DNA of 64,000 nucleotides from a virus. Where the stretch lies: IMG/VR virus record IMGVR_UViG_3300020171_000001, positions 64,001 to 128,000 of that record; one strand, 5' to 3'. Each line of letters opens with the position of its first letter. The stretch's first letter is position 1. Of this stretch, positions 1 through 64,000 are shown piece by piece. Position numbers and translations under genes: made by a program. The notes beneath the pieces were generated by a model. That model searched no databases and had not been told where the DNA came from. It worked only from the letters and a program-made list of their open reading frames with translations.

Positions 1-229
1 GGCAGCTGCCGGTCCAAACGGGAAGGTCATCTGGCCATCCCGCAAGACGGAGAGCGAGCGGCCAGCCGCCGATGCCTGCGAAGAAGTGGGCGTGCCCGTC
101 GGGGAGGTCGCTCGGCTGCACTTCGCGGATGTCTCGTTCATCGATTACCCCGACGGGCAGGTGGCCGGCGGCACACAGATTGCGGAGCCACTGCCCCGCG
201 TAGCCGTCGAACTCGTTGTAGTAAGTCAC
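1..229 (-). CDS. DNA (cytosine-5) methyltransferase, 5' part (runs off the window edge; not in the ORF track)
   Basis: Manual translation from the GTG at 229: VTYYNEFDGYAGQWLRNLCAAGHLPVGVIDERDIREVQPSDLPDGHAHFFAGIGGWPLALRLAGWPDDLPVWTGSC(P). FFAGIGG is motif I and TGSCP leads into the catalytic PCQ. The start overlaps the upstream stop (GTGA). Confidence 0.9.
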   Translation of the reverse strand, partial: MTYYNEFDGYAGQWLRNLCAAGHLPVGVIDERDIREVQPSDLPDGHAHFFAGIGGWPLALRLAGWPDDLPVWTGSC

Positions 230-354
230 GGCAGCCGCCCGCGCAGATACGCGCCGGCGAGGAGCGCCGCGCCGGCCGAGACCACGATGGCGACGAACAG
301 CATCGCGCCACCCGCCGTGCCGGCCGCCCGCGCGGCCCACCGGGCAGGGCTCAT
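226..354 (-). CDS. small membrane protein (42 aa)
   Basis: Manual translation MSPARWAARAAGTAGGAMLFVAIVVSAGAALLAGAYLRGRLP; ATGA/GTGA overlaps with both neighbours; one TM segment. Confidence 0.55.
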   Translation of the reverse strand: MSPARWAARAAGTAGGAMLFVAIVVSAGAALLAGAYLRGRLP

Positions 355-629
355 TCCGCAGCCTCGCCCGCCAGCTCGCGCAGCACGTCGAGCACCCGGC
401 CGTGCGTCTCAACGTCGAGCACCAGTACCAGCGCGCTCGAGTCGTCCAGGCCCGGCACCGACACCGCAGCGCCCGCGCCCACAAGCCGCGTGGGGCAGTG
501 CTCCAGTTGGTCTAGCGCCCACTGGGCGCGGACGCACACGGGCCGCGCCTCGAGGGTCTGCCGCAGATAGCGAGCCAGGTCCAGCGCGTCCTGGTAGGCG
601 TCCTCAAGCGCGCCGCGTGGGTCGCTCAC
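351..629 (-). CDS. hypothetical phage protein with a MazG-like acidic helix
   Basis: ALEDAYQDALDLARYLRQ resembles the 'AYEEALDLAxYL' helix of small phage all-alpha NTP-pyrophosphatase-like proteins; coupled to neighbours. Confidence 0.5.
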   Translation of the reverse strand: MSDPRGALEDAYQDALDLARYLRQTLEARPVCVRAQWALDQLEHCPTRLVGAGAAVSVPGLDDSSALVLVLDVETHGRVLDVLRELAGEAAE

Positions 630-847
630 CGCCGGCTCGCCGGGGGCGGCGAGTCGTCCAGGATATCGGCCACCGCCGCGTGGGTCGCGGCGACCTGGCC
701 CGCCCGCGCGGCGACCTGCGCCGTGAGGTCAGCGGTCAACGCGGTCACGTCCACCGGGTGTCCGGCGGCGCGAGCCATCTCGATGATGTCGGAGACCAGC
801 CCGGCGGCTACCTGCACCGCCGTTACGAGGATGCTTGCCCAGTGCAT
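626..847 (-). CDS. hypothetical protein
   Basis: 73 aa with a hydrophobic N-terminus; 4-nt overlap with the next gene; GAGG RBS. Confidence 0.65.
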   Translation of the reverse strand: MHWASILVTAVQVAAGLVSDIIEMARAAGHPVDVTALTADLTAQVAARAGQVAATHAAVADILDDSPPPASRR

Positions 848-850
848 GCG

Positions 851-1438
851 TCACCTCCCCAGAGGCGGGGGCAGGGTGAGCCCCCACTGTTTCGCCAGCG
901 CCAGCCCGTGCTCGTATGCCGCCAGCGCGACCGAAAGATACCCCGCCGCTGCCGGCGAGTCAACAGCCGCAAGAGGGATGCCTACCAATAACGCCCGGTC
1001 CACGGTGTCCAGCGCGTTGCGGTAGCCGTCGAGCGCCCGCAAGCACTTCGCGGCGCCGGGGCACTGCGCGAGCGGCACGCTCTGGCCGGGGACGGCGCAC
1101 TTGCTCGCCTCGGCCTTGCATGCGAGGTCGAGCACCGGGTAGCCGCGCGTCCACGCGATAGAGCTGCCCTGCGCCGTGATGCTCATGCGCTGGAGCGTGC
1201 TCGTACCGCAGCCCGTTGCTCCGACGGAGAGCAGGCCGACGAGGGCCACGGTCCACAATAGGCCCTGCGTCGTGATGGCCCGCAAGAACACGAACACAGC
1301 CGTGGACGTGATGCCGACGATGGTGGTCTTCGACGCGCCGTTGACCCATGCCTCCATGACGGTCAACAGCAACGTGGCGACGGCGGCCCAGAGGGTGCGT
1401 GAGCGATACCAGGGTTTCGAGGTTGCAGCCGGTTCCAT
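851..1438 (-). CDS. holin-like membrane protein fused to a lipoprotein-like domain
   Basis: KPWYRSRTLW start, 2-3 TM segments, then LLSVGATG-C lipobox-like site and a Cys-containing helical domain; GGAGG RBS. Confidence 0.55.
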   Translation of the reverse strand: MEPAATSKPWYRSRTLWAAVATLLLTVMEAWVNGASKTTIVGITSTAVFVFLRAITTQGLLWTVALVGLLSVGATGCGTSTLQRMSITAQGSSIAWTRGYPVLDLACKAEASKCAVPGQSVPLAQCPGAAKCLRALDGYRNALDTVDRALLVGIPLAAVDSPAAAGYLSVALAAYEHGLALAKQWGLTLPPPLGR

Positions 1439-1451
1439 GAGAGTGCCTCCC

Positions 1452-1748
1452 TTACAGCTTGTTGCGCAGGTCGATTGCCTGCAGCGTTACCACGCCGATA
1501 ATGCGCCTGGCGATGGCCGCCCACGCTATCGCGGCCTGGGCTTTGTTCTTCGCCAGTGCGCACTCGCCGCTCACGATGGGCAGCGCGTCCCGCGCTCGCA
1601 GTGCCCCCGTGTCCACGAGCGCCACGCACAGCGGCGACCCGCTATTGCGGGCCATGCCGCGCGCGGCCATGAGCAAGTCTTTGGGGAGCGTGCCGCCGAG
1701 CGCGTCCACCAGCACACAGGAGTCGTCACCGCAGAACCGCTTGCTCAT
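1452..1748 (-). CDS. hypothetical protein, degenerate MshEN/GspE-N-like
   Basis: ARNSGSPLCVALVDTGAL resembles the second half of an MshEN repeat; coupled to neighbours. Confidence 0.45.
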   Translation of the reverse strand: MSKRFCGDDSCVLVDALGGTLPKDLLMAARGMARNSGSPLCVALVDTGALRARDALPIVSGECALAKNKAQAAIAWAAIARRIIGVVTLQAIDLRNKL

Positions 1749-2029
1749 TTTCGCCTCGTCCCCCCGGGCAGAATTTGGCTTGTGCTCATGCGGGCGGCGT
1801 CGCGGGCCATCCCCGCCGCGCGGCCCGGCGAGGCGCCCGCCGTTCGGATGCGTTCGATCCCTTCAACGATGGCGGCGCCCGTCGTGTATCCCAGGGCGAT
1901 AAGCGCCTGCACATCGGTGATTTTCTCGGCCACGGCATAGGCCATGGCGCGCACGACCTGCGACTCGGAGACCACGCCGACGTCTATCAGCGCGGCGAGA
2001 AGCCCCGCTGGGATCGCGCTACCGCTCAT
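1745..2029 (-). CDS. hypothetical protein, degenerate MshEN/GspE-N-like
   Basis: LLAALIDVGVVSESQVVRAM...QALIALGYTT matches the LxxxLxxxGxxSxxQxxxAL...LxxLGYxT periodicity. Confidence 0.5.
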   Translation of the reverse strand: MSGSAIPAGLLAALIDVGVVSESQVVRAMAYAVAEKITDVQALIALGYTTGAAIVEGIERIRTAGASPGRAAGMARDAARMSTSQILPGGTRRK

Positions 2030-2225
2030 CGTCCACCCGCCGCTCGACGCGCCGAAGCGTTTCCGCCACTTCGATCTGGGATTTGATGCTGGCGGTGGAC
2101 AGTTCCATGAGGGCCTTCGTCAAGTCCTTGATGGTCGCGAGCGCTTGCAGATACAGGTAGAGGAGCACGGCACCCAGAACGTAGCCGCCGCCGAGCTTGA
2201 GCAGTGAGAGCGTGAGCGTTTCCAA
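2019..2225 (-). CDS. putative holin-like small membrane protein
   Basis: 68 aa; N-terminal TM (GGGYVLGAVLLYLYL) followed by a coiled coil and charged tail. Confidence 0.55.
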   Translation of the reverse strand: METLTLSLLKLGGGYVLGAVLLYLYLQALATIKDLTKALMELSTASIKSQIEVAETLRRVERRVDDER

Positions 2226-2250
2226 TGGGCGTGCCTATCCTGTCTCCGCG

Positions 2251-2997
2251 CTACAGTGCGATCACGCGCGCCTTGTTGAACGTGCCGACGCACCCGAGAT
2301 TCGCGCCATAAGTGTAGCTCACGAGCGCGACGAGCCGGCCGCCTGGCGTGAACGTCACATCGCTTTCGACCAGCGTCCACGTCCAATCGGTCATGGCGGG
2401 CTCGGACCCCAGCGCGTTGGCGCTGCGTCCCCAATAGATCGCTGGCCACTTGCACATCAACGCGAGCCAGTAGTTGTCCTGCGCTACCGCGGTGAGTCCC
2501 ACCTCCGCGCCGGTGTTGTGCCCGCTGAGAACCTGGAGCGCGGCGGCGCCATTGCGCCTCAACTGCGCGTGGTAATACTCGCTGCGATCTGCCGCGTCGT
2601 AGACCGTGAGGCCGACGACTTTCTCGTTGCCGGCGGGGAGAGCGCAGTGAGCATATGCGATGAAATCGCCGTCGCTCGGAACAGGCAGAAAAGCGAACGG
2701 CGCGTTGTAGTTCGCGCTGGGCTTGTGCCAGTCGTAGGTCGCGCCAGGGATGGCCGTGACCACATACCCGCCCGCCGAGTCGGCGAACGTCCCCGGGCCG
2801 GGGCCGGGCGTCTCCGTCCAGTCGGAGATGTGCGCAGACACCAACTCGTCTGTGTAGCCCGTCAGCAACCGCGTCCCGTCGTAGACGAGCTTGCCGCGCT
2901 TGGGGCGGTACTTGGCGGAGATTTCAGCGCCCGTGGGTTGGACCGCCGCCCCGATCAGCGTTTGGTTTGCCGCGGTCAGTGTGTATTCGATAGGCAT
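2251..2997 (-). CDS. putative virion/fibre-associated beta-rich (lectin-like) protein
   Basis: 248 aa, aromatic- and beta-rich, GGAGG RBS, in an operon with fibre-like genes. Confidence 0.5.
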   Translation of the reverse strand: MPIEYTLTAANQTLIGAAVQPTGAEISAKYRPKRGKLVYDGTRLLTGYTDELVSAHISDWTETPGPGPGTFADSAGGYVVTAIPGATYDWHKPSANYNAPFAFLPVPSDGDFIAYAHCALPAGNEKVVGLTVYDAADRSEYYHAQLRRNGAAALQVLSGHNTGAEVGLTAVAQDNYWLALMCKWPAIYWGRSANALGSEPAMTDWTWTLVESDVTFTPGGRLVALVSYTYGANLGCVGTFNKARVIAL

Positions 2998-3000
2998 GGG

Positions 3001-3234
3001 CTAGCCCTCCAGGTCCAGGTGAGAGATCGTGCCGTCGGCGCCGCGCTGGCCCCACTTCCCCGCGTCGGCGTCGTATGCCACGCCAGCGCCAACGCCTGTC
3101 ACGAGGCGCAGCTTGGCGATTTCGAGTTGCGCCTCTTGCAGTGCGATGGCGGCTTGGTTCTCGAGGTCGCGTGCGTGCGTGAGCTTGTCCATCACGCCGG
3201 CGGCCTCCTTCTCGGTGGGGTGTCGCGGCTTCAC
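3001..3234 (-). CDS. hypothetical coiled-coil protein (possible fibre chaperone)
   Basis: 77 aa, helical then YDADAGKW; coupled with the upstream ORF. Confidence 0.6.
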   Translation of the reverse strand: MKPRHPTEKEAAGVMDKLTHARDLENQAAIALQEAQLEIAKLRLVTGVGAGVAYDADAGKWGQRGADGTISHLDLEG

Positions 3235-3485
3235 GGCTTCACCGCCTTGTCTACCCGCGGCAGGCCGGCGGTCAGATCGCCAACGGCCGAGAGCACAGAG
3301 GCGTGGAGCACGGCGTTGCGCACCCGCGTGAACGCCGTGCCATCGAGCTGTACGAGGATCTCCTCGGGCACGGGGCCGTCGGTGTCCAGTGCGAGGCGCA
3401 TCTCGCCGCTGCGCAGGTCCACCGTTACCGCGACGATATCAGCCGTAGTAATGTTCCCATCTATGGCTTTGCGAATTTTGCCCAT
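3231..3485 (-). CDS. hypothetical protein
   Basis: 84 aa, AAGGA RBS, operonic spacing. Confidence 0.65.
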   Translation of the reverse strand: MGKIRKAIDGNITTADIVAVTVDLRSGEMRLALDTDGPVPEEILVQLDGTAFTRVRNAVLHASVLSAVGDLTAGLPRVDKAVKP

Positions 3486-3495
3486 GGCTCAATCC

Positions 3496-4743
3496 TTAGG
3501 TTGCGCTGATAGCCGCGCCGAGCGGGATGCGGAGCAGTGCCACTCCAGTGTCCACGTACAGGCACGGCAGCCCACCGTTGCCGTTCGAGCAATAGCCAAT
3601 GCGCCCGGCAAGGGCCGGCGTCGGCGCCGCTGCCACCGAAACGGATGGGATCATCATGCCCTTGGTGAACACCGCCCAGAGCATCGTGCGGGCGTCGGCG
3701 TTGTTGACCCAACTTGCCTCGGCAACGATGAAGTTGTCGTCGATGCTGGCGAGGTTCGCGTCGTAGGTCAGCGCGACGGCGCGCTGGTAGGCGACGTTCG
3801 ACCGGCCCGCGTTGACGATCTCAATGACCTCGTTGGTGGAGGTCTTCATCGTGGTGGCGGTGGACAGCCCGGTAGCGTTGTTCACCCGCGCCAGGGTCAT
3901 CTGCCCACTGACGTAGACCGCTGGGACGTACAGTCCGCCGGCCAGGAGCGACATCACCGTGGCGAACGCGCCAGCGCCGGTCTGGTACTCCCAGACGAGG
4001 TCCACCGCCCCCGTCGCATTCTGCCGGGCCAGGCCGTAGCAGCGCCACGCGCAGCCGACCGACGAGCCCGAGCCGGTGGCCCACGCCCGCCCACGCCAGG
4101 CCAAGCCGGGGGTATACTGGTCCACGCCGACTGTGGCAGGCTCGGTGTTGTCGAGCGAGATGTGCGTGGCCGGCGTCTCGCCGGTGGCCCATGCGCGCTG
4201 GGAATTGACCCAGGCGCCACCTGTGTAGATAGGAACGTCGCCGGCAGCTGGAGACGCCGTTGGCGGGCGCACGGCCCCGGCTGCATCTGCCCCGATGTCC
4301 CCGGGGGACAGGGCCTGCCCGCCGCCCGTGGAATAGACAGCCTTGGCAGGGGCATTGCTCGCGGGAAGCTGCTTCGAGGCGTCCAGGGGGGCGTAGCCGT
4401 TGGCGCTGTCCTTGTTGGCCGTCTGCTCGAAGTCGGCTGCGGCGCGTGTCACGATGTCGCCCGCCCCCGTGTGCTCCGCGCCGTTGATCGCGTGCGACTT
4501 CGGGTCGCGCTTGTCGGTGGGCGCATCGGCGCCGATGGCCGAACGCCCGTCGGCTGCGCTGGCAGCCGTGACGAGCGCGCGGCCCACCACGGTCTGCCCG
4601 TGAGCCGCGATGGACCCGTTGTGGCTACTGATACTTGCAGAGGCCTCTGCCTCGGACGACAGGAGTTCGCCGATCTGGGCCTCGAGTTCGACTTGGCTCG
4701 CGGCCGCGGGCGCCGAACCAGATCCGTAGTAGGTGTAGGACAT
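3496..4743 (-). CDS. tail/head fibre-like protein
   Basis: Ala/Gly/Thr-rich; ANKDSANGYAPLDASKQLP is a motif common in phage fibres; GGAG RBS. Confidence 0.65.
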   Translation of the reverse strand: MSYTYYGSGSAPAAASQVELEAQIGELLSSEAEASASISSHNGSIAAHGQTVVGRALVTAASAADGRSAIGADAPTDKRDPKSHAINGAEHTGAGDIVTRAAADFEQTANKDSANGYAPLDASKQLPASNAPAKAVYSTGGGQALSPGDIGADAAGAVRPPTASPAAGDVPIYTGGAWVNSQRAWATGETPATHISLDNTEPATVGVDQYTPGLAWRGRAWATGSGSSVGCAWRCYGLARQNATGAVDLVWEYQTGAGAFATVMSLLAGGLYVPAVYVSGQMTLARVNNATGLSTATTMKTSTNEVIEIVNAGRSNVAYQRAVALTYDANLASIDDNFIVAEASWVNNADARTMLWAVFTKGMMIPSVSVAAAPTPALAGRIGYCSNGNGGLPCLYVDTGVALLRIPLGAAISAT

Positions 4744-4752
4744 GCTGTTCTC

Positions 4753-5138
4753 CTAGACCCGGATGGCGATTAGCACGGTGAGCGAACCGATCCCTGCAGC
4801 CGGGGTGTAGACCACGCGGAGATACGAAGCCGCAGTGGCCACATCATCAGCGATGTGGCCGAAAATGCTGCCAGCCGCGACGGCCTGGCTTCCCTTGGTC
4901 TCCCAGTGCGAACCGTCCAGGGAGAACCGTCCAGGGAGACCTCCCAGGTGACATCCCCCTGGTGCGTCGGGACGGCGGGCGGGTCAGGGGCGACGGCCAC
5001 GGAGAAAAACTGGAAGCAGAGGCGGCGAACTGGCTGACCGGCTTCATCTGGGTTTCCCAGGATAACCGTCGGGGACGTGATGATACCGGACATGTCGCCG
5101 GAGTCGACGAGTGTTCTTTGGCCAGGCGTGGGGGGCAT
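4753..5138 (-). pseudogene. beta-sandwich virion-type protein frameshifted by a 14-bp tandem duplication
   Basis: AACCGTCCAGGGAG is duplicated at 4911-4924/4925-4938. Removing one copy restores WEVSLDGSHWETKG...SYLRVVYTPAAGIGSLTVLIAIRV*, ending at 4753 next to the RBS of the fibre gene. Confidence 0.75.
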
Positions 5139-5187
5139 CTTGGGGCTCCTTCCCTGATATCAGTTCCCAAGATACCACAGAGGAGAA

Positions 5188-5640
5188 TTACAAACGGACC
5201 TCGCGTGCGCGCCGGAGCAAGGACAGGACCGGAGGACTCGAGTCGACGGGGAGCAGGGGATGAACTGCCGCGTTCAGGGCACTGTCATCTGCCAGACGGG
5301 CCAGAGCATCACCGTGGCAGGCCCGCGGAGCACACCAGCATCCAAGGACCTTTCCGCGAAGACCTGATAGCGTTGCCATGATGCGCGGCTGCGTCACAAC
5401 CCATTGAGCATAGCGTTGGATGGCCTCAGCCCGTGTTCGCACGCGGTACTGCGCCAGGGTTCCAGGGCAATGGGAAAACGGATTGCCGTACAGCGAAGGC
5501 CGGCCTATGTACACATCGTAGGCTTCGTGCCGGCAATTGACCACGCGGGTCGACGGCTGCGTGCCCTGCGAGTACTCCATGCAGTCAACGGGCATGACTG
5601 CGGAATCGCGCGACGGGCCAGGGCCCTGAGCAGAGCACAA
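5188..5640 (-). CDS. DUF4326 domain protein
   Basis: RVVNC..YDVYIGRPSLYGNPF ... LRGKVLGCWCAPRACHGDAL signature; the true start may be downstream. Confidence 0.85.
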   Translation of the reverse strand: MCSAQGPGPSRDSAVMPVDCMEYSQGTQPSTRVVNCRHEAYDVYIGRPSLYGNPFSHCPGTLAQYRVRTRAEAIQRYAQWVVTQPRIMATLSGLRGKVLGCWCAPRACHGDALARLADDSALNAAVHPLLPVDSSPPVLSLLRRAREVRL

Positions 5641-5667
5641 GGGATGCGGACAGAACCCGCATGGACT

Positions 5668-6099
5668 TCATGACTCAGGCCCGCCCGCCAGTGGGCAATC
5701 GTGGCAGCCCCAGCGGCGCCAGTGCGCCTGCACGGCGTAATCAAGGCACGCTTTGCGATGTACGCAGGTTTCCTCTCGGGTAACAGGCCTGCTCATACAA
5801 AGATCCGGCGTTTCGGCCGGCGCTGGTCGGGCTCTCGCAGGGAGGTCAAATGCTACGACGTCCCGGGCCGGGCCATGCGTCCAACACCCGTGGCTTACTC
5901 GGTGAGCTTGCCTCCGTCGCTGGAGGCGCTCCATGGCACTGGTGAATTGTCCTTGTGTCAGGCCGGCAAGACCACGAAGGCGGAGTCCACGGACGGGCTT
6001 CGAACTCTGCTTGAGAGCAGCAAGGATGCACCGGTCAGCTTCGCTACGTCTCAGGGCCCCTGCAGGTGCTCTGGAGGCGCCTTGGAGAGTTCTATCCAC
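5668..6099 (-). CDS. putative DNA-binding protein (winged helix plus Cys-rich C-terminus)
   Basis: ILAALKQ...LRGLAGLTQGQFTSAMERLQRR..AHRVSHGCW wHTH pattern; CVHRKACLDYA...CHDC metal-binding-like tail. Confidence 0.5.
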   Translation of the reverse strand: MDRTLQGASRAPAGALRRSEADRCILAALKQSSKPVRGLRLRGLAGLTQGQFTSAMERLQRRRQAHRVSHGCWTHGPARDVVAFDLPARARPAPAETPDLCMSRPVTREETCVHRKACLDYAVQAHWRRWGCHDCPLAGGPES

Positions 6100-6107
6100 G
6101 GCCCGTG

Positions 6108-6136
6108 AAGTTAACGTGGCAGGCCTGCCGGGTCAA
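6108..6136 (-). promoter_or_regulatory. sigma70-like promoter
   Basis: TTGACC-N17-TAACTT, 8 nt upstream of the GTG at 6099. Confidence 0.55.
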
Positions 6137-6161
6137 GCAGAATCCAAGCAGAATCCGGGTT

Positions 6162-6479
6162 TCAGCCCAGAGTCACCGTGAGCAGTGTAGCTAGTCCAAC
6201 AGCGATGGGCAACGCGGCGAGCGTGGTCCACTCGTCGGTCCGTAGGGTATTCGAGCCATCGATGAATACCGTGGTCGTGGCCAGCTCCCAACGTACCCGA
6301 GTGAAGGTGAGCTTCTGGTCCTGGAAGTTGACCGGGGTCGGGCCGACGACCAGGGTCCCGTTGGCCTGCCGGGTGACGATCTGGAAGGAGAAGGTCCCGT
6401 GGGCCGCTGCGACCTGCTTGGACGCGCTGGTCTGATCCGCTGCCATGGACACGCTGTTCAGGAAGCAAAAGGCTGGCAT
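6162..6479 (-). CDS. hypothetical protein
   Basis: 105 aa, GGAGGA RBS, extended -10 (TGcTACACT) upstream. Confidence 0.7.
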   Translation of the reverse strand: MPAFCFLNSVSMAADQTSASKQVAAAHGTFSFQIVTRQANGTLVVGPTPVNFQDQKLTFTRVRWELATTTVFIDGSNTLRTDEWTTLAALPIAVGLATLLTVTLG

Positions 6480-6540
6480 GCTGATTGGTCCTCCGGCTAA
6501 ACGCTAGTCGAGGAGTGTAGCATAAACCAATGAGAGATTC

Positions 6541-7461
6541 TCAAGCAGCTTGAGCCATGATTTCCTGGAACCACCGGGTGGACCAGAGAGGCTCGCCATC
6601 CGGGCGCCATGCCTGCGGGATGAAGAGGCCCTTCTTGGTCTGCTCCTCCACGATCATGTCCGGGACACCAAGTTCCCGGGCCACGACGCGCAGGGGCGCT
6701 TTGCAGTACTCAGATGTGACTCGCTCGTCGGGGAACAGACGACCGGCTGCCTCGCGCACCATCGGGTGCCCGAAGGGGAAACGTACCTCGGCGCCGAAGG
6801 CCTGGAGGCACGCGGTCTCGTTGACCAGGAGCGGGGGCAGGCCATGATGGAGGTCCACTAGCCGGGCCATCTCCACGGCAGACGTTACGTTGGCTGCGTG
6901 TTTGTCGATCAGCTCGTAGGCCTCTGCGGTGGGGACCGTGCGAGCGATCATTCGGGCCGCTGCGTCCCGCGGGCCGTCAATGCCCAGCACGTGCCGGATG
7001 ATCCCTTTGTAGGCCACGAGGCGGTAGTCCGCGAAGATCTTGTCGAGGTAGTGCAGCACGCGGTAGCGTGTGTAGCCACCGAACAGCTCGTCGGCGCACT
7101 CACCGGTGAGCAGGACTTCGATGCCGTCAGCCTGCGCTCGCCGAGCCGCGAACCACTGGCACACCTGGGACCACGAACCGGTCCCATGGGTGAGCCGGTA
7201 GACTTCTGGAAGCGCGTCAAGCATCTCCTCGCGGGAGAAGGTCACTTCGGTGACCGGAAAGCCACGGGCGGCCAGCCGAGCCGCTGTGATGTTGTCCTGC
7301 TCGGGCCAGGTCACGCAGTAGAGGTGGTCAAGTCGGGCGATAGCCTGGATGATGGCCGAGTCGAGGCCACCCGAGAGCAGTAGGCCAGTGCCACTCGGGC
7401 CCTGCGGCGCGATAGACTCTTGCACTGCGGTGGCCAACGCCTTCGAGATGCTTTGGTGCAT
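6541..7461 (-). CDS. asparagine synthetase-like ATP-dependent amide ligase (synthetase domain only)
   Basis: LLLSGGLDS PP-loop, TGECADELFGGY, EVRFPF, KAPLR, KKG. No N-terminal Cys glutaminase domain. Start set at the ATG with GAGGAGG RBS. Confidence 0.85.
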   Translation of the reverse strand: MHQSISKALATAVQESIAPQGPSGTGLLLSGGLDSAIIQAIARLDHLYCVTWPEQDNITAARLAARGFPVTEVTFSREEMLDALPEVYRLTHGTGSWSQVCQWFAARRAQADGIEVLLTGECADELFGGYTRYRVLHYLDKIFADYRLVAYKGIIRHVLGIDGPRDAAARMIARTVPTAEAYELIDKHAANVTSAVEMARLVDLHHGLPPLLVNETACLQAFGAEVRFPFGHPMVREAAGRLFPDERVTSEYCKAPLRVVARELGVPDMIVEEQTKKGLFIPQAWRPDGEPLWSTRWFQEIMAQAA

Positions 7462-7495
7462 TCTGCCTGCCTCCTCTACGCACCGATCTGTGCGC

Positions 7496-8041
7496 CTACG
7501 GATTTGCGTTTTCGTGAGGGTAGCTATGGCCATGGCGCGGGTCTCGACCGAGAAACCCTGTGAGGTCCCCAAGCTTGTCCTTGGCGTCAAGCGGTAGGAC
7601 AAGAAGTTTGTCCTTGCCTGCTCTTCTGAAGCAGCGGCGGACGCAGTCCTCGTGCTGGTCGAAGATGTCCCCGAACTGCCCACGGTGGAACCGCCGGGTG
7701 CCGAAAGTGCTCATGTTGCTGAGGTGCGTGTCAGGGTCATCGCTGGCCACCCGGTGCGCCTCCCACCACCGCTCGCAGGAGTCCAGCCAAGTCTCGCGCT
7801 GGCGGGTCGTGAGAATGAATTGGCTCTTGGGGTAGACGCGATCGAGATGCCGGTAGTAGCGAGTGCCGAAGTGGACCAGAGCATCCCAGGTATCAGGTTG
7901 CCAAGTGAAGTTCGCCTCTTCCAAGACCTGCTTGTAGAAGCCGAAGGGGTTGTGGATCACCCGGAGGTCGAAGCTCTCCAGTGCTTTGGCCAAGCTCACT
8001 GTTCCCGTCTTGGGCAGGCCGATGCCGAAGATCTTGCTCAT
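7496..8041 (-). CDS. sulfotransferase family protein
   Basis: KIFGIGLPKTGTVSLAKAL PAPS-binding loop; YPKSQFILTTR..WLDS. Confidence 0.85.
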   Translation of the reverse strand: MSKIFGIGLPKTGTVSLAKALESFDLRVIHNPFGFYKQVLEEANFTWQPDTWDALVHFGTRYYRHLDRVYPKSQFILTTRQRETWLDSCERWWEAHRVASDDPDTHLSNMSTFGTRRFHRGQFGDIFDQHEDCVRRCFRRAGKDKLLVLPLDAKDKLGDLTGFLGRDPRHGHSYPHENANP

Positions 8042-8580
8042 GCTTGTGGCCGCCACGCCTCAAGGTTGAGGCTCATCAACCTCCCGTCGGCCTTTCGCAG
8101 GTGGGGAAGATACGCCTGGGAGAAGTCATCCACGTGCGCATGCTCAGTCCTGCGCCAGTCGTAGCGCTGGATGCGCACGAAGCCCGCGGCTGAGAGGGCC
8201 ATGGTGAGCCACGCTTCATCGAAGGCGCAGTGGTGGAAGTTCAGTGGGTGGTCCTGCCCCCCGTAGAGTAGGCCGTGGAGTCCTTCAAGGCTCTTAGTCT
8301 CCTGGTACCAAGCGCAGATCGCAGAGAAGTCCGGGACGGCGAGTCGGAGGACCCCACCAGGTGAGAGAACACTGCGCCAGTCCCCGAGCACGCGGGGAAT
8401 AGCCTCGCGGTGAAAATGCTCCAGGATATGCGACGCGTAGACTGCTTCTGCGACTCCTGCACCAAACGCTTCGACGAGGTGGGCCGCAGAGACGATGTGG
8501 TCGATGTGCGCGTGCGGCATCAGGTCGACGTGGACCCAGCCCGCGATGTACCGTGGTCCGCAGCCGATGTGGAGTTTCAC
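8038..8580 (-). CDS. class I SAM-dependent methyltransferase
   Basis: KLHIGCG..IAGWVHVD, YASHILEHF, LSPGGVLRLAVPD. Confidence 0.9.
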   Translation of the reverse strand: MKLHIGCGPRYIAGWVHVDLMPHAHIDHIVSAAHLVEAFGAGVAEAVYASHILEHFHREAIPRVLGDWRSVLSPGGVLRLAVPDFSAICAWYQETKSLEGLHGLLYGGQDHPLNFHHCAFDEAWLTMALSAAGFVRIQRYDWRRTEHAHVDDFSQAYLPHLRKADGRLMSLNLEAWRPQA

Positions 8581-9365
8581 GTCGGTACCTCGCAGACCAC
8601 GTTGACGCTCCGTTTGGACAAGTCGTCCTCTGCAATGATGGCCTCGAGGTCCACAGGAGAAAAGGTCTCCTCACGTACGAATCTGTAGCCCATGTCCTGC
8701 AGCAAGAGCAGCATCTCCCGCGTCTTCGTTCCGTAGGTGTAGTTGCTATCGCGAGCAAGCCCTGCAGACTCACGGAGGGTATAGTCGCAGACCTCGAGGA
8801 GCAGGACCGGGCGGAGCCGGGCCAGGGTCCTTCGTGCTCCGAAGATGAAGTCCAACTCGCTGCCATCGAGGTCCACTTTGGCGAAGTCCAGGCGGTCCAT
8901 CTGCAGATCGTCCAGTGCCACCGTTGCTATCTGCGCAGAGGGTTGCTCGCAGCGCGTGGGCGGCCAGGAGTAGTTGAAGAAGGTTTCCTGTGGCCCCTGT
9001 GCCCTCCGCCCAAGAGCTTTGCAGTGGACCACGGTGTTTTCGATGTCGTTTAGTCTGCAGTGCTCCCCGATCAGGGCAGCCGGCTCGGGCATGGCTTCGA
9101 AAGAGGCCACGTGGCCCCCCGGCCCCACCAAATACGCCAGAAGCACTGTGTAGTAGCCCATGTTGGCGCCGGCGTCCAGTACGTGCATGCCTGGGCGGAC
9201 AAGGCTCTCGACGGCCCACGTGGAATAGGGCTCCCAGATGTGGCTTCGGAGGACAGAGCCATCGATGAGCTGTTCGGGGTCGAGTAGCCAATGGAAAGCC
9301 GGAGTGTCTCCCCGCTTCAAGGCTATGGGCGCGTCATACGGCTCTTTCAAACTACGGTAGGTCAT
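8577..9365 (-). CDS. FkbM-family methyltransferase
   Basis: WEP, VLDAGANMGYYT, VASFEA, LDDL..DFAKVDLDGSE. Confidence 0.9.
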   Translation of the reverse strand: MTYRSLKEPYDAPIALKRGDTPAFHWLLDPEQLIDGSVLRSHIWEPYSTWAVESLVRPGMHVLDAGANMGYYTVLLAYLVGPGGHVASFEAMPEPAALIGEHCRLNDIENTVVHCKALGRRAQGPQETFFNYSWPPTRCEQPSAQIATVALDDLQMDRLDFAKVDLDGSELDFIFGARRTLARLRPVLLLEVCDYTLRESAGLARDSNYTYGTKTREMLLLLQDMGYRFVREETFSPVDLEAIIAEDDLSKRSVNVVCEVPT

Positions 9366-10228
9366 GGCCAAGTTCTCCCAACCAAGGACATTGCTTCGTG
9401 CACACATGGATCTCCGTAGCAAATCTCCACGTAGCGCTGGATAGGGTTTGCCACATTGGGGTCGACGCGGACCCCGCGGATTCCTGGTAGCCCATCAACG
9501 TCATTGCCAGACCACGGGTTCCTGTCAACGGTGCCTGCCAAGATCGCATTGCGCAGTGTATGCACATTCCCGCCGATGTGGTGCTGCCGTTTTTCTCCGT
9601 AGTCCTCTGCTGGAACCGTCAGGATCTTCGTGGTCTCTGAGCTCTTCAAGCCCATAATACGCGGCATGGCATGGCTTGCGTCGGTAGCCAAATCCTCATA
9701 GGCCAGCACATGGTCAGGCGCTGATGCGGAGAGAGCTATGACGTTGGCGGCCCAGTTTGCAGCCCACAGTGCTACGTCGCTGTCTGCTGCGTTCTCACCG
9801 ACGAGAGACCGTGCGTAGGCCCAGGGGGGCTTGTGGACCAGAACCCGGATGTGCTGCTCATCCGGGTTGCAAGTCTGCATGATGCTTGTGTACCCCGGGT
9901 TCTTGCTGGTATCAATGAGCCAGCCCGTGACCCCGAAAAGTTTGCGTACCTGTTGGTAGTGGTCGCGCAAAGTCAGACTGGAGTGCTCCTTGATGAACGG
10001 GCACATGCCGCCGCAAGACCTGCAATATGCCCGGTAGATGCCCGAGGCATAGCGCTGGCGACGAAGGGCGATGAACAAATCGTGGTCGTTTGCACTCATG
10101 TTGAGGACACAGTAGTGGATCCACTCCCCCAGCATGGTCCATCCGGGCTGCGCACCAGCGATTAAGCCGAGGAGCGTGGAGCCGGATCGGCCCATACCCA
10201 CGACGTGGAGGACGCCAGTGCCCGTCAT
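9362..10228 (-). CDS. sulfotransferase family protein
   Basis: VVGMGRSGSTLL PAPS-binding loop, LGE, IDTSK, YEDLA, HHIGGN. Confidence 0.8.
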   Translation of the reverse strand: MTGTGVLHVVGMGRSGSTLLGLIAGAQPGWTMLGEWIHYCVLNMSANDHDLFIALRRQRYASGIYRAYCRSCGGMCPFIKEHSSLTLRDHYQQVRKLFGVTGWLIDTSKNPGYTSIMQTCNPDEQHIRVLVHKPPWAYARSLVGENAADSDVALWAANWAANVIALSASAPDHVLAYEDLATDASHAMPRIMGLKSSETTKILTVPAEDYGEKRQHHIGGNVHTLRNAILAGTVDRNPWSGNDVDGLPGIRGVRVDPNVANPIQRYVEICYGDPCVHEAMSLVGRTWP

Positions 10229-11418
10229 TGCTGAAACTCATTCGGTGCCAAACGCTGGAGGTACCGGCCATAGCAGTGCCGAATGGCCTCTCGGTAGCTG
10301 TTCTTGGCTACGACAGTATCGGTATGCTCTTTGGCTGCCAGGGCCATCCGAGACAGGAACTCTCCGTCCTCCCGTGGGGCCTTCAGCACCTGGAAGAAGT
10401 TCGCAATGGAGCCATCGAACCCAATGTAGTGCGTTCCATTACGGTAGCCGAATTCAGTGAGTTCTCCGTGCCTATCATGGAGAACCTGGACCACGCCTGT
10501 TTCGAACAAGTCGAACAATCTACCGTTGAAGAACGACGAGATCGGGAAGTTTACGCCGAATCGCGATCTGGCGTAATAAGGCGCCACGACGTACCCGTTC
10601 CGGTTGACGTCGTTTCGCGGTAGAAGTTCTCCATCGCGCATGCCAGAGCCACAGAGAAGACTGCGGTGCCCGGTTTCTCCCGCGCGGTGGTTCAACTCGG
10701 TCAGGAACGCACGGCGTTCCGGGTTCATGTCCCCGCGGCAGCCGACGAAGATTAAATCGATGTCGACTGCGCCCCGGCGCAGATCCTCTGCTTTTTGCTG
10801 TACGGTGAATCCTGTGTCCTTGCACCATGCCTGGAGTTGATCGGATGTCCCCCCAATGTGCATACGACAGTAGGGTAGACCGAGAGCCTGGTACTTCTCT
10901 GCAGTTCGCACGCCGGTAGCATAGTCCCAGGTAAGCATTCGATAAACCAGCGCATCGAAATACTTTGCCACAGGGAATGTCTTGATCTCCGATGACCCCG
11001 GGCAGTCATCTCCGAACTCCAGGATGCAGACCTTGAACCTGCCCGAGATCCGCTCCATGACCTCTGGGAAGCACTGATAGGCGTGCTGCCAACGCAGGAT
11101 CTCGTGGTCCCCCGAGAGTCGAAGGAGATCAGAGACCAGTTGGTTTACAACGGCAGGGGCCGGCCTGCGCGTGTTGTCAACCATCCCCGGAGCCATCCCC
11201 TGGGGGAGTTCTAGTACTCCTGCGCGGACATAGGGCAGATACTGAGGGTACGTGGTGGTGTCCACGACGAGGTCTACCCCTTCGTCGGCGAAGCGGTACG
11301 GGTTTCCCCCCCGCCGCTCCTGGATGATCTTGGAGAAATCCGTGTCGTCGGTGTCCGGCCACTTCTGCCAGCTCCGTTGATCGGTGATCAGGACTTCCTT
11401 GACCCCAACAGTTGTCAT
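10225..11418 (-). CDS. glycosyltransferase (GT-B, CgeB/Glyco_trans_1_2-like)
   Basis: DLIFVG..RRAFL..YYARSRFGVNF..NGRLFD...G C-terminal domain pattern. Confidence 0.75.
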   Translation of the reverse strand: MTTVGVKEVLITDQRSWQKWPDTDDTDFSKIIQERRGGNPYRFADEGVDLVVDTTTYPQYLPYVRAGVLELPQGMAPGMVDNTRRPAPAVVNQLVSDLLRLSGDHEILRWQHAYQCFPEVMERISGRFKVCILEFGDDCPGSSEIKTFPVAKYFDALVYRMLTWDYATGVRTAEKYQALGLPYCRMHIGGTSDQLQAWCKDTGFTVQQKAEDLRRGAVDIDLIFVGCRGDMNPERRAFLTELNHRAGETGHRSLLCGSGMRDGELLPRNDVNRNGYVVAPYYARSRFGVNFPISSFFNGRLFDLFETGVVQVLHDRHGELTEFGYRNGTHYIGFDGSIANFFQVLKAPREDGEFLSRMALAAKEHTDTVVAKNSYREAIRHCYGRYLQRLAPNEFQQ

Positions 11419-13127
11419 CTCCGGAAGCCCCAGATCGTGGCCACGGAGAGTTCTGGGACGGGGACCTGCGACGCTTCGTAACCCAATAAGCGTATGCCGT
11501 CCACCAGCGCGGCTTGCTCTTCGGCCCCAGGCCGATGAATCCACCAGCGCTCTACGTCGATAACTGCGTCCCGTCCGTTGAGGGCCAAACGGAGCTTGTC
11601 TGCCTCTGGGACTTCCCACGTTCGCCAGTGCTCATTTATGACGTTTGTGGCGACAAGCATGTCGTAATCCGGTCCGGAGTACCCATCGGGGAACGTCGAA
11701 CAAAGCACCTCGAGATTGCACGCGACCCTCGGGTGCATTCGGGCCATCCAGGCCTGAATATACCGAGCTCCACGGGCCCGCTCGGGGTCAATGTCCACGG
11801 CAACCGCGGGGAACCCGAGGGCAGCCAAGGCCAGAGCTAACTGCGCGTGCCCAGCGCCAACTTCGAGAACTCGCTGAGGCCGTGGGCCTTGGCGGGCCAA
11901 CCATCGGACGATTCCACGGTCATTTGCATCGAGGATTGAGCCCGAGTCCATCTTGTACTTGTAGTACCCGTCGATGGCCAGCCGGCCCGGATTCTCTGCG
12001 AACCAGCTCCGGTGTGCTTCCAAGAGACCAGCGTCGAAGGCATCGAGGTCAGGATCACTGGAGTCAGGGCCACCAGGGCCAACGTCATTGCCCCTAACGC
12101 AGGCTCTGCGTGGGCCACCGGCTGAACTGGATTTGGAGTCGGTTTGCATAGGTTTGCTCTCAAGGATACTTGTAACGTCTGCGAAGCAGACAGGGATCTC
12201 CTCACGCGCGCAAGCCGCGGTCAAACCATCCATGGCCCGGGCTACACGGGGATTGGCAACTGGGGTCCACGTGTCAGCGATGCTTCTCCAGTACACGTCC
12301 CAGAGTGAGTGCGCGTGAGTCTTGATATAGAGTGTGCCGCCGATGACAGGGGACTCCTCAAGCCAGGACACTACGGCGTCAGCCGGCGCCGTGTCTCCGT
12401 GGGCAACAGCGTCCAGGGATACTCGGGAAAACGGCGTGGGGCTGTTCCAGATCAGGAATCGCCCTTCGGCTGCCAGCTGAGATGCGCTCGGGATACGCAA
12501 CAACGCGGTTCGGGGCTTGGCCCCGTCTGCGGCATACCCTTTGGGCGCGGAGAAGGGGACCACGGTATGCGGCGCAGGAATCGTTGGGGCGCAATGCCTG
12601 CGGCCGGGCGGAAAGGAAAAGTCTGCTATCACTCCGTGGCGATGGAGAACAGCGATTTCGTCCACGATGTCGCAGATCGCCGGGTCAGAGGCATTGAGGG
12701 ACCAGCAGCCATGGACGAAGGCTGCGTATTGCGGCAGGTGTAGATCTGCGCGCTGGGCCACGAGGTACCCAAGGAGACTGGACAGTCGGTTGGAGTTGGC
12801 CTCTGGATCGTGGGGCCAGCACTCATGATGAATATGGATTTGCTGGTCTACGCCCGCGCCGACGAGGGCCTTCTGGATCTCCAGGTCAGACGCCATCCTC
12901 GCAGGATTCTCACGGACTCCCAGGTCCCTCTCGTCCCCGAGGATAAAGGACTGCGAGCTGAAGAACACGGAGATGGCTCGAGACCAGGAGCATTGCTTCA
13001 GCAATTCGAGCCACCGCCGGACGTGCCCCACAGACATGAAGGAGCCAGAACCATCTGTCTGGTAAGGCTCAAAGTGGTCGCAATGCGCTAGCACGACGCG
13101 CTGGACGCCACGTTGGGCCAGAGTCAT
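11415..13127 (-). CDS. DHFEP/HxHH putative metallo-hydrolase (deacetylase-like) domain fused to a SAM methyltransferase
   Basis: N-terminal CDHFEP, QIHIHH, FVHGCWSL, ADFSFP, IKTHAH; C-terminal RVLEVGAGHA..AVDID. Confidence 0.65.
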   Translation of the reverse strand: MTLAQRGVQRVVLAHCDHFEPYQTDGSGSFMSVGHVRRWLELLKQCSWSRAISVFFSSQSFILGDERDLGVRENPARMASDLEIQKALVGAGVDQQIHIHHECWPHDPEANSNRLSSLLGYLVAQRADLHLPQYAAFVHGCWSLNASDPAICDIVDEIAVLHRHGVIADFSFPPGRRHCAPTIPAPHTVVPFSAPKGYAADGAKPRTALLRIPSASQLAAEGRFLIWNSPTPFSRVSLDAVAHGDTAPADAVVSWLEESPVIGGTLYIKTHAHSLWDVYWRSIADTWTPVANPRVARAMDGLTAACAREEIPVCFADVTSILESKPMQTDSKSSSAGGPRRACVRGNDVGPGGPDSSDPDLDAFDAGLLEAHRSWFAENPGRLAIDGYYKYKMDSGSILDANDRGIVRWLARQGPRPQRVLEVGAGHAQLALALAALGFPAVAVDIDPERARGARYIQAWMARMHPRVACNLEVLCSTFPDGYSGPDYDMLVATNVINEHWRTWEVPEADKLRLALNGRDAVIDVERWWIHRPGAEEQAALVDGIRLLGYEASQVPVPELSVATIWGFRR

Positions 13128-13735
13128 GGCTTCGTCCCCCAGGGCCACACGCGCACCTCGGGCGTTGCAAGCCCGTGGAAGGTTGCCTTGCTCTCCCCAT
13201 GGGTGTAAAAGCCGTCTTTCCCGACGCCGTTTGTCCCTCGCCACCAGTGGCCGTCTCGGACTATGACGGCTGGGTCGAGAAGAATATCGTCATAGCCCAA
13301 AAGGCGACCGTCGGCTCCCCGGTAGACCGACTGGTGCTCCTTTTCGACATCTAGTAGGAATGGCCGGGCCACGAGGTCCTGGGGCCCTACTACCTCGACG
13401 ACGCTGTGTCCGCTAGTGCCGTCAGAGTGGAGCAGCTCGATCCCCCGGCATTCCACGCGGAAGATATGATATGCAAGAAAGGCAAAGAGAAGGCACTGCT
13501 GCTCGCACCAGCCTGCGCGCTGTTCCAGGATCTCTCGAGGGCAAAGGCTTCCGGGGTGACTCAGGGGGTGAGCGATCTCGGTGCCGACCCAGACCATGAG
13601 ACGAAGTAGCCGCTCTTCTAGGCTCCCGTTCCCCGCCGAGGTCCGAGCCATGGCAATCTGCAGTCGGATTCGTCGATCCGGCTGCACCTCGGCATGGTTG
13701 GCCCAGCGATTCCAGTCGCCGATCGACGCAGGCAT
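13124..13735 (-). CDS. transglutaminase-like protein
   Basis: AGWCEQQC (Cys), GHSVVEV (His), FLLD (Asp) triad. Confidence 0.75.
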   Translation of the reverse strand: MPASIGDWNRWANHAEVQPDRRIRLQIAMARTSAGNGSLEERLLRLMVWVGTEIAHPLSHPGSLCPREILEQRAGWCEQQCLLFAFLAYHIFRVECRGIELLHSDGTSGHSVVEVVGPQDLVARPFLLDVEKEHQSVYRGADGRLLGYDDILLDPAVIVRDGHWWRGTNGVGKDGFYTHGESKATFHGLATPEVRVWPWGTKP

Positions 13736-13742
13736 TTGGGTG

Positions 13743-14528
13743 TTATCCCCTCTTGAACCCGGAGACGGAAACTGGGAATCCGCCTACCCACGTAGCAACG
13801 AATCCGCTGGCAGTGAACCAACCGGTGACCTCTTCGACGGTATGCCAGAACCGATATCTCGGTGTCAGCCAGTCAAAGAAGTCGCTGATGCACTGCTCAT
13901 CATTCGGATTGTAGGACGGCCGCAGGACCTCTTCCAGGGGCCCCCACGCGGGATGGCACAGGTCGCGGATCTGCACGGCGTATTCACGGCAGATGCCATA
14001 GAGGACCTCGGGGGGAACGGCCCTGGTCACCTCATGCATGAAGTCCACGAGGATCTGATGCTTTGGATCTGCCGTGGGCCGGGTGTAGACCCAGATAGCC
14101 ATTTGGCCCCCCGGCTTGACGGTCCGGGCCACATTGGCGAAGGACTGCGCCGGGTCTGCCGTGTGGTGGAGGACCCCGATGGACATGGCCATGTCGACGG
14201 ACGCATCGGGGAGGAATCCGGGTATCGTCAGGTCCGCCTGGATCAGCTCCGCCTGCGGCGCGTTTTCACGAGCCGCTGCGAGCCCGTCGGGGGACACGTC
14301 CACACCGATGGCCTTGCCTCCGTGGTCAGTGATGAACCGGCAGTATCGGCCGATCCCGCAGCCTGCGTCCAGGACGACCTTGCCCGCCAAGTCTTCAAGC
14401 CGCCAACCGGTCTTCTCCATGAACTGCTTCGCGGTGGTCGGCTGGGGCTCCGGGTGCCGTCTCCAGCGCTGGTCGAAGCCCTTGTCTGATTCGGGGGGTG
14501 ACGACGACGACGACGATGACCGGGTCAT
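13743..14528 (-). CDS. class I SAM-dependent methyltransferase
   Basis: VLDAGCGIGRY, GVDVS, SIGVLHHT, VKPGG. Confidence 0.9.
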   Translation of the reverse strand: MTRSSSSSSSPPESDKGFDQRWRRHPEPQPTTAKQFMEKTGWRLEDLAGKVVLDAGCGIGRYCRFITDHGGKAIGVDVSPDGLAAARENAPQAELIQADLTIPGFLPDASVDMAMSIGVLHHTADPAQSFANVARTVKPGGQMAIWVYTRPTADPKHQILVDFMHEVTRAVPPEVLYGICREYAVQIRDLCHPAWGPLEEVLRPSYNPNDEQCISDFFDWLTPRYRFWHTVEEVTGWFTASGFVATWVGGFPVSVSGFKRG

Positions 14529-15454
14529 GCTGGCTCCTTGGGCTTGGGCTGGCTCAGATACGGGCCGGCGGGGGCAAGGGCGAAGGTGTTGAGTAGCCAT
14601 GTCAGGAGGACTGCTTGTTGATGCGGGCCGGCGCGGCCGAACCGCAGGGTCTTGACGGCATCGTTGGGCACGGCTGGCACTTCATCAGGAGCCAAGAGCA
14701 GCGTCTCGGAGACATCCTGTACAAGGGCCGCAGCAGCTGGGAGCGGGGCAAGCCCCTCTACCAGTCTCTGGAAGTACGTGGTCCACTCCTCCGCAGTGCG
14801 ACTGAGCCTCGCGAGGTCGCGTGGGAGTCGTGGTGATACCCGGGGAAAGTCTTGAATAGCTGCCCACTGGTCGTCGGTGCACTCGGCACCGCGAAGCAGC
14901 ACGCCGTAGGTGGCCAAAGCATCCCCGAGGTTCGGTATGCGGAACGGCGGTTCCTCCTCCCTGTTCTTCCCGCAAGTCCAGAGGACCGCTTCGTAGGGCT
15001 CGATGAGGGCTGCCAACTCCTCCGGAGTGTACTCGCGGACGTGGAAGGGATTCTGGCACTTCCAGGTATTCCAGTTCGGCGTGGAAAGAAATACAAACCG
15101 TCGTGCCACGCGATGGAGTTGGGACAGGAACTCGGTATCCTCTTCGACGTGCTCGAGGACATCCATGGCCGTGACCGCGTCAAACGACCGATCCCGGAAG
15201 TCCTCGATCGGGAGGTCCAGGACGTGCATACGATCCACGGGCGCCGGGTCAGTCCCCACCACGCGCGTGGTTTCACCGGAACGGAGGAGCGCCAGGCCTC
15301 TCCCGTCCCCAGCGCCAACGTCCAGCACGGACAGATCCTTTGCGAGGTACGATGCCAGGAGGTACCAGTGGTCTTGCCCGCCGGTGGCGTTGCTGGCACG
15401 CTGGGCCGGCGGGAGCTTCTCCAATCGCTGGGGTTCAGTTACATTGCGCGGCAC
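14525..15454 (-). CDS. class I SAM methyltransferase with a degenerate transglutaminase-like C-terminal segment
   Basis: VLDVGAGDG, FDAVTAMDVLEHV, STPN, NPFHVREYT; start uncertain (GTG 15454 or TTG 15481). Confidence 0.8.
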   Translation of the reverse strand: MPRNVTEPQRLEKLPPAQRASNATGGQDHWYLLASYLAKDLSVLDVGAGDGRGLALLRSGETTRVVGTDPAPVDRMHVLDLPIEDFRDRSFDAVTAMDVLEHVEEDTEFLSQLHRVARRFVFLSTPNWNTWKCQNPFHVREYTPEELAALIEPYEAVLWTCGKNREEEPPFRIPNLGDALATYGVLLRGAECTDDQWAAIQDFPRVSPRLPRDLARLSRTAEEWTTYFQRLVEGLAPLPAAAALVQDVSETLLLAPDEVPAVPNDAVKTLRFGRAGPHQQAVLLTWLLNTFALAPAGPYLSQPKPKEPA

Positions 15455-17571
15455 AAGAATTCCTCGTAGCGCTGGGACCAAACTGACCAGCTCCAGCGCG
15501 CTTCGATCTCTGCCCGGTTGATGCGGCCCATCTCGGCTACACGGAGCGGATCAGCACGGAGCATGCAGATGGCTTGCGCCAGGGCATCCCTGGTGCGTTC
15601 CACGATCACGATCCCTGTGTCTCCAAACTCCTGGATCTGCGAGCGCTGCATCTCCCGGTGGTTTCCGCAGTCCGTGGTGATTAGCGCATGACCCGAGGCC
15701 ATCCCCTCCATCACGGAATTACTCGCCCCTTCGTATTTGGACATGCAAAGGCACAGGTTGGCCTTCAAGTAGAACACGGGCATCTCGGCCGGGGATAGCC
15801 TGGCTGTGTGGTACTCGGCAAAGACCAGGGGCTGCTTCAGACCCTCGCAGACCGGCTTGATGATGGTGTCGAACCCCTTGACGTCTCCGCAGGCCCCAGA
15901 TGCGTGCTGGGCGTTGCCGTTCCAGGAACAGATGACCTCGCCGGACACAGGGGTCGGCTCGGGGAATCGGTTCATGTTTACAGGATTCGTGAGGTACACC
16001 GCATTGGGGCAGTGGTCGCGCAGCTCGTCGTAGTTTTGCTTCGTGACGACATGAAATGCCCGAAAGCGATTCACGAGCGCGATGTCTTCGGCCGTTGGCG
16101 GCCCCGGCTTTTCAGGCTTGAACCAGAGCGCACGGAGGCTGCCGACGGTGCGGTCCCACGGGAGCATCGCGTCGATGCCCCAGCGGTGGTAGACGCAGAA
16201 CACCGTGTTGAACCGCAACATGGCTGCGCGAATGCGCTCGTCCACTTCATGCGCAGGCAGCGCCTGGCGACCCTGCGCCTCAATCCGTGCGTTGCACCAG
16301 TCGATCACGAACCAGTGTGCAAACCCGCGCTTGCTTCCGAGGTAGAGTTCGAGGTCCTTCATGTTCTGGTGGAAGGCCCAATCTCTCACATCGGAGAGGA
16401 GCAATACGTCGCCGTCCTCGGCCATCTGCTCTACCCCGAGTGCCCGGGCCTGCGCCTCTGCGGGCCCACAGTGCCCCCGTGGGGAAACTAGCCGCGGTTC
16501 GCCCGCGGGCTCGGACCCAGGCCCGGGCGCGGGCGCGAGTGCGGGCGCCGCGACAGGCTGAGCCATGGGCTGCAGGACTTCTGGTGAAACCGGCCGCGTC
16601 GTAGCTAACCCCTGGGGGACACTCTGGCCTTGGATCGCGAGAGCCGCCAGGAGGCACCGGCGCCAGTTCTCCAGGGTGACGTCCCATGCCCAGCGTTGCT
16701 CGACCTCGGCGCGGGCGCCACGGGCCATGTTCGTTCGCGCGTCCGGGGCCATGCGCTTAACGGCTTCAATGGCCTCAACCAGGGCCCCGGTCGTGCGCTC
16801 GCGGAGGAGGAATCCGTTGACCTGGTCACGGATCATTCGCTGAGCGATGCCAACGCGCGTGGAGATGGGGATGCGTTGCGACGCCATGCCCTCGAGGATA
16901 GGGTTCGGCGTTCCTTCACGGACGGACATGCAGGTGATGCACGTGATCGCGTGGTAGAACGGTGGCATCTCGTGGAGCGAGCGTGAATTGCCCTTGGCGG
17001 CGTCAAGGACGTGGAGTTCGACATGCGCCTGCTGGCAAGCTTCGCGTACGAGCCCCAGCCCCTTGTAGTCTGTAATGCCCTTGTCTTGCCCCATACGAGC
17101 GCTGTTCCCGCACCAGCCAATGACCGGAGGCCCAGGAGGCAGCCGGGATGGCATGAAGAGCCGCGTGTTGACGCCGTCTGGGACGAGGAAGATGGGCGGG
17201 AGTTTGGCCCCCGCGGACCGCTGCTGGATGTCTTGCCGGATCTCCTCATTGCACACGGCAAGGATGTCCGTTTGCCGCAGTGCCAGGAGGAATTCAGGGG
17301 ACAGGTTGGCCGGCCCGGAGCAAAAACTCTCGTGGTCGTAGACACAAGTAATGAGCGTACCCGGGCGCAGGTTGGCCCGGAGCCGACAAGTATCCCCCCA
17401 CCAGAAGCAGACCAGTACCGAGGAGCCTGAAACCGGGGATAGGAGTTTGCTGCTTTGCTCGATGACAACCGTGGAAAACAGATTGCCAAGGCCTCGGGCG
17501 ATTTCACGGGAGATGTTGTGGAAGGCCCATCCGGGCTGGTCGATGCTGAGTACAAGGGTCTGCGAGGCCAT
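15439..17571 (-). CDS. double-domain glycosyltransferase (two GT4-like GT-B domains)
   Basis: Two repeats of WAFH...GWCGN/SWNGN..KG...MPxFY...S..EG..N..xEGMAS...WxW separated by a Pro/Ala linker. Confidence 0.9.
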   Translation of the reverse strand: MASQTLVLSIDQPGWAFHNISREIARGLGNLFSTVVIEQSSKLLSPVSGSSVLVCFWWGDTCRLRANLRPGTLITCVYDHESFCSGPANLSPEFLLALRQTDILAVCNEEIRQDIQQRSAGAKLPPIFLVPDGVNTRLFMPSRLPPGPPVIGWCGNSARMGQDKGITDYKGLGLVREACQQAHVELHVLDAAKGNSRSLHEMPPFYHAITCITCMSVREGTPNPILEGMASQRIPISTRVGIAQRMIRDQVNGFLLRERTTGALVEAIEAVKRMAPDARTNMARGARAEVEQRWAWDVTLENWRRCLLAALAIQGQSVPQGLATTRPVSPEVLQPMAQPVAAPALAPAPGPGSEPAGEPRLVSPRGHCGPAEAQARALGVEQMAEDGDVLLLSDVRDWAFHQNMKDLELYLGSKRGFAHWFVIDWCNARIEAQGRQALPAHEVDERIRAAMLRFNTVFCVYHRWGIDAMLPWDRTVGSLRALWFKPEKPGPPTAEDIALVNRFRAFHVVTKQNYDELRDHCPNAVYLTNPVNMNRFPEPTPVSGEVICSWNGNAQHASGACGDVKGFDTIIKPVCEGLKQPLVFAEYHTARLSPAEMPVFYLKANLCLCMSKYEGASNSVMEGMASGHALITTDCGNHREMQRSQIQEFGDTGIVIVERTRDALAQAICMLRADPLRVAEMGRINRAEIEARWSWSVWSQRYEEFLCRAM

Positions 17572-17696
17572 GCGCCCTTCCTTGTCCATCGCTAGTGGGC
17601 CTCTTGCCTGCCTATAGGCGGCAGCCGGTCGCGTGGCTTTTGAACTTGCTGCAGTGGCCAGCCAAGAGGCTGCGTGGGGGCCGGGGCAGAGCGGGC

Positions 17697-18050
17697 CTAC
17701 ACCACGCTGAAGTTGCCCACGGCGTGGGCGCCACCGCCGCTGTTGTAGGTGACCACGTGGTAGGATCCGTCGTGCTGATCCTGAATCCGGTACTGGTCCA
17801 GCGTGGGCGGGTTGGTACCGTCTGCCGAGATGCCGGCTCCGGTGCCACCCGCGTAGAGGGTTCCGGAGCCGCCCGCGACGACGAGTGCATCGAGGGTTCC
17901 CGCGTTCCAGCGCGTGATGACCGTGTTGATCCCGGTGATCACAGTGTTCAACGCGCTGACCAGCGAGCCGGTCAGACGCCCGTCGAAGACTTTTGCGCCG
18001 CTCTTGAACGCGGTTACGGCTACGGAGCTGATCGGGGTGATAGCAGCCAT
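17697..18050 (-). CDS. Ser/Thr/Gly-rich hypothetical protein (short fibre-like)
   Basis: AAGGAG RBS, TAGACA-N17-GATACT promoter-like site, high-GC3 codon usage. Confidence 0.7.
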   Translation of the reverse strand: MAAITPISSVAVTAFKSGAKVFDGRLTGSLVSALNTVITGINTVITRWNAGTLDALVVAGGSGTLYAGGTGAGISADGTNPPTLDQYRIQDQHDGSYHVVTYNSGGGAHAVGNFSVV

Positions 18051-18164
18051 GGGGTTACTCCTTGGGATTGGAGACTACGCGGAGTATCGCTGTGCTCTCG
18101 CGTGCTGTCTAGGTTACGAGTTCGCGGGCAGGGCCCATTCCATACCCATGCGCCCAGACTACAG

Positions 18165-18530
18165 CTACTCCAAGTTCATGTCAAAAGTCATATCGGAGTC
18201 GCCCCCAGGCAAGCGCAAATGCAGGAATCCCTGGGAGTCCATGAAGGTCTGCAACCGGTAGAATTTCTGGATCACGGCTGACAACACGCGTGTAGCGGGC
18301 ACACCGGAGACCTGACCTGTTGCAATTTGTATGATTTCGTGGAGTTTGGCCTTGCTAACGGCACTCAGGTCTACGGACGTGGAGCCCTTGGGGCGTTTGC
18401 GTGGGCCCCGCCTTTGCTTTTTCTTCTTCAGCCCTAATGACTCCGAAGCTTTCGAAGCTTTCGAAGCTTTCGAAGCTTTCGAAGCCTTTGGGGCCCTTGC
18501 AACCTTGGTGGTCTTCGGTGGTTTTTCCAT
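18165..18530 (-). CDS. basic putative ribbon-helix-helix DNA-binding protein with a (KAS)n tail
   Basis: KASKASKASKAS, KKKKQRRGPRKRPK, then TSVDLS-helix-helix. Confidence 0.5.
   Translation of the reverse strand: MEKPPKTTKVARAPKASKASKASKASKASESLGLKKKKQRRGPRKRPKGSTSVDLSAVSKAKLHEIIQIATGQVSGVPATRVLSAVIQKFYRLQTFMDSQGFLHLRLPGGDSDMTFDMNLE
18444..18486. repeat. 9-bp tandem repeat (CGAAGCTTT)x4+
   Basis: Directly visible; encodes the KAS repeats. Confidence 0.95.
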
Positions 18531-18693
18531 TAGCTGATAGACTACCTACCGTATAGCATGTGGCATGTCAACGTGTATTTGGGGGCGGCAGGGATCCCCC
18601 AGAAAATCAACGGGAGGCATCATAGGTGCTTGCCATGGTGCAAACCGCCGGGTATCCTGGGGGCCAACATCTGGAGTAGTACCGGAGCGGCCT

Positions 18694-20586
18694 ATGGACG
18701 ACATGCATACCACGACGCAGGGCGATCAATCGCAAGCTGCGGCCACTGGCGGAACTGACGTAGAAGCCGGTGGAGCTTTCGTCAAGATACAGAGCTTGGG
18801 CACGGAGTCTTCGGAGAGCGCCCGGGTAGGCGAGCTGTTTGTCACATCAGGTGGAGGCCCCCCGGCGCTTGCTCCGCGGGAGTCCGATAACGATGCTGAC
18901 ACGCTGGTTCGGAACTCTTGGTCCGTGCTCAGCATCGTGACAGCGCTCCTCGACAACGTGTATGGGGCGCCGGTGGATGTGGAGCCTGTGGTGGACCCGG
19001 CCAGCGAAGAGGGTAAGCGAACCATCCGGCGTTGGATCCGGCTCCAACGGGCCATGCGGGGAACCTCGGATCGGACTCATCTGGAGATTTCTCAGGCCTC
19101 GTTGGACCAGGCCTGCGGGTGGCTCGATGCCCGGATCGAATACGAGCTGGCTCGCGCCGAGGGCTTCTACGATACGTGCGGGGTAGACCACGATCTGCAG
19201 ACCACACGTATTCTTCTCGGATTCGACCTCGAGACCCGCGGGCGCGCGCACCTGGAGGTTCTGCGGGGCATGGACGGCACTCCGCGGGCCATTCAGTGGG
19301 TCTCCTCCCGGTTCATCCGGATTGAGCCCAAGAAAGACATCGTGGGGTTCCACGACGTGGATGTCCACAACCCCCTCGTTCAGATCGAAGAAGTACGGTA
19401 CCGCCGGTTTCACGGGTTCTATCAGGTGACGGCCGCGCCAGGGTCCGGCGTGTGGTCATACTTCCGTGAGTTTGGCGACCCGCGTATCCGGAGCCGGCGC
19501 TCGGGCCAGCGGGGCTTCGCGACCCTGGAAGACCTCCAAAGGGCCGAAACCGGACCGGGGGGCGCGGGGTCCGGGGCCCACTACGCGCAGGCAGGTTGGC
19601 CCCCGGGGACCCCCGCCACGGAGATTTTGCACTTTGCCCTCTCCGCGCCCTGGGCAGAATCTACTGGACTGGCCCCCTGGTACGCGGCCAAGCCCGAAGC
19701 TCTGGGTATCCGCGAGCTCGCGCAGGAGAACCGTGGGCTGTTGTCCGGCCAGTTGATTCCGCTGCTGCTCATGATGGTCTCCGGCGGCGCTCGTATCGGG
19801 CCCGATCAGCAGGAGTACTGGCAGCGGCAGTTCCAGTCGATTCGGCCTGGGGAACGCGGGCTATTGATCATGCAAGTTCTCGGTGACCGGCTGGTCGGCT
19901 CAGGGGCTCGCAGCGGTGGCGAGCCCAAGATCCAAATCGAGAACACCCGTCCGGCGCAGCAGGACGATGCCTTGGGCCTGAAGTACACCAAGGAGGCCGA
20001 TCGGGCTGTTCGCCGGCTCTACCGGTTCCCTGCGCCGGCACTGGGAGACTTGGAGGGTGTGAACGAGAACACAGCGGACTTGGCCTTGCGGTTCGCCGAG
20101 AGCCAGATCTACGAGCCCCGAAGGGACGCATTCAACCGGCCCTTCGACCAGATTCTGCGGGAGATGGGGCTGGTCGCCGTTCGCACGCGCACACGACCGC
20201 GTATACCCATGCACCTGGGAGAGATCGCTGAAGCCTTCCAGCGTCTGAGCGAGGCCTCCTTGGTCACACCGGAAGACGTTCGACCGTTCCTCCGCCGCCT
20301 GGTCCCCGGTTTGGACCACCTGGGAGACCGGTATTGGGCCAAGCTCCCCCGACGGGTGACCGAGGCCTACATGATGGCACGAGCGCCGCAAGCCGTGGCC
20401 AATTTCCTCGAGCTCGACGACGCACATGCACCGGCGCCGGAAGCATCTGAGCAGATGCGCTCGGCGGACCTCCAAGACGCGGCTGATGTGCTCGCCGGGT
20501 ACGCCCCGGCAACGGCCCCGACCATGGATTCTGAGAATTCTGAGAATTCTGAGAGTTCTGGGACTACGGAGAAGCTCAATGACTGA
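18694..20586 (+). CDS. phage portal protein (PBSX-like)
   Basis: DLETRGRAHLEVLRGMDG, YFREFGDPR, ATEILHF, GLAPW; first gene of the head module. Confidence 0.85.
   Translation: MDDMHTTTQGDQSQAAATGGTDVEAGGAFVKIQSLGTESSESARVGELFVTSGGGPPALAPRESDNDADTLVRNSWSVLSIVTALLDNVYGAPVDVEPVVDPASEEGKRTIRRWIRLQRAMRGTSDRTHLEISQASLDQACGWLDARIEYELARAEGFYDTCGVDHDLQTTRILLGFDLETRGRAHLEVLRGMDGTPRAIQWVSSRFIRIEPKKDIVGFHDVDVHNPLVQIEEVRYRRFHGFYQVTAAPGSGVWSYFREFGDPRIRSRRSGQRGFATLEDLQRAETGPGGAGSGAHYAQAGWPPGTPATEILHFALSAPWAESTGLAPWYAAKPEALGIRELAQENRGLLSGQLIPLLLMMVSGGARIGPDQQEYWQRQFQSIRPGERGLLIMQVLGDRLVGSGARSGGEPKIQIENTRPAQQDDALGLKYTKEADRAVRRLYRFPAPALGDLEGVNENTADLALRFAESQIYEPRRDAFNRPFDQILREMGLVAVRTRTRPRIPMHLGEIAEAFQRLSEASLVTPEDVRPFLRRLVPGLDHLGDRYWAKLPRRVTEAYMMARAPQAVANFLELDDAHAPAPEASEQMRSADLQDAADVLAGYAPATAPTMDSENSENSESSGTTEKLND
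20528..20560. repeat. 9-bp tandem repeat (ATTCTGAGA)x3
   Basis: Directly visible; encodes SENSENSES. Confidence 0.9.
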
Positions 20587-21121
20587 TGATTGGATGGCTC
20601 GTAGAGACCGGCAGGGCCTTGCTATCTTGGGGTCGGTGGCAGGCCAACGCAAAGCTCTACAGGGCCGTGAAGAACACCTGATGCTCGCCCGCGTCGTCAC
20701 GAACGTGTCTATCCCACCTGCCGTGGGAGAGACCCTTGCGTGCAACCCGCGATTCGCTCAGCCGTTCTTCGTGGGCATCGGGCGTACACTGCACCGGGCG
20801 ATGACAGACCCTCGTACGCGTCCGCTGGTGTGGTCCGACGCGGCGGTAAAAGAGCGCCTGGACGTGATCTATGACCTGGTGACCCGGCTCCATGGCGATG
20901 GAAACATCTCCATCCTGGCGACCATGGATCGCCTTTGGGGCGCTGTACTTGCTCGACTGCAGCGTGCGCAGCACCCGGATGACGCTGCTGAGGAGCAGAT
21001 CGCGGGTTCTGCCATGGAGCCCAGTACAGACGGACTCACGGGCAATAGCTGGGCTTGCGCCGAGTCAAAGCCCGGCACCGTGCGAATGAACCCGGGGACT
21101 GAAGACTTCCGGGAGGAGTAA
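20579..21121 (+). CDS. hypothetical protein
   Basis: The ATG overlaps the portal end; operonic. Confidence 0.65.
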   Translation: MTDDWMARRDRQGLAILGSVAGQRKALQGREEHLMLARVVTNVSIPPAVGETLACNPRFAQPFFVGIGRTLHRAMTDPRTRPLVWSDAAVKERLDVIYDLVTRLHGDGNISILATMDRLWGAVLARLQRAQHPDDAAEEQIAGSAMEPSTDGLTGNSWACAESKPGTVRMNPGTEDFREE

Positions 21122-21127
21122 GCGCCG

Positions 21128-22609
21128 ATGCCTGTATCCCCAATGAGACAAGAGCGGCAGTTTCTGGCTGAGGCTGTGCGCAAGTCCGTGCAGGGTCTTG
21201 TCGAAACCATCCGAGGATCTGACACGCGGGGCGCCCAATCGGGCCTTGCCGATGGCTCACAGCGTTTGCTGGACGTACTGGGCCCTGGTGGGCTCCGGCG
21301 AGTCATTCAGGGGTACCGAGATCTCCACATGCTTTTCGGTGCTGGCCCTGACTCACCTGAGTGGGCCGTGCATGCTGAACATGCTCTGTGTGAGGCTCTC
21401 GGTGCCCTGGGCGTCCGTCTCCGGTACGCGGATAGGCTGGCTACGGTAGCCGGTGTGCACGGTGCGTCGAAGTACTCCTGCGGTACAACGCAGGAGGGCG
21501 CTGCGCTTCTCACTGAGGTATACCACTTGGCCCCGGACTGCATCATGATGTCGCCTGAAGGCGTCGGAGTGCGCTGCCGCGTCGGCGGCGAGGATCTGTC
21601 TCTGGAACTCTCAGGGGCCCTTGAGGCTTGTGCCCATGCGAGTGTCCTGAGTTCGTATCTCCCCGCAAGTCTGAAGTTGGCCCCTATGCCGTCTGGGGAT
21701 GGGGCACTGCGCCATGTAGGGCTTCCGGAGCCAGTTGCTGGGTCCGCGATGGCCACTGCAGTTTCAGTTTACGACGTGGTCCTCTTGAAGCGCGGCGCCG
21801 GGGCTTCTGGGCCCCTCGACGTTTGGAGCCCTGGGCGATCGGTGGATGCCCTGCCGGCAGCCCGTGTCGAGTTCCTCCGCGTGAACGCCGTTCCGGGCGT
21901 CATGCCGATGACCGCGGGGGCCAAGACCCGAGACGCGGGGGCATCCATGCCGCCAGTTCGCGGGCTGATCTCCGTGCCCTTTGAAGTCATGCCCCTCGAT
22001 GGCTCCGGGAGCACAGGACCGCGCTCGCCAGGAGCCAGTGTGGTACCGGGCCAGGCCCAGCAACGGTGCTACTCCGGGCCCATCATCGGACAAACCACGG
22101 GGGCAAAACGCGCCAGTGGTACTCCGGGCCCGGGGCCGAGCTCGCTGGACCCCATGGGCTATCCCATGGACGGAGAGTTCCCAGTAGACCGCATTGTAAC
22201 CGGTATCGTACTGGAGCCTGAGAAGCCCGACTTTGCTCGTGAGCCGATAGGCAAAGCGGACGGGGAGCTTCTGGTAGCCTCTGGCGACATTCTCTCGGCT
22301 GAGCAGGTAAAGCTGGCCATGTACTGGTGGATGGCCAACACGCGTGGGAGGATGACCTTCATCCATACCGTTCATGGCGGAAAGGAGATCCAGGAGGAGT
22401 GCCCGGTCCTGTCGTGCTGGACCGTGGGAGCTCGTGGGGAGATGTGGAACGGCCGCGAAGTTGTTCCTGGCACATGGCTCCTCAGCGTGTGGTGCCGACC
22501 TGATTGGATCTGGGAGGACATCCAGGCAAAGAAAATCCGTGCGTTCTCCATCGGGTACTTCGGGTACTACCACACGGAGTCAAGGTCTGGCGCACTCGGC
22601 GGCGACTGA
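21128..22609 (+). CDS. protein with a C-terminal XkdF-like prohead serine protease domain
   Basis: RIVTGIVLEPE..GDILSAEQV..H..VVPGTWLLSV..IWEDIQAKKIRAFSIG. Confidence 0.8.
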   Translation: MPVSPMRQERQFLAEAVRKSVQGLVETIRGSDTRGAQSGLADGSQRLLDVLGPGGLRRVIQGYRDLHMLFGAGPDSPEWAVHAEHALCEALGALGVRLRYADRLATVAGVHGASKYSCGTTQEGAALLTEVYHLAPDCIMMSPEGVGVRCRVGGEDLSLELSGALEACAHASVLSSYLPASLKLAPMPSGDGALRHVGLPEPVAGSAMATAVSVYDVVLLKRGAGASGPLDVWSPGRSVDALPAARVEFLRVNAVPGVMPMTAGAKTRDAGASMPPVRGLISVPFEVMPLDGSGSTGPRSPGASVVPGQAQQRCYSGPIIGQTTGAKRASGTPGPGPSSLDPMGYPMDGEFPVDRIVTGIVLEPEKPDFAREPIGKADGELLVASGDILSAEQVKLAMYWWMANTRGRMTFIHTVHGGKEIQEECPVLSCWTVGARGEMWNGREVVPGTWLLSVWCRPDWIWEDIQAKKIRAFSIGYFGYYHTESRSGALGGD

Positions 22610-22659
22610 AGCATCGAGCGTTTGATCTCCAGACGCTTTCTGGTGCATTCTGCGGGTTG

Positions 22660-24294
22660 ATGACCCAAGTACCACATGACGGCTTGGTAGAGCACCAGGG
22701 GATGCGCCAGCGAGTCCTGGACGTACTCCGGCGCTTGCTCTGGGTCCGTTCCTACGAGGTCGCCCTCGTACCTGCAGGGGCCAACGGCGCCGAAGATTTC
22801 CTGGACGGCGTGAAGGCCCTGCCTGAGAGCGACACCGCACTGGACGGCCTACGGTGGGAGCGCCTTGGAGAGGCCATCACGGCTCTCGGTGTGGGTCTCC
22901 GTTCGGCGCTGGGCAATGAGATCCAGGGTACGGATGAGGCACTGAGCGACGCCTTGGACGCCGTAGTAGACGGTCTCAAAGAGCTCGGCGGGCCGCGCCT
23001 CGAATCCGCAAAAGATCCTCTGTGCCAAGTAACCCGGGCCGTTCGGGATATCGAAGTCGAGACACTGCTCTTGCAATCTCGCGATCCAGAAGCAGCCAAG
23101 GCCATTCGTGGGTTCTGCCAGGAGATAGCGGAGGTACTACCTGCTAGCACCGTCAGCAGCGGGTCTCCTGGCTTCTCCGGAACACGGGAGAAGCCATCCG
23201 GGCAAAAGCCTGGAGGGAGCAAGACACCGCCAGAGGGCTACCCCAAAGACCGTGATGCGTACTTGGACCCGGACAACTACAAGTACCCCATCGACACTGA
23301 GAAGCGCGTACGCGCGGCGATTACATACCTCTCCCGTGAAAGGCCCAATGGCCCCGGGAAGTACACGCGGAACGATCTGGTCTGGATGTGGGAGCGACTC
23401 CGCCGCGCGGCCGAAGGGTACAACATCGAAGTTGCTGAGAGTACTGGAGTCAAGACTCAGGCGCACGCGGGTACCCTGTCGAACGCAGCGGGGGGCGCCA
23501 CGGACGCAGGTTGCGCCGGGCCAGTGGGGACCTCGAGTTCCGGGGAACTCTGTGTAGAAAGCAAGACCACGAGCTCCTTCGGGGGCACGATCGTACATCT
23601 CGTGGAAAACTCGCCGGAGGACCACACCCGCGTGGGAACCATGCAGGGTGCAAAGGTCCTCGGCGAATCCCAAGTGACCGCCGAAGCCGGGAAGGAAACA
23701 AACATGACTACCACTGAGAGTTCTGAGGCGGCCATTGAGCCGATTGCCGAGCCGATTGCCGAGCCGATTGCCGAGCCGATTGCCGAGCCGGCTGTCAAGG
23801 CTGAGACGGATGCCGACCCGGATGCCAAGCCCGCGGTGCCTGCTGAGCCCGATCCGGCGCCGGTAGCCGAGGTCAAGAGCGATCTGTCTGCGGCAGACCC
23901 TGCGCCGGAGTCCGCGGAGTCCGCGGAGCCCGCGGAGCTGTTGGGCCCCTCGCCGGCCGAAAAGGCGATCGAGGGTCTCCAGACCGAGATGCTGGCGGCC
24001 ATGGAGGGCCTGAAGGGACTACTGGAAGCGTCTCTGGGGACCTTCGAGGATCGGCTGGGCAAGCTCGAGACCAAGGCCAGCGAAGCCGTGGCCTCTGCCC
24101 AGCGGGCTTGCGACGAGGTTTCCGGGGTCAAAGCGCGGCAGCACCAGGGGATCCCGGGCACGGCGCCCATGGTGGACCTGGAACCCGCGAGCACTGTCCC
24201 GGATCGTTCCGATATCGATACCGAGGACTACAGCCGGTCGAGTCGGCTGAAGGACCTGAGAGCCAAGAAGGGTGGATTCTCCCCCTGTTTCTAG
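22660..24294 (+). CDS. putative capsid scaffold/head protein
   Basis: N-terminal RRL..YEVALVPAGANG (protease-type tail motif), YKYPIDTEKRVRAAITYL domain, acidic Pro/Ala linker and coiled coil; directly upstream of the capsid gene. Confidence 0.65.
   Translation: MTQVPHDGLVEHQGMRQRVLDVLRRLLWVRSYEVALVPAGANGAEDFLDGVKALPESDTALDGLRWERLGEAITALGVGLRSALGNEIQGTDEALSDALDAVVDGLKELGGPRLESAKDPLCQVTRAVRDIEVETLLLQSRDPEAAKAIRGFCQEIAEVLPASTVSSGSPGFSGTREKPSGQKPGGSKTPPEGYPKDRDAYLDPDNYKYPIDTEKRVRAAITYLSRERPNGPGKYTRNDLVWMWERLRRAAEGYNIEVAESTGVKTQAHAGTLSNAAGGATDAGCAGPVGTSSSGELCVESKTTSSFGGTIVHLVENSPEDHTRVGTMQGAKVLGESQVTAEAGKETNMTTTESSEAAIEPIAEPIAEPIAEPIAEPAVKAETDADPDAKPAVPAEPDPAPVAEVKSDLSAADPAPESAESAEPAELLGPSPAEKAIEGLQTEMLAAMEGLKGLLEASLGTFEDRLGKLETKASEAVASAQRACDEVSGVKARQHQGIPGTAPMVDLEPASTVPDRSDIDTEDYSRSSRLKDLRAKKGGFSPCF
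23737..23790. repeat. 12-bp tandem repeat (GAGCCGATTGCC)x4.5
   Basis: Directly visible; encodes EPIA repeats. Confidence 0.95.
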
Positions 24295-24366
24295 GGGCCC
24301 GTGAGGGGCCTGGACGTGGTTTCATGAAGCTACCGGTGGATGCCGGTGCAGGAAAAGGAGCTGAAG

Positions 24367-25323
24367 ATGCCCATCACCGAAGGTAGCCACCTGAAGCCCA
24401 CCTGGGCCCAGAAGGCTGATCTGCAGATCTCCCAGATCGCGTCGGGTGGCGAGCTGGTTCGAGAGCAGGTGGAGGAGTACTTCCTCGTGGCCATCGCCGA
24501 GGCGGTAATGCTGGACAAGGTCCGCACTGTGATCATGGGTCGGGACCAGATCGAGTTCCCGATCATGAGCACTTTCGGGGATTCTGTCTGGCAGCCTGCG
24601 TCGGAGTACACCGCGCTGGTCGACGCCGAGCGCGTGCGCCCGGGGTTCACCCAGACCATCCTGACCGTGCGCGAGATCATGAGCGAGGTCCGCTGGCCCA
24701 AGCACATCATGAAGCAGCAGGTCGAGAAGGAGCAGCTCAAGAACACGCTGCTGGGCTACCTGGCCAAGCACCACCGGGGCGGGTGGGACAACCTGATCAT
24801 CGCCGGTGACACGGCGAGCGGGGCCACGCCCTTCCTGCGGCTGTTCAACGGGATGATCGCGGGGGCCACCACCTATGTGTACCCGGCGGGTACCGTGGCG
24901 CTGTCCTCCACGGTCCTCAACACCATCAAGTTCACCATGCTCCAGCCCTACCGGAGCGGCCGGAACCTGGCGTTCTACACCTCGGAGGAGGCGCTCAACG
25001 CGTACCTCACCGAGCTGGAGAGCCGGAACACCAGCCTGGGTGACACCGTCATCGTCGAGGGCACGGAGATGCCGGCGTATCGCCGAGCCCCGATCTACGA
25101 CATCCCGCGCTTCCCCACGTCGCTGGGCATCGGCACCAACGAGACCGTCGTGATGTACTGCGATGCCAAGGACTTCCTGTTCGGGATCCGGGAGAACATG
25201 GAAGTGGAGACCGAGTACAACCCGCGCCTGCGTGCCACGGCGGTCATCACCACCGCCTGGATCGCTCAGGGCTGGATGTACGAGGAGATGGAGGTCAAGT
25301 CGACGGGCGTCCTGTCCACGTAG
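24367..25323 (+). CDS. major capsid protein (HK97 fold)
   Basis: GGELVREQVEEYF, 318 aa, IIAGDT, FLFGIRENMEVETEY; strongest codon bias; AAGGAG RBS; synteny. Confidence 0.88.
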   Translation: MPITEGSHLKPTWAQKADLQISQIASGGELVREQVEEYFLVAIAEAVMLDKVRTVIMGRDQIEFPIMSTFGDSVWQPASEYTALVDAERVRPGFTQTILTVREIMSEVRWPKHIMKQQVEKEQLKNTLLGYLAKHHRGGWDNLIIAGDTASGATPFLRLFNGMIAGATTYVYPAGTVALSSTVLNTIKFTMLQPYRSGRNLAFYTSEEALNAYLTELESRNTSLGDTVIVEGTEMPAYRRAPIYDIPRFPTSLGIGTNETVVMYCDAKDFLFGIRENMEVETEYNPRLRATAVITTAWIAQGWMYEEMEVKSTGVLST

Positions 25324-25334
25324 AACTAGACCGG

Positions 25335-25364
25335 GTCGGGGGGGCCAGTGGTGGCCCTCCCGAC
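25335..25364 (+). terminator. strong stem-loop after the capsid gene (terminator or mRNA stabiliser)
   Basis: GTCGGGGGGGCCA-gtgg-TGGCCCTCCCGAC 13-bp stem; no U-tract. Confidence 0.55.
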
Positions 25365-25428
25365 TATGGCAATGGCAATGACTTGATCGCGCGCCGGGTG
25401 AGTCCCGAAGCGCAGAATGGAGGATTCC

Positions 25429-25779
25429 ATGGCTATCACTGCAGCCGCCAAGGTCGGCAACCAGATCGCCTTCGGCAAGGAATACACCGGGGAGGCCCGC
25501 GTCCGGTTCACGCTGGACAGCTCCTACCCGGCGGTGACCGGGGGCTACGCGAGTTTCATCACCACCACGGTGAAGGGGATCAGCGGCCTGGCGAACGTGA
25601 CGTTCCTCGATATCCCGACCCAGCTCGTGACCAACGGCGCGGGCGGCTGGCTCCTGACCTACTACGCTCGGGCCACGGACCAGCTGCGGTTCGTCGACCT
25701 GAGCACCGGCGTGGAGTGCACCAACGGGCAGGACCTGTCCACCTACGCGCTGATCGAGCTGATGGTCCGGTTCTACTAG
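25429..25779 (+). CDS. putative capsid decoration/virion protein
   Basis: GGAGG RBS, capsid-like codon bias, position after the capsid gene. Confidence 0.6.
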   Translation: MAITAAAKVGNQIAFGKEYTGEARVRFTLDSSYPAVTGGYASFITTTVKGISGLANVTFLDIPTQLVTNGAGGWLLTYYARATDQLRFVDLSTGVECTNGQDLSTYALIELMVRFY

Positions 25780-25923
25780 GGCGTGCGGCTTCGCCTGTAG
25801 CATAGCAGGTCTACCTACCTGACTTCTGCCCGCGGCCTCCGTGCACGGCCTCTGTGGGCCTTCCAGCTGTCCGTAGCCGGTGCTGTTCTCTGCATTGCGG
25901 GTGGCATTCGTCGTGTTTTTCCC

Positions 25924-25951
25924 TTGCTAAACATACTGGGAGTCCTATAGT
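25924..25951 (+). promoter_or_regulatory. sigma70-like promoter
   Basis: TTGCTA-N16-TATAGT upstream of 25990. Confidence 0.5.
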
Positions 25952-25989
25952 CTCTAACCTGTCATACATGGGACACACAGGAGAAACCC

Positions 25990-26958
25990 GTGGCGATTAA
26001 GAAGAAGATGACGCCCCCGTCATTCGAAGAGGCTATTGGGTCCTTTGGCCGCGAGGATCTCCCCCGGGGGACTGACGCAGCTGACACGGGAGACCGCGAT
26101 GACCAGGACCATGACCAGGACCATGACCAGGACCAGGACCAGGATGGCGCAGACGCGGCAGAGATGCCGATCGTGACCGCGCGTGCTCCTGGCCCTTCGG
26201 CGACTGGCATGGCGGCTGTCCTTCAGGCCATGCAGGATCTTCAAGAGCAGAACGCGCAATTGCTCCAGCGCATGGAGCAGATGGAGAATCGACGACTGGC
26301 GCCCGCCGCGCCGGCCGGCGGTCTCCCCAACCTGGAGCAGATGGACCTGCGGCCCCTCGATGAGGGGTCCATCCATGCAAGTTTCGAGAGCTACTTCTGG
26401 ATTCGCATGAAGCCCTACAATCCCGACTTGGGCCATCTGCGCAAGGGCTGCCCGCTCAACGAGCTGACCGACCGTAGCGGTCGCCCGCGTTTCCTCCGTG
26501 GGGGGACCGGTCGTCCCGGCGACGTGCCGCAGTGGGAGCGTGTGTCAAAGACGCAGGCCCTGCGCATGTCCCGGTATCGCCAACGCGATGAAGTCGCGCA
26601 TTCCCCGATGCTGCTGGACATCGTGACCGAGAAGCAGAAGGAGGCTATCGACCTTCGAGAAGCCGCGATGCGGGCAGGGATGCTGGGCATCTCCGGGATG
26701 GACGCCAACGGCAACATGATCCATGCCAGCAGCCAGGTCCAGGTCAACCGCGGCGGCGGCGTGAGCGCCACGGCCAATGCCCCGGCCCCCCGCGTCGTGG
26801 ATGGAGCTCAAGTCCCGAGCGAGCAGGTCGGCGCAGAGCCCCCGCGGTACTGGGAAGTGCAACGCAACCGGATGGACGCGGCCGTTCGACGTGTCGAGGA
26901 GGGCCTTGGCGGGGACATGAGCATGGGCGACGTATCCATGGGCGGCCGCTTGCCATAG
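25990..26958 (+). CDS. hypothetical protein with a DQDH repeat and coiled coil
   Basis: AGGAG RBS; GACCAG/GACCAT repeat at 26101-26145. Confidence 0.75.
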   Translation: MAIKKKMTPPSFEEAIGSFGREDLPRGTDAADTGDRDDQDHDQDHDQDQDQDGADAAEMPIVTARAPGPSATGMAAVLQAMQDLQEQNAQLLQRMEQMENRRLAPAAPAGGLPNLEQMDLRPLDEGSIHASFESYFWIRMKPYNPDLGHLRKGCPLNELTDRSGRPRFLRGGTGRPGDVPQWERVSKTQALRMSRYRQRDEVAHSPMLLDIVTEKQKEAIDLREAAMRAGMLGISGMDANGNMIHASSQVQVNRGGGVSATANAPAPRVVDGAQVPSEQVGAEPPRYWEVQRNRMDAAVRRVEEGLGGDMSMGDVSMGGRLP

Positions 26959-26985
26959 GCTCTCGGCCTTCGCCCGGCCCTCGTG

Positions 26986-27612
26986 TCAGAGCCGGCCAGC
27001 AGCGCGGAGTGCGTTGCGGGTCCGGGGAAACTGCAGTCGAATGGCGTCAGCTTCTTCATCTGTGAGCCGCCAAGTGCACCCGCGAGCCGGTCGCAGGTCT
27101 GGGTAGACTCGAGCGAGATAGCGGGACATCCCACCAGGGGAATACCCGGTTTCACGCGCGAGGTCGGCCGCCGTGGTGTACCCGGCGAGCCAAAGTAGGC
27201 CCAGCCGATGGCATTTGGTTTTGACCGCCAAGAGTGTCTTTCCCAGGTCCTTCGCAGCGCGCTCTTGCGTCGTCCTTTCAGCTAGAACGTAAAGCCGACT
27301 GACCTCGGCCCGAGTCCATGCGTCTGCACGGGGGTAGGCGAGCTTGAGCTTGGCCGCCCGACGCTTGATCGCCACGTAGGTCCGTCCCAGGGCTCCTGCT
27401 GCATCTTTCAGCGGTTGCGCATGTAGAATCTGGGCGAGGGCACAGTCTTCCTCGACAGACCATGGCTTCAATACGCACACACTGGGTCGCGAGTGCAGGG
27501 CTCTTCGACGACTGGCGCATGCGTGAACGCTTCGGTCCAGCTGCTGCGCGATCTCCCTCAGGGGCATAGGGGTCTGCAGAAGCGCGATCTCGTCTTGCGT
27601 CCAGTACCGCAT
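26986..27612 (-). CDS. tandem Myb/SANT-like HTH repeat DNA-binding protein
   Basis: Three repeats WTQDEIALL..EIAQQLDRS / WSVEEDCAL..AAGALGRT / WTRAEVSRL..AAKDLGKT plus a terminal HTH. Confidence 0.8.
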   Translation of the reverse strand: MRYWTQDEIALLQTPMPLREIAQQLDRSVHACASRRRALHSRPSVCVLKPWSVEEDCALAQILHAQPLKDAAGALGRTYVAIKRRAAKLKLAYPRADAWTRAEVSRLYVLAERTTQERAAKDLGKTLLAVKTKCHRLGLLWLAGYTTAADLARETGYSPGGMSRYLARVYPDLRPARGCTWRLTDEEADAIRLQFPRTRNALRAAGRL

Positions 27613-27619
27613 TGGCCCC

Positions 27620-27667
27620 AAGGTACCGAGTGACACCCTGCGTGTCAAGTGACTCCCCGCGTGTCAA
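27620..27667 (-). promoter_or_regulatory. sigma70 promoter overlapped by two tandem palindromic operator-like sites
   Basis: TTGACA-N17-TACCTT, 7 nt from the ATG at 27612; 19-bp units GTGACACCCTGCGTGTCAA (27630-27648) and GTGACTCCCCGCGTGTCAA (27649-27667), each TGACWC-N5-GTGTCA. Confidence 0.65.
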
Positions 27668-27728
27668 CATGCTGTGTCTGGTAGAGATGTCTTGACCCAT
27701 TTCGGTATCAGGATGCACACTGTAGGCG

Positions 27729-28871
27729 ATGCGCGGAGTCCGACGGGGAGAGCAGAGCACGACAGCGTGGCCCCTGCTCCAGTTCTTCTGCCGTAGCGGA
27801 GGCTTCTTGGCCGACCCGTCCTCGGCATCGTTTGTCATTCAGAACATCAGTAATCCCGCAGCAGCGGCTACCACAGTCGTGGCTGCCACACCGCTTACGT
27901 CTGGCAACCGATTGGGCACTGGTCGGTACGCAGTTCCTACTGGGTTGACGGGTACTTGGGCGTTGGGCACCCACCGTGTTGTGGTGACTTACCGGCTCTC
28001 GGCCAGTGGCCCAGATCTCCGGCAAGTTCTGGAGTTTGAGGTCCTTAGCGATGTGGACTGGCCGGGGACCGGCGCAGAGTACCGCGGGTATGTCTCGACC
28101 CGGGCGCTCTACGAGGACGGGTATGCTGTTGCTGGGACCGACGTCGTAGAAACGCTGCACCGGGTAGTCAACAAGTTCTCCCAGCGCGTCGAGCACTGGA
28201 CAGCGCGGGAGTTCCACCCGACGTTCAAATCGTTGTACGTGGCTGGTATGGACACGGAGTATCTTTTGCTCCGGGAGCCCATCGTAGCTCTGCACGATGT
28301 GTACTACACGTGGATGGGATCGGACAACGTAGAACAGGCGCAGTTGATCACGCGGTCCTCATACCATGTGCGTGTGCGGCATCTCGACGGGGAGATCGGG
28401 AGGGACTCCCGGATTCTCTCCATGCTCGAGCTGTCCTCCGCATGGCTCGGCGACGGCTGGTCTCCGCGTGTCGGTGAGGGCGGACATACTTGGTCAGACC
28501 GGAGTCGCAACTACCGCCTCGACGGTGTGTTCGGGTACACGGAGGGCGCCCTGGACCCAGCGGGCCTGCGCGCTGACATTGGACGCACGCCAGCGCCGCT
28601 CGCCGAGGTCGTGGCTGTTTTGGTATCGCGGCAGCTCGAAGACATGACGTTGAGCAGTCCGATGGGCATGGTCCCGGGGCTCATCGGGACCATCCGAACG
28701 CGGGACCAGATGATCAAGATCGACAGCGGTTCCAGTTTAGCCTCGATGAGCACCGGAGGCGTGTTTACGGGGGACCCGTACCTGGACATGATCCTGAGCC
28801 AGTACGTCGCGCCGACGGACGTGACGCCCGTGGGCCGGTCTCGAGCTTCCGGTGCAGACGCCGGGTGGTAG
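27729..28871 (+). CDS. head-tail adaptor/neck protein with an N-terminal Ig-like domain
   Basis: LGTGRYAV Ig/BppU-like start; SQRVEHWTAREF...NYRLDGVFGY...TPAPLAEV...TGDPYLDMILSQY adaptor pattern. Confidence 0.7.
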   Translation: MRGVRRGEQSTTAWPLLQFFCRSGGFLADPSSASFVIQNISNPAAAATTVVAATPLTSGNRLGTGRYAVPTGLTGTWALGTHRVVVTYRLSASGPDLRQVLEFEVLSDVDWPGTGAEYRGYVSTRALYEDGYAVAGTDVVETLHRVVNKFSQRVEHWTAREFHPTFKSLYVAGMDTEYLLLREPIVALHDVYYTWMGSDNVEQAQLITRSSYHVRVRHLDGEIGRDSRILSMLELSSAWLGDGWSPRVGEGGHTWSDRSRNYRLDGVFGYTEGALDPAGLRADIGRTPAPLAEVVAVLVSRQLEDMTLSSPMGMVPGLIGTIRTRDQMIKIDSGSSLASMSTGGVFTGDPYLDMILSQYVAPTDVTPVGRSRASGADAGW

Positions 28872-28877
28872 CGAACT

Positions 28878-29402
28878 GTGCAATTCAACCTCCACATTCC
28901 GCTCCTCGACACCTGCGACGTGGAAATCTTCCGGTTGGACCGCCCGGCAACTTGGGCCGTGAACCCGCCTGGATCCGAGTACGCGGCGGGGTACGACCCG
29001 GTAAGCGAACAGCCCATCGTGAGCTGGACCAACGGGTCCCCGGTGGCTCCACGGCAGGAGATGGCCGCCGTGCGCATCGCAGCGCAGCTCGAGGTGGCGT
29101 CTCACGAACGCCTCCGTGCGGCCTTCGGTGGCGATGCACCTGTAAGCCGCTGGGTGTTTGTGGTGCATCGCCGACAGCTCCGGCGACTGGGCCTGGTTGA
29201 CGCGACCACCGGGGATTGCCTGCTCAAGGCCCGGGACCGCATCGCCCGGGTCATCCGCCGACGCGGTACGTCGGCGGGGCAAACCGTGGGCTTTCGCATG
29301 CCCCTGTACATCTATGAGACGAAGCCTGCTTCTGCTGGCGTAGGCCCCGACGGCTACTCGTTGGAGCTTCTCTATACCATGGAAGAGGACCGGGTGGTCT
29401 GA
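28878..29402 (+). CDS. putative head-closure/neck protein
   Basis: GYDPV motif, beta-rich, synteny. Confidence 0.55.
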   Translation: MQFNLHIPLLDTCDVEIFRLDRPATWAVNPPGSEYAAGYDPVSEQPIVSWTNGSPVAPRQEMAAVRIAAQLEVASHERLRAAFGGDAPVSRWVFVVHRRQLRRLGLVDATTGDCLLKARDRIARVIRRRGTSAGQTVGFRMPLYIYETKPASAGVGPDGYSLELLYTMEEDRVV

Positions 29403-30184
29403 TGGGTTCACAAGCCCGTGTATCCCGGTACCGGCCGCGGCAGCGGCGGCTGCCAGTTCCGCAGCAGCACGCCCGCGCATCCTGGTACTCCCAGGGCATT
29501 GCATCAATGCGAAACATCCTACGAGCCGTGGATAGCCCAGTGGCTTGGTCGGCTATTGCTCGGCCTCGGGCGATGGCCCTCGGGCAGTACGCCGTGTTTG
29601 TGACGGCAGCCATGTACTCGGGCATGGCTGATGCCGCGGCGCAAACGGGCCTTGGGACCATCTTCGCCACGCAGGGGAAGGACCAAGGAGCCGTACGGCC
29701 TCCGCGGCCACCGTACCAGCCTGGAGAAACGTACCGGAGACTCGCGGGGGCTATCAGCCACGTTGGCGCTCTTGCAACGCCTCCTTCGATAGCTGGGCGA
29801 TGCCACGTGGGGATCCTCAGTGGGAACGTGGCACCGGATCCCAATCCCAAGTTTCCGCTGGGTACGCCTCTGGAGGTGATTGACGCTGGCGTGAATGGGC
29901 CCACGAGGGTCCTGTCATACGACGAAACAGTACGTTCTCGGGCCTACGCCATTATGATGCGGGAGGGCCGCGGCGGATTCGGCACCCGAAAGCCCGACAC
30001 AGGGCACTTACCGGATGCCCTGGCTGTGCCATCGAGCACAATCACCGTTGTGCGGACCGGAAAGCCCATCTGGGAAACTGCCGCGCGGTCAATTCAGTCC
30101 CTGCTGAAGCAGAGCGAAGGGCTCGGCGGGCCGACGAGTGTTGTTGCTACCCTGGTTCGGCAAGCCGCGATGAAGAGACCATAG
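29402..30184 (+). CDS. hypothetical neck/tail completion protein
   Basis: Basic; translationally coupled; synteny. Confidence 0.45.
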   Translation: MGSQARVSRYRPRQRRLPVPQQHARASWYSQGIASMRNILRAVDSPVAWSAIARPRAMALGQYAVFVTAAMYSGMADAAAQTGLGTIFATQGKDQGAVRPPRPPYQPGETYRRLAGAISHVGALATPPSIAGRCHVGILSGNVAPDPNPKFPLGTPLEVIDAGVNGPTRVLSYDETVRSRAYAIMMREGRGGFGTRKPDTGHLPDALAVPSSTITVVRTGKPIWETAARSIQSLLKQSEGLGGPTSVVATLVRQAAMKRP

Positions 30185-30185
30185 G

Positions 30186-31193
30186 ATGGCCATCCCTACC
30201 ATTACAGCGGTGTCCCCGAATACCGGCGTGTCACAAGGCGGCGACCTGATCCTCATCACGGGGACCGGATTCCCAACACCGGCCATACCGGTGGCTCTAC
30301 CCACGCCGGATGTCTACCCGTCTGTTTCTGTGATGCTTGGGAGCGCATCGGCAGAGGTCGTCCGGGTCCTGAGCGCCACTGAGTTGATTGTTCGTACTCC
30401 GGATTACGAGGACAGTGTTCGTGCCTCGGCAGGCGCTGTTGGGGGACCGGTCCCCTACAACGCGTTCCCAGCCGTCGCTGTGGTTCTGCAGAACTTGGAT
30501 GCAAACGGCACCCCGGTGCCTGGTGAGAGCGCCACGCTTGCCAGCGGGTTCCAGTTCATTCGGCGGGCCCTGGGCCCCCCGCGATCCCGCGGTGTCTACA
30601 AGCGCATCCAGGACCAGGTCATGGAATGGCTGCGTCGGAATGTCTGCAAGACCGTGTCCACGGGTCGGAATAGCGAATATGCAGACGGTGCCGAGATCGA
30701 CGTGCGATTGGCCGCGCTACCGGGCATCGGCGTGGTCTGTGTGTTTGAAGAGGATCCTGGGTGGTCGCAGTTTACCGGGGGGCTTGAGGAGGTCGTCGAT
30801 CCGACCGACGCGACCCGGGTACTGGTCTACGACGGCATGAGGGCTCGCCAGGCCCGCGTGAGGCTCTTGTACGCCGGGCAGACCTACGACCAGTGCTTGG
30901 AACTCAGCGAGGCCCTGGAGGACGCTGTGGAGCGCCAGGGGTACATGGTCATGGATGCAGATCCGGATCTGTACCCCGGAGAGTCTGATCGCTACCCGAT
31001 GTTCTGGGCAGAAACTCCACGAGTGGCCAGTCGCGGCGCAGACACAGACGTGACGCATGGCCACGCTGCGTTGCTGATTCGGGGATTCCTGCTCATGTCT
31101 GATGCGCCACGAGAGCGCGCCTGGACAGTTAGCACCTTCGAAGTCGAGGAAGTTGGCATGGACGGTGGCCCACTTCGTACCACTACGACGTAG
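30186..31193 (+). CDS. IPT/TIG-domain protein, putative tail terminator
   Basis: PTITAVSPNTGVSQGGDLILITGTGF...VLSATELIVRTP is IPT/TIG; position before the sheath gene. Confidence 0.7.
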   Translation: MAIPTITAVSPNTGVSQGGDLILITGTGFPTPAIPVALPTPDVYPSVSVMLGSASAEVVRVLSATELIVRTPDYEDSVRASAGAVGGPVPYNAFPAVAVVLQNLDANGTPVPGESATLASGFQFIRRALGPPRSRGVYKRIQDQVMEWLRRNVCKTVSTGRNSEYADGAEIDVRLAALPGIGVVCVFEEDPGWSQFTGGLEEVVDPTDATRVLVYDGMRARQARVRLLYAGQTYDQCLELSEALEDAVERQGYMVMDADPDLYPGESDRYPMFWAETPRVASRGADTDVTHGHAALLIRGFLLMSDAPRERAWTVSTFEVEEVGMDGGPLRTTTT

Positions 31194-31309
31194 GCGCCAC
31201 AGTGGGTCATACCTGGTAGCGGACCGAGGAGCCACGCATTATCCGGCTTGCGGTCGGGCTCGCAAGACCACGGGCAGGCCATGCAGGTGCACTGCGTCCC
31301 CAGTGCTAT

Positions 31310-31338
31310 TTGCACACGGTGACGCCGGAGTTTACCAT
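31310..31338 (+). promoter_or_regulatory. sigma70-like promoter (leaderless start at 31346)
   Basis: TTGCAC-N17-TACCAT-N7-ATG. Confidence 0.55.
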
Positions 31339-31345
31339 CAGGGCA

Positions 31346-31657
31346 ATGATTCGATTGAAGAACCGTGACCGGCGGCCCTTTGCCTTCAACCTCTACCACT
31401 CGGAGGTCTGCGCGGAGACCGGTGCATGCTCGTGCACTTCGGTTGTCGTTGACCTCCCCGGGGGTCTTCGCAGTGCACGTCTGGAGCCCTTGGGCGTGCG
31501 CATCGGAGGATGCCGAGATCCTCATGGGAGCATCAGCGCTCCACTCCCTGACGCCGTGGAACATCTGGGGGCTGTTCGCTCTCGCGTGCGAGACGGAAGC
31601 CTGGAAGTTCTCTCTGGTGGGGGCTACGCTCGGGTAGAAATCATCAAGCCGGAGTAG
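31346..31657 (+). CDS. small Cys/His-containing hypothetical protein
   Basis: HSEVCAETGACSC motif; precedes the sheath gene. Confidence 0.65.
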   Translation: MIRLKNRDRRPFAFNLYHSEVCAETGACSCTSVVVDLPGGLRSARLEPLGVRIGGCRDPHGSISAPLPDAVEHLGAVRSRVRDGSLEVLSGGGYARVEIIKPE

Positions 31658-31696
31658 CCGGTCGGCACTGGCAAACACCGGAAAGGAATTTCAATC

Positions 31697-33373
31697 ATGG
31701 GTCAGGGTAGAAGCCGCATCGACAACAAGTGGGAGAGCAGTACGCTGCGAGGCATGCCCTCGAAAGACTTCGGCGTTCTCCTGGCCTTGGGCGTCACCGA
31801 GTGGGGGCCGGAGGACGTCACTGCGGTGACCTCGTTCGATGACTTCCGTACGAAGTTCGGTCGGTTCCTGACCAGCTACGACCTCGCGTTGCAGGTCTGG
31901 CTCTTCTTCAAGCTGGGCGGGACACGAGCCTACGTCAAGCGGATCTTCCACTACATCGGGCACGGCGTTGGCGACAGCGCTACCCCGGTGACAGCCGCGC
32001 GGGGAACGACCACGCTCTCCACGGCCGGGGGGCTCCCCTACGGTGTGCAGCAGACGCTGCAGGTGGACGGCCTCTACTTTGGGGCTCTCGCGCTGCGCGT
32101 GGAGGTGATCCTGGCGTCAAACGGCTCGACCGAGTATTTCGACCTGAACGTGTACCATCCCGAGTACACGCTCCCGATCGAGCACATTCGGAACGTGACC
32201 ATGGACGAGGCCTCCGTGGACTACGTCGAGGACGTGGTCAACACGTCAGTGCGACGGAGCAGCTACATCACGGTGACCGATCTGTCAGCGACGGGCACGG
32301 CCACACAGCGTCGTCCGGCGGACCTGGTCTCGCCGGTGCCCCTGTCTGGCGGGAATGATGGCCTCGCTGGCCTTGTCGATGCGGACTATACGGGCGGACC
32401 GACCAACCGGACCGGCCTCTACGCGTTCAATCTGGTCGACGAGGGGAACTTCCTGATCGTCCCGGACAACACGGTCATCGCGACGCAGAACGCGGCCACC
32501 GCGTACTGCCGAGATATCAAACAGGAAAAGGTCGTCTTCATCCCCGATGTCCCGGCTTCGCTGAGCAGTACATCGGCCGTCAACCACGTAACTGCGCTCA
32601 CCAATTCCCGGGCTCGGTCGGGCCTGGATTGGCCACGCATGCGAATTTCGAACCCGAGTAAGGCCATCTACGGGCAAAACGTGGAGACCCTGGCCGTCGG
32701 TACTTCGGGCGCCAGAGCTGGTCTCTCGGCTGCTCTTGGCAAGGGCGGCGTCTCCGGCGTCGTAGTTCCTCAGAAGATGTGGACGAACCCGTCCAACGAG
32801 GTCTTCGGCTGGATTGCCGAAGCCGTGGGCCTCGAAGGCTTGGACAGCAAACACGAGGTGCTGGATCCCACCGTGCAGGACCGTGTGACGGACTACGGGA
32901 TCAACCCGGTGCTGGTGGGCAAGCGTGGGACCGACGGTCGCTACGGCGTGTGGTTCAACGACTGCCAGACGGGGGAAGCCACTTCTGCTGTGGAACTGGG
33001 ATCCTTCGGCAACCAGGCTGGGCTTTCCCACCTGCGGTACATCTACACGGCCTATCTCCAGCAGCACCGAACGCAGGGAAACACTGAGATGCGGCGGTTG
33101 CAGATCGAGATGGCCCTGAAGACCAGCCTGGGTTCCTGGGCAGCTCTGGGCTGCTTCGCCACGACGGACGCCGCACAAGCGTTTTACGTCAACGTGGACG
33201 TGGGCGGCCAGAACATCAACAACCCGTTGGTCCAGCGACAGCAGAGGATGATCATCAAGATCGGCATCGCGTTCGCGGACCCGGCCCGGTTCATGGAGCT
33301 GGTCTTCACACGGGACAATCGCGCCGTGGAGAGCTACATGCAGCAGATCACGGCCAGCACGGGCAACGCATAA
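31697..33373 (+). CDS. contractile tail sheath protein
   Basis: GVTEWGP..VTSFDDFRTKFG, FFKLGGTRAYVKR, LSGGNDG, GINP, IGIAFADPARFM. Confidence 0.92.
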   Translation: MGQGRSRIDNKWESSTLRGMPSKDFGVLLALGVTEWGPEDVTAVTSFDDFRTKFGRFLTSYDLALQVWLFFKLGGTRAYVKRIFHYIGHGVGDSATPVTAARGTTTLSTAGGLPYGVQQTLQVDGLYFGALALRVEVILASNGSTEYFDLNVYHPEYTLPIEHIRNVTMDEASVDYVEDVVNTSVRRSSYITVTDLSATGTATQRRPADLVSPVPLSGGNDGLAGLVDADYTGGPTNRTGLYAFNLVDEGNFLIVPDNTVIATQNAATAYCRDIKQEKVVFIPDVPASLSSTSAVNHVTALTNSRARSGLDWPRMRISNPSKAIYGQNVETLAVGTSGARAGLSAALGKGGVSGVVVPQKMWTNPSNEVFGWIAEAVGLEGLDSKHEVLDPTVQDRVTDYGINPVLVGKRGTDGRYGVWFNDCQTGEATSAVELGSFGNQAGLSHLRYIYTAYLQQHRTQGNTEMRRLQIEMALKTSLGSWAALGCFATTDAAQAFYVNVDVGGQNINNPLVQRQQRMIIKIGIAFADPARFMELVFTRDNRAVESYMQQITASTGNA

Positions 33374-33406
33374 CCGAGTCCCTGACGGGGACTCCCGGAG
33401 CAAGAT

Positions 33407-33892
33407 ATGGCGACCCAGGCACGATCGCGGGAACTGGCAGCCCAGGCGTTCTTCTACATCTTCGATATGGACGGGAACCTGTCCGGGAAGGTGCGATCGG
33501 TCACCGGGGGTGACATCACTTTCGAGATCGCAACGAACCGCGAGGGCGGATCTATCTTCCCCCAGAAGATGGCCACAATCGCGGACACCGGTGAGGTCAC
33601 GCTCCAGCGCGCTGTGCTCCCTTCGGATTCCTCCTTCTACGACTGGCTGCTGGACCAGGCCGATGTTCTGGCAGACATGCCCGTGGGCTCCGGTCTGCGT
33701 GATCCGGACACCCTGCGGGATATCGTCATCGTTGGCGAAGCCCGAGACCGCACGCGCATTCTGCAGTGGACCCTGCACGGCTGCTCGGTGGCTGGCTACC
33801 CCATGTTCCAGTTCGACAACATGGGCGGGGATCTGCTCATCGAGGAACTCCGGATCGTCTATGAATGGCCCGAGGTCGATTTTCTCGGGTAA
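33407..33892 (+). CDS. tail tube protein (T4 gp19-like)
   Basis: REGG..PQK..VTLQRA..FYDW..RDIVI..WTLHGC..FDN..IEELRIVYE. Confidence 0.9.
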   Translation: MATQARSRELAAQAFFYIFDMDGNLSGKVRSVTGGDITFEIATNREGGSIFPQKMATIADTGEVTLQRAVLPSDSSFYDWLLDQADVLADMPVGSGLRDPDTLRDIVIVGEARDRTRILQWTLHGCSVAGYPMFQFDNMGGDLLIEELRIVYEWPEVDFLG

Positions 33893-33918
33893 GTTTTCCA
33901 GGCATTCCACTAGCCTCC

Positions 33919-33956
33919 AGCCCCAGCCCCAGCCCCAGCCCCAGCCCCAGCCCCCC
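33919..33956. repeat. intergenic (AGCCCC)n hexamer repeat; G-quadruplex motif on the minus strand
   Basis: Five C4 runs plus one C6 run separated by AG. Confidence 0.9.
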
Positions 33957-34072
33957 GTAGAGCCTGTCCTGGTGCCTTTCGTGCCGTTGTATAGTTTGCC
34001 CCCGTAGCACTCCCAGAACTGCGCGGTGCTCCAGCCAACGGGTCGAGGGGGCAGAGTGCCCGCTCGCAGTCC

Positions 34073-34100
34073 TTGACAGGCCTGACAGGCATGGTAGATT
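34073..34100 (+). promoter_or_regulatory. sigma70-like promoter
   Basis: TTGACA-N16-TAGATT with extended -10 TG. Confidence 0.55.
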
Positions 34101-34126
34101 GGCACGAATCTGAGGAGGTCGTACCC

Positions 34127-35281
34127 ATGTCTGTCGTTTGCGAGCCATCCGGCCTTGTCCTGAATCTGCGTGCGCTGAGACCCGGAGACATCCACGATGT
34201 GTTGGAGAGCCTCCGAGGGAGCTCGGGAGCAAGCGCCAGTGGGTCCGCAGATGTCTCAGCCACGCAGCGCATTCAAGAGCGCATGCGCCGTCGTCGGCAG
34301 CAGAAGCAAGGGCACGCGGGCGAGGACATCGACGACATGCCGTCGCAGGGCGCCAAGTTCTACGCCGATTATGGCGGTGGCACCCTGGTGGGCGAGATTC
34401 TGAACCGGCTGCAGCAGCCGCCCTTCGTTCTGGATGCTGGGGCCTACGGCGGGAACCTCGTGCCGGGGCGCCCGGTTGACTTCCGCAAGTTGCTCATCAC
34501 GGACGTGGAAAGTGCTGTGTACCGCGTTCGCGAAGCCGCCGGAGTACCCCTGAGCATCCGCCCCAACTGCGGGGCCTGCGGACGACTCTCACGCGAGTCG
34601 CAGGACATCTACGTGTCCGATGTGGAGCACTGGGCATGCTCAGATCGGGGGAAGCATGCCCTGGCTGAGGGGACGCCTGTCGATGTCGAGGGGCGAGAGT
34701 GGATCGTGAGCTTGGTCCCGCCCACGCTGGCTCGGCAGAGTGCTGTGGACCGCATCTTGGCTCTGCCCACCTACCCCGTGAGCTTGCGCCTGGACACGAC
34801 CCTCTTGGCGTCCATCGGTGCCGTGATCCCGTACTGCCCCGCAGATGCCGCAGATGCCGCAGACGCTGGCAGGCCCGTGGGGGCTGGCGGGTCTGAGGAC
34901 CGCGGAGCATCAGCGGAATCGGGGGGCCCGGCGCCGGCAGCGCCTGCTGCGAAGTCCCCCACGGCCCTGGAGAGGCAAGTGCGGGAGATCAGCCTCCTGA
35001 CCCGCGGGGGGTCTGCTGAGAACTCGGTTGGTGGGCCCGGCAAGGTGCTCACGATGCCCCTGGAGATCATCCAGTGGTGGCGAAACATGGACGACTGGGC
35101 TCTCCGTGAAGACATCATGGAAGAGGTCAGCGATCTCTGGGGCGGTGTGGACTCAGAGTTCATGTGGACCTGCAAGGTCGACCCCACTGTTTGCAGTACG
35201 GAACAGCGGGGGATGGTCCCTTTGGATCTTTCGTTTTTCGGCTTGGTGAGCGTGGGTCCGCGCCGCCGCCGGAGGAAGTAG
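34127..35281 (+). CDS. tail assembly chaperone / baseplate hub assembly-like protein
   Basis: Lies between tube and tape measure; CxxC and Cx6C motifs; ends VPLDLSFF; GAGGAGG RBS. Confidence 0.7.
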   Translation: MSVVCEPSGLVLNLRALRPGDIHDVLESLRGSSGASASGSADVSATQRIQERMRRRRQQKQGHAGEDIDDMPSQGAKFYADYGGGTLVGEILNRLQQPPFVLDAGAYGGNLVPGRPVDFRKLLITDVESAVYRVREAAGVPLSIRPNCGACGRLSRESQDIYVSDVEHWACSDRGKHALAEGTPVDVEGREWIVSLVPPTLARQSAVDRILALPTYPVSLRLDTTLLASIGAVIPYCPADAADAADAGRPVGAGGSEDRGASAESGGPAPAAPAAKSPTALERQVREISLLTRGGSAENSVGGPGKVLTMPLEIIQWWRNMDDWALREDIMEEVSDLWGGVDSEFMWTCKVDPTVCSTEQRGMVPLDLSFFGLVSVGPRRRRRK

Positions 35282-35625
35282 CCCAAGCCCGGGAGGACCT
35301 CCCGGAGGAACTAGCCTATTTGGCCGAGCATCCGATTCCGCCGAACTGGGTAGACTTCCTGTTCGGGTTCCCCGTGACACGCCTGGGGTACCTGAATTTG
35401 ATCCGCGCTCTTATCCAGAACGGCGGGATGACACCAGCGCTTGCCCTGGGGTCTGTTCGGGAGGCCAATGCCATGCCCCTCTCCTTGGCCACTGAATTGC
35501 TGCAGTTGATGTCTCATTCCCTTCAGGACATAATGGACGGTGCCGACTCCCCGCAGGAGACGACGTCTGATGGCCGCCGTCGCACCAGCATTGTTTCCAT
35601 GTTCCATGGCGGCGGCAAAGGATAG
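35233..35625 (+). CDS. probable -1 frameshift extension of the tail chaperone (G/GT-type)
   Basis: Overlapping ORF in the -1 frame with no good RBS or start; candidate slippery site G TTT TTC at 35233-35239. Confidence 0.55.
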   Translation, partial: VFRLGERGSAPPPEEVAQAREDLPEELAYLAEHPIPPNWVDFLFGFPVTRLGYLNLIRALIQNGGMTPALALGSVREANAMPLSLATELLQLMSHSLQDIMDGADSPQETTSDGRRRTSIVSMFHGGGKG

Positions 35626-35633
35626 AGCCTGAC

Positions 35634-38600
35634 GTGGCGCTCATAGCCAACCTCATCTCCCGGCTCACCATCGACATCCGGGTGAAACGGGCCACGCTGC
35701 AAGTCCAAGCTCTCACGGCATCGCTCGTCGGCTTGGAAGCAGCGATGGGGAACACTGTTGCTTCGCTGTCCTCTGGGGCCCTGGCATCGAGTATCGCAGC
35801 GGCCACGGGGCGATTCAAGCTTGTCGCGACGACCGCCGCAACCAATTTCAATGCAGCCACTACCGCAATCAACGGAACAACTGCCGCGCTTCGCAATGCC
35901 TCGACGGCCCTGACCGCCACGGGCACCACGATGGGCGGAACTGCCAATCGTGTCCGCGCAGCAGCGGCTGGCGGGAGCACCGTTGGCACCGTTGGCACCG
36001 TTGGCCGAGGCGGCGGTGCAGGCAAGGGCGGCCTGAACAGGGGCGGTGGCCGCCCGGGGGTGCCGCCCGGGGGCGGATTTGCCGGTGTTGCAGGTTCCTT
36101 CGTGGGCATGCTGGTGGGCGGCTATGCCCTGCAGGGCATCAGTTCGTTTCTGAACCGGTCCATGGAGATGGAAACGGCGCTGGTGCAGCTCCAGGCCATC
36201 ACACGGGCCAACACGCAAGAGATGGCTGCCTACGAGAAAAAGATCTTGGAGGTTGCCGGCGCCACGCCCTTTGACCCTGCGCAGATCGCCGAGGGCATGC
36301 TCAAACTCCGGCAAGCAACCGGGTCGAGTAAGGCGGCTCTCGAGCTTCTGGGTGCCACAGCCAATACAGCACTGGCATCGTTCGATAAACTCTCGCTCCC
36401 TGCCGCTGCGGATTTTATCGGGCAGATTTCCAAGTCGTTCGGTGGGACACCGGCCGAGGTCGGCGAACGCGCTCAGAGCATCTATCGACTCTCCCTGGCG
36501 TCAGGCACGCCCATTGAGCACTTTTCCAAGGTGGCCGGTAAACTCGGTGCTGCGGCCAAACGCGGCGGGCAATCACCGGAGACGATCTTGCGCATGTTCG
36601 CGCTCTCCGCGGGTATGACCGGTGGGGCCAAAGAAGCAGCTACGCAGCTTGAGCGCGTCTCTGGCGAAATAGGCACCCAAGGTGCCATTGAGGGCCTGAA
36701 ACAGATTGGCGTCGTCATCGAGAAGACCGAAGGGGGCATCAAGGACTTCGGAGACATCATCCTCCAGCTCGTAGAACGATGGAAGCACAGTCCGGAAATG
36801 GCCAAGGCGGCGTTGACCAAGAGCACCGGTGGGATCGACATGACCAAGACGGGCTCGCGTCGCGGGGCAGGGCAGGGCATCGGTGAAAAGTCGGTTCGCG
36901 CGATCCTCTACCCCGTGGTTCGGCTTCTCGAAGGGGTCGGCGGAGTCGGGAAAGGCGCTCAAGCCTGGAACATGCTAGGCGATGAGATGAAGAGCACTGT
37001 TGACATCATGGCTATCCTCGCTGAGCGCCGACTGAGCACGCTGAACGGGCAGCTGCAGCTCCTGGGAGAAGAGCTGGGCAAGACCGCGCGAATCGTTGGG
37101 GACATCATGGCGCCCTTCGTGCGCAGACTCGCGGGGGACCTGCAGGCCCTCACCGGGCGCTTCCAGGCTGCGTACAAGAACAGCAAGTTGTTTGCTTGGG
37201 CCGTGGACAACGTGGTTGAAGTCCTGGGCAAAGCAGTAGTTGCTTTTTCGGCAATAGCGATGGCCAAGGGTGGCTACGGCCTTGTCAAGAACGTGGCCGG
37301 GTTCACAGGTCTTACGGGGGCCGCGGGCTGGGCTATCGACAGATACAAGAACAGGGGCATGCCTTCAGCAGCTGCGCAAACCCGCGCCATGGCTATGCGT
37401 GGCCCGGTGCCCGCAGTTGCCGCGAATGCTCTTACTGGTGCTGCACTGGGTCAAGCCATGGGCGGTGTGGGGTTTGGCGCGGCTTCACTCGGGGGGAAGA
37501 TAACCGTGGGGGCCCTCGGGTTGGGCTTGGCGCTTATAAAACTGGCGGCTATCGCCGCTGCGCTCTACGTCGCGTTCAAGGCTCTCGAGTGGGTCGCTGT
37601 GAACGTCTGGTCGGTGGCCACCAGGGGCTGGAAAGGGACAGTGCAGAAGAAGCGGGAAGAGAAATGGCACGAGATCATGCGCGGGGAAGAGACAGGTGTG
37701 AAGCTAGCAAGCAATCAGAAATTGATCAAGGTCCTTCAACCCATGTCGGACTCTGACATACAGGCTGTCTCTGCCGAATTCCGGACCAAGTTCCGCAAGT
37801 CCATAGGCGAAGCCTCGCTAGACGAAATGGAATGGCTGGGATGGCGCATCACGAACCACGGCGCGCTCCTGGCCAGAGCTCTGTGGGCGTCGAACAAGGC
37901 CAGTATCGAGATGACCAAGAGCCTGGTGGACCAGGCAAAAGCGACTCATGCTCAGGTTGCCCTCCAGGAGAAGCTCAACACAGCCTACGCCTACGGGTTT
38001 ACGCGGATGAACAAGCTCATGGAGGAGGCCAAGGGCATGGCCTCTTATGTCCCCCCCGAGATAAAGTGGGGTACGCACAAGAAGGGCGAGGCACTGCTGC
38101 AGGCTGCTTTGGGCCGTGGCGACCTCGGGGACGCCGAGCAGCGCCTGGTCATGTCGGCGCTGAACATTGGCCAGCAGATGCAGCCCCTGGTGGAAAGCTC
38201 CGTGGCAGGAAATATAAGCACGGAAGACCATGCTACGCTCACCCGACTGGCGGAACTCTGGCAGATAGCCTTTACGCAACTTGCTCGTCAGCGCGTGGGC
38301 GGATTCTCGCTGGACTTCGCTGGGAAATACGGGGCAGACGTCCTGTCGCAGATCACGGCGATTGGCACGGAGCAAAACCGGCACTACAGCCGTGGCCTCG
38401 GTGCGCTCACCCACGGGCAGTTCCTGGATCGGGCCAATCCCGCCATGTTCATCCCCGGCTGGGACCAGAGCGCCCTCGGGTACCAGCCGATACCCGGCTG
38501 GTCCGATGTACTCCAGGGGCCGTGGAATCGCCAGTACACCAACCCGACCGTGGATCCCAAGACGGGTCGGCCGATCGGCGCCCGAACGTCTGAGAACGAC

Positions 38601-38903
38601 TATGATTATAATTGGCTGAGTCCCACGAACACGGACTACAGCACTGGGCAGAGCAGACTGCCGCAAGCACAAAAGAGCGAGCGGACGTCGTTCCTCACGG
38701 AGCAATCGGCCTTCATGGAAAGGGCCATGTGCAGGGCTCTGCAAACGGTATTTAAAGTACCTTCCCCGACTGCACGGTCGCTTGCCCTCGAATGGGAGAA
38801 CTTGCCCCGTGCTGAGAGCAGCACACCGGCGCCTGCATGGGCCAAAGACCCCATGTCGCGAGCGCAGGATGGGGGCGAATACCACAAATGGGGGCCACAG
38901 TAA
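35634..38903 (+). CDS. tail tape measure protein (TP901-type core)
   Basis: 1089 aa, Ala/Gly-rich helical; METALVQLQAIT..ATPFDPAQIAEGMLKL; TLNGQLQLL; TM segments. Confidence 0.9.
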   Translation: MALIANLISRLTIDIRVKRATLQVQALTASLVGLEAAMGNTVASLSSGALASSIAAATGRFKLVATTAATNFNAATTAINGTTAALRNASTALTATGTTMGGTANRVRAAAAGGSTVGTVGTVGRGGGAGKGGLNRGGGRPGVPPGGGFAGVAGSFVGMLVGGYALQGISSFLNRSMEMETALVQLQAITRANTQEMAAYEKKILEVAGATPFDPAQIAEGMLKLRQATGSSKAALELLGATANTALASFDKLSLPAAADFIGQISKSFGGTPAEVGERAQSIYRLSLASGTPIEHFSKVAGKLGAAAKRGGQSPETILRMFALSAGMTGGAKEAATQLERVSGEIGTQGAIEGLKQIGVVIEKTEGGIKDFGDIILQLVERWKHSPEMAKAALTKSTGGIDMTKTGSRRGAGQGIGEKSVRAILYPVVRLLEGVGGVGKGAQAWNMLGDEMKSTVDIMAILAERRLSTLNGQLQLLGEELGKTARIVGDIMAPFVRRLAGDLQALTGRFQAAYKNSKLFAWAVDNVVEVLGKAVVAFSAIAMAKGGYGLVKNVAGFTGLTGAAGWAIDRYKNRGMPSAAAQTRAMAMRGPVPAVAANALTGAALGQAMGGVGFGAASLGGKITVGALGLGLALIKLAAIAAALYVAFKALEWVAVNVWSVATRGWKGTVQKKREEKWHEIMRGEETGVKLASNQKLIKVLQPMSDSDIQAVSAEFRTKFRKSIGEASLDEMEWLGWRITNHGALLARALWASNKASIEMTKSLVDQAKATHAQVALQEKLNTAYAYGFTRMNKLMEEAKGMASYVPPEIKWGTHKKGEALLQAALGRGDLGDAEQRLVMSALNIGQQMQPLVESSVAGNISTEDHATLTRLAELWQIAFTQLARQRVGGFSLDFAGKYGADVLSQITAIGTEQNRHYSRGLGALTHGQFLDRANPAMFIPGWDQSALGYQPIPGWSDVLQGPWNRQYTNPTVDPKTGRPIGARTSENDYDYNWLSPTNTDYSTGQSRLPQAQKSERTSFLTEQSAFMERAMCRALQTVFKVPSPTARSLALEWENLPRAESSTPAPAWAKDPMSRAQDGGEYHKWGPQ

Positions 38904-39526
38904 TGCCATCAACCTACGCCGTGCAGCCACCGACCCGGGCGCGGAGGCATCTGACGTTCTACGATGTAGATACCCCGTCCAACTACATCGTGGTGCCGTA
39001 CAACCCGGTTGAGTTCTCCGGCAAGATCGAGGCAACTCTCGCCAACCCTCAGGCTGTTGGCTGGACGGGGCCAGCTGTGCAGCACGGGTCGACCGGAGGC
39101 CTGTCGCCCGTTGAGATCCCACTGCGGTTCGACGAGCGCCCGCAGACAGACGCGCGTCGTATGGGCGTTGGAGCTGGGCTATCCTTCGAAGAAGCCCGCG
39201 ACTGGCTCACATCTCGGATCTACAGCCCACGGTTGGGGATTGCGCCAGTGCTGGTTACCGTGGTTTGGCCCAACACCGTGTCATTCTGCGGTGCCATCGG
39301 CAGCGTGGGTGTCAACATCACGCGGTGGGACGCCACGCTGAAAGTACGCGATGCCACGATTACCGTGTCCATGCAAGAGATCGTGGACGGCTTCCGATCA
39401 GCGGCTTCGATCGTGGCCAACGGGTGGGAGTTCGTGCGGTCTCCGGGTACTTCCGGCGGTCAACAACCGAGCATCGGGTTAGACGGGCACACGGCAGAAG
39501 GGGACTTTCCCCCGGAGTTGCCCTGA
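38903..39526 (+). CDS. tube initiator / CIS-tube-like baseplate protein
   Basis: VPYNPVEF, LRFD, VTVVW, VRDATITVSMQE; coupled to the tape measure stop. Confidence 0.75.
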   Translation: MPSTYAVQPPTRARRHLTFYDVDTPSNYIVVPYNPVEFSGKIEATLANPQAVGWTGPAVQHGSTGGLSPVEIPLRFDERPQTDARRMGVGAGLSFEEARDWLTSRIYSPRLGIAPVLVTVVWPNTVSFCGAIGSVGVNITRWDATLKVRDATITVSMQEIVDGFRSAASIVANGWEFVRSPGTSGGQQPSIGLDGHTAEGDFPPELP

Positions 39527-39909
39527 TGGCTGTAGACACGTCACTGGCGTCTTTCAACCTGGGTGGGCTGTACCGCCACGGGGCCATCTACGAGGGAGCC
39601 GACGGGCGCTTGTACGTCTCTGTTCCTGAGCGGTTGCCGGCCTTCGACGTGGTGGACGGGCAGTACGCCGCGGTCTACGCTGCCCGGGGCGGCGGGGAGA
39701 CTCTGATCGATGTTGCTCTGCTGTACTATCGGGGCACCCTGTCGTCCCCCGTGGACGCATGGGAGGTCCTGGCGCAGTTCCAGGACGACCCCCTGGTGGA
39801 CCCGTTTTGCTACCTGACACGTGGCCGACTCCTGCAAGTGCCTCCGGCGGCCTACTTTGGGGCGTATGCCTACGGGGATTCCTTGCTGGATGGATCTCCG
39901 GAGTTCTGA
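39526..39909 (+). CDS. LysM/tail-X-like baseplate protein
   Basis: GETLIDVALLYY...WEVLAQFQ...DPF..L.RGRLLQVP. Confidence 0.75.
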   Translation: MAVDTSLASFNLGGLYRHGAIYEGADGRLYVSVPERLPAFDVVDGQYAAVYAARGGGETLIDVALLYYRGTLSSPVDAWEVLAQFQDDPLVDPFCYLTRGRLLQVPPAAYFGAYAYGDSLLDGSPEF

Positions 39910-39915
39910 GGCGCT

Positions 39916-41406
39916 ATGCCCGTAAGCGAATTCAAGACCTGGAACCCTGTTCTGCACATCCGGACTGTGCAGGGGAATGTCCCCGGTGAAGAACTGCGAA
40001 AGCGGACCCTCAAGCTCGCCTTCGTGAGCCGCCTGCGGGAGTTCGACCATATTGAATGGGAGGTCATGAACCACGATGGGCTCCTGACGCAGCCTAGTAC
40101 TATGGTCGCGGGGATGATCGTGGCCATCAAGCTCGGGTACATCGATCAGACTGCGCCCTGGCGAACCTTCGTGGTCAATCGCATGCGCGGCGGCGTGGGT
40201 GTCTCAGGCCGGGAGTGTGCATCGGTCGGGGATGGGGAGAGCACCATTACGCTGTTTGGCCGTAACCGAAATGCTCGTGGCGGACAGCCCCGGAGCCCAC
40301 AGGGGCAATCATGGGAGGCCGGCCGAGGGTCCGCGAGGAAGTGGCCTGAAAAGGACCTCACGGCCAAGGGCAAGGTCCGCAAGCCACGGAAGGTGCATCC
40401 GTCGACGGGCGACATGGATGCCACTGACATGCTCCTCAACCGGGAGCGATCCGGGGGGCAATCTTCCAAGCCCCGGGTGATCATCGCGCGGAGCACGTCG
40501 AAAGCCGTCATCCAGATTGCCCAGCGTTGGGGCTTCCGAGAGGAGCAGATCCTGGTCGAGAGCACCGGTGATTTCCTCGAAAACATGACGGTTCCGGCTG
40601 GCCGTTCAGACGCCGAGCACCTGCAGATCCTGGCAAGGGACTACGGTTTTCAGTTCTTCATCGACCACCAGGGCGTGTTCCACTGGCATTCCGTGGCCTA
40701 CGCGCGGGACACGGCAAATGCAGGGCGGCCGGTCGAACAGTTCTTCTACGGAGGGGGTCCTGATATCCTCCGCATAGGCATCGACGCCGATTTCACATTG
40801 CCCTTCGCGCAGTCCATAAAGGTCAGTACAGCCAAACGGAAGGTCCGCGGCGTCCTGGTCCAGAACATGGACGGAGACGCGGCCATCAAGGCCGTTGGTA
40901 TCGGGCAAGGCACGATCTCTGATCTGGGCATGGACGGTGGCCCGCGGGCTACGGAGCAATCGCGTCAGCTCGTGAAGCCTTACCATCTACCAGCTATACC
41001 CACGGACTATGGCTCTGCGGTTTGGGAGAGCATCCGCCGCAAGTACATTCGTAAGCTCACGGATGCCTTCAAGCTTACGATCAACTGTGTTGGCAATCCC
41101 AGGCTCCTGGCCGGCAAGATCGTGGAGGTTGCGGGCACCGGCTCAATCTTCGTGGATGGGCCGTGGATGATCGGAGAGGCCCGACACACCATTCAGAACA
41201 GCAACAGTATCGTATACGGTACGGATGTCCAACTCCAGCTTGCAGCGCGACCCGCTGGCGGGAAGAAGAGCAAGGGCAAGGTGCGTGTTGGATCTACGGG
41301 GAATCTACGGCTGAATCGGCAGAACAAGACGGATGAACGTGGCACATTCACTGTAGACGGCTACCAATCGACAGGCCGGTCCGTGGCCGGCGAGGGAGGC
41401 AAGTAG
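39916..41406 (+). CDS. baseplate hub (late control D / gp27-like)
   Basis: IKLGY, SDAEHLQILARDYGFQFFID, VGNPRLLAGKIVEVAG.G..DGPWMI..ARH. Confidence 0.85.
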   Translation: MPVSEFKTWNPVLHIRTVQGNVPGEELRKRTLKLAFVSRLREFDHIEWEVMNHDGLLTQPSTMVAGMIVAIKLGYIDQTAPWRTFVVNRMRGGVGVSGRECASVGDGESTITLFGRNRNARGGQPRSPQGQSWEAGRGSARKWPEKDLTAKGKVRKPRKVHPSTGDMDATDMLLNRERSGGQSSKPRVIIARSTSKAVIQIAQRWGFREEQILVESTGDFLENMTVPAGRSDAEHLQILARDYGFQFFIDHQGVFHWHSVAYARDTANAGRPVEQFFYGGGPDILRIGIDADFTLPFAQSIKVSTAKRKVRGVLVQNMDGDAAIKAVGIGQGTISDLGMDGGPRATEQSRQLVKPYHLPAIPTDYGSAVWESIRRKYIRKLTDAFKLTINCVGNPRLLAGKIVEVAGTGSIFVDGPWMIGEARHTIQNSNSIVYGTDVQLQLAARPAGGKKSKGKVRVGSTGNLRLNRQNKTDERGTFTVDGYQSTGRSVAGEGGK

Positions 41407-41412
41407 TCGCCC

Positions 41413-42030
41413 ATGGGCTCGCCAATCCCAGGTTTCGTCACGGGGTTTGTCACCCGGCGGGATGACCCGCAGGGCCTCCACCGGATTCGTGCTGTGATCC
41501 CTGCGCTCCTGGAGCCCGAGACACCGTTCTGGATCTGGCCCGGGAACACACCGGGGGGCGGCGGGCCAAACCAGGGCGCGCTCTACCCACCGCCGCAGGT
41601 CGAAGCGCGTGTCTTGATTATGTTCGAGTATGGGGTTTGGGATACCCCCGATGCCCACGCCGTGTATTTCCCGGGCTACTATGGCCTGGACGAGGCCACG
41701 AAAGAGCCCGAGGGGCCTGCCACGACATATGTTGCGACGACGGCTGACAAGGCGCGGCAGCGCGCCACGATCTGGGAGGACTCGGCCTTCGCTATCTATG
41801 TGGCAAACGAGGACGATGACAAGCGCTTGGTGCTCCTGGCCAAGAAAAGTGGCAATCGCATCGAACTCAATGAGACCAGCGGAACGACCAAGACTGGGGC
41901 CAAGATCAAGATCATAGCACGGACAGGCCTCTCCCTAGCCGCCGATGGACTAATCGATATCTATGCCAAGCTGGCTGTGCAGATCATGAAGCGCCGGGTG
42001 CAGACGCTGACCCCAGACAAGGGGATATAG
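41413..42030 (+). CDS. baseplate spike (gpV/gp5 OB-fold)
   Basis: VTRRDDPQGLHRIRAVIP..W..PPQVEARVLIMFEYG. Confidence 0.85.
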   Translation: MGSPIPGFVTGFVTRRDDPQGLHRIRAVIPALLEPETPFWIWPGNTPGGGGPNQGALYPPPQVEARVLIMFEYGVWDTPDAHAVYFPGYYGLDEATKEPEGPATTYVATTADKARQRATIWEDSAFAIYVANEDDDKRLVLLAKKSGNRIELNETSGTTKTGAKIKIIARTGLSLAADGLIDIYAKLAVQIMKRRVQTLTPDKGI

Positions 42031-42040
42031 GAACTGTCCT

Positions 42041-42958
42041 GTGTCTGATATCGACCTCGCATGCCTGGGCATTCCGCTGCCTGCGCCCCCGCCGCAGATG
42101 GACTTGCCTGGGCTCGGCACGTTGCAGGAGGCGTGGAAGACCCTCGGGGGTATCCCATCTGCCTCAGACATGGTCGCAGAGTTCCTCAACCAGGCGCAGA
42201 CCGCGCTGGCCCCGGTCAAGCGCTACTTGGAGATGGTGCAGACCGTCGCAGCCATCGTCGAGTGCATCACGAAGATCCCCGATGCGCTCATGTCGCTGGA
42301 CCCGACTGAGCTCCTCGACTGCTTCGAAAAAATCCACAAGGCCGTCATGAAGATCCTGACGTACCTGCCGCCCCTGAGCTACCTGAAGATGGGCCTGGAC
42401 CTCTGCTCGTTCTGCATTCAACTCATCGATGGCATCCTTGACCTCTTGCGGGCCATCGACCGCCGCATCCAGGATTACTCGAAGCTCCTTGAGGAGGCCA
42501 AAGCTGCCGGCGACCAGGAGCTGCAGCAGGCCATGTCGTGCGGGGCCTCCGAGCTGCTCCCCGGGATCATCCAGATGGCCGATGCCATGCTCTTCATCAA
42601 GCCTGCCATCGATACGCTTCTTGAGCCATTGTCTATGGCCCCCGGGGGCGGGTCTCTCGCCACCATCAAGACCCCGCTGGCGCTGGCCGCGAGCTATGCC
42701 CTGAAGGCGAAGGCCCAGATCATGTCTCAGGGCGGCTCGCAGACTCCGCCGCTGCCGCCGTTCCCTCCGTTTACTTTTTCGCCTCCGGAGCAACCGGACT
42801 TCGTACCGTTTCCGCCGCTGGGGTCTCTGCTGTACGCCATGAGCATTCAGCGAGAGCAGCTGGTGTTCATGTACAACTTCTTGGCCAAGATCCTGGGCGG
42901 CGATCTGAAAGACAATGTGCTGTTCGACGCGGTATTCGGGTCCTTCAGCAACTTTTGA
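42041..42958 (+). CDS. helical hypothetical protein
   Basis: 305 aa, strong codon bias, within the baseplate operon. Confidence 0.7.
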   Translation: MSDIDLACLGIPLPAPPPQMDLPGLGTLQEAWKTLGGIPSASDMVAEFLNQAQTALAPVKRYLEMVQTVAAIVECITKIPDALMSLDPTELLDCFEKIHKAVMKILTYLPPLSYLKMGLDLCSFCIQLIDGILDLLRAIDRRIQDYSKLLEEAKAAGDQELQQAMSCGASELLPGIIQMADAMLFIKPAIDTLLEPLSMAPGGGSLATIKTPLALAASYALKAKAQIMSQGGSQTPPLPPFPPFTFSPPEQPDFVPFPPLGSLLYAMSIQREQLVFMYNFLAKILGGDLKDNVLFDAVFGSFSNF

Positions 42959-42991
42959 TTTCTCGCAGGGTTCTCTGCTAGGATGTCCGGA

Positions 42992-43468
42992 ATGGGATCG
43001 GGCCTGCAAACGCAACGTCTCCTGCCCCCGGGTCTCCGGGCAGAGGCCATTGCTTGGCCCGTGACGTGGGGCAAGGGCGGACTGGAACGCGTGCAGGGCG
43101 TGGCTCGCATCCGGAGCGCCCTGGAGCACCTGGTCATTACACCGCTGAACGCCTACTGGGTGGACCCAAAGTACGGGAGCCTGTTTCATCAGCTCCGCAC
43201 GCAGGGGATGTCCATCGATGCATCTGGGCAAAGCGGGGGCGGCGCCGGTTCGGGCCTGCAGACCGTGGTTGTTTCGCACTTCATGCAGCAAGTTGCTATC
43301 TATCTACCGGCTGTGGCCGTCCACGGAGTCTCGCCCCGGCCGCAGGCAGACCACCGGCTCGTGATCCACGTCATCTGGACCCTGGCCACTGCCCGAGGTC
43401 AGGGGTCTTCTGGGACGATGCAGGGGCCAGGTCTCGGAGCCATGGCCCCGCTGAACGTGGTGGTATAG
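42992..43468 (+). CDS. baseplate wedge/sheath initiator (gp25/GPW-like)
   Basis: IAWP..IRSALEHLVIT...PKYGSL...YLP. Confidence 0.8.
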   Translation: MGSGLQTQRLLPPGLRAEAIAWPVTWGKGGLERVQGVARIRSALEHLVITPLNAYWVDPKYGSLFHQLRTQGMSIDASGQSGGGAGSGLQTVVVSHFMQQVAIYLPAVAVHGVSPRPQADHRLVIHVIWTLATARGQGSSGTMQGPGLGAMAPLNVVV

Positions 43469-43472
43469 GAAT

Positions 43473-45047
43473 ATGGCCAAACCCCTTCTGCCCACGCAAG
43501 AACTGGATTTCGTCGGGCTCGACCGACAAATGCTCCTGGCGCGACTCCGGTGGAACGCCTCCCAGGCTTTCTCGGGCTGGATAGACTACTCCCTGGCGTG
43601 CCCGGAGAACGTGATCTTGGAAGCTGAAGCGCTCCTCGGCGCCATGGGCTTCTCGCTCACCAACGAGCGGACTCGGCAACTCACCTTTGCCACGGTGACT
43701 GACCGCTTGATGATGATCCGGAAAGCCGGGCCCCATGGCCTCACACTGTCCTCGGCCACGGCTGCGCAGGTCTCCGGCGTGTTTTCCCTGCCCGGGGGCG
43801 CACTGGCCACGAAGGTGGTGACCGTGACTGCTGGTACTCGGCTCCAGGCTGGACCAGCGCAGTATGAGATGCAGGCCACTGCCACAATCTCTATCGGGTC
43901 CAACGCGTCGGGCTCGGTCATCCTGGAGAATAGCGAGACGCAGTCCGAGCTTGTTCGGTCCGATGGCTCAGCAGACCAGGTTGTGGGCCTCTCATCCTAC
44001 CCCGTAATCGACAGTAGCGTAGTTATCGCGGCGGCAAACGGCACGTATCGAACGACGCGCCCGGACAACGGAATGGCCTACAGGTCTTTCCTGGAGATGA
44101 GCGGGGCTACACTCGGCGCAGTCGTTCGCGTGGATAACGAGGGCCGTGGGTATGTTTTCTTCGGCAATGGCCTCAACGGAGTCATCCCGCAAGGCAACGT
44201 CCAGATCACGTATAAGACCGGCGGGGGGTCCTCTGGCCGTGTGGTCTCTGGGGCCTCCTGGACGTTCCTCGATGCGGTCTACGATGAGTCTGGAAGCCAA
44301 ACCACTGTTCTATTCGCCAACCCGGCGGCGTCAACAGGCGGCCTCGACCAGATGTCTGTTGAGGAGGCCCGGGTTCGCTTGCCCATGCAGATCCGCGTGC
44401 GAGAGCGGACTGTCAACGAGGACGATGCGGAGACCACCGCGGAGACCACAGGAGGCATCGTCCGGGCCACGTTGATGACCTCGAACCACTCGAAGAGCAT
44501 CCCTGAGGACACAGGCCGGTTGTACCTCGTTGCCCTCGGAGCGCAGTACGCGGACACCGGGTACTACCCGCCGGCGGCGCCTACGACCGCGCAGATCGCC
44601 GCGGTGACGGCCAAGATCGCTCGTGGAGGCGAAGCCCCGGTCATCATGGGGGCCCGAGTGACGGTCCACGCGTTCATCGCGCGGACCGTGAACGTCGCCG
44701 TCCGGGTTCACAAGGCAAGCGGCATCTCTGCGACCGCAGCCAAGGCAGCAGTGACCAGTGCGTTGCAGACCCACTTTGCTGTGGCGAATAGCAGCGGAAC
44801 GCCGCTTTACACTGTGGGCTTCGGGCATGAGATGCTCAGCTCCTCCGGCGTGGCGGACTACGAACTCCCATGGTCTGATCTCTTTGGCGCGATTCGCAGC
44901 ACGCCGGAGATCCGGAAGATCCCATCAGACCCGCTCAACTTGCTCCTCAACGGCGCACAGGCCAGCGTATTCCTCAAACCCGAGGAGTTCCCGGTCTTGG
45001 GGGCCCTGACCGTGTACGACATGGACACCGGGGGCACCGTGATCTGA
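43473..45047 (+). CDS. baseplate wedge protein (gpJ/T4 gp6-like)
   Basis: SDGSADQ, VFFGNGLNGVIP, ITYKTGGGSSG, STGGLDQMSVEEAR, RTVNEDD. Confidence 0.9.
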   Translation: MAKPLLPTQELDFVGLDRQMLLARLRWNASQAFSGWIDYSLACPENVILEAEALLGAMGFSLTNERTRQLTFATVTDRLMMIRKAGPHGLTLSSATAAQVSGVFSLPGGALATKVVTVTAGTRLQAGPAQYEMQATATISIGSNASGSVILENSETQSELVRSDGSADQVVGLSSYPVIDSSVVIAAANGTYRTTRPDNGMAYRSFLEMSGATLGAVVRVDNEGRGYVFFGNGLNGVIPQGNVQITYKTGGGSSGRVVSGASWTFLDAVYDESGSQTTVLFANPAASTGGLDQMSVEEARVRLPMQIRVRERTVNEDDAETTAETTGGIVRATLMTSNHSKSIPEDTGRLYLVALGAQYADTGYYPPAAPTTAQIAAVTAKIARGGEAPVIMGARVTVHAFIARTVNVAVRVHKASGISATAAKAAVTSALQTHFAVANSSGTPLYTVGFGHEMLSSSGVADYELPWSDLFGAIRSTPEIRKIPSDPLNLLLNGAQASVFLKPEEFPVLGALTVYDMDTGGTVI

Positions 45048-45979
45048 TGGAAGTGAAGAACCCATCTTTTGAGATCGCCGGGCTCGGCCCAGGCCAAGCC
45101 CAGGACTGGGCGGAAACCCAGACCGGCCCGGCGGAGGACATCGGTGTCTTCGACGGTGGCGCAGTTCTGGGCTCTGTACCCTTCGAGTGCTTCGAAGCCG
45201 AGTGGGGTGACAACCACCTGTCTGCCTGGGTGCTTACCGCAGCGATGGTTTCCCCGGGTATGTTCGAGTACGGCACCGAACCGCAAGAGACCTTCGAGAC
45301 ATCGTGGGTCGAACCCGCTGCCCCGACGTCGCCTCCGGTCTGGAACCACCATGCCCGCTGGGGATTCCTGGCTTCGGATCTGGACGCTGCGCTGTTCGAT
45401 GTGGGCCTGGGCACGCCAGAGGCCTACGAGGACTTCGAGGCGTACTGGCTCGACAACGACGCAGCGAGCTGGATGTGGCCCGGGGGCGCGCTGTTCTCGT
45501 TCAACACAGAGGCCGGGCCGCGGGGGCCCTTCGCTGTCATCCTCGGCGATACCTTGTCGGTCAGCATAGACGGGGCTCCAGCGGTCACCATCACGTTCGT
45601 CGCTGGGGCCACGACGGCCGTGGGCATCGCCGCAGCCATCGCTGCGTTGCTTGCCGGATGCCGCGTCTGGAGCACGGCATTGGGGCGCATCGGACTCGCC
45701 TCGAACGCGCCTTGGGGGACCATCCAGGTTACTGGCGGAACGGCCAACGCAGCCTTGCAGTTCCCTACCGGGGCACCGGCGACGTCGGCCACAGGGAGCT
45801 TCGATGTCGGGACACCGGAGAACGGGGAGGACTTCGAAGAGGAGTGGATGGACAACGAGACCTATGATGTTGGCTTCGCCCCGTTCGGTGGTGGTACACT
45901 GGGCTTCGCCCTGTTCGATGGCGGCAGCTTGCCCTATGAGAGCTTTGACGGCGTTGCCTGGACGGAGACCTTCGCGTAG
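45047..45979 (+). CDS. acidic repeat-containing virion protein
   Basis: VKNPSFE start; five FDxG..E.FE..W repeats; TLSVSIDG...IQVTGGTANAAL insert. Confidence 0.7.
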   Translation: MEVKNPSFEIAGLGPGQAQDWAETQTGPAEDIGVFDGGAVLGSVPFECFEAEWGDNHLSAWVLTAAMVSPGMFEYGTEPQETFETSWVEPAAPTSPPVWNHHARWGFLASDLDAALFDVGLGTPEAYEDFEAYWLDNDAASWMWPGGALFSFNTEAGPRGPFAVILGDTLSVSIDGAPAVTITFVAGATTAVGIAAAIAALLAGCRVWSTALGRIGLASNAPWGTIQVTGGTANAALQFPTGAPATSATGSFDVGTPENGEDFEEEWMDNETYDVGFAPFGGGTLGFALFDGGSLPYESFDGVAWTETFA

Positions 45980-46011
45980 CTCGGCTGGAAAACCTAAAAA
46001 GAGAGATCGGC

Positions 46012-46749
46012 ATGTCTCAAGCAGACTGGAAAGACCTGACGGGCACTGCGCTGGACACGGGCAGTATTCGCCGCGGAGTCTCGAGTGCCTTCGTGGTCCC
46101 CAACGGCGGGAGTACGTTCATCTATGGCCTGCGTGCGCTCGTGTCCACGACGGGCGCAGGCGGGAAGTACTGCGACCTCGCCGATTTCAAGCCCATCGTC
46201 GGCGCGAAGAAGGGCGGGTCTGTCTCGGTGGCCATGAAACGGCTTACCAGCGGGATCACATACGCGCCGTTCATCGGCTTGCTCAAGGGTACTGACCCGG
46301 CCACGGCCATCGGGTACTACCTGGGGCTGACCCAGGAGACCTCTTACAAGATCGGCCTGTTCAAGGGGACTCCGGCGACCGGCCTCTCGGCCAGCGCTGC
46401 GAACCTGCTTCCCGGTCGATCGAGCACCGCGACCTACACTGACGTGGGGGACACAGCCGCGGCCTGGCATCACCTCCGGCTCGACGTTCTGTCCAACCCA
46501 CACGGCGAAGTGGTCCTCAACGTGTACAAAAACAACCTCGACGCAGTGACCGGCAATCCTGTCACCGCGCCGGTGTGGGAGGCGATCCCGGGCATCTCGC
46601 AGTTCATCGACGACCCACTGGGGTTCTGGAGCGGCAGCGCGCCCCACGAGGACGGCTTCTACGTGGTCTATGGCATGTACACGAACAACGGCGCCGGTGA
46701 GGCCTGCGCCTTCGACCACGTGGTGGTCCAAAGGCAGATAACCCCGTAA
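46012..46749 (+). CDS. putative virion protein (lectin-like beta-sandwich)
   Basis: WHHLRLDV, AFDHVVV; strong codon bias. Confidence 0.6.
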   Translation: MSQADWKDLTGTALDTGSIRRGVSSAFVVPNGGSTFIYGLRALVSTTGAGGKYCDLADFKPIVGAKKGGSVSVAMKRLTSGITYAPFIGLLKGTDPATAIGYYLGLTQETSYKIGLFKGTPATGLSASAANLLPGRSSTATYTDVGDTAAAWHHLRLDVLSNPHGEVVLNVYKNNLDAVTGNPVTAPVWEAIPGISQFIDDPLGFWSGSAPHEDGFYVVYGMYTNNGAGEACAFDHVVVQRQITP

Positions 46750-46783
46750 AGCCTCCGAGCGGGGCTTAGGCTGGAGCACCAAC

Positions 46784-47608
46784 GTGGCACACCCGTTGTG
46801 GGCGCATCCTGGGACACGCGAGGGGCGCATTGCGCCTGTGCACAGCTCCGCCGCGGTCGGCTCCGGATACTCCTACGGCGTACCCTATCTGTACTACGGG
46901 AGCTACTACGGGCTGTCCGCGCATGTCTTCTGCCTCGGCCGCGACATCATCCCGTTCTCCCTCCGACGGCTGCAGATTGGCGCCACGGCGTCTGTGGAGC
47001 AGTCCTTCGTCGTCACGACGGTGCACAAGTTCCTCCTGTTCGTCTGGCACATGCGCGTGCCTACCAGCCTCCCGGTGGCCCGCACGCTGGTCAGCAACGG
47101 CTCCGTGTCCTTCGTGGGGGGCTATCAACAGGCCGGGTGCCGCGGGCTCCTCAGCCCTGTCGATGGTCTTTCCGGCGTCATCCTCGATGCCCCCGGGGCT
47201 CTGTCGCAATTCCAACTCAGCGACTTCGAGCAGTGGTGCACCATCAGCAACGCCACGGACCCGGTGAACGACGGGACGCATCGCATCGTGTGCCCGTCGC
47301 AGGATGGCACCGAGGCCGGGTACTTCGACCGGGCCGTGCTCGAGAACGTGAACCGGATGGGCGTTCCGGCGCCCGACACGGGGTCCATGGTCGAGCGCCT
47401 GAACGACCCTGCAGTGACTATCCGGGTCCACGGGCTGCGCTGGGTCGCTCGGGCTTACTGTGACTGGGGCGCCGGTTGGCAAGCCCGTGTGGTGCTCCAG
47501 GAGCCCGTGGGTCGCAACCTGATCCGGAGTTCCATGGCCTTGCATGTCTCTCAGTACACGGGGCCTCTGGGCGTCAAGTTCGAGCTGATGCTCGAGCGGG
47601 CAGAGTGA
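46784..47608 (+). CDS. hypothetical virion protein
   Basis: GGAG RBS, operonic. Confidence 0.65.
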   Translation: MAHPLWAHPGTREGRIAPVHSSAAVGSGYSYGVPYLYYGSYYGLSAHVFCLGRDIIPFSLRRLQIGATASVEQSFVVTTVHKFLLFVWHMRVPTSLPVARTLVSNGSVSFVGGYQQAGCRGLLSPVDGLSGVILDAPGALSQFQLSDFEQWCTISNATDPVNDGTHRIVCPSQDGTEAGYFDRAVLENVNRMGVPAPDTGSMVERLNDPAVTIRVHGLRWVARAYCDWGAGWQARVVLQEPVGRNLIRSSMALHVSQYTGPLGVKFELMLERAE

Positions 47609-47612
47609 GGAA

Positions 47613-49385
47613 ATGGCCGACGACACCCGGGTGACTGTCCCTGCCGTCTACACGGATGAGATCCGCGCGTGGGATCCTGCCGAGGCCCTGCTGGTGGTCA
47701 ATCGGATACCCGACGCTGGCGAGACCGGCGTGCCGTGGGATCCGGACATCCGGTTCCAGGTCGTGTGCACCACGGGTAGTCCACTGGCGGCCGATACGCA
47801 GGTCTGGGTTCTTCGCGGGTCCACGGGCACCACTGTTCTGGCCGTGGACATGGCCGCTGGCGGTGTCCAGCCCGGGTACTCGGGGTCAGCGGCCTACCGG
47901 CAGTCCGTGGGCTCCGCGGTCCTTGACGAACTCGACGTGGCCATTGCCCCGGATATTGCGTTCGAGTCCATGGAGGTCGTTGGGATCCGCATCACGGCGG
48001 CGATCGGCGGGCAACCGAGCGAGACCACGAACTACGAATTCACGGTAGCCGACTACAACCATCCGGAGATCACGGAGATCGTCTGGCTCTCGGCCACACG
48101 GGCTCTTGTCCGACTGGACGAGGTGGCCCACGATGATTCGCTGTACCTGCTCTACGCCAAAGGGAACGTCGATATCCAGGGATCCGGTCATGTAATCGTC
48201 CGCGGCGCTTCGGATGAGGCCACGAGTATCTCCGCGGGGATGGCTCTGGAGGTCCGCGGGTCTGGCGCCACCGTCAACAACATGAGCGGCTTTGTGATCA
48301 CGGCCACCGGCTCAGGCAACAGCGGGGCCCCGGGCTACCTCGATCTGGCCGGCGACGAGAGCAATACCGTGGAAGACACTGGCGTGGATCGGGATAGCCA
48401 GGGGATCATTGAGGACCAGCGGGACCTCCGGTGCTCCATTGCCCGTATCGTTTTGACGGCCCGTCTGTCCAGCGAAGGGGCAACTGCAGAGAGCTACGCG
48501 GCGGAGCGCATACAGACCAGCTACGTCCCGCTGGTTCGGCAGATCTCGAAGGTTGCCTCAGAAGACCTCGCTGAGGGCCTCGCCTACGGACAATGGCTCT
48601 ACGTGGACTTCGATGAGCCCCTGTCCTTGGGACGGCTCTACACGCTAGCCTGGACCCTCGGGGACACACTGGGCAACTGGGGCGAGTCAACGTACATGTT
48701 CCAGATGCCACGGTTCGGTGTGGAGGAGGGCATCGATTTTTGGGCAAACGGCATCCAGTCTTCGCGGGACAAGGAAGCCGACCTTCGGGAGGGCACAGGG
48801 GCGCTTCGCCGCCTGTCTGTCATCTTGGGGGATGCGCTCTTGCTCCAGCGCTACTACGCGCAGCAGATGGTCCACCTGGACGACGCCGGTAAGTGCCCGG
48901 ATGCCTGGGTCCCCTTCCTGCTCTACGACCGTGGAAACCCGTTCACGTTTGCCACGCAGTCTCTCCGGCTGGGCCGGCGCGTGGCCGAGTTCCTTCCCGA
49001 TCTCCTTCGGGCCAAGGGGACAGCGGGGGCCATCGAAGTCTTCATTGCCCGCGTTCTCGGGATCCAGGGGTCCGCTGTGGCCTACTGGACGGCCGACAAT
49101 TGGGTTCTGGGGAGCCCTGTCTTGGGTCGCCTGGGGCACACCACAGTGCTGTGCCCGTCGACGGCCTATGAGCGCAACTGCTGGGTGTTCTACAGCGCGC
49201 GTGACGTGACGGACGCAGAGGAGTCTATCATAGTTGAGATCTGCCGCTGGGCAGACCCCTTCAATTTGCACTTCCTGGGGGTCATTGAGCCCTCTGATGT
49301 TCAGGATGGCTCCCTGGTCCCCGGCGGCGGCTACTGGGTCCTGGGGACATCGGTGCTGGGCAGTAGTACAATCCTGTCGCCCTGA
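47613..49385 (+). CDS. Ig-like domains plus C-terminal baseplate wedge (P2 gpI-like) protein
   Basis: NRIPDAGETGV Ig start; LDDAGKCPDAWVPFLL..G...LLRAKGTAGAIE; WVLG..VLG repeats. Confidence 0.75.
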   Translation: MADDTRVTVPAVYTDEIRAWDPAEALLVVNRIPDAGETGVPWDPDIRFQVVCTTGSPLAADTQVWVLRGSTGTTVLAVDMAAGGVQPGYSGSAAYRQSVGSAVLDELDVAIAPDIAFESMEVVGIRITAAIGGQPSETTNYEFTVADYNHPEITEIVWLSATRALVRLDEVAHDDSLYLLYAKGNVDIQGSGHVIVRGASDEATSISAGMALEVRGSGATVNNMSGFVITATGSGNSGAPGYLDLAGDESNTVEDTGVDRDSQGIIEDQRDLRCSIARIVLTARLSSEGATAESYAAERIQTSYVPLVRQISKVASEDLAEGLAYGQWLYVDFDEPLSLGRLYTLAWTLGDTLGNWGESTYMFQMPRFGVEEGIDFWANGIQSSRDKEADLREGTGALRRLSVILGDALLLQRYYAQQMVHLDDAGKCPDAWVPFLLYDRGNPFTFATQSLRLGRRVAEFLPDLLRAKGTAGAIEVFIARVLGIQGSAVAYWTADNWVLGSPVLGRLGHTTVLCPSTAYERNCWVFYSARDVTDAEESIIVEICRWADPFNLHFLGVIEPSDVQDGSLVPGGGYWVLGTSVLGSSTILSP

Positions 49386-49407
49386 AAAGACGGGCTCGAG
49401 GTAGCAG

Positions 49408-51240
49408 ATGGACCGATTCGATTTCTACGCAGGGCAGATAGTCACACAGGCCGACCTCGATCAAGCCTTTACCGACTGTGAGGTGTCCGAGGGGCACCTT
49501 GCCACAGACGGCGGTATGATTCAGGTCGACTCGGGCGCATCACCTGGGCCCACGGCCCTCGGCGGCATCCTGTCTGGGCTGGTGATCAGCGCGTCCGCTG
49601 GCGTGGACAAAGCCACTATCACGGCAGGCGTCGCACGCGACGAGACAGGGCGCCGTATCACGCTTCCGTCGGGGGCCACGGTGTCACTGACCAAGGCCGG
49701 CGCCACGGACGAGGGTGACATCGTGGATGCTCTGCCGGCCTCCGGCGCGAGCATCGCGGCCTCGTGCCCGATCGGGCGGCAGATCGTGGCATCGCTGTTC
49801 ATCGTGGCCGACGAGCACCTGTCGCTTCTGGAGCAGGACGAGACCGAAACCTGGGTCTACACTCGGCGGGAGGACTCGTTTCACTTCACCGTCGAGATCG
49901 GCACGTCCTTCGACCCCGCAGCGGTACCGGATCCGATCGTCGTGTCGGCTCTGGCCAACGGCAAGGTCCTCCTCGCCGACATCCTGCTGACCAACAACGC
50001 AGGAACCATGGTGGCCATAGCCGGGGGCGTCTGCACGTGCGACCGCGATTGGGACCTCCTCGGCGGCAACTACGCCAAGGCGAACGGGCGGCGCAGCGAT
50101 GCCATCGCTTTTGAAGGTTCCAATGCCGACTTCCCGCAGCTCGGCTCCGTCAACTACCTGCGAGCGCCCACCGTGCGCAAGGCCCTCTACGACATGATGG
50201 CCATGCTACAGGACAACGCCTCCGGCTTCCCAGGGGCCTACAACGTGGGTGCCATCGCCGAGACCGGCGCCGGCCTGCTCCACGAAGCCATCGTGGCCAA
50301 GACGCTTACCAAGGGCAATGTCTCCGTCCAGCTCCTGGAACTGCTCAACGCCGTCAACACCAAGCTGTCCCGCGGTGGAGACACTATCCAGCCCCAGGCG
50401 GGTGTAGACGGCCTCGTGCTGGATCCCTCGGTGATGACGGACACGCAAGCCCTCTTGAGCATCCTGTCTCTGAGCAATGCCGGAGCTGCACCGTTTCTAC
50501 GTGTCAGTGGCTCTCGCGGCCACCTGTGTTTGCCGCACCCACTGTATGAGGATTTCAACTGGATCGGGCCCGCCGCCGGTTCTCTGACGTTCTCTGGAGA
50601 AACTGACGAGTGGGGCACCACGGTAATCGGCGGTGGTGGTTCCATCGGCTTGCAAACCAGTGTCCCAGGCGGAGTTCTTATCTTTGTCACAAGCGGTGGG
50701 GCCAACGACGGTATAACCCTGGCCTCGGGCTACAACACAGCGACGGGGGTCTCCCACGGGCGCTGGAACTGCGGCGCTGCGCCTTGGGCCATCTTCGGAA
50801 TCCGATTCCGCATTCCGGCTATCGGGTCCATGAATGACCTCAAGCTCAACTTCGGATTGTCTACTTTCGGCGGGAGTAGCTCTGCCAGTCTACTGTACAA
50901 CGACGACACGGCAGGCGGCACGCCCAACAAGAACTTGTACATTGTCTGCGCGGACAGCATCGGGGGCAGCGGCGCAGCGCCCCTCGGAGAGCTATCCCAG
51001 GACACCTGGTACACGGCGCGTATCGCTGTGCTAGGGGACACCTCTGTGGTGGGGCAACTCGCAGAAGAGGGGGCAATGCCTGGCCCCGAGGTCTTCGCCC
51101 CGCCCCCCGGGGGTACCATGGCGGATAGCCACTATTCGGCTGTAGCAGGTATCATCGGAACCACAGGCGTGGCTGCACGGACACTGGAGGTAGACTGGAT
51201 CTATGCTGCCGATGGCTACCTGCCACCGGACATGAGGTAA
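49408..51240 (+). CDS. tail fibre / receptor-binding protein
   Basis: RFDFYAGQIVTQADLD, GILSGL, ITAGVARDETGRRI baseplate-anchoring N-terminus; C-terminal LYEDF..WYTARI..LEVDWI lectin-like domain. Confidence 0.75.
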   Translation: MDRFDFYAGQIVTQADLDQAFTDCEVSEGHLATDGGMIQVDSGASPGPTALGGILSGLVISASAGVDKATITAGVARDETGRRITLPSGATVSLTKAGATDEGDIVDALPASGASIAASCPIGRQIVASLFIVADEHLSLLEQDETETWVYTRREDSFHFTVEIGTSFDPAAVPDPIVVSALANGKVLLADILLTNNAGTMVAIAGGVCTCDRDWDLLGGNYAKANGRRSDAIAFEGSNADFPQLGSVNYLRAPTVRKALYDMMAMLQDNASGFPGAYNVGAIAETGAGLLHEAIVAKTLTKGNVSVQLLELLNAVNTKLSRGGDTIQPQAGVDGLVLDPSVMTDTQALLSILSLSNAGAAPFLRVSGSRGHLCLPHPLYEDFNWIGPAAGSLTFSGETDEWGTTVIGGGGSIGLQTSVPGGVLIFVTSGGANDGITLASGYNTATGVSHGRWNCGAAPWAIFGIRFRIPAIGSMNDLKLNFGLSTFGGSSSASLLYNDDTAGGTPNKNLYIVCADSIGGSGAAPLGELSQDTWYTARIAVLGDTSVVGQLAEEGAMPGPEVFAPPPGGTMADSHYSAVAGIIGTTGVAARTLEVDWIYAADGYLPPDMR

Positions 51241-51244
51241 CGCC

Positions 51245-51523
51245 ATGCCACTGATTGATTGTCGAGTGAGCGTGAAGGAACAGACCCTGGAGACCCTCCA
51301 GGGACTCCGCCAGGGCCCGCGAACGCGCATGAAGTTGGCCTACAAGGACCGGCCGGATCTCACCTTCATCGTCCAGGGAGACCTCCCGAGCCAGTGCCAG
51401 CGTGCCGCGCAGGATGCTGCCCGGCAGCGCTTCGGCCACACGCATGACATCCTGTCCGTGAACATCACTGATGCGCGGGGCCGCGCGGTTGCCGTGGTCA
51501 TCAAGCCCCGCGTCGTGGGATAG
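51245..51523 (+). CDS. hypothetical protein
   Basis: GAGG RBS, operonic. Confidence 0.6.
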   Translation: MPLIDCRVSVKEQTLETLQGLRQGPRTRMKLAYKDRPDLTFIVQGDLPSQCQRAAQDAARQRFGHTHDILSVNITDARGRAVAVVIKPRVVG

Positions 51524-51530
51524 CGGTCCC

Positions 51531-52052
51531 GTGTCCTACGCCTACGCAGCTCTCAAGGTTGCGCTGCAGGCCGCTGCCGACATCCTGGGGCGTGCAGCGC
51601 AGGTTGCTCTTGGGTCTCCCGACGAGGTCGAGTACCCGACGTATGGCCTGTCCCGCGCTACCCGGGACACGGGGCAGATGTGGGCTACTGGTGAGTCCCC
51701 AGTAGACCTGGTCTTGCAGGGGCTAGGGGCCGAGTTCGACCGGGCGGCCGTGGCCTGGGCCATGGTGAAGACCCAGGCGGCGGGGGTGCCGCCCACGATT
51801 TCGGCACAAAGTCGAATAGCCAACGTGTCCAAGGACGAGGTCAACGACCAGATCACGGTGACGTTCGCTGTCCCGTTTCTTTCCTCAGAAGGGATCGTCC
51901 CTTGGGCCTTCCCCAGCATCGTCGCCGGGTGCCCTCGGCTTGTCGGCATCAATACAGGCCAGATGACCCTCGAGTTCATCGACCCGGTCACCGGCCTCAA
52001 GCTCGGGATCAACAGCCGGAACATCCGGTTGTTTGCCATCGGCGCTGTCTGA
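51531..52052 (+). CDS. hypothetical tail-associated protein
   Basis: AWAMV...NVSK...ITVTFAVPF pattern seen in fibre C-terminal domains. Confidence 0.55.
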   Translation: MSYAYAALKVALQAAADILGRAAQVALGSPDEVEYPTYGLSRATRDTGQMWATGESPVDLVLQGLGAEFDRAAVAWAMVKTQAAGVPPTISAQSRIANVSKDEVNDQITVTFAVPFLSSEGIVPWAFPSIVAGCPRLVGINTGQMTLEFIDPVTGLKLGINSRNIRLFAIGAV

Positions 52053-52514
52053 CCTCGGAGTGCTCTCCGGGGCCCAGGTCAGTTCTGGGTCCCCGGCGCC
52101 ACGAACCAGAGCAACGAGCTGCCGTTTGCCCCCCGGCCCCGCCGGGCCCAGCACCACGACGCGCGTCATGGCCACCCAGGCCGTCAAGATCGGCGGCTCG
52201 TCGAATGGCAGGAGCTGGCACAGCGGCGCAGCCTGCGCAAGGGCCTGCGACAGGCCCGGGTGGACGGCAAGACGCAGGTCCCGGTGCAAGAGACCGAGGA
52301 GTTCAAGACGTCGCCAGAGCATGTGGACCCACGCCGTGCCCATGACCAGGGCCTCGGGCGTCTGGATGACCAAGGTCCCATGGGGTATACGGAGCACGAT
52401 GCCCAGGTGAGACTGGTCGCCCACAGCTGATACCTCCCTGAGGCCGCAGGGGAGCTCCAGGGCGCCGAAGTCTTCTGGCGGGGCTCCAGTATGCTCTATG
52501 GGCATGGACGGCAC
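51885..52514 (-). CDS. hypothetical protein
   Basis: Coupled to the upstream ORF; the 3' end overlaps the convergent gene by 168 nt. Confidence 0.45.
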   Translation of the reverse strand: MPSMPIEHTGAPPEDFGALELPCGLREVSAVGDQSHLGIVLRIPHGTLVIQTPEALVMGTAWVHMLWRRLELLGLLHRDLRLAVHPGLSQALAQAAPLCQLLPFDEPPILTAWVAMTRVVVLGPAGPGGKRQLVALVRGAGDPELTWAPESTPRSDSADGKQPDVPAVDPELEAGDRVDELEGHLACIDADKPRAPGDDAGEGPRDDPF

Positions 52515-52921
52515 TTCCAGGCCACGTAGCGCGCTACCAGCGATACAAGCGGCTCAGGCTTCGATGTGCTTCGGAAGGACAGCGCGTCCCACGGGTACCG
52601 CAGGGGGTAGACCTCGCTGAAGCCCGCCTGGTGGCCCATCATCTCTTGGAGCAGACTCAGGCCGTTGGCCCCTTGCGCTACAGCTACGTTGAACATACCG
52701 AACACGAGCTTGGTACCGGCCAGCGGGTCATGGTTGCCCACGACGCCTGCCCGGTGCTCGCAATCGCCGTGCAGGGTGATATGGCAGGGGGCGCCTTCTT
52801 TGGTTGCGTAGACCACTCGGATGTTCCACCGACGGTCCAGATCGTCTTGCACCGCAAAAGAGCCCACGGTGGTCTGCACAGAATCAAGCTCAGGCATGGC
52901 CCCTGGACGCAGCTCGGACAT
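52496..52921 (-). CDS. hypothetical protein
   Basis: 141 aa, downstream of a promoter-like site. Confidence 0.55.
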   Translation of the reverse strand: MSELRPGAMPELDSVQTTVGSFAVQDDLDRRWNIRVVYATKEGAPCHITLHGDCEHRAGVVGNHDPLAGTKLVFGMFNVAVAQGANGLSLLQEMMGHQAGFSEVYPLRYPWDALSFRSTSKPEPLVSLVARYVAWKCRPCP

Positions 52922-53000
52922 TCAGGGCCTGGAGGGCACCGGGTCCCGTTGGGGAGCTGGACAATGGCAGAGCTGCTGAAGCCAGTGAGCAGCAACCTGC

Positions 53001-53029
53001 AGTGTCTGCTGGGGGGCCCGACCTGTCAA
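53001..53029 (-). promoter_or_regulatory. sigma70-like promoter
   Basis: TTGACA-N17-GACACT. Confidence 0.5.
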
Positions 53030-53031
53030 GT

Positions 53032-53742
53032 TCAAAGGGACCGGCGGTGAATGTCCAGGAAGGGATCCGGGGGGGACACTGCGTGGATACGCGTGGCAAG
53101 GTCTTGGACGGTTTGCTCCCGGATCTCCGGTGTGTCCCGGTTGGCGCTCCAGGGAACGTCCAGGATCGCTACGCCTTGGCGGCGTAGGACATCGACCATG
53201 AAGTCGATCTCACGGTCCAGGGCCTGTAGGTATTCCAGGGAGACGGCAGACTCGCAGGCTCGACCGGTCTGCTTCTCCATGCGGGAGATGATGCGCTCCC
53301 GGCAGACCACGGGGGAGGACAGGATCCGGATGCACACGGTGGGCAGCAGCACCATGGTGGTCATGGCCTTGTAAATCGCTTGGTATGTATCGAACTCCCG
53401 CGCCGAGAGCGTGTCCATGGCAAGCTGCAAACGTGCAAAACACGTATCCCCGTAGAAGCTACGGTCGATGAGCGCGAGCCCGTAGCCCTGCAGTGCATGC
53501 CACTGCGCGTGGAGGTGCATGCGGAGCCGGAGTCCGAGCAGGTGAATCTGCATGGTCATGGCCCACCGCTGTGGGTCTGCGTAGAAGTCCGCCAAGTACG
53601 GATTGGCGTTGTTTTGCTCATCTGGCTCTTGGAGCACCAGCGTCTTTGGCCCCAGAGCCTGCCCCAGCTCGGCAACCAGTGTGCTCTTCCCGCTGCTGAT
53701 CAGGCCTTCGACGACGATGACCTTGCTACTCCCGATGTGCAT
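53032..53742 (-). CDS. deoxynucleoside kinase
   Basis: IVVEGLISSGKSTL P-loop, EP..NPYLADFY.DP.RWA..MQ, DRS..GD..FA, RI..R...E....YL..L. Confidence 0.92.
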   Translation of the reverse strand: MHIGSSKVIVVEGLISSGKSTLVAELGQALGPKTLVLQEPDEQNNANPYLADFYADPQRWAMTMQIHLLGLRLRMHLHAQWHALQGYGLALIDRSFYGDTCFARLQLAMDTLSAREFDTYQAIYKAMTTMVLLPTVCIRILSSPVVCRERIISRMEKQTGRACESAVSLEYLQALDREIDFMVDVLRRQGVAILDVPWSANRDTPEIREQTVQDLATRIHAVSPPDPFLDIHRRSL

Positions 53743-53761
53743 GAGGACCTCCGCTTCCGTT

Positions 53762-55999
53762 TCATTTTGCTTCGTACAGTGATTTCCCGGTGCTGGGCTC
53801 TGCATCGAGGTAGATAGTGCCATAGGCCGTTTCCATGGGCGTGTTGCCGAAGTGCTTCATGAAGACCCTGGCCACGTCCTCGGCATCGTTCTCCCTCGCT
53901 AGGAAGACGGCTTGGTCGTGCCCGTGGAAGATGCAGTGCGCAGAGTTTCCTGGTCTCGCGTCGAGTTCCCACTGCGTCTGGCACATCTCGGAGGTCACGA
54001 TCTCCGCGCCTCGGCACTGGATCCTCCAATTCGCAAACTCTGTGACAGGCGGGGGCATGACCGGCGAGTACCTCCGGCGACCGAAGGGTGGGATCTCCAT
54101 GAAGCCTTGGCGCTTGACCAGGTCGATCTCTTGCTCGTGCTTCTCGTAGATCTCGTGGAAGAGCCCATGGAAGAGCCCTCGGTGGATCTCTCGGACGAGA
54201 TCCAGGGTCATCATCCGGCGGAGTTCCATGTCAACACGCTTGTTTTCTCGACTGGTACGCCAGATCTTCTCCGGGCCTCCAAGATAGAAGCCGCAGAACT
54301 CCACGTTCTTGGTGACCTTGCGGATTTTGTCTCGCTCCTCCGGCGTCTTCCGCTCCCAGTAGTCCCTGCCAAAGACGTTGACCGCCGCGAACGTGTGCGG
54401 GTCGACCTTCCGGCAGAAGTAGCTCGCTGGTTCCACTTTGCCCTGGATGACCTCGATGAGGGCTTTGCAGTCGGCTGCCCCTGCGTTCAACCGGAGTTCC
54501 AGATTGTTCTTGTCGCTGCCGACCAGGCACCAGCCGGGGGGCGCTTCGAAGAACTTCCTGTCGTCTTCTCGCTGATTTGCGACGTTGGGAGAACTTGTGA
54601 ATCGGATGCCCTTCTGGTCAAACGGTTTCCACTTGGTGTACAGGACACGGTGCTCGCCAGTCCCCACGATGGCCGCTGCGTAGGCCCCGCACACGCGGTT
54701 GGTGACGACCTGCATCAGATCTTCAGTCAGGTCCTCCGGGCCGAAGTCCACGTGGTCGATTGGGTTGTTGTTGCGGTCGACGATGTTGAACGTGCCAAGG
54801 TCCGCGAGGCTGCCGCCGGCCTCTTCGACCTTCTTCCGTTCTTCGTCTGGGTCATCCTGGTAGCATGTTGCGTAGGCCTTGCTCTCCTCATCGAGAGCAA
54901 CCAACATGGCCACGAACGGGTGCTCGATGTGATCGATGATCGCACGATAGCCTGTGGAGGGATCACCCCGGGCTTTGGTCGTTGCCGTGGGCACAAGCCC
55001 CAGGTTCCAGGGCGCCTGGGCGTACTTGGCGCCGAACAGTGCTTCCTGCTTGTCCGCGGGCTTGCGTGGTGAAAAGTCGGGCCAATCGAGCCATTCCCGC
55101 ATGCGCTTGCGCAGGGCCAGCATGAACTTGAGCTTTTCCACGCCCATGGCCCGGCGCTTGACCATGTTGACTGGGATCCCAGTATTCTCCATGGTCCTGG
55201 CCAACTCAGCATAGCTGTTCTGCCAGAAGATGAGTTCGTCGGACATGCCCCGGGCATGGATGTGCTCCGTCAGTCTGGGCACGAGCTGCACCGTGTAGAG
55301 CGCGTCCTTGGCATTGTAGATGAGGAGCTTCCAAGGGTTATGGATTTTGACGCCGAAGCCCTCGTTGGACTTGTACTCCAGCTTCCACGGGCCAACCTGC
55401 AGATAGGTGTGGCCCATGAATCCGAGGTCATGCGGGATATCCGGTTGGACCAGGTGGTGCAGGCCCATGGTGTCGCAGATTGGCCCGCGGACCCGGAGAC
55501 CCTTGCGGTCGAGGACGCCCATGTCGAAGGGTGCGTTCTGGAAGATCTTGGTGATCTGCTCATCGGTCAAGATCTGGCGGAGCAGGACCAAGAGCTCGAG
55601 TTCCAGGGCCTCGGGTAGCAGTCGGAGGTCGAGCAGAGGGAACGCCACGGCGACGTTATTCGGAGCGCCCTCCGCGATAGCAATGGAGTGGAGCCTGCAT
55701 TTGGCATAGTCAAGGGACGTGGATTCCACGTCCACGGCAAGCGCAGGTTTGGCTTGCAGCCAGTAGCGCATCCAGGACTTCGCCGTCTCGAAGTACGTCA
55801 TGAAGTCCACGGGGCCCCCCGGGAGCAGGCAGACCAAGTGCTCCTCGTGCTGACGTCCGTGCTCTGACATCTCGTATGCCTTGAGATAGTCCATCCGGAT
55901 GCAGTCTGTGATGGGCTTGATTCCCCGGATGTCTCCGTGCTTGGATTCTGCCGCGGCATGGAAGAAGGACGCGAGGTGGACCGTTGGAACGACGAGCAT
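53762..55999 (-). CDS. polA: family A DNA polymerase with 3'-5' exonuclease and an N-terminal UDG C-fragment
   Basis: ExoI DVES, ExoII QNAPFD, ExoIII YNAKDA; motif A DKNNLELR, motif B RKVTKNVEFCGFY, motif C GHDQ; start ATG coupled to the upstream stop (TGATG) and begins MLVVPTVHLA. Confidence 0.92.
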   Translation of the reverse strand: MLVVPTVHLASFFHAAAESKHGDIRGIKPITDCIRMDYLKAYEMSEHGRQHEEHLVCLLPGGPVDFMTYFETAKSWMRYWLQAKPALAVDVESTSLDYAKCRLHSIAIAEGAPNNVAVAFPLLDLRLLPEALELELLVLLRQILTDEQITKIFQNAPFDMGVLDRKGLRVRGPICDTMGLHHLVQPDIPHDLGFMGHTYLQVGPWKLEYKSNEGFGVKIHNPWKLLIYNAKDALYTVQLVPRLTEHIHARGMSDELIFWQNSYAELARTMENTGIPVNMVKRRAMGVEKLKFMLALRKRMREWLDWPDFSPRKPADKQEALFGAKYAQAPWNLGLVPTATTKARGDPSTGYRAIIDHIEHPFVAMLVALDEESKAYATCYQDDPDEERKKVEEAGGSLADLGTFNIVDRNNNPIDHVDFGPEDLTEDLMQVVTNRVCGAYAAAIVGTGEHRVLYTKWKPFDQKGIRFTSSPNVANQREDDRKFFEAPPGWCLVGSDKNNLELRLNAGAADCKALIEVIQGKVEPASYFCRKVDPHTFAAVNVFGRDYWERKTPEERDKIRKVTKNVEFCGFYLGGPEKIWRTSRENKRVDMELRRMMTLDLVREIHRGLFHGLFHEIYEKHEQEIDLVKRQGFMEIPPFGRRRYSPVMPPPVTEFANWRIQCRGAEIVTSEMCQTQWELDARPGNSAHCIFHGHDQAVFLARENDAEDVARVFMKHFGNTPMETAYGTIYLDAEPSTGKSLYEAK

Positions 56000-56214
56000 C
56001 AGACACCTGTTCCCGACTCGAGTACCTCGACGGCACGCCGAGCCAACGTGTAGGACCTGAAGCGCTTCAAGCACACCAATGAATGCCTCCCGTGGGCCCG
56101 CAGATGGATAACCCAGCCCCCGCCGGGCTCACGGTCGCAGACTAGGCGGCAGCTGCCATCGGCCAGCGTCTCACGCAAGGCCCGACTGTCAAAGAGCATG
56201 TCCATCGTGTCCAT
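55999..56214 (-). CDS. small hypothetical protein
   Basis: 71 aa, AGGA RBS, stop overlaps the polymerase start. Confidence 0.6.
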   Translation of the reverse strand: MDTMDMLFDSRALRETLADGSCRLVCDREPGGGWVIHLRAHGRHSLVCLKRFRSYTLARRAVEVLESGTGV

Positions 56215-56563
56215 TGGGTATGCTTCCTGTGTAGGCTGCGGTCTGCCCAAAGCGCCGTGGGCGCGAGCATCTTCGGGCATCTTCGCAGGTCTTCGACCGG
56301 AGGATGCACTGGACCCCCAGGGGGATGCCAAAGGCTTCGGTCTTCTCGCACCAGGTAGAACATGGCGTGCCGTCTGCGAGAACTCCGCCTTCTGCGCAAC
56401 CGAGGCTTTGCAGGTGCTGGCACATCATCGCGCATCCTCCGGTTTGGGACCTGGGCACGACCTCTGTATCTGGTGGGCTTGGCAGGCACCCCGCAGAGAG
56501 CACGGCGAGAACGCCAGCGAGAGCACCAGCGAGGGCCCCTGCGGCCCCTGCGTGCGCGGCCAT
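56189..56563 (-). CDS. Cys-rich putative lipoprotein
   Basis: Hydrophobic signal then LSAG-C; eight further Cys (CxxxC..C..CxxxC..C..C..C). Confidence 0.75.
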   Translation of the reverse strand: MAAHAGAAGALAGALAGVLAVLSAGCLPSPPDTEVVPRSQTGGCAMMCQHLQSLGCAEGGVLADGTPCSTWCEKTEAFGIPLGVQCILRSKTCEDARRCSRPRRFGQTAAYTGSIPNGHDGHAL

Positions 56564-57363
56564 CAACGGCTCCACGCCGGGGCATTGGACACGACCCAGA
56601 AGCCGTGCGAGGGGCCATCCGCGATGATACCCGGAGAGAGATAGCCAAAGCCCCGGTACCCCCAGGCACTGCCGAACCAGTTCTCCACGATGAACGCGTG
56701 CTGCGACATGTCGTAACCCACGATGACCATGGCGTGGAAGAAATCGGGCTTGTCCACATGCCCGTCTAATCGGCCATGGCGTAGTGGGTTGAGCATGCTG
56801 TAGGCAATCCACGCGTTGCGCATACCGCAGGAGAAAACCACTGGGAGACCGGCCTGGAGCGCCGCGTGAACCGCGGCCACACGGGCTGCCCCGGTCTTTC
56901 GTATGGGCCGAGCGAAGCCCGGGGCCGTGTGAACAAAAGCCCGCTGCAGGACGGCAAGGCTCGGTTCCTCGTGAATGGCCTGAAGACGCCAAGGCCAATC
57001 GGATTCTGCAGGCACACCGAGTTGCTCGACCACAGACACTGCAGACTCGAGAGAGACGGCAATGTTCCGCCAGGGGTCAGCCGGCGCGTAGACCTGCCGG
57101 GCCACAGTCCAGAGGAACAGCGGAGATGGATTCTCCCAGGCCTCCCCCGCCCGGTGTATCTTGGCCCAGACCTGCATGGCTCGGCAAAAGGCAAAAGCGA
57201 CGCATGCCTTGGTGCTCCACTGCTGAATCCGGTCAGGCCCGCAGTGCGCCCGGAAGTCTACCGGGCGTGGATCGATCTCCGGCAGGTATGCTTGGCGATC
57301 GATGAAGACGCCCATGCGGTCCGGTGCAACAGTGCTCTCCAGCGTAGCTGGCGGCGCGGGCAT
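56563..57363 (-). CDS. papain-like (C1) cysteine peptidase
   Basis: VDFR, QQ..KACVAFA (Cys), SPLFLW, HAMVIVGYD (His), ENWFG.AWG..GFG (Asn). Confidence 0.88.
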   Translation of the reverse strand: MPAPPATLESTVAPDRMGVFIDRQAYLPEIDPRPVDFRAHCGPDRIQQWSTKACVAFAFCRAMQVWAKIHRAGEAWENPSPLFLWTVARQVYAPADPWRNIAVSLESAVSVVEQLGVPAESDWPWRLQAIHEEPSLAVLQRAFVHTAPGFARPIRKTGAARVAAVHAALQAGLPVVFSCGMRNAWIAYSMLNPLRHGRLDGHVDKPDFFHAMVIVGYDMSQHAFIVENWFGSAWGYRGFGYLSPGIIADGPSHGFWVVSNAPAWSR

Positions 57364-58298
57364 CAGCCTGGCTCCTTGGGTACCAGCACGAAGGGCAACT
57401 CCGCGCACTGGAAACCCCCAGCACCCGCATGACCGCCGCCCCCGTGCTTCTCGCAGACCCTCGAGAGGTCCACGCTCGGATGCGTGGTGTAGAGTCGCAC
57501 GGTCCAGTGGCCGTTAGCCCAACCGAAGGTGCACATGGCGTGGTGCCGTTGCATGTCGAACACGGACTCCAAGACGAGAGAGCCCTTCTCCGCTGCGTTC
57601 ATGGCCACGAGCTTCATGCCGTCGAACTCGGTCTCGAAGCTGCACGCCTTGGCCGTCTGCTCGTACTGCAGCATCTGGTACAGATAGATGGCTTCGCCGT
57701 CCTGACATGTACTCCGGATGTCAGACTCGTCGCTCGCGAAGATCCGCTGCCAGTCCGGGGACTCGGGCATGAACTTGGCCATGCGCATGCCGTACTGGAA
57801 CGCAATCGCGTCGGGGTCTTCGTCGTGCTGCCACACGTCGTACAGGGACAGCAGATGCACGGTGCGCGGTACAGGCTCGTCCGGGAAGAAGCAGCGCCAC
57901 GCCAGTTCGCACGCAGCGATTCCCTCCTCCTGGAGTCCGGCCAGTTCGTGCCCGAGTTCGAGGACACCAGCCATGGCCGACCGATGGTGGTCAATCCAGA
58001 TCAGATTGCACAAGGCGTCGAGCTTGACCATCTCCTCGACGGGCTCGATGCACCAGTCTACCATGACCACCGTGGTATCTCGGTCGACCTTGTCCCACGG
58101 GAATGGCTTGCCGTAGTCCATTCCGAGGAGCTGGGCACCTGGGAACTTCCGCAGCGCAATAGCCCCGGCGCAGCGTCCGTCCAGGTCGCTCCGGTGATAC
58201 ACGATGAGGGTTGCGTTGCCCACGTCTGTGTCCGCTGCGGCCGGTTCGGTAGCCAAGCCTGTGGTGCCCGCGGTGTCCGTTGCATTCATGGTCTCCAT
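57363..58298 (-). CDS. DHH/DHHA1 phosphoesterase
   Basis: YH..DLDG, MVD, WIDHH, GGGGHAGAGGF. Confidence 0.92.
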   Translation of the reverse strand: METMNATDTAGTTGLATEPAAADTDVGNATLIVYHRSDLDGRCAGAIALRKFPGAQLLGMDYGKPFPWDKVDRDTTVVMVDWCIEPVEEMVKLDALCNLIWIDHHRSAMAGVLELGHELAGLQEEGIAACELAWRCFFPDEPVPRTVHLLSLYDVWQHDEDPDAIAFQYGMRMAKFMPESPDWQRIFASDESDIRSTCQDGEAIYLYQMLQYEQTAKACSFETEFDGMKLVAMNAAEKGSLVLESVFDMQRHHAMCTFGWANGHWTVRLYTTHPSVDLSRVCEKHGGGGHAGAGGFQCAELPFVLVPKEPG

Positions 58299-58311
58299 GT
58301 TTCTCTGCTCC

Positions 58312-58689
58312 TTACTTGACGAGGATTGTCTGCCGGAAGTCATCGCCGAAGACTCCCCGCAGGGCTACGAACAGCGGCTTGTTGATGATGTCAGCCACAG
58401 GCTTCTCGTGCTGCGTCTCCCCGAGTTCTCGGGGCAGGCGAAGGCCCTTCTCGGCCATGCTCGCGAGCAACCGGGAGATCCCGCGGGGTGTGAGGTCGCC
58501 GGCGTCGTTCATGCGTTTCAAGAAATGCGCGGGGATCGCCACCTGCTGCATCACCGCTTCAGCGGTTTCAGCAGTTTGGGGCACTCCGTCTTTCTCGAAG
58601 GTGAAGCGGTACCGTGTCTCGACCAGGATCTCCAGGCACTTCTCTCCGACGGCGCTGACAAAGCCACTCTGTCGCTCTTTCTCAAGCAT
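58312..58689 (-). CDS. hypothetical protein
   Basis: GGAGG RBS, operonic. Confidence 0.6.
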   Translation of the reverse strand: MLEKERQSGFVSAVGEKCLEILVETRYRFTFEKDGVPQTAETAEAVMQQVAIPAHFLKRMNDAGDLTPRGISRLLASMAEKGLRLPRELGETQHEKPVADIINKPLFVALRGVFGDDFRQTILVK

Positions 58690-58805
58690 TGGCTGCCTCC
58701 AATTGGCGATGGATTTCCATGGCCAGTACGAATGCGTGGCCCATGACCTTCGTCTCGCAAGCCACAACGTCTTCGTAGGTCATGCCCAAGCACCGAGCGA
58801 TCCGG

Positions 58806-59084
58806 TCATGTCAAAATCCCCCCGCGGGCGATGAACATGAGCGGAAACCCGTTAGCATGCGCTGGCATCAGGATCACGAGCGCTGTCCCATCAGGGAGAC
58901 CCGCGATCATGTCCTTGCGCTGCTCTGAGAGCACTCGCCGCGTGTCTTCCACCACATCCAACGTCAGGTCGTGCATCTCGAAGTACGACTCAGAGACCCC
59001 GAGCCAGCGCCCGCGCTGCCCCGTTTCGCCCGTAGCGAACAGGTGGATCTCCATCTTGCAACAGGCGCCCTGCGCGATGATCAT
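58806..59084 (-). CDS. hypothetical protein
   Basis: ATGA-coupled to the DUF1848 gene. Confidence 0.5.
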   Translation of the reverse strand: MIIAQGACCKMEIHLFATGETGQRGRWLGVSESYFEMHDLTLDVVEDTRRVLSEQRKDMIAGLPDGTALVILMPAHANGFPLMFIARGGILT

Positions 59085-59836
59085 GGGACTTCTCCATCGT
59101 GCCAGTAGCAATAGAGACATCCGTGGGCGCATGGCCCGTGGCCGGCGAGCAGCTCGTGCTTCCCAGCGATGCAGCCGCAGCCCTCTCGTCGCCGGTCCTG
59201 CCGCCGCGGGTCGCAGACCAGATCCTCATCGTCGGGCTTGAGACTCAGGGCCTCAAGGTCGCGATGGCTCACGCACCCCGGATCGCACACGATGCCAGGC
59301 TCGCCGCAGACCTCGATGCTTTCAGGCTCAGGCAGGAGGTCTTGCAGGTCACTCAGTGCGTCGATGCGCGTGTCCAGAGGCGCATGGAAACCATAGGGGA
59401 GTGCAGGAGCACCAGCTGCGGCAAGGCGCGCCCGGACATGCTTGTAGTTGTCCAGGAACGAAACCCGGACTCGGTCCCCGACGCGCAGTCCTGCGAGGCG
59501 GATCACACCCTGAGATGCCTGGAGCCAGGGCCTCAGGGGGACGATGGGATCGACCCGGAGCACCGCGCGCTGGCCCCCAAGACGGTCCCGCAGCGCCTGG
59601 TAAGCCTCGAGAGCCACGAGGTGCGCAGGCACACCAGGCTCCAGGGCAGAGCCGCCGTAGCCCGTGATGGTGCTATGGACAATGATGTTCTCGGGCCAGT
59701 CCATCCCAGCGAGCCGGCGGGCGAGCTTGCCTGGGTTCTTCGTGATCAGTATGGCCGGGTGACCGTGCCTGACCCAGGGCTTCCAGCGCGTGTCGAGAGA
59801 TGCGTCGCCGCGCTCTGTGATTCCAATGATGGTCAC
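59081..59836 (-). CDS. DUF1848-family protein (SP-lyase-like, C-terminal Fe-S motif)
   Basis: ITKNP, TITGYG..LEPGVP, LRVDPI, SFLD.Y, C.E, R..CGC, CAHGCLYCY. Confidence 0.85.
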   Translation of the reverse strand: MTIIGITERGDASLDTRWKPWVRHGHPAILITKNPGKLARRLAGMDWPENIIVHSTITGYGGSALEPGVPAHLVALEAYQALRDRLGGQRAVLRVDPIVPLRPWLQASQGVIRLAGLRVGDRVRVSFLDNYKHVRARLAAAGAPALPYGFHAPLDTRIDALSDLQDLLPEPESIEVCGEPGIVCDPGCVSHRDLEALSLKPDDEDLVCDPRRQDRRREGCGCIAGKHELLAGHGPCAHGCLYCYWHDGEVP

Positions 59837-60357
59837 GTGTTGACCTCTTCCCAGAGCTTCTGGAGATCGACAGGGTTGACCGAGCCTCGGTAGTCGTTGA
59901 TCTTGCCGCGGTTTCCGGTGAGCGTTTCAAAGGCGAGACGGCCCACGGCCACGACCACGGCTTCGGGGTTCCCCTGGGTCACCGAGAGGAGCTCGCCGAT
60001 GAGCCGCCGACGGCATGCCTTGGCCGAGAGCTTCTTGACCAAGTCCAGCCCCAGCGTGGCTCCGCTGGCCAGTAGAACCTTGCGGGGCTGGCAAAGCGCA
60101 CAATTCGATGTCCACACCTGCTCCCGGGTGAATCCCGAAGGGTCTCCGCCGTTGGCGCACATGACCCACTGCGCCTTGCCAGTGGCACCGACGAAGCCCC
60201 TGCCCTCGCGAACCTCACTCGTGCCTGGGCCCTCGCCCACGATGCAGAGCTTGGCCGGGTAGATACCGTCGGGCAAAACCATGCGGTCTCCGCGCAGCGG
60301 GCACAGATGACAATCGGGCTGCACGATCAGCCCGTGGTAGTAGTACGGGGCTGGCAC
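59833..60357 (-). CDS. uracil-DNA glycosylase family 4, N-terminal fragment (lacks the PTxH motif)
   Basis: CHLCPL, VGEGPG..E...GRGFVG.TG, SNCALCQP, ACRRRL..EL, VVAVGRLA, INDYRGS, then stop. Confidence 0.9.
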   Translation of the reverse strand: MPAPYYYHGLIVQPDCHLCPLRGDRMVLPDGIYPAKLCIVGEGPGTSEVREGRGFVGATGKAQWVMCANGGDPSGFTREQVWTSNCALCQPRKVLLASGATLGLDLVKKLSAKACRRRLIGELLSVTQGNPEAVVVAVGRLAFETLTGNRGKINDYRGSVNPVDLQKLWEEVNT

Positions 60358-60885
60358 CTACGGTGTCTCCTCGGGGGGCCTCGTATCCCAAATGTCTTCT
60401 GTGGCCCTTGCCGGCCCCGGATTCATGTACTCCTGCCACGTCCGGTCGAAGAAGTGCCGCCCCCGCGCTTCCTGCGACGGGCCGCCCATCGGGAAGTACA
60501 TGTGGAGGCAACCCGGAACCACGACGTCGGGGCACCCGCCCAGCGCCTGGAGTATCTCCCGGAGCCTTGAGCGGAGTTCCTCTGCGTAGCTTTCGGGGCG
60601 CGCGTGGACCACCAGAGCCAATGGCCCGCAAATGGCCGGTCTGCGCAGAGCCGCGGCCGCAGCCGTGCATAGCATCTTCGTGGTCTCGCCAGTCCTCCGT
60701 CTGGACAAGATAGCGTCGGTCGTTTGCTCGTCGCCGTTTTGCCCGCGCCGTTCCACGGCCTGTCGGATGCCCTCCAGGAACATCTCCCTCCAGGGCATTA
60801 GGCCGAGAGCATCAGCTACACGTTCTGGAGTCCAAACCGGTGCAACAGCGGCAGCAGTTGGATCCACCTCGGAACCTGTTGCCAT
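60358..60885 (-). CDS. hypothetical protein
   Basis: GGAG RBS; RRTGETT weakly P-loop-like. Confidence 0.55.
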   Translation of the reverse strand: MATGSEVDPTAAAVAPVWTPERVADALGLMPWREMFLEGIRQAVERRGQNGDEQTTDAILSRRRTGETTKMLCTAAAAALRRPAICGPLALVVHARPESYAEELRSRLREILQALGGCPDVVVPGCLHMYFPMGGPSQEARGRHFFDRTWQEYMNPGPARATEDIWDTRPPEETP

Positions 60886-60958
60886 CTTCAGTCTCCATTC
60901 TCGTAGCGAGAAGAATGCGGCCAGCCCCCAAGACCGCGGGGGCTGGCGCATCACTGCG

Positions 60959-61612
60959 TTAGCCCCTCGGCGGCGGGGGCGGGGGCGGGGGCGGGACCAT
61001 GCCCTGGGCCGGGGCCGCGGGCGCCGCGGGCGCCGCGGGCGGGGCCGGCGGAGCAGCCGGCTGCGCAGGCGCCATGGGCTGGGCCGGCGGGGCCGGCGGG
61101 GCAGCCTGCGGCATGGCGCTGCCGACCTGCTGCTGGGTCACGTAGGCCCAGGTCTCGTCGGTGTAGGGGAGCCGTGCGTTGACGAAGTTGTTCGTGCCCT
61201 GCTTGTTGGGCACCAGCAGGACGATGTACCGGTAGCCGACGCACACGCCCGCGTCGATCTTGTGCCCGGACGCAGCGAGCTGCTGCAGGTAGCCGGCCAG
61301 GGCCTCCTCGCCGCCCATGCACGCGGACCAGAGGGCTTTGTGGGCCTGCATGTCGCGGGTGTCCCGCTCCTTGTCGCCGGTCTTGCCGTCCCCGATCATG
61401 TCGCTGTAGGGCCGGTCCTTCTTCTCGGTGGTGGCGTTGGGCCCGAGGACGATCTTGGTGCGGTACCGGGTGTACGTCCCGGGGCTGCTCTTGTACGCCT
61501 GCTGCGTGTCCACGTCCGTGACCTCAAGGAGATAGTACCCCTCGGGGTACGCGACGTAGCCACCGGACGGCGTGCTGAGGAACTGATTCGGATCGAACGG
61601 GAGTTCTTTCAT
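60959..61612 (-). CDS. putative single-stranded DNA-binding protein (DUF669-like) with a Pro/Ala tail
   Basis: YVAYPEGYYLLEVTDV OB-fold start; lies directly after the Sak4-like ATPase; strong codon bias. Confidence 0.7.
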   Translation of the reverse strand: MKELPFDPNQFLSTPSGGYVAYPEGYYLLEVTDVDTQQAYKSSPGTYTRYRTKIVLGPNATTEKKDRPYSDMIGDGKTGDKERDTRDMQAHKALWSACMGGEEALAGYLQQLAASGHKIDAGVCVGYRYIVLLVPNKQGTNNFVNARLPYTDETWAYVTQQQVGSAMPQAAPPAPPAQPMAPAQPAAPPAPPAAPAAPAAPAQGMVPPPPPPPPPRG

Positions 61613-61667
61613 ACTGTGTCTCCTGCGGCCTCTTCGGACCGGTTACGGGCCCCATGGACCCCGTGCG

Positions 61668-63782
61668 TTACTCTGACCGACTGGGCAGAGCAATATGGTT
61701 GTAGATACGGTTGTAGACAGCCCGGAAGGTGGGCACCCCTGGGATTTCCGGATCCACCAGTTTGCCTTCCGAGAATGCAAAAGCGAATCGGTGTCCTACG
61801 CTCCCAATGCTCTTCTCATCAGGGGTCGTCCAGAAGATCGGGCGGGTGACCCGCCGGCCCACAGCACTGCCGAGCGTGATGGCCTCTTCTTTCAGCTCGG
61901 TCTGGATGATCAGGTCTGCGCCGGCCGGCACGTACGTGCGGTTTTGGCCGCTGATCCCCAGCACGATCTTGTCCACCTCGGTTTCGCCTGTGGGCCGCCC
62001 CTGCGCGTTGAGCTTTTCGCGCATGACGGCTTGCTCGTGCCCCACGATGATGCGATTCAGTGGCAGTGCGTTGATCCCCTCCTGGAGCACCTGGAGGAAG
62101 TTGTTGAACTGGCCATAGTCAGCGCGCTCGAACAGAACACCGCCCTGCTCCTGCATGCGTTCGGCCCAGCGCTTCGACGGATCGTTGCTCTTTCGCCCGA
62201 GGCCTTGCAGTCCTGGAGGCGGGCGTGTGTCGCTGAGCATGCTGTATCGGAATGCGATCAGGTCCGTCATCCAGAGCCGCTGGAGGAATCCGATGGAGTC
62301 CAGTACAACCGTGGCCACGCCCCATGCGAGCCAGTTGGCCTCGATCATCTTGATCGCGTCCAGCAGACAATGCTTTGGCGGATACCCCGAGATGTTCTCC
62401 GCGTCACGCGACGATCCAGAGTAGTAGATGTCGAAGTGCGGTGGCTCCGACCGGTTGAAAACTGGCGGCGGCAGATCCTTGTTCTTCCACTGGCTCAGGA
62501 GGTACTGCGCGATCTGCGGGTAGGTCCCCAGCGCCGCGTTGCCGCCTTCGGCCACGATGTTCAGCACGATGGGCGCCGGCCATTGATAGCACCAGGTGGA
62601 GTTGTGCACCACGAAGTCATTGGCCACGAAGTTGTGACTGCCGTCTACAGTCAAGTCGTAGACTGTATCGACATGGGTAGGTACCACACTGATGACTCGA
62701 TCAAAGACAATGGGACCGAGGCGATCCAACTGGGTTTCAGATCCCCGTACCTGGTACAGCGCGGCGCGCACGACCTCTGCCTTGGCGAGCTTCCCGCCGA
62801 AGAAGCCAATCTCGTCGATGAAGCGTAGCACGTTGGCCTTGCTGGAAATAGCCAGATCAGAGCCATAATGCTCACCGCCGCGCAGACGTTCTCCGACGAT
62901 CGAGACGATACCGAAGCGGGAGAGTAGGTGTTGGACCTGCTGGACGAGGCGAGTCGATGTCGAACTATAGCTCACTTGCCCTGTGATGTGCACCGATCCG
63001 TCGCAGGTGAACAGCCGGTTGAGAAACAGAGCCAGTTTACGCTTCTTGAGACCGAATACGAAGTCCGGGATGAACTTGTCGGGGGATCGCAGCCCGTGCA
63101 ATCCTACCTTCTTGAGGAAGGTGATGATGCTGTTGCGCTTGCCCTTCTTGCCGCGTACCCGGACGTGGGATATTCCCTCCTTGTTGGTGAACTCCACGCA
63201 CTCGCCGCCTCTGGCCTCCACCGCGGCTTCGAAGTCCATACGGACCTCTGGATCAGCCTTGGTGAAGACGGGCGAGGAGCTTGGGCCAAGGGATCCGTCG
63301 GCGATGAGATAGGCCAGGATCTTGATCAGCGAGTCGTTGGTCTTGGTGCTGCCGAACATGCTCGGGTATTCGGCAATGATAGCTACACGGTCCCCAACAC
63401 CCAGATCGGAGAGGTCTTTCCAGCCTCCTCGTGTGAGGAACGGATGGTTGCCAGTAGCCTCGATGCTCCGCCCCGTCTGGGTCGTCAGTCGGTAGAGCTG
63501 GGCAGGCTCATGAATTGAATAGCCACTCGGGCGCTGCGGCACAATGACGCTGGCCTCTTTCATGGTGAAGACACTCGCCTCGCTACCTTCAACCACGTCC
63601 TTTATTGTCGTGGGGCGTCCAGTGCCCGGGTCGTACATGATCGTGTCGCCGCTCAGGCACTTCCATGTCTTGGGCGGCCCAAAGATGAGAACGGAGCACT
63701 TCTTCGATGTCTTTGGATCCACCAGGGTGGATTGGTCCACAGATGCCTCGTAGGTCACGGCGTCATTCCATTGCGCGGTCAT
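61668..63782 (-). CDS. AAA_24/Sak4-like ATPase (ssDNA annealing/recombination), intein-containing
   Basis: LIFGPPKTWK|S P-loop, VVLDS Walker B, IVGHE, ADLI; adjacent SSB-like gene. Confidence 0.8.
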   Translation of the reverse strand: MTAQWNDAVTYEASVDQSTLVDPKTSKKCSVLIFGPPKTWKCLSGDTIMYDPGTGRPTTIKDVVEGSEASVFTMKEASVIVPQRPSGYSIHEPAQLYRLTTQTGRSIEATGNHPFLTRGGWKDLSDLGVGDRVAIIAEYPSMFGSTKTNDSLIKILAYLIADGSLGPSSSPVFTKADPEVRMDFEAAVEARGGECVEFTNKEGISHVRVRGKKGKRNSIITFLKKVGLHGLRSPDKFIPDFVFGLKKRKLALFLNRLFTCDGSVHITGQVSYSSTSTRLVQQVQHLLSRFGIVSIVGERLRGGEHYGSDLAISSKANVLRFIDEIGFFGGKLAKAEVVRAALYQVRGSETQLDRLGPIVFDRVISVVPTHVDTVYDLTVDGSHNFVANDFVVHNSTWCYQWPAPIVLNIVAEGGNAALGTYPQIAQYLLSQWKNKDLPPPVFNRSEPPHFDIYYSGSSRDAENISGYPPKHCLLDAIKMIEANWLAWGVATVVLDSIGFLQRLWMTDLIAFRYSMLSDTRPPPGLQGLGRKSNDPSKRWAERMQEQGGVLFERADYGQFNNFLQVLQEGINALPLNRIIVGHEQAVMREKLNAQGRPTGETEVDKIVLGISGQNRTYVPAGADLIIQTELKEEAITLGSAVGRRVTRPIFWTTPDEKSIGSVGHRFAFAFSEGKLVDPEIPGVPTFRAVYNRIYNHIALPSRSE
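62601..63659 (-). mobile_element. intein with LAGLIDADG homing endonuclease (353 aa)
   Basis: Begins CLSGDT, block B ATGNHPF, LAYLIADGS and LFTCDGS, ends VYDLTV..HNFVAN.FVVHN followed by Ser; visibly lower GC. Confidence 0.95.
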
Positions 63783-63988
63783 GCGTTCTCCGTTGGGAAG
63801 ACCTGCCACAGGATCACTCGGTCTTCGTTGTCTTGCACGATGACGGCCCAGCCCTTTCCAGGGCAATACCCGAGGCCGGCGAGCGTGTCCTCGTCCAGAC
63901 TCTCGAGACACGCCAGTGCTTCCGGCGGCGCGCCGTGCAACGCCCATTGCTCGGCCGGGACAAGAGGGAAGTCGGTAAGCGGATCCAC
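63779..63988 (-). CDS. hypothetical protein (may extend beyond the window)
   Basis: ATGA-coupled to the ATPase. Confidence 0.55.
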   Translation of the reverse strand: MDPLTDFPLVPAEQWALHGAPPEALACLESLDEDTLAGLGYCPGKGWAVIVQDNEDRVILWQVFPTENA

Positions 63989-64000
63989 GAGTTCTTCAGT

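Follow-up and report, generated by a model that had tools for sequence, protein, structure and literature searches.

In the 64,000-nucleotide stretch of viral DNA analysed here (the window), eleven enzyme genes occupy positions 6541-17571 on the minus strand, back to back with the portal, protease and capsid genes at 18565-25323. All operon features described below lie on the minus strand. The earlier note had counted ten genes in this cluster facing away from the head genes; the domains it named (a double GT4-like and a CgeB-like glycosyltransferase, two sulfotransferases, five methyltransferase domains, an asparagine-synthetase-like ligase, a transglutaminase-like enzyme and a DHFEP metallo-domain) are all present. 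Its picture of mostly stop/start-coupled genes holds in so far as the genes overlap by 4 nt (ATGA/GTGA) at seven operon junctions. The operon extends beyond this block: two same-strand genes precede the glycosyltransferase gene, and one ORF trails the last enzyme. The source genome measures 157,287 bp, has direct repeats at its termini and a completeness rating of 100%, and no match to a tyrosine integrase (Phage_integrase) was found in it. It is the complete genome of a non-integrating phage, and the phage hosting the operon is lytic and uncultured, with a genome of 157 kb. Per-gene GC in the operon is uniform (0.58-0.65, genome 0.63), which together with the complete, terminally repeated genome and the missing integrase match establishes that the block is native to the phage, neither a host island nor a chimera.

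The first enzyme (G01, 15439-17571; 710 aa) is a double retaining glycosyltransferase of GT4 type with two GT-B units. Glyco_trans_1_4 (E 8e-23) and Glycos_transf_1 (E 4e-18) each match it in two stretches, and its two EX7E motifs (E219-x7-E227 and E614-x7-E622) are invariant across nine homologues. One homologue (P0018) carries an intein, and inteins are usually located in conserved, important phage genes. PDB matches of G01 include PglA, PimB' and TarM, while tblastn revealed no sequence relation to any glycosyltransferase in 50,697 GenBank phage records. A third GT-B-like enzyme (G06, 10225-11418), the CgeB-like protein of the earlier note, belongs to a small unnamed family with 82 representatives among 1.84 billion. 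This copy has no Pfam match; family members match Glyco_trans_1_2 and the family profile matches POGLUT1/2 at E 1e-3. In relatives, its fusion partners are a carbamoyltransferase, a GT1 or a methyltransferase.

The operon encodes five SAM methyltransferase domains. G02 (14525-15454), a MetW/Methyltransf_23-like class I enzyme extended at its C-terminus by about 150 aa, is conserved in the related contigs L005, L031-L033, L037, L038, L042 and L043. It is joined by an ATGA overlap to G03 (13743-14528), also of class I (Methyltransf_11/25, E 5e-21), and both are among the most widely kept tailoring genes. G08 (8577-9365) belongs to the FkbM family (TIGR01444, E 2e-17), and G09 (8038-8580) is a compact class I enzyme of 180 aa, 50% identical to its L005/L009 homologue. 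The fifth domain, again of class I, forms the C-terminal half of G05 (11415-13127), behind an N-terminal metal-site barrel, the DHFEP domain, with the invariant motifs HxDHFEP, HxHHE, VHGxW and KTHAHS. The AlphaFold2 model of this barrel (pLDDT 88) points to the CE4/NDST/ArnD deacetylase superfold, with Z scores of 12-14 to CE4 deacetylases, ArnD, the NDST1 deacetylase domain (Z 12.6) and GH57. NDST and the NodB/NodS/NodH set likewise couple a de-N-acetylase of CE4 superfold to sulfation or N-methylation. However, three of the DHFEP motifs (HxDHFEP, HxHHE and KTHAHS) are non-canonical metal-site motifs for CE4, and the fusion partner of this putative deacetylase is a methyltransferase, whereas that of the NDST deacetylase is a sulfotransferase. 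The same DHFEP-methyltransferase fusion occurs in 55 bacterial loci, and sulfotransferases accompany the DHFEP domain both here and in phage L024, as well as in the Prochlorococcus locus L067. G04 (13124-13735) is a transglutaminase-core (papain-like) Cys-His-Asp protein. Its Pfam transglutaminase match is weak (E 0.089); the ESM Atlas gives a feature score of 0.96 and TM scores of 0.65-0.71 to Transglut_core clusters, and C77, H110 and D129 are invariant. Homologues follow the glycosyltransferase gene in L036-L040, directly or behind two methyltransferase genes.

Among the sulfotransferases, G10 (7496-8041, PKTGT loop) exceeds the Pfam cut-off of the Sulfotransfer_4 family (E 2e-17), matches the PDB sulfotransferase 9kf1 over its full length (E 7e-6) and has a 42% identical homologue in L039. 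G07 (9362-10228), a Sulfotransfer_3-like P-loop protein with a Cys-rich insert, scores 19.6 against a cut-off of 27 bits; the GRSGST loop and YEDL motif that it has in common with relatives above the cut-off suggest that it too is a sulfotransferase. The last enzyme (G11, 6541-7533) is an asparagine-synthetase-like PP-loop (SGGLDS) adenylating enzyme (Asn_synthase, E 2e-37), for which the start at 7461, with a GAGGAGG ribosome-binding site, is more likely than that at 7533. It shares the Asn_synthase PP-loop with glycan amidotransferases of AsnB/WbpS type, among which WbpS amidates a uronic acid to a uronamide. Relatives of the phage possess full glutamine-dependent forms (GATase_7 and Asn_synthase) that start with MCG and thus carry the catalytic cysteine. 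Unlike the AsnB/WbpS type, G11 has no GATase (glutaminase) domain, as is also the case for the copies of L043 and L039, and its nitrogen donor could therefore be free ammonia, another amine or a separate glutaminase.

Upstream of these enzymes, the minus-strand unit opens with a 121-aa Lys-rich protein with five KAS repeats (Gm1, 18165-18530). It occurs only in this phage and in its closest relative, L030, where it is conserved in frame (46-51% identity), and it has no Pfam or PHROG match. Conserved genes of the operon in fact begin with G00 (17697-18050). Its 117-aa product has an N-terminal MAIxxLSTL motif, followed by a helix in the centre and a DGTNPPT motif at the C-terminus. This protein is already called in a public protein collection (P0125), and its Shine-Dalgarno sequence, AAGGAG, is the strongest ribosome-binding site of the operon. 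Comparison with L030 shows the minus frame to be the best conserved here (62% over 136 aa, against 50% for the plus frame); the plus-strand gene called earlier at 17595-18281, between the glycosyltransferase and portal genes, is an antisense artefact, and so is that at 2197-4773. G00 stands upstream of the glycosyltransferase gene in ten relatives (L030, L031, L008, L033, L041, L032, L002, L005, L009 and L034, the start of the L034 copy being cut off by the contig end), at a spacing of about 50-90 bp in most and about 150 bp in L030. It was not found in L006, L043 and L044, all of which have the glycosyltransferase. With L002, G00 is as conserved as the capsid protein (42% for both). No known fold or family was matched and the monomer model is poor (pLDDT 62). 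Three copies modelled together gave a median ipSAE of 0.51 (runs of 0.51, 0.87 and 0.34) against 0.00 for the best control. In a calibration based on two copies, not three, 20 of the 30 homo-oligomers of solved structure attained this mark, as did 1 of the 23 solved monomers. The runs share at least 15% of contacts, with a partner pLDDT of 45-90 and the protein's own fold flagged as uncertain in one run. The model shows G00 as a probable trimer, joined by a coiled coil and by an intertwined knob at the C-terminus, and G00 is a candidate head/neck fibre or decoration protein and a candidate glycan acceptor. At the other end of the operon, an ORF that may encode a tail-anchored protein of 105 aa, hydrophobic at its C-terminus (G12, 6162-6479), is followed by a terminator-like hairpin at 6171-6154. 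It shows no conservation among the relatives fetched, and its membership in the operon is uncertain.

The syntenic clusters that the earlier note proposed to look for do exist: the double glycosyltransferase is kept at the head module in some 20 uncultured contigs of related phages. Its gene diverges from the portal gene in L002, L005, L008, L009, L031, L033, L030 and L041, lies upstream of it on the same strand in L015 and L027, and in L006 sits within a same-strand late block, between a capsid homologue and homologues of the window genes at 27729-31193. This linkage persists although the portal protein is only 27-30% identical in distant relatives. The closest homologues of G01, G06, G04 and G00 are found on uncultured phage contigs in the same head-module position, not in chromosomal O-antigen or EPS loci. 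A head-gene linkage conserved in three arrangements, together with a fibre-like first gene, leads us to favour virion glycosylation by a phage-native cytoplasmic glycan pathway as the best reading, with a probability of about one in two.

The composition of the related clusters bears both on this reading and on an improbable one, in which G00 would be modified, as RiPPs or glycocins are, to give a released or injected effector rather than a virion coat. A small conserved gene followed by modifying enzymes is a RiPP cluster layout, and the tailoring set varies, relatives adding one or two radical-SAM/SPASM enzymes (in one case fused to a glycosyltransferase) and full-length amidotransferases. 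The asparagine-synthetase-like and transglutaminase-like pair recalls the lasso-peptide C and B proteins, and G02 has a weak resemblance to MftM, the oligosaccharide methyltransferase of mycofactocin (E 1e-5). Yet the two genes of this pair are not consistently together, and the MCG start of the relatives' full-length enzymes provides the catalytic cysteine of true glutamine amidotransferases, which to our knowledge lasso cyclases lack. Pfam scans of the operon detected no PqqD/RRE domain, and G00, at 117 aa, is modelled as a folded trimer. The earlier statement that nucleotide-sugar synthesis genes are missing applies to the present phage and fails for its relatives, whose clusters include an SDR epimerase/dehydratase, a DegT aminotransferase and a hexapeptide acyltransferase. 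With the glutamine amidotransferases, these enzymes identify the chemistry of the clusters as carbohydrate chemistry; the sugar-nucleotide enzymes among them suggest a substantial glycan, not a peptide scaffold.

Such a glycan could in principle be built on DNA, the glycosyltransferases and tailoring enzymes hypermodifying phage bases with decorated sugars against restriction. Phage GT-B enzymes often glycosylate DNA, and the sugar hypermodification systems (T4 alpha/beta-GT and the MT-5mYOX-GT clusters) also use GT-B enzymes with cellular relatives, sometimes encoded near structural genes (Pyle et al., bioRxiv 10.1101/2023.12.21.572611). In the present genome, the same strand encodes a C5 cytosine methyltransferase about 6 kb further downstream (genome positions 63087-64511), and L016 has a homologue about 7 kb from its glycosyltransferase gene. 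As a rule, pathways of DNA hypermodification form clusters together with ThyS or 5mYOX (bioRxiv 10.1101/2023.12.21.572611). In contrast, six-frame searches of the complete genome detected no enzyme forming hydroxymethyl-pyrimidines, neither a thymidylate-synthase-like (ThyA-like) hydroxymethylase nor 2OG-FeII_Oxy_2/_3 nor Tet_JBP, the last in a weak search whose control gave no match anywhere. The cluster is moreover linked to head genes, not replication genes, and we know of no DNA glycan with sulfation, multiple methylations or amidation. The missing thymidylate-synthase-like or TET gene disfavours DNA modification, which we regard as the least probable of the readings weighed here. Of the earlier interpretation, the phage-native operon and the soluble enzymes stand, and its DNA alternative is weakened.

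The cellular location of the enzymes bears on a further alternative. A Kyte-Doolittle scan found no TM-like segment in any operon enzyme, in line with the earlier note, and all look soluble; no lipid-carrier machinery was seen. Solubility is no proof of a protein acceptor, since GT4 enzymes without TM segments also use lipid-linked and soluble acceptors, and peripheral members of the family such as PimA, WaaG and PglA do without any such segment. Working at the cytoplasmic face on such acceptors, the operon might remodel a glycan of the host envelope (LPS O-chain, capsule, EPS or glycolipid), blocking superinfection or changing receptors or the cell surface during infection, or it might make a free oligosaccharide resembling a Nod factor. 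Both halves of G01 score best, far under the cut-offs, against EPS- and PEP-CTERM-type GT4 models. The bacterial homologues of the DHFEP-methyltransferase fusion are chromosomal, and the Prochlorococcus fusion gene adjoins an SDR epimerase, two sulfotransferase-type genes and an ABC ATPase. Going by general knowledge of the families, the deacetylase, N-methyltransferase, sulfotransferase and (in relatives) carbamoyltransferase fusion mirror NodB, NodS, NodH and NodU. Nevertheless, as the earlier note had observed for flippase and polymerase, no initiating phosphoglycosyltransferase, flippase, polymerase or ABC exporter was found in the operon, and neither a GT2 nor an SDR epimerase is present anywhere in the phage genome. 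The closest homologues of five genes are phage-borne, and a cluster tied to head genes, inside a late block in L006, would be in an unusual place for host takeover. With no integrase found, lysogenic conversion is unlikely. We consider an envelope or free glycan unlikely, while ranking it first among the alternatives.

Returning to virion glycosylation, we infer the acceptor, the order and chemistry of the steps and the biological role as follows. Using nucleotide sugars of the host, G01 and G06 would assemble a short oligosaccharide on a protein made by the phage; our favoured candidate for this acceptor is G00, which heads the operon in the portal-divergent relatives. The CE4/NDST-like domain would strip N-acetyl groups, the five methyltransferase domains would attach N- or O-methyl groups, the two sulfotransferases would transfer sulfate from host PAPS, and the asparagine-synthetase-like enzyme may amidate or amide-ligate a carboxylate. 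The phage encodes no supply genes for PAPS or nucleotide sugars, so the activity of the pathway relies on the host. We know of no phage for which a virion sugar coat decorated with these chemistries has been shown.

Phage-encoded cytoplasmic glycosylation of virions is described for mycobacteriophages Che8, Corndog and Myrna (Freeman et al. 2023, as cited in PMC12363180 and PMC12619734). The present operon resembles that system in its soluble phage-encoded glycosyltransferases, in gene positions in or beside the structural genes and in the proposed role of a glycan shield for the particle. Corndog-type cassettes also contain an O-methyltransferase. The differences are a lack of sequence similarity (tblastn, the same 50,697 phage records), the far greater size of the present operon (eleven enzymes), with sulfation, de-N-acetylation and amidation predicted in addition, the dedicated small first gene, and the fact that nothing here points to an actinobacterial host. 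The capsid protein ends flush with its relatives, without a C-terminal extension like that in mycobacteriophages, and a Ser/Thr-rich tail of that kind is absent from all structural proteins. Among giant viruses, chlorovirus PBCV-1 encodes its own cytoplasmic glycosylation, with A064R combining two glycosyltransferases and an O-methyltransferase, and a 12-gene cluster of Moumouvirus australiensis with sulfate-metabolism genes and papain-like domain proteins decorates surface fibrils (PMC9614988). Own cytoplasmic machinery, multidomain glycosyltransferases and O-methyltransferases acting on the finished glycan are features shared with PBCV-1 (A064R/A061L) and the Mimiviridae fibril clusters, where sulfation (in Moumouvirus) is likewise only predicted. 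However, those viruses infect eukaryotes, their enzymes are unrelated (A064R-D1 is a GT-A) and there is no sign of common descent.

The end product of the pathway would be a charged, methylated coat on the virion surface. The way the tailoring set changes from one relative to the next fits a diversifying pressure on an exposed surface structure.

The phage record comprises 157,287 bp with direct terminal repeats and is rated 100% complete; the window covers its bases 64001-128000. Eleven enzyme genes, numbered G01 to G11 in the order of transcription, lie on its minus strand at 6541-17571, with a 4-nt ATGA or GTGA overlap at seven junctions. They encode a double GT4-type glycosyltransferase (G01, 15439-17571), two class I methyltransferases (G02, 14525-15454; G03, 13743-14528), a transglutaminase-core Cys-His-Asp protein (G04, 13124-13735), a DHFEP domain joined to a methyltransferase (G05, 11415-13127), a GT-B-like enzyme of a small unnamed family (G06, 10225-11418), a Sulfotransfer_3-like protein (G07, 9362-10228), an FkbM methyltransferase (G08, 8577-9365), a compact methyltransferase (G09, 8038-8580), a Sulfotransfer_4 protein (G10, 7496-8041) and an Asn-synthetase-like PP-loop enzyme devoid of a glutaminase domain (G11, 6541-7533). 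The enzyme list of the earlier note stands as named, apart from its count of ten genes. None of the operon's enzymes contains a TM-like segment, and no paralogues of the operon genes occur elsewhere in the genome. A host island or chimera, which that note had raised against its own interpretation, was rejected given the uniform GC, the complete genome with terminal repeats and the syntenic phage relatives.

The sequence from about 18530 down to the window start is probably one leftward block. At its head lies Gm1 (18165-18530, minus strand), a Lys-rich gene of 121 aa whose product has 25 basic residues and KAS(K) repeated five times in tandem, found ahead of G00 in this phage and its closest relative (L030) only. 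Only 34 bp separate Gm1 from the start codon of the portal gene; therefore the divergent promoters overlap coding sequence or one start codon is miscalled. The small conserved gene G00 (17697-18050, minus strand) precedes G01, with a GC3 of 0.83 and a Shine-Dalgarno sequence, AAGGAG, that is the best in the operon. Two long plus-strand ORFs called earlier in this block turned out to be antisense artefacts of a high-GC genome. For the one between the glycosyltransferase (GT) gene and the portal gene (17595-18281), tblastx against the closest relative gave 62% identity over 136 residues in the minus frame versus 50% in the plus frame; the other (2197-4773) has an 858-aa product that is an Arg/Gly-rich antisense read-through. 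The genuine genes below these ORFs are on the minus strand, at 3496-4743, 2251-2997 and 17697-18050.

G11 is followed by a tail-anchored ORF of 105 aa (6162-6479) with a terminator-like hairpin. The stretch beyond is also on the minus strand and holds a DUF4326 gene (5188-5640; Pfam E 1.7e-22, phrog_464 E 9e-30), then, farther on, a C5 DNA methyltransferase gene at genome positions 63087-64511 (window 1-511 and upstream; L054:910-2334). This 475-aa ORF matches DNA_methylase with 60 bits through a partial domain, covering profile positions 64-181 of 324. A C5 cytosine methyltransferase would supply the first step of DNA hypermodification, and its location about 6 kb from the cluster could suggest that the operon hypermodifies the bases of the phage DNA; L016 has a homologue, 39% identical, about 7 kb from its GT. 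Such pathways are usually clustered with ThyS or 5mYOX (Pyle et al., bioRxiv 10.1101/2023.12.21.572611), and no gene of these types, for an enzyme forming a 5-hydroxymethyl-pyrimidine, was found in the genome. Six-frame searches of the complete genome gave no ThyA-like, Tet_JBP, 2OG-FeII_Oxy_2 or 2OG-FeII_Oxy_3 domain, the Tet_JBP search having had no positive control. We consider DNA hypermodification the least likely of the readings.

The chemistry of the operon is carbohydrate chemistry. G01 matches the Pfam models Glycos_transf_1 / Glyco_trans_1_4 with 81.6 and 65.8 bits (cut-offs 27 and 26.4), over two stretches, and both halves were recovered in the six-frame search. Their EX7E motifs, E219GTPNPILE227 and E614GASNSVME622, retain all four glutamates in nine homologues. 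With a family domain above cut-off and an EX7E motif, each half is a predicted retaining GT-B enzyme of CAZy GT4 type. About a dozen homologues of the double GT were found in databases, all metagenomic and one bearing an intein; in P0018, a 1082-aa homologue from a related phage, an intein with a LAGLIDADG homing-endonuclease domain resides in the second GT unit. Another database protein, P0023, fuses a GT to a radical-SAM/SPASM unit. The G06 family counts 82 representatives among 1.84 billion; its members match Glyco_trans_1_2 and can be fused to carbamoyltransferase, GT1 or methyltransferase domains, and the family profile reaches POGLUT1/2 at E 1e-3.

The sulfotransferases differ in the strength of their assignment. 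G10 scores 64 bits against Sulfotransfer_4 (cut-off 22.8; E 2e-17), aligns over its full length with the PDB sulfotransferase 9kf1 (E 7e-6) and carries a PKTGT loop. The family model and this 5'-phosphosulfate-binding loop together predict a PAPS-dependent sulfotransferase. G07 reaches 19.6 bits, below the Pfam cut-off of 27, and has no PDB match, its assignment relying only on a GRSGST loop and a YEDL motif. The phage genome encodes no PAPS or nucleotide-sugar supply genes; because it lacks an APS kinase and an SDR epimerase, the activity of the operon would depend on nucleotide sugars and PAPS from the host.

Compared with the class II glutamine amidotransferases of the AsnB family, G11 has the Asn_synthase domain with an SGGxDS PP-loop and lacks the N-terminal Ntn glutaminase domain with its Cys1. 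The homologues of L005, L006, L031 and L042 are complete GATase_7 plus Asn_synthase proteins, all four starting with MCG, and are predicted from their sequence to be true glutamine amidotransferases. G04 is a weak Pfam match (E 0.089), with an ESM Atlas feature score of 0.96, a TM of 0.65-0.71 and an invariant C77/H110/D129 set. This phage and L039 combine a G04-type gene with a short Asn-synthetase; where the Asn-synthetase is long (L005/L009, L006, L031, L042), no such gene is present, with L043 as an exception. This split distribution is suggestive of a transglutaminase-fold protein standing in for the missing glutaminase domain, which we put forward as an idea only.

The N-terminal barrel of G05, named after its DHFEP motif, belongs to an unnamed family for which no Pfam model exists. 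It was studied with a 12-sequence alignment and an AlphaFold2 model (pLDDT 88, pTM 0.87), compared with known structures by Foldseek and VIA-align. Across matches of 220-258 aligned residues, the model resembles 3lm3 (Z 14.3), the HP0310 peptidoglycan deacetylase (Z 14.2), two polysaccharide deacetylases (Z 13.5), the N-deacetylase domain of human NDST1 (Z 12.6) and ArnD (Z 12.4), with GH57 enzymes interleaved among the deacetylases. The model thus corresponds to a distorted beta/alpha barrel of the glycoside-hydrolase/deacetylase superfold (CE4/NodB-type). The invariant set, rich in His, Asp and Glu (HxDHFEP, HxHHE, VHGxW, KTHAHS), differs however from the canonical CE4 motifs (TFDD; H-S/T-x-x-H). 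The most likely activity is that of a de-N-acetylase, and the enzyme might instead be a hydrolase, GH57 and GH38 having the same fold.

The fusion of this domain to a methyltransferase was found in 55 bacterial loci (L057-L111), mostly from Alphaproteobacteria, including Reyranella, Caulobacterales, Hyphomicrobiaceae, Niveispirillum and Sphingomonas, and often with 2-4 paralogues per locus. Arrays of 2-4 such paralogues within 20 kb occur in Reyranella, Hyphomicrobiaceae, Caulobacterales and other Alphaproteobacteria. Together with a GC content of 63%, this taxonomic skew hints at an alphaproteobacterial host. A scan of viral contigs with G05 as the query found no close relatives. In a Prochlorococcus genome, the DHFEP gene adjoins genes for an SDR epimerase, an arylsulfotransferase-like protein, a Sulfotransfer_3 protein and an ABC ATPase; in the phage L024, a sulfotransferase gene comes after it. 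The pairing of a deacetylase-type domain with a sulfotransferase thus recurs in three settings, including the present phage.

Pattern scans for the double GT retrieved 27 viral and 24 metagenome loci, with about 20 distinct contigs carrying a GT at least 35% identical to G01. The clade comes from metagenomes, including the Hainich groundwater set. The portal protein as the query of a viral contig scan retrieved only one 4-kb contig. Wherever the contig flank was sufficient to judge linkage to the head module, three arrangements were seen. The cluster diverges from the portal gene, as it does here, in L002, L005/L009, L008, L031, L033, L030 and L041, the portal proteins being 27-30% identical; in L015 and L027 it is co-oriented with the portal gene and lies upstream of it; and in L006 it is inserted on the same strand within the late block, between a capsid homologue and homologues of the window genes 27729-28871, 28878-29402 and 30186-31193. 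Comparison of the late-block genes 27729-31193 with GenBank phages gave no identity for them. The GT, G02/G03 and, in several loci, the Asn-synthetase-like gene recur, all together in no single locus. G06, FkbM, G09, the transglutaminase-like gene and the sulfotransferases (present in L005, L039 and L024) are variable. Relatives' clusters also contain genes that this phage lacks: extra GTs, an SDR sugar epimerase/dehydratase in L006, a DegT-type aminotransferase in L043, a hexapeptide acyltransferase in L033 and one or two radical-SAM/SPASM enzymes (L039:6268-7617 and 8265-9452; L006:11191-13260; L031:9971-11002).

The persistence of head-gene linkage through these three rearrangements, including the late-operon insertion, leads us to favour a virion protein as the acceptor of the glycan. 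Virus-encoded cytoplasmic glycosylation of virions also has precedents. Chlorovirus A064R combines two GT domains with an O-methyltransferase. Virion glycosylation is described for the mycobacteriophages Che8, Corndog and Myrna (PMC12363180, PMC12619734), and the fibril cluster of Moumouvirus australiensis also includes sulfate-metabolism and papain-like genes (PMC9614988). As in the mycobacteriophage-type system, the GT genes are located in or beside the virion structural module. The proteins themselves differ: tblastn of G01 and G06 against 50,697 GenBank phage records gave no match at E 1e-3, and no homology to the GTs Che8 gp110 and Corndog gp38. In the mycobacteriophages, the glycans sit on C-terminal extensions of the capsid and tail-tube subunits. 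The capsid protein here shows no such extension, its end being flush with those of five relatives, and no Ser/Thr-rich tail was found among 27 late ORFs, in which the tail-tube gene was not recognised. This counts against a virion acceptor, although glycans may lie at other sites. Between the protease and capsid genes, a 596-aa protein (22504-24294, plus strand) contains a DUF6582 domain and four AEPI repeats, (AEPI)x4, inside an acidic Pro/Ala-rich stretch. This protein, which could conceivably be a further acceptor, probably has a scaffold or decoration role.

GT4 enzymes are also able to use lipid-linked acceptors, and for this reason we keep in consideration that the operon remodels the envelope glycans of the host or makes a free oligosaccharide. 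We found no initiating transferase, exporter, GT2 or integrase, and the position of the operon in the head module also argues against such a role, which we regard as unlikely.

A virion acceptor is further favoured because the operon is headed by G00, a fibre-like small protein that is probably highly expressed. G00 is present as a 117-aa gene in a public protein collection, and the family has only eight proteins in a large one. Homologues precede the double GT in L030, L031, L008, L033, L041, L032, L002, L005 and L009, in most of them at a distance of about 50-90 bp, which grows to about 150 bp in L030; L034 also has one, its start cut by the contig end. Matches in L010 and L007 are weak, and none was found in L006, L043 and L044, which speaks against the virion reading. 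A scan of viral contigs gave no contigs beyond the known ones, and a comparison with PHROGs found nothing. In the ESM Atlas, scores remained below 0.9 and the nearest entries, viral small proteins, are leads only. Conservation concerns the N-terminus (MAIxxLSTL), a helix (LNTxIAKxNExI) and a C-terminal block (VG..G.YY.G..W..DGTNPPT..R.QDQ..G.Y). The monomer model is poor except for the helix (pLDDT 62, too low for a fold search). Three copies gave ipSAE values of 0.51, 0.87 and 0.34 (median 0.51) versus 0.00 for three controls. In the calibration, done with two copies rather than three, 20 of 30 homo-oligomers and 1 of 23 monomers of solved structure attained this median. The runs share at least 15% of contacts, which lie along the helix and between C-terminal strands, with a partner pLDDT of 45-90, flagged uncertain in one run. 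Such models lend support to a putative coiled-coil trimer bearing an intertwined knob, an architecture usual for phage fibres and some decoration proteins.

A small gene ahead of tailoring enzymes is also the layout of an operon for a RiPP-like product, in which a released compound would be made from G00, and the radical-SAM genes of the relatives would suit this scheme. The trimer model of G00 and the catalytic cysteine of the relatives' amidotransferases count against it, and we hold it to be quite improbable. The only small conserved gene is G00, with 117 aa modelled as a trimer rather than a short leader and core, and Pfam scans of all operon proteins gave no PqqD-like RRE. A lasso-peptide origin of the Asn-synthetase-like and transglutaminase-like pair was rejected, as the four full-length homologues start with MCG and keep the catalytic Cys. 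Lasso cyclases have an N-terminal domain without this residue; G11 has no N-terminal domain at all.

Returning to the virion acceptor, we tentatively propose, at a probability of roughly 0.22, that G00 forms a trimeric fibre of the head or neck, dedicated to accepting a glycan that is sulfated, methylated, amidated and partly de-N-acetylated. On phages of this clade, it would make up a glyco-fibre coat whose lineage-variable tailoring diversifies the virion surface, and G04 would replace the glutaminase domain of G11. Such a coat would be akin to the glycosylated fibrils of mimiviruses.

To our knowledge, only a few mycobacteriophages, carrying simple cassettes of GT and O-methyltransferase, have been shown to glycosylate their virions with phage-encoded enzymes. 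The role of phage sulfotransferases has been called unclear (PMC10580990), and our literature search returned no paper tying them to virion glycans. Among the phage glycan-tailoring sets found, this operon ranks with the richest, and it is conserved at the head module across an uncultured clade. Relative to known virus-encoded virion glycosylation, its new elements would be predicted steps of sulfation, de-N-acetylation and amidation, together with two unnamed enzyme families and a candidate for a dedicated acceptor. The analysis defines these two families, the DHFEP barrel-methyltransferase fusion, widespread in Alphaproteobacteria, and the GT-B-like family of G06. It also provides in G00 a concrete acceptor candidate that can be tested without knowing the host. 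Should the proposal hold true, coating the particle with sulfated and methylated glycans would be a strategy general among phages, serving charge, shielding or adhesion.
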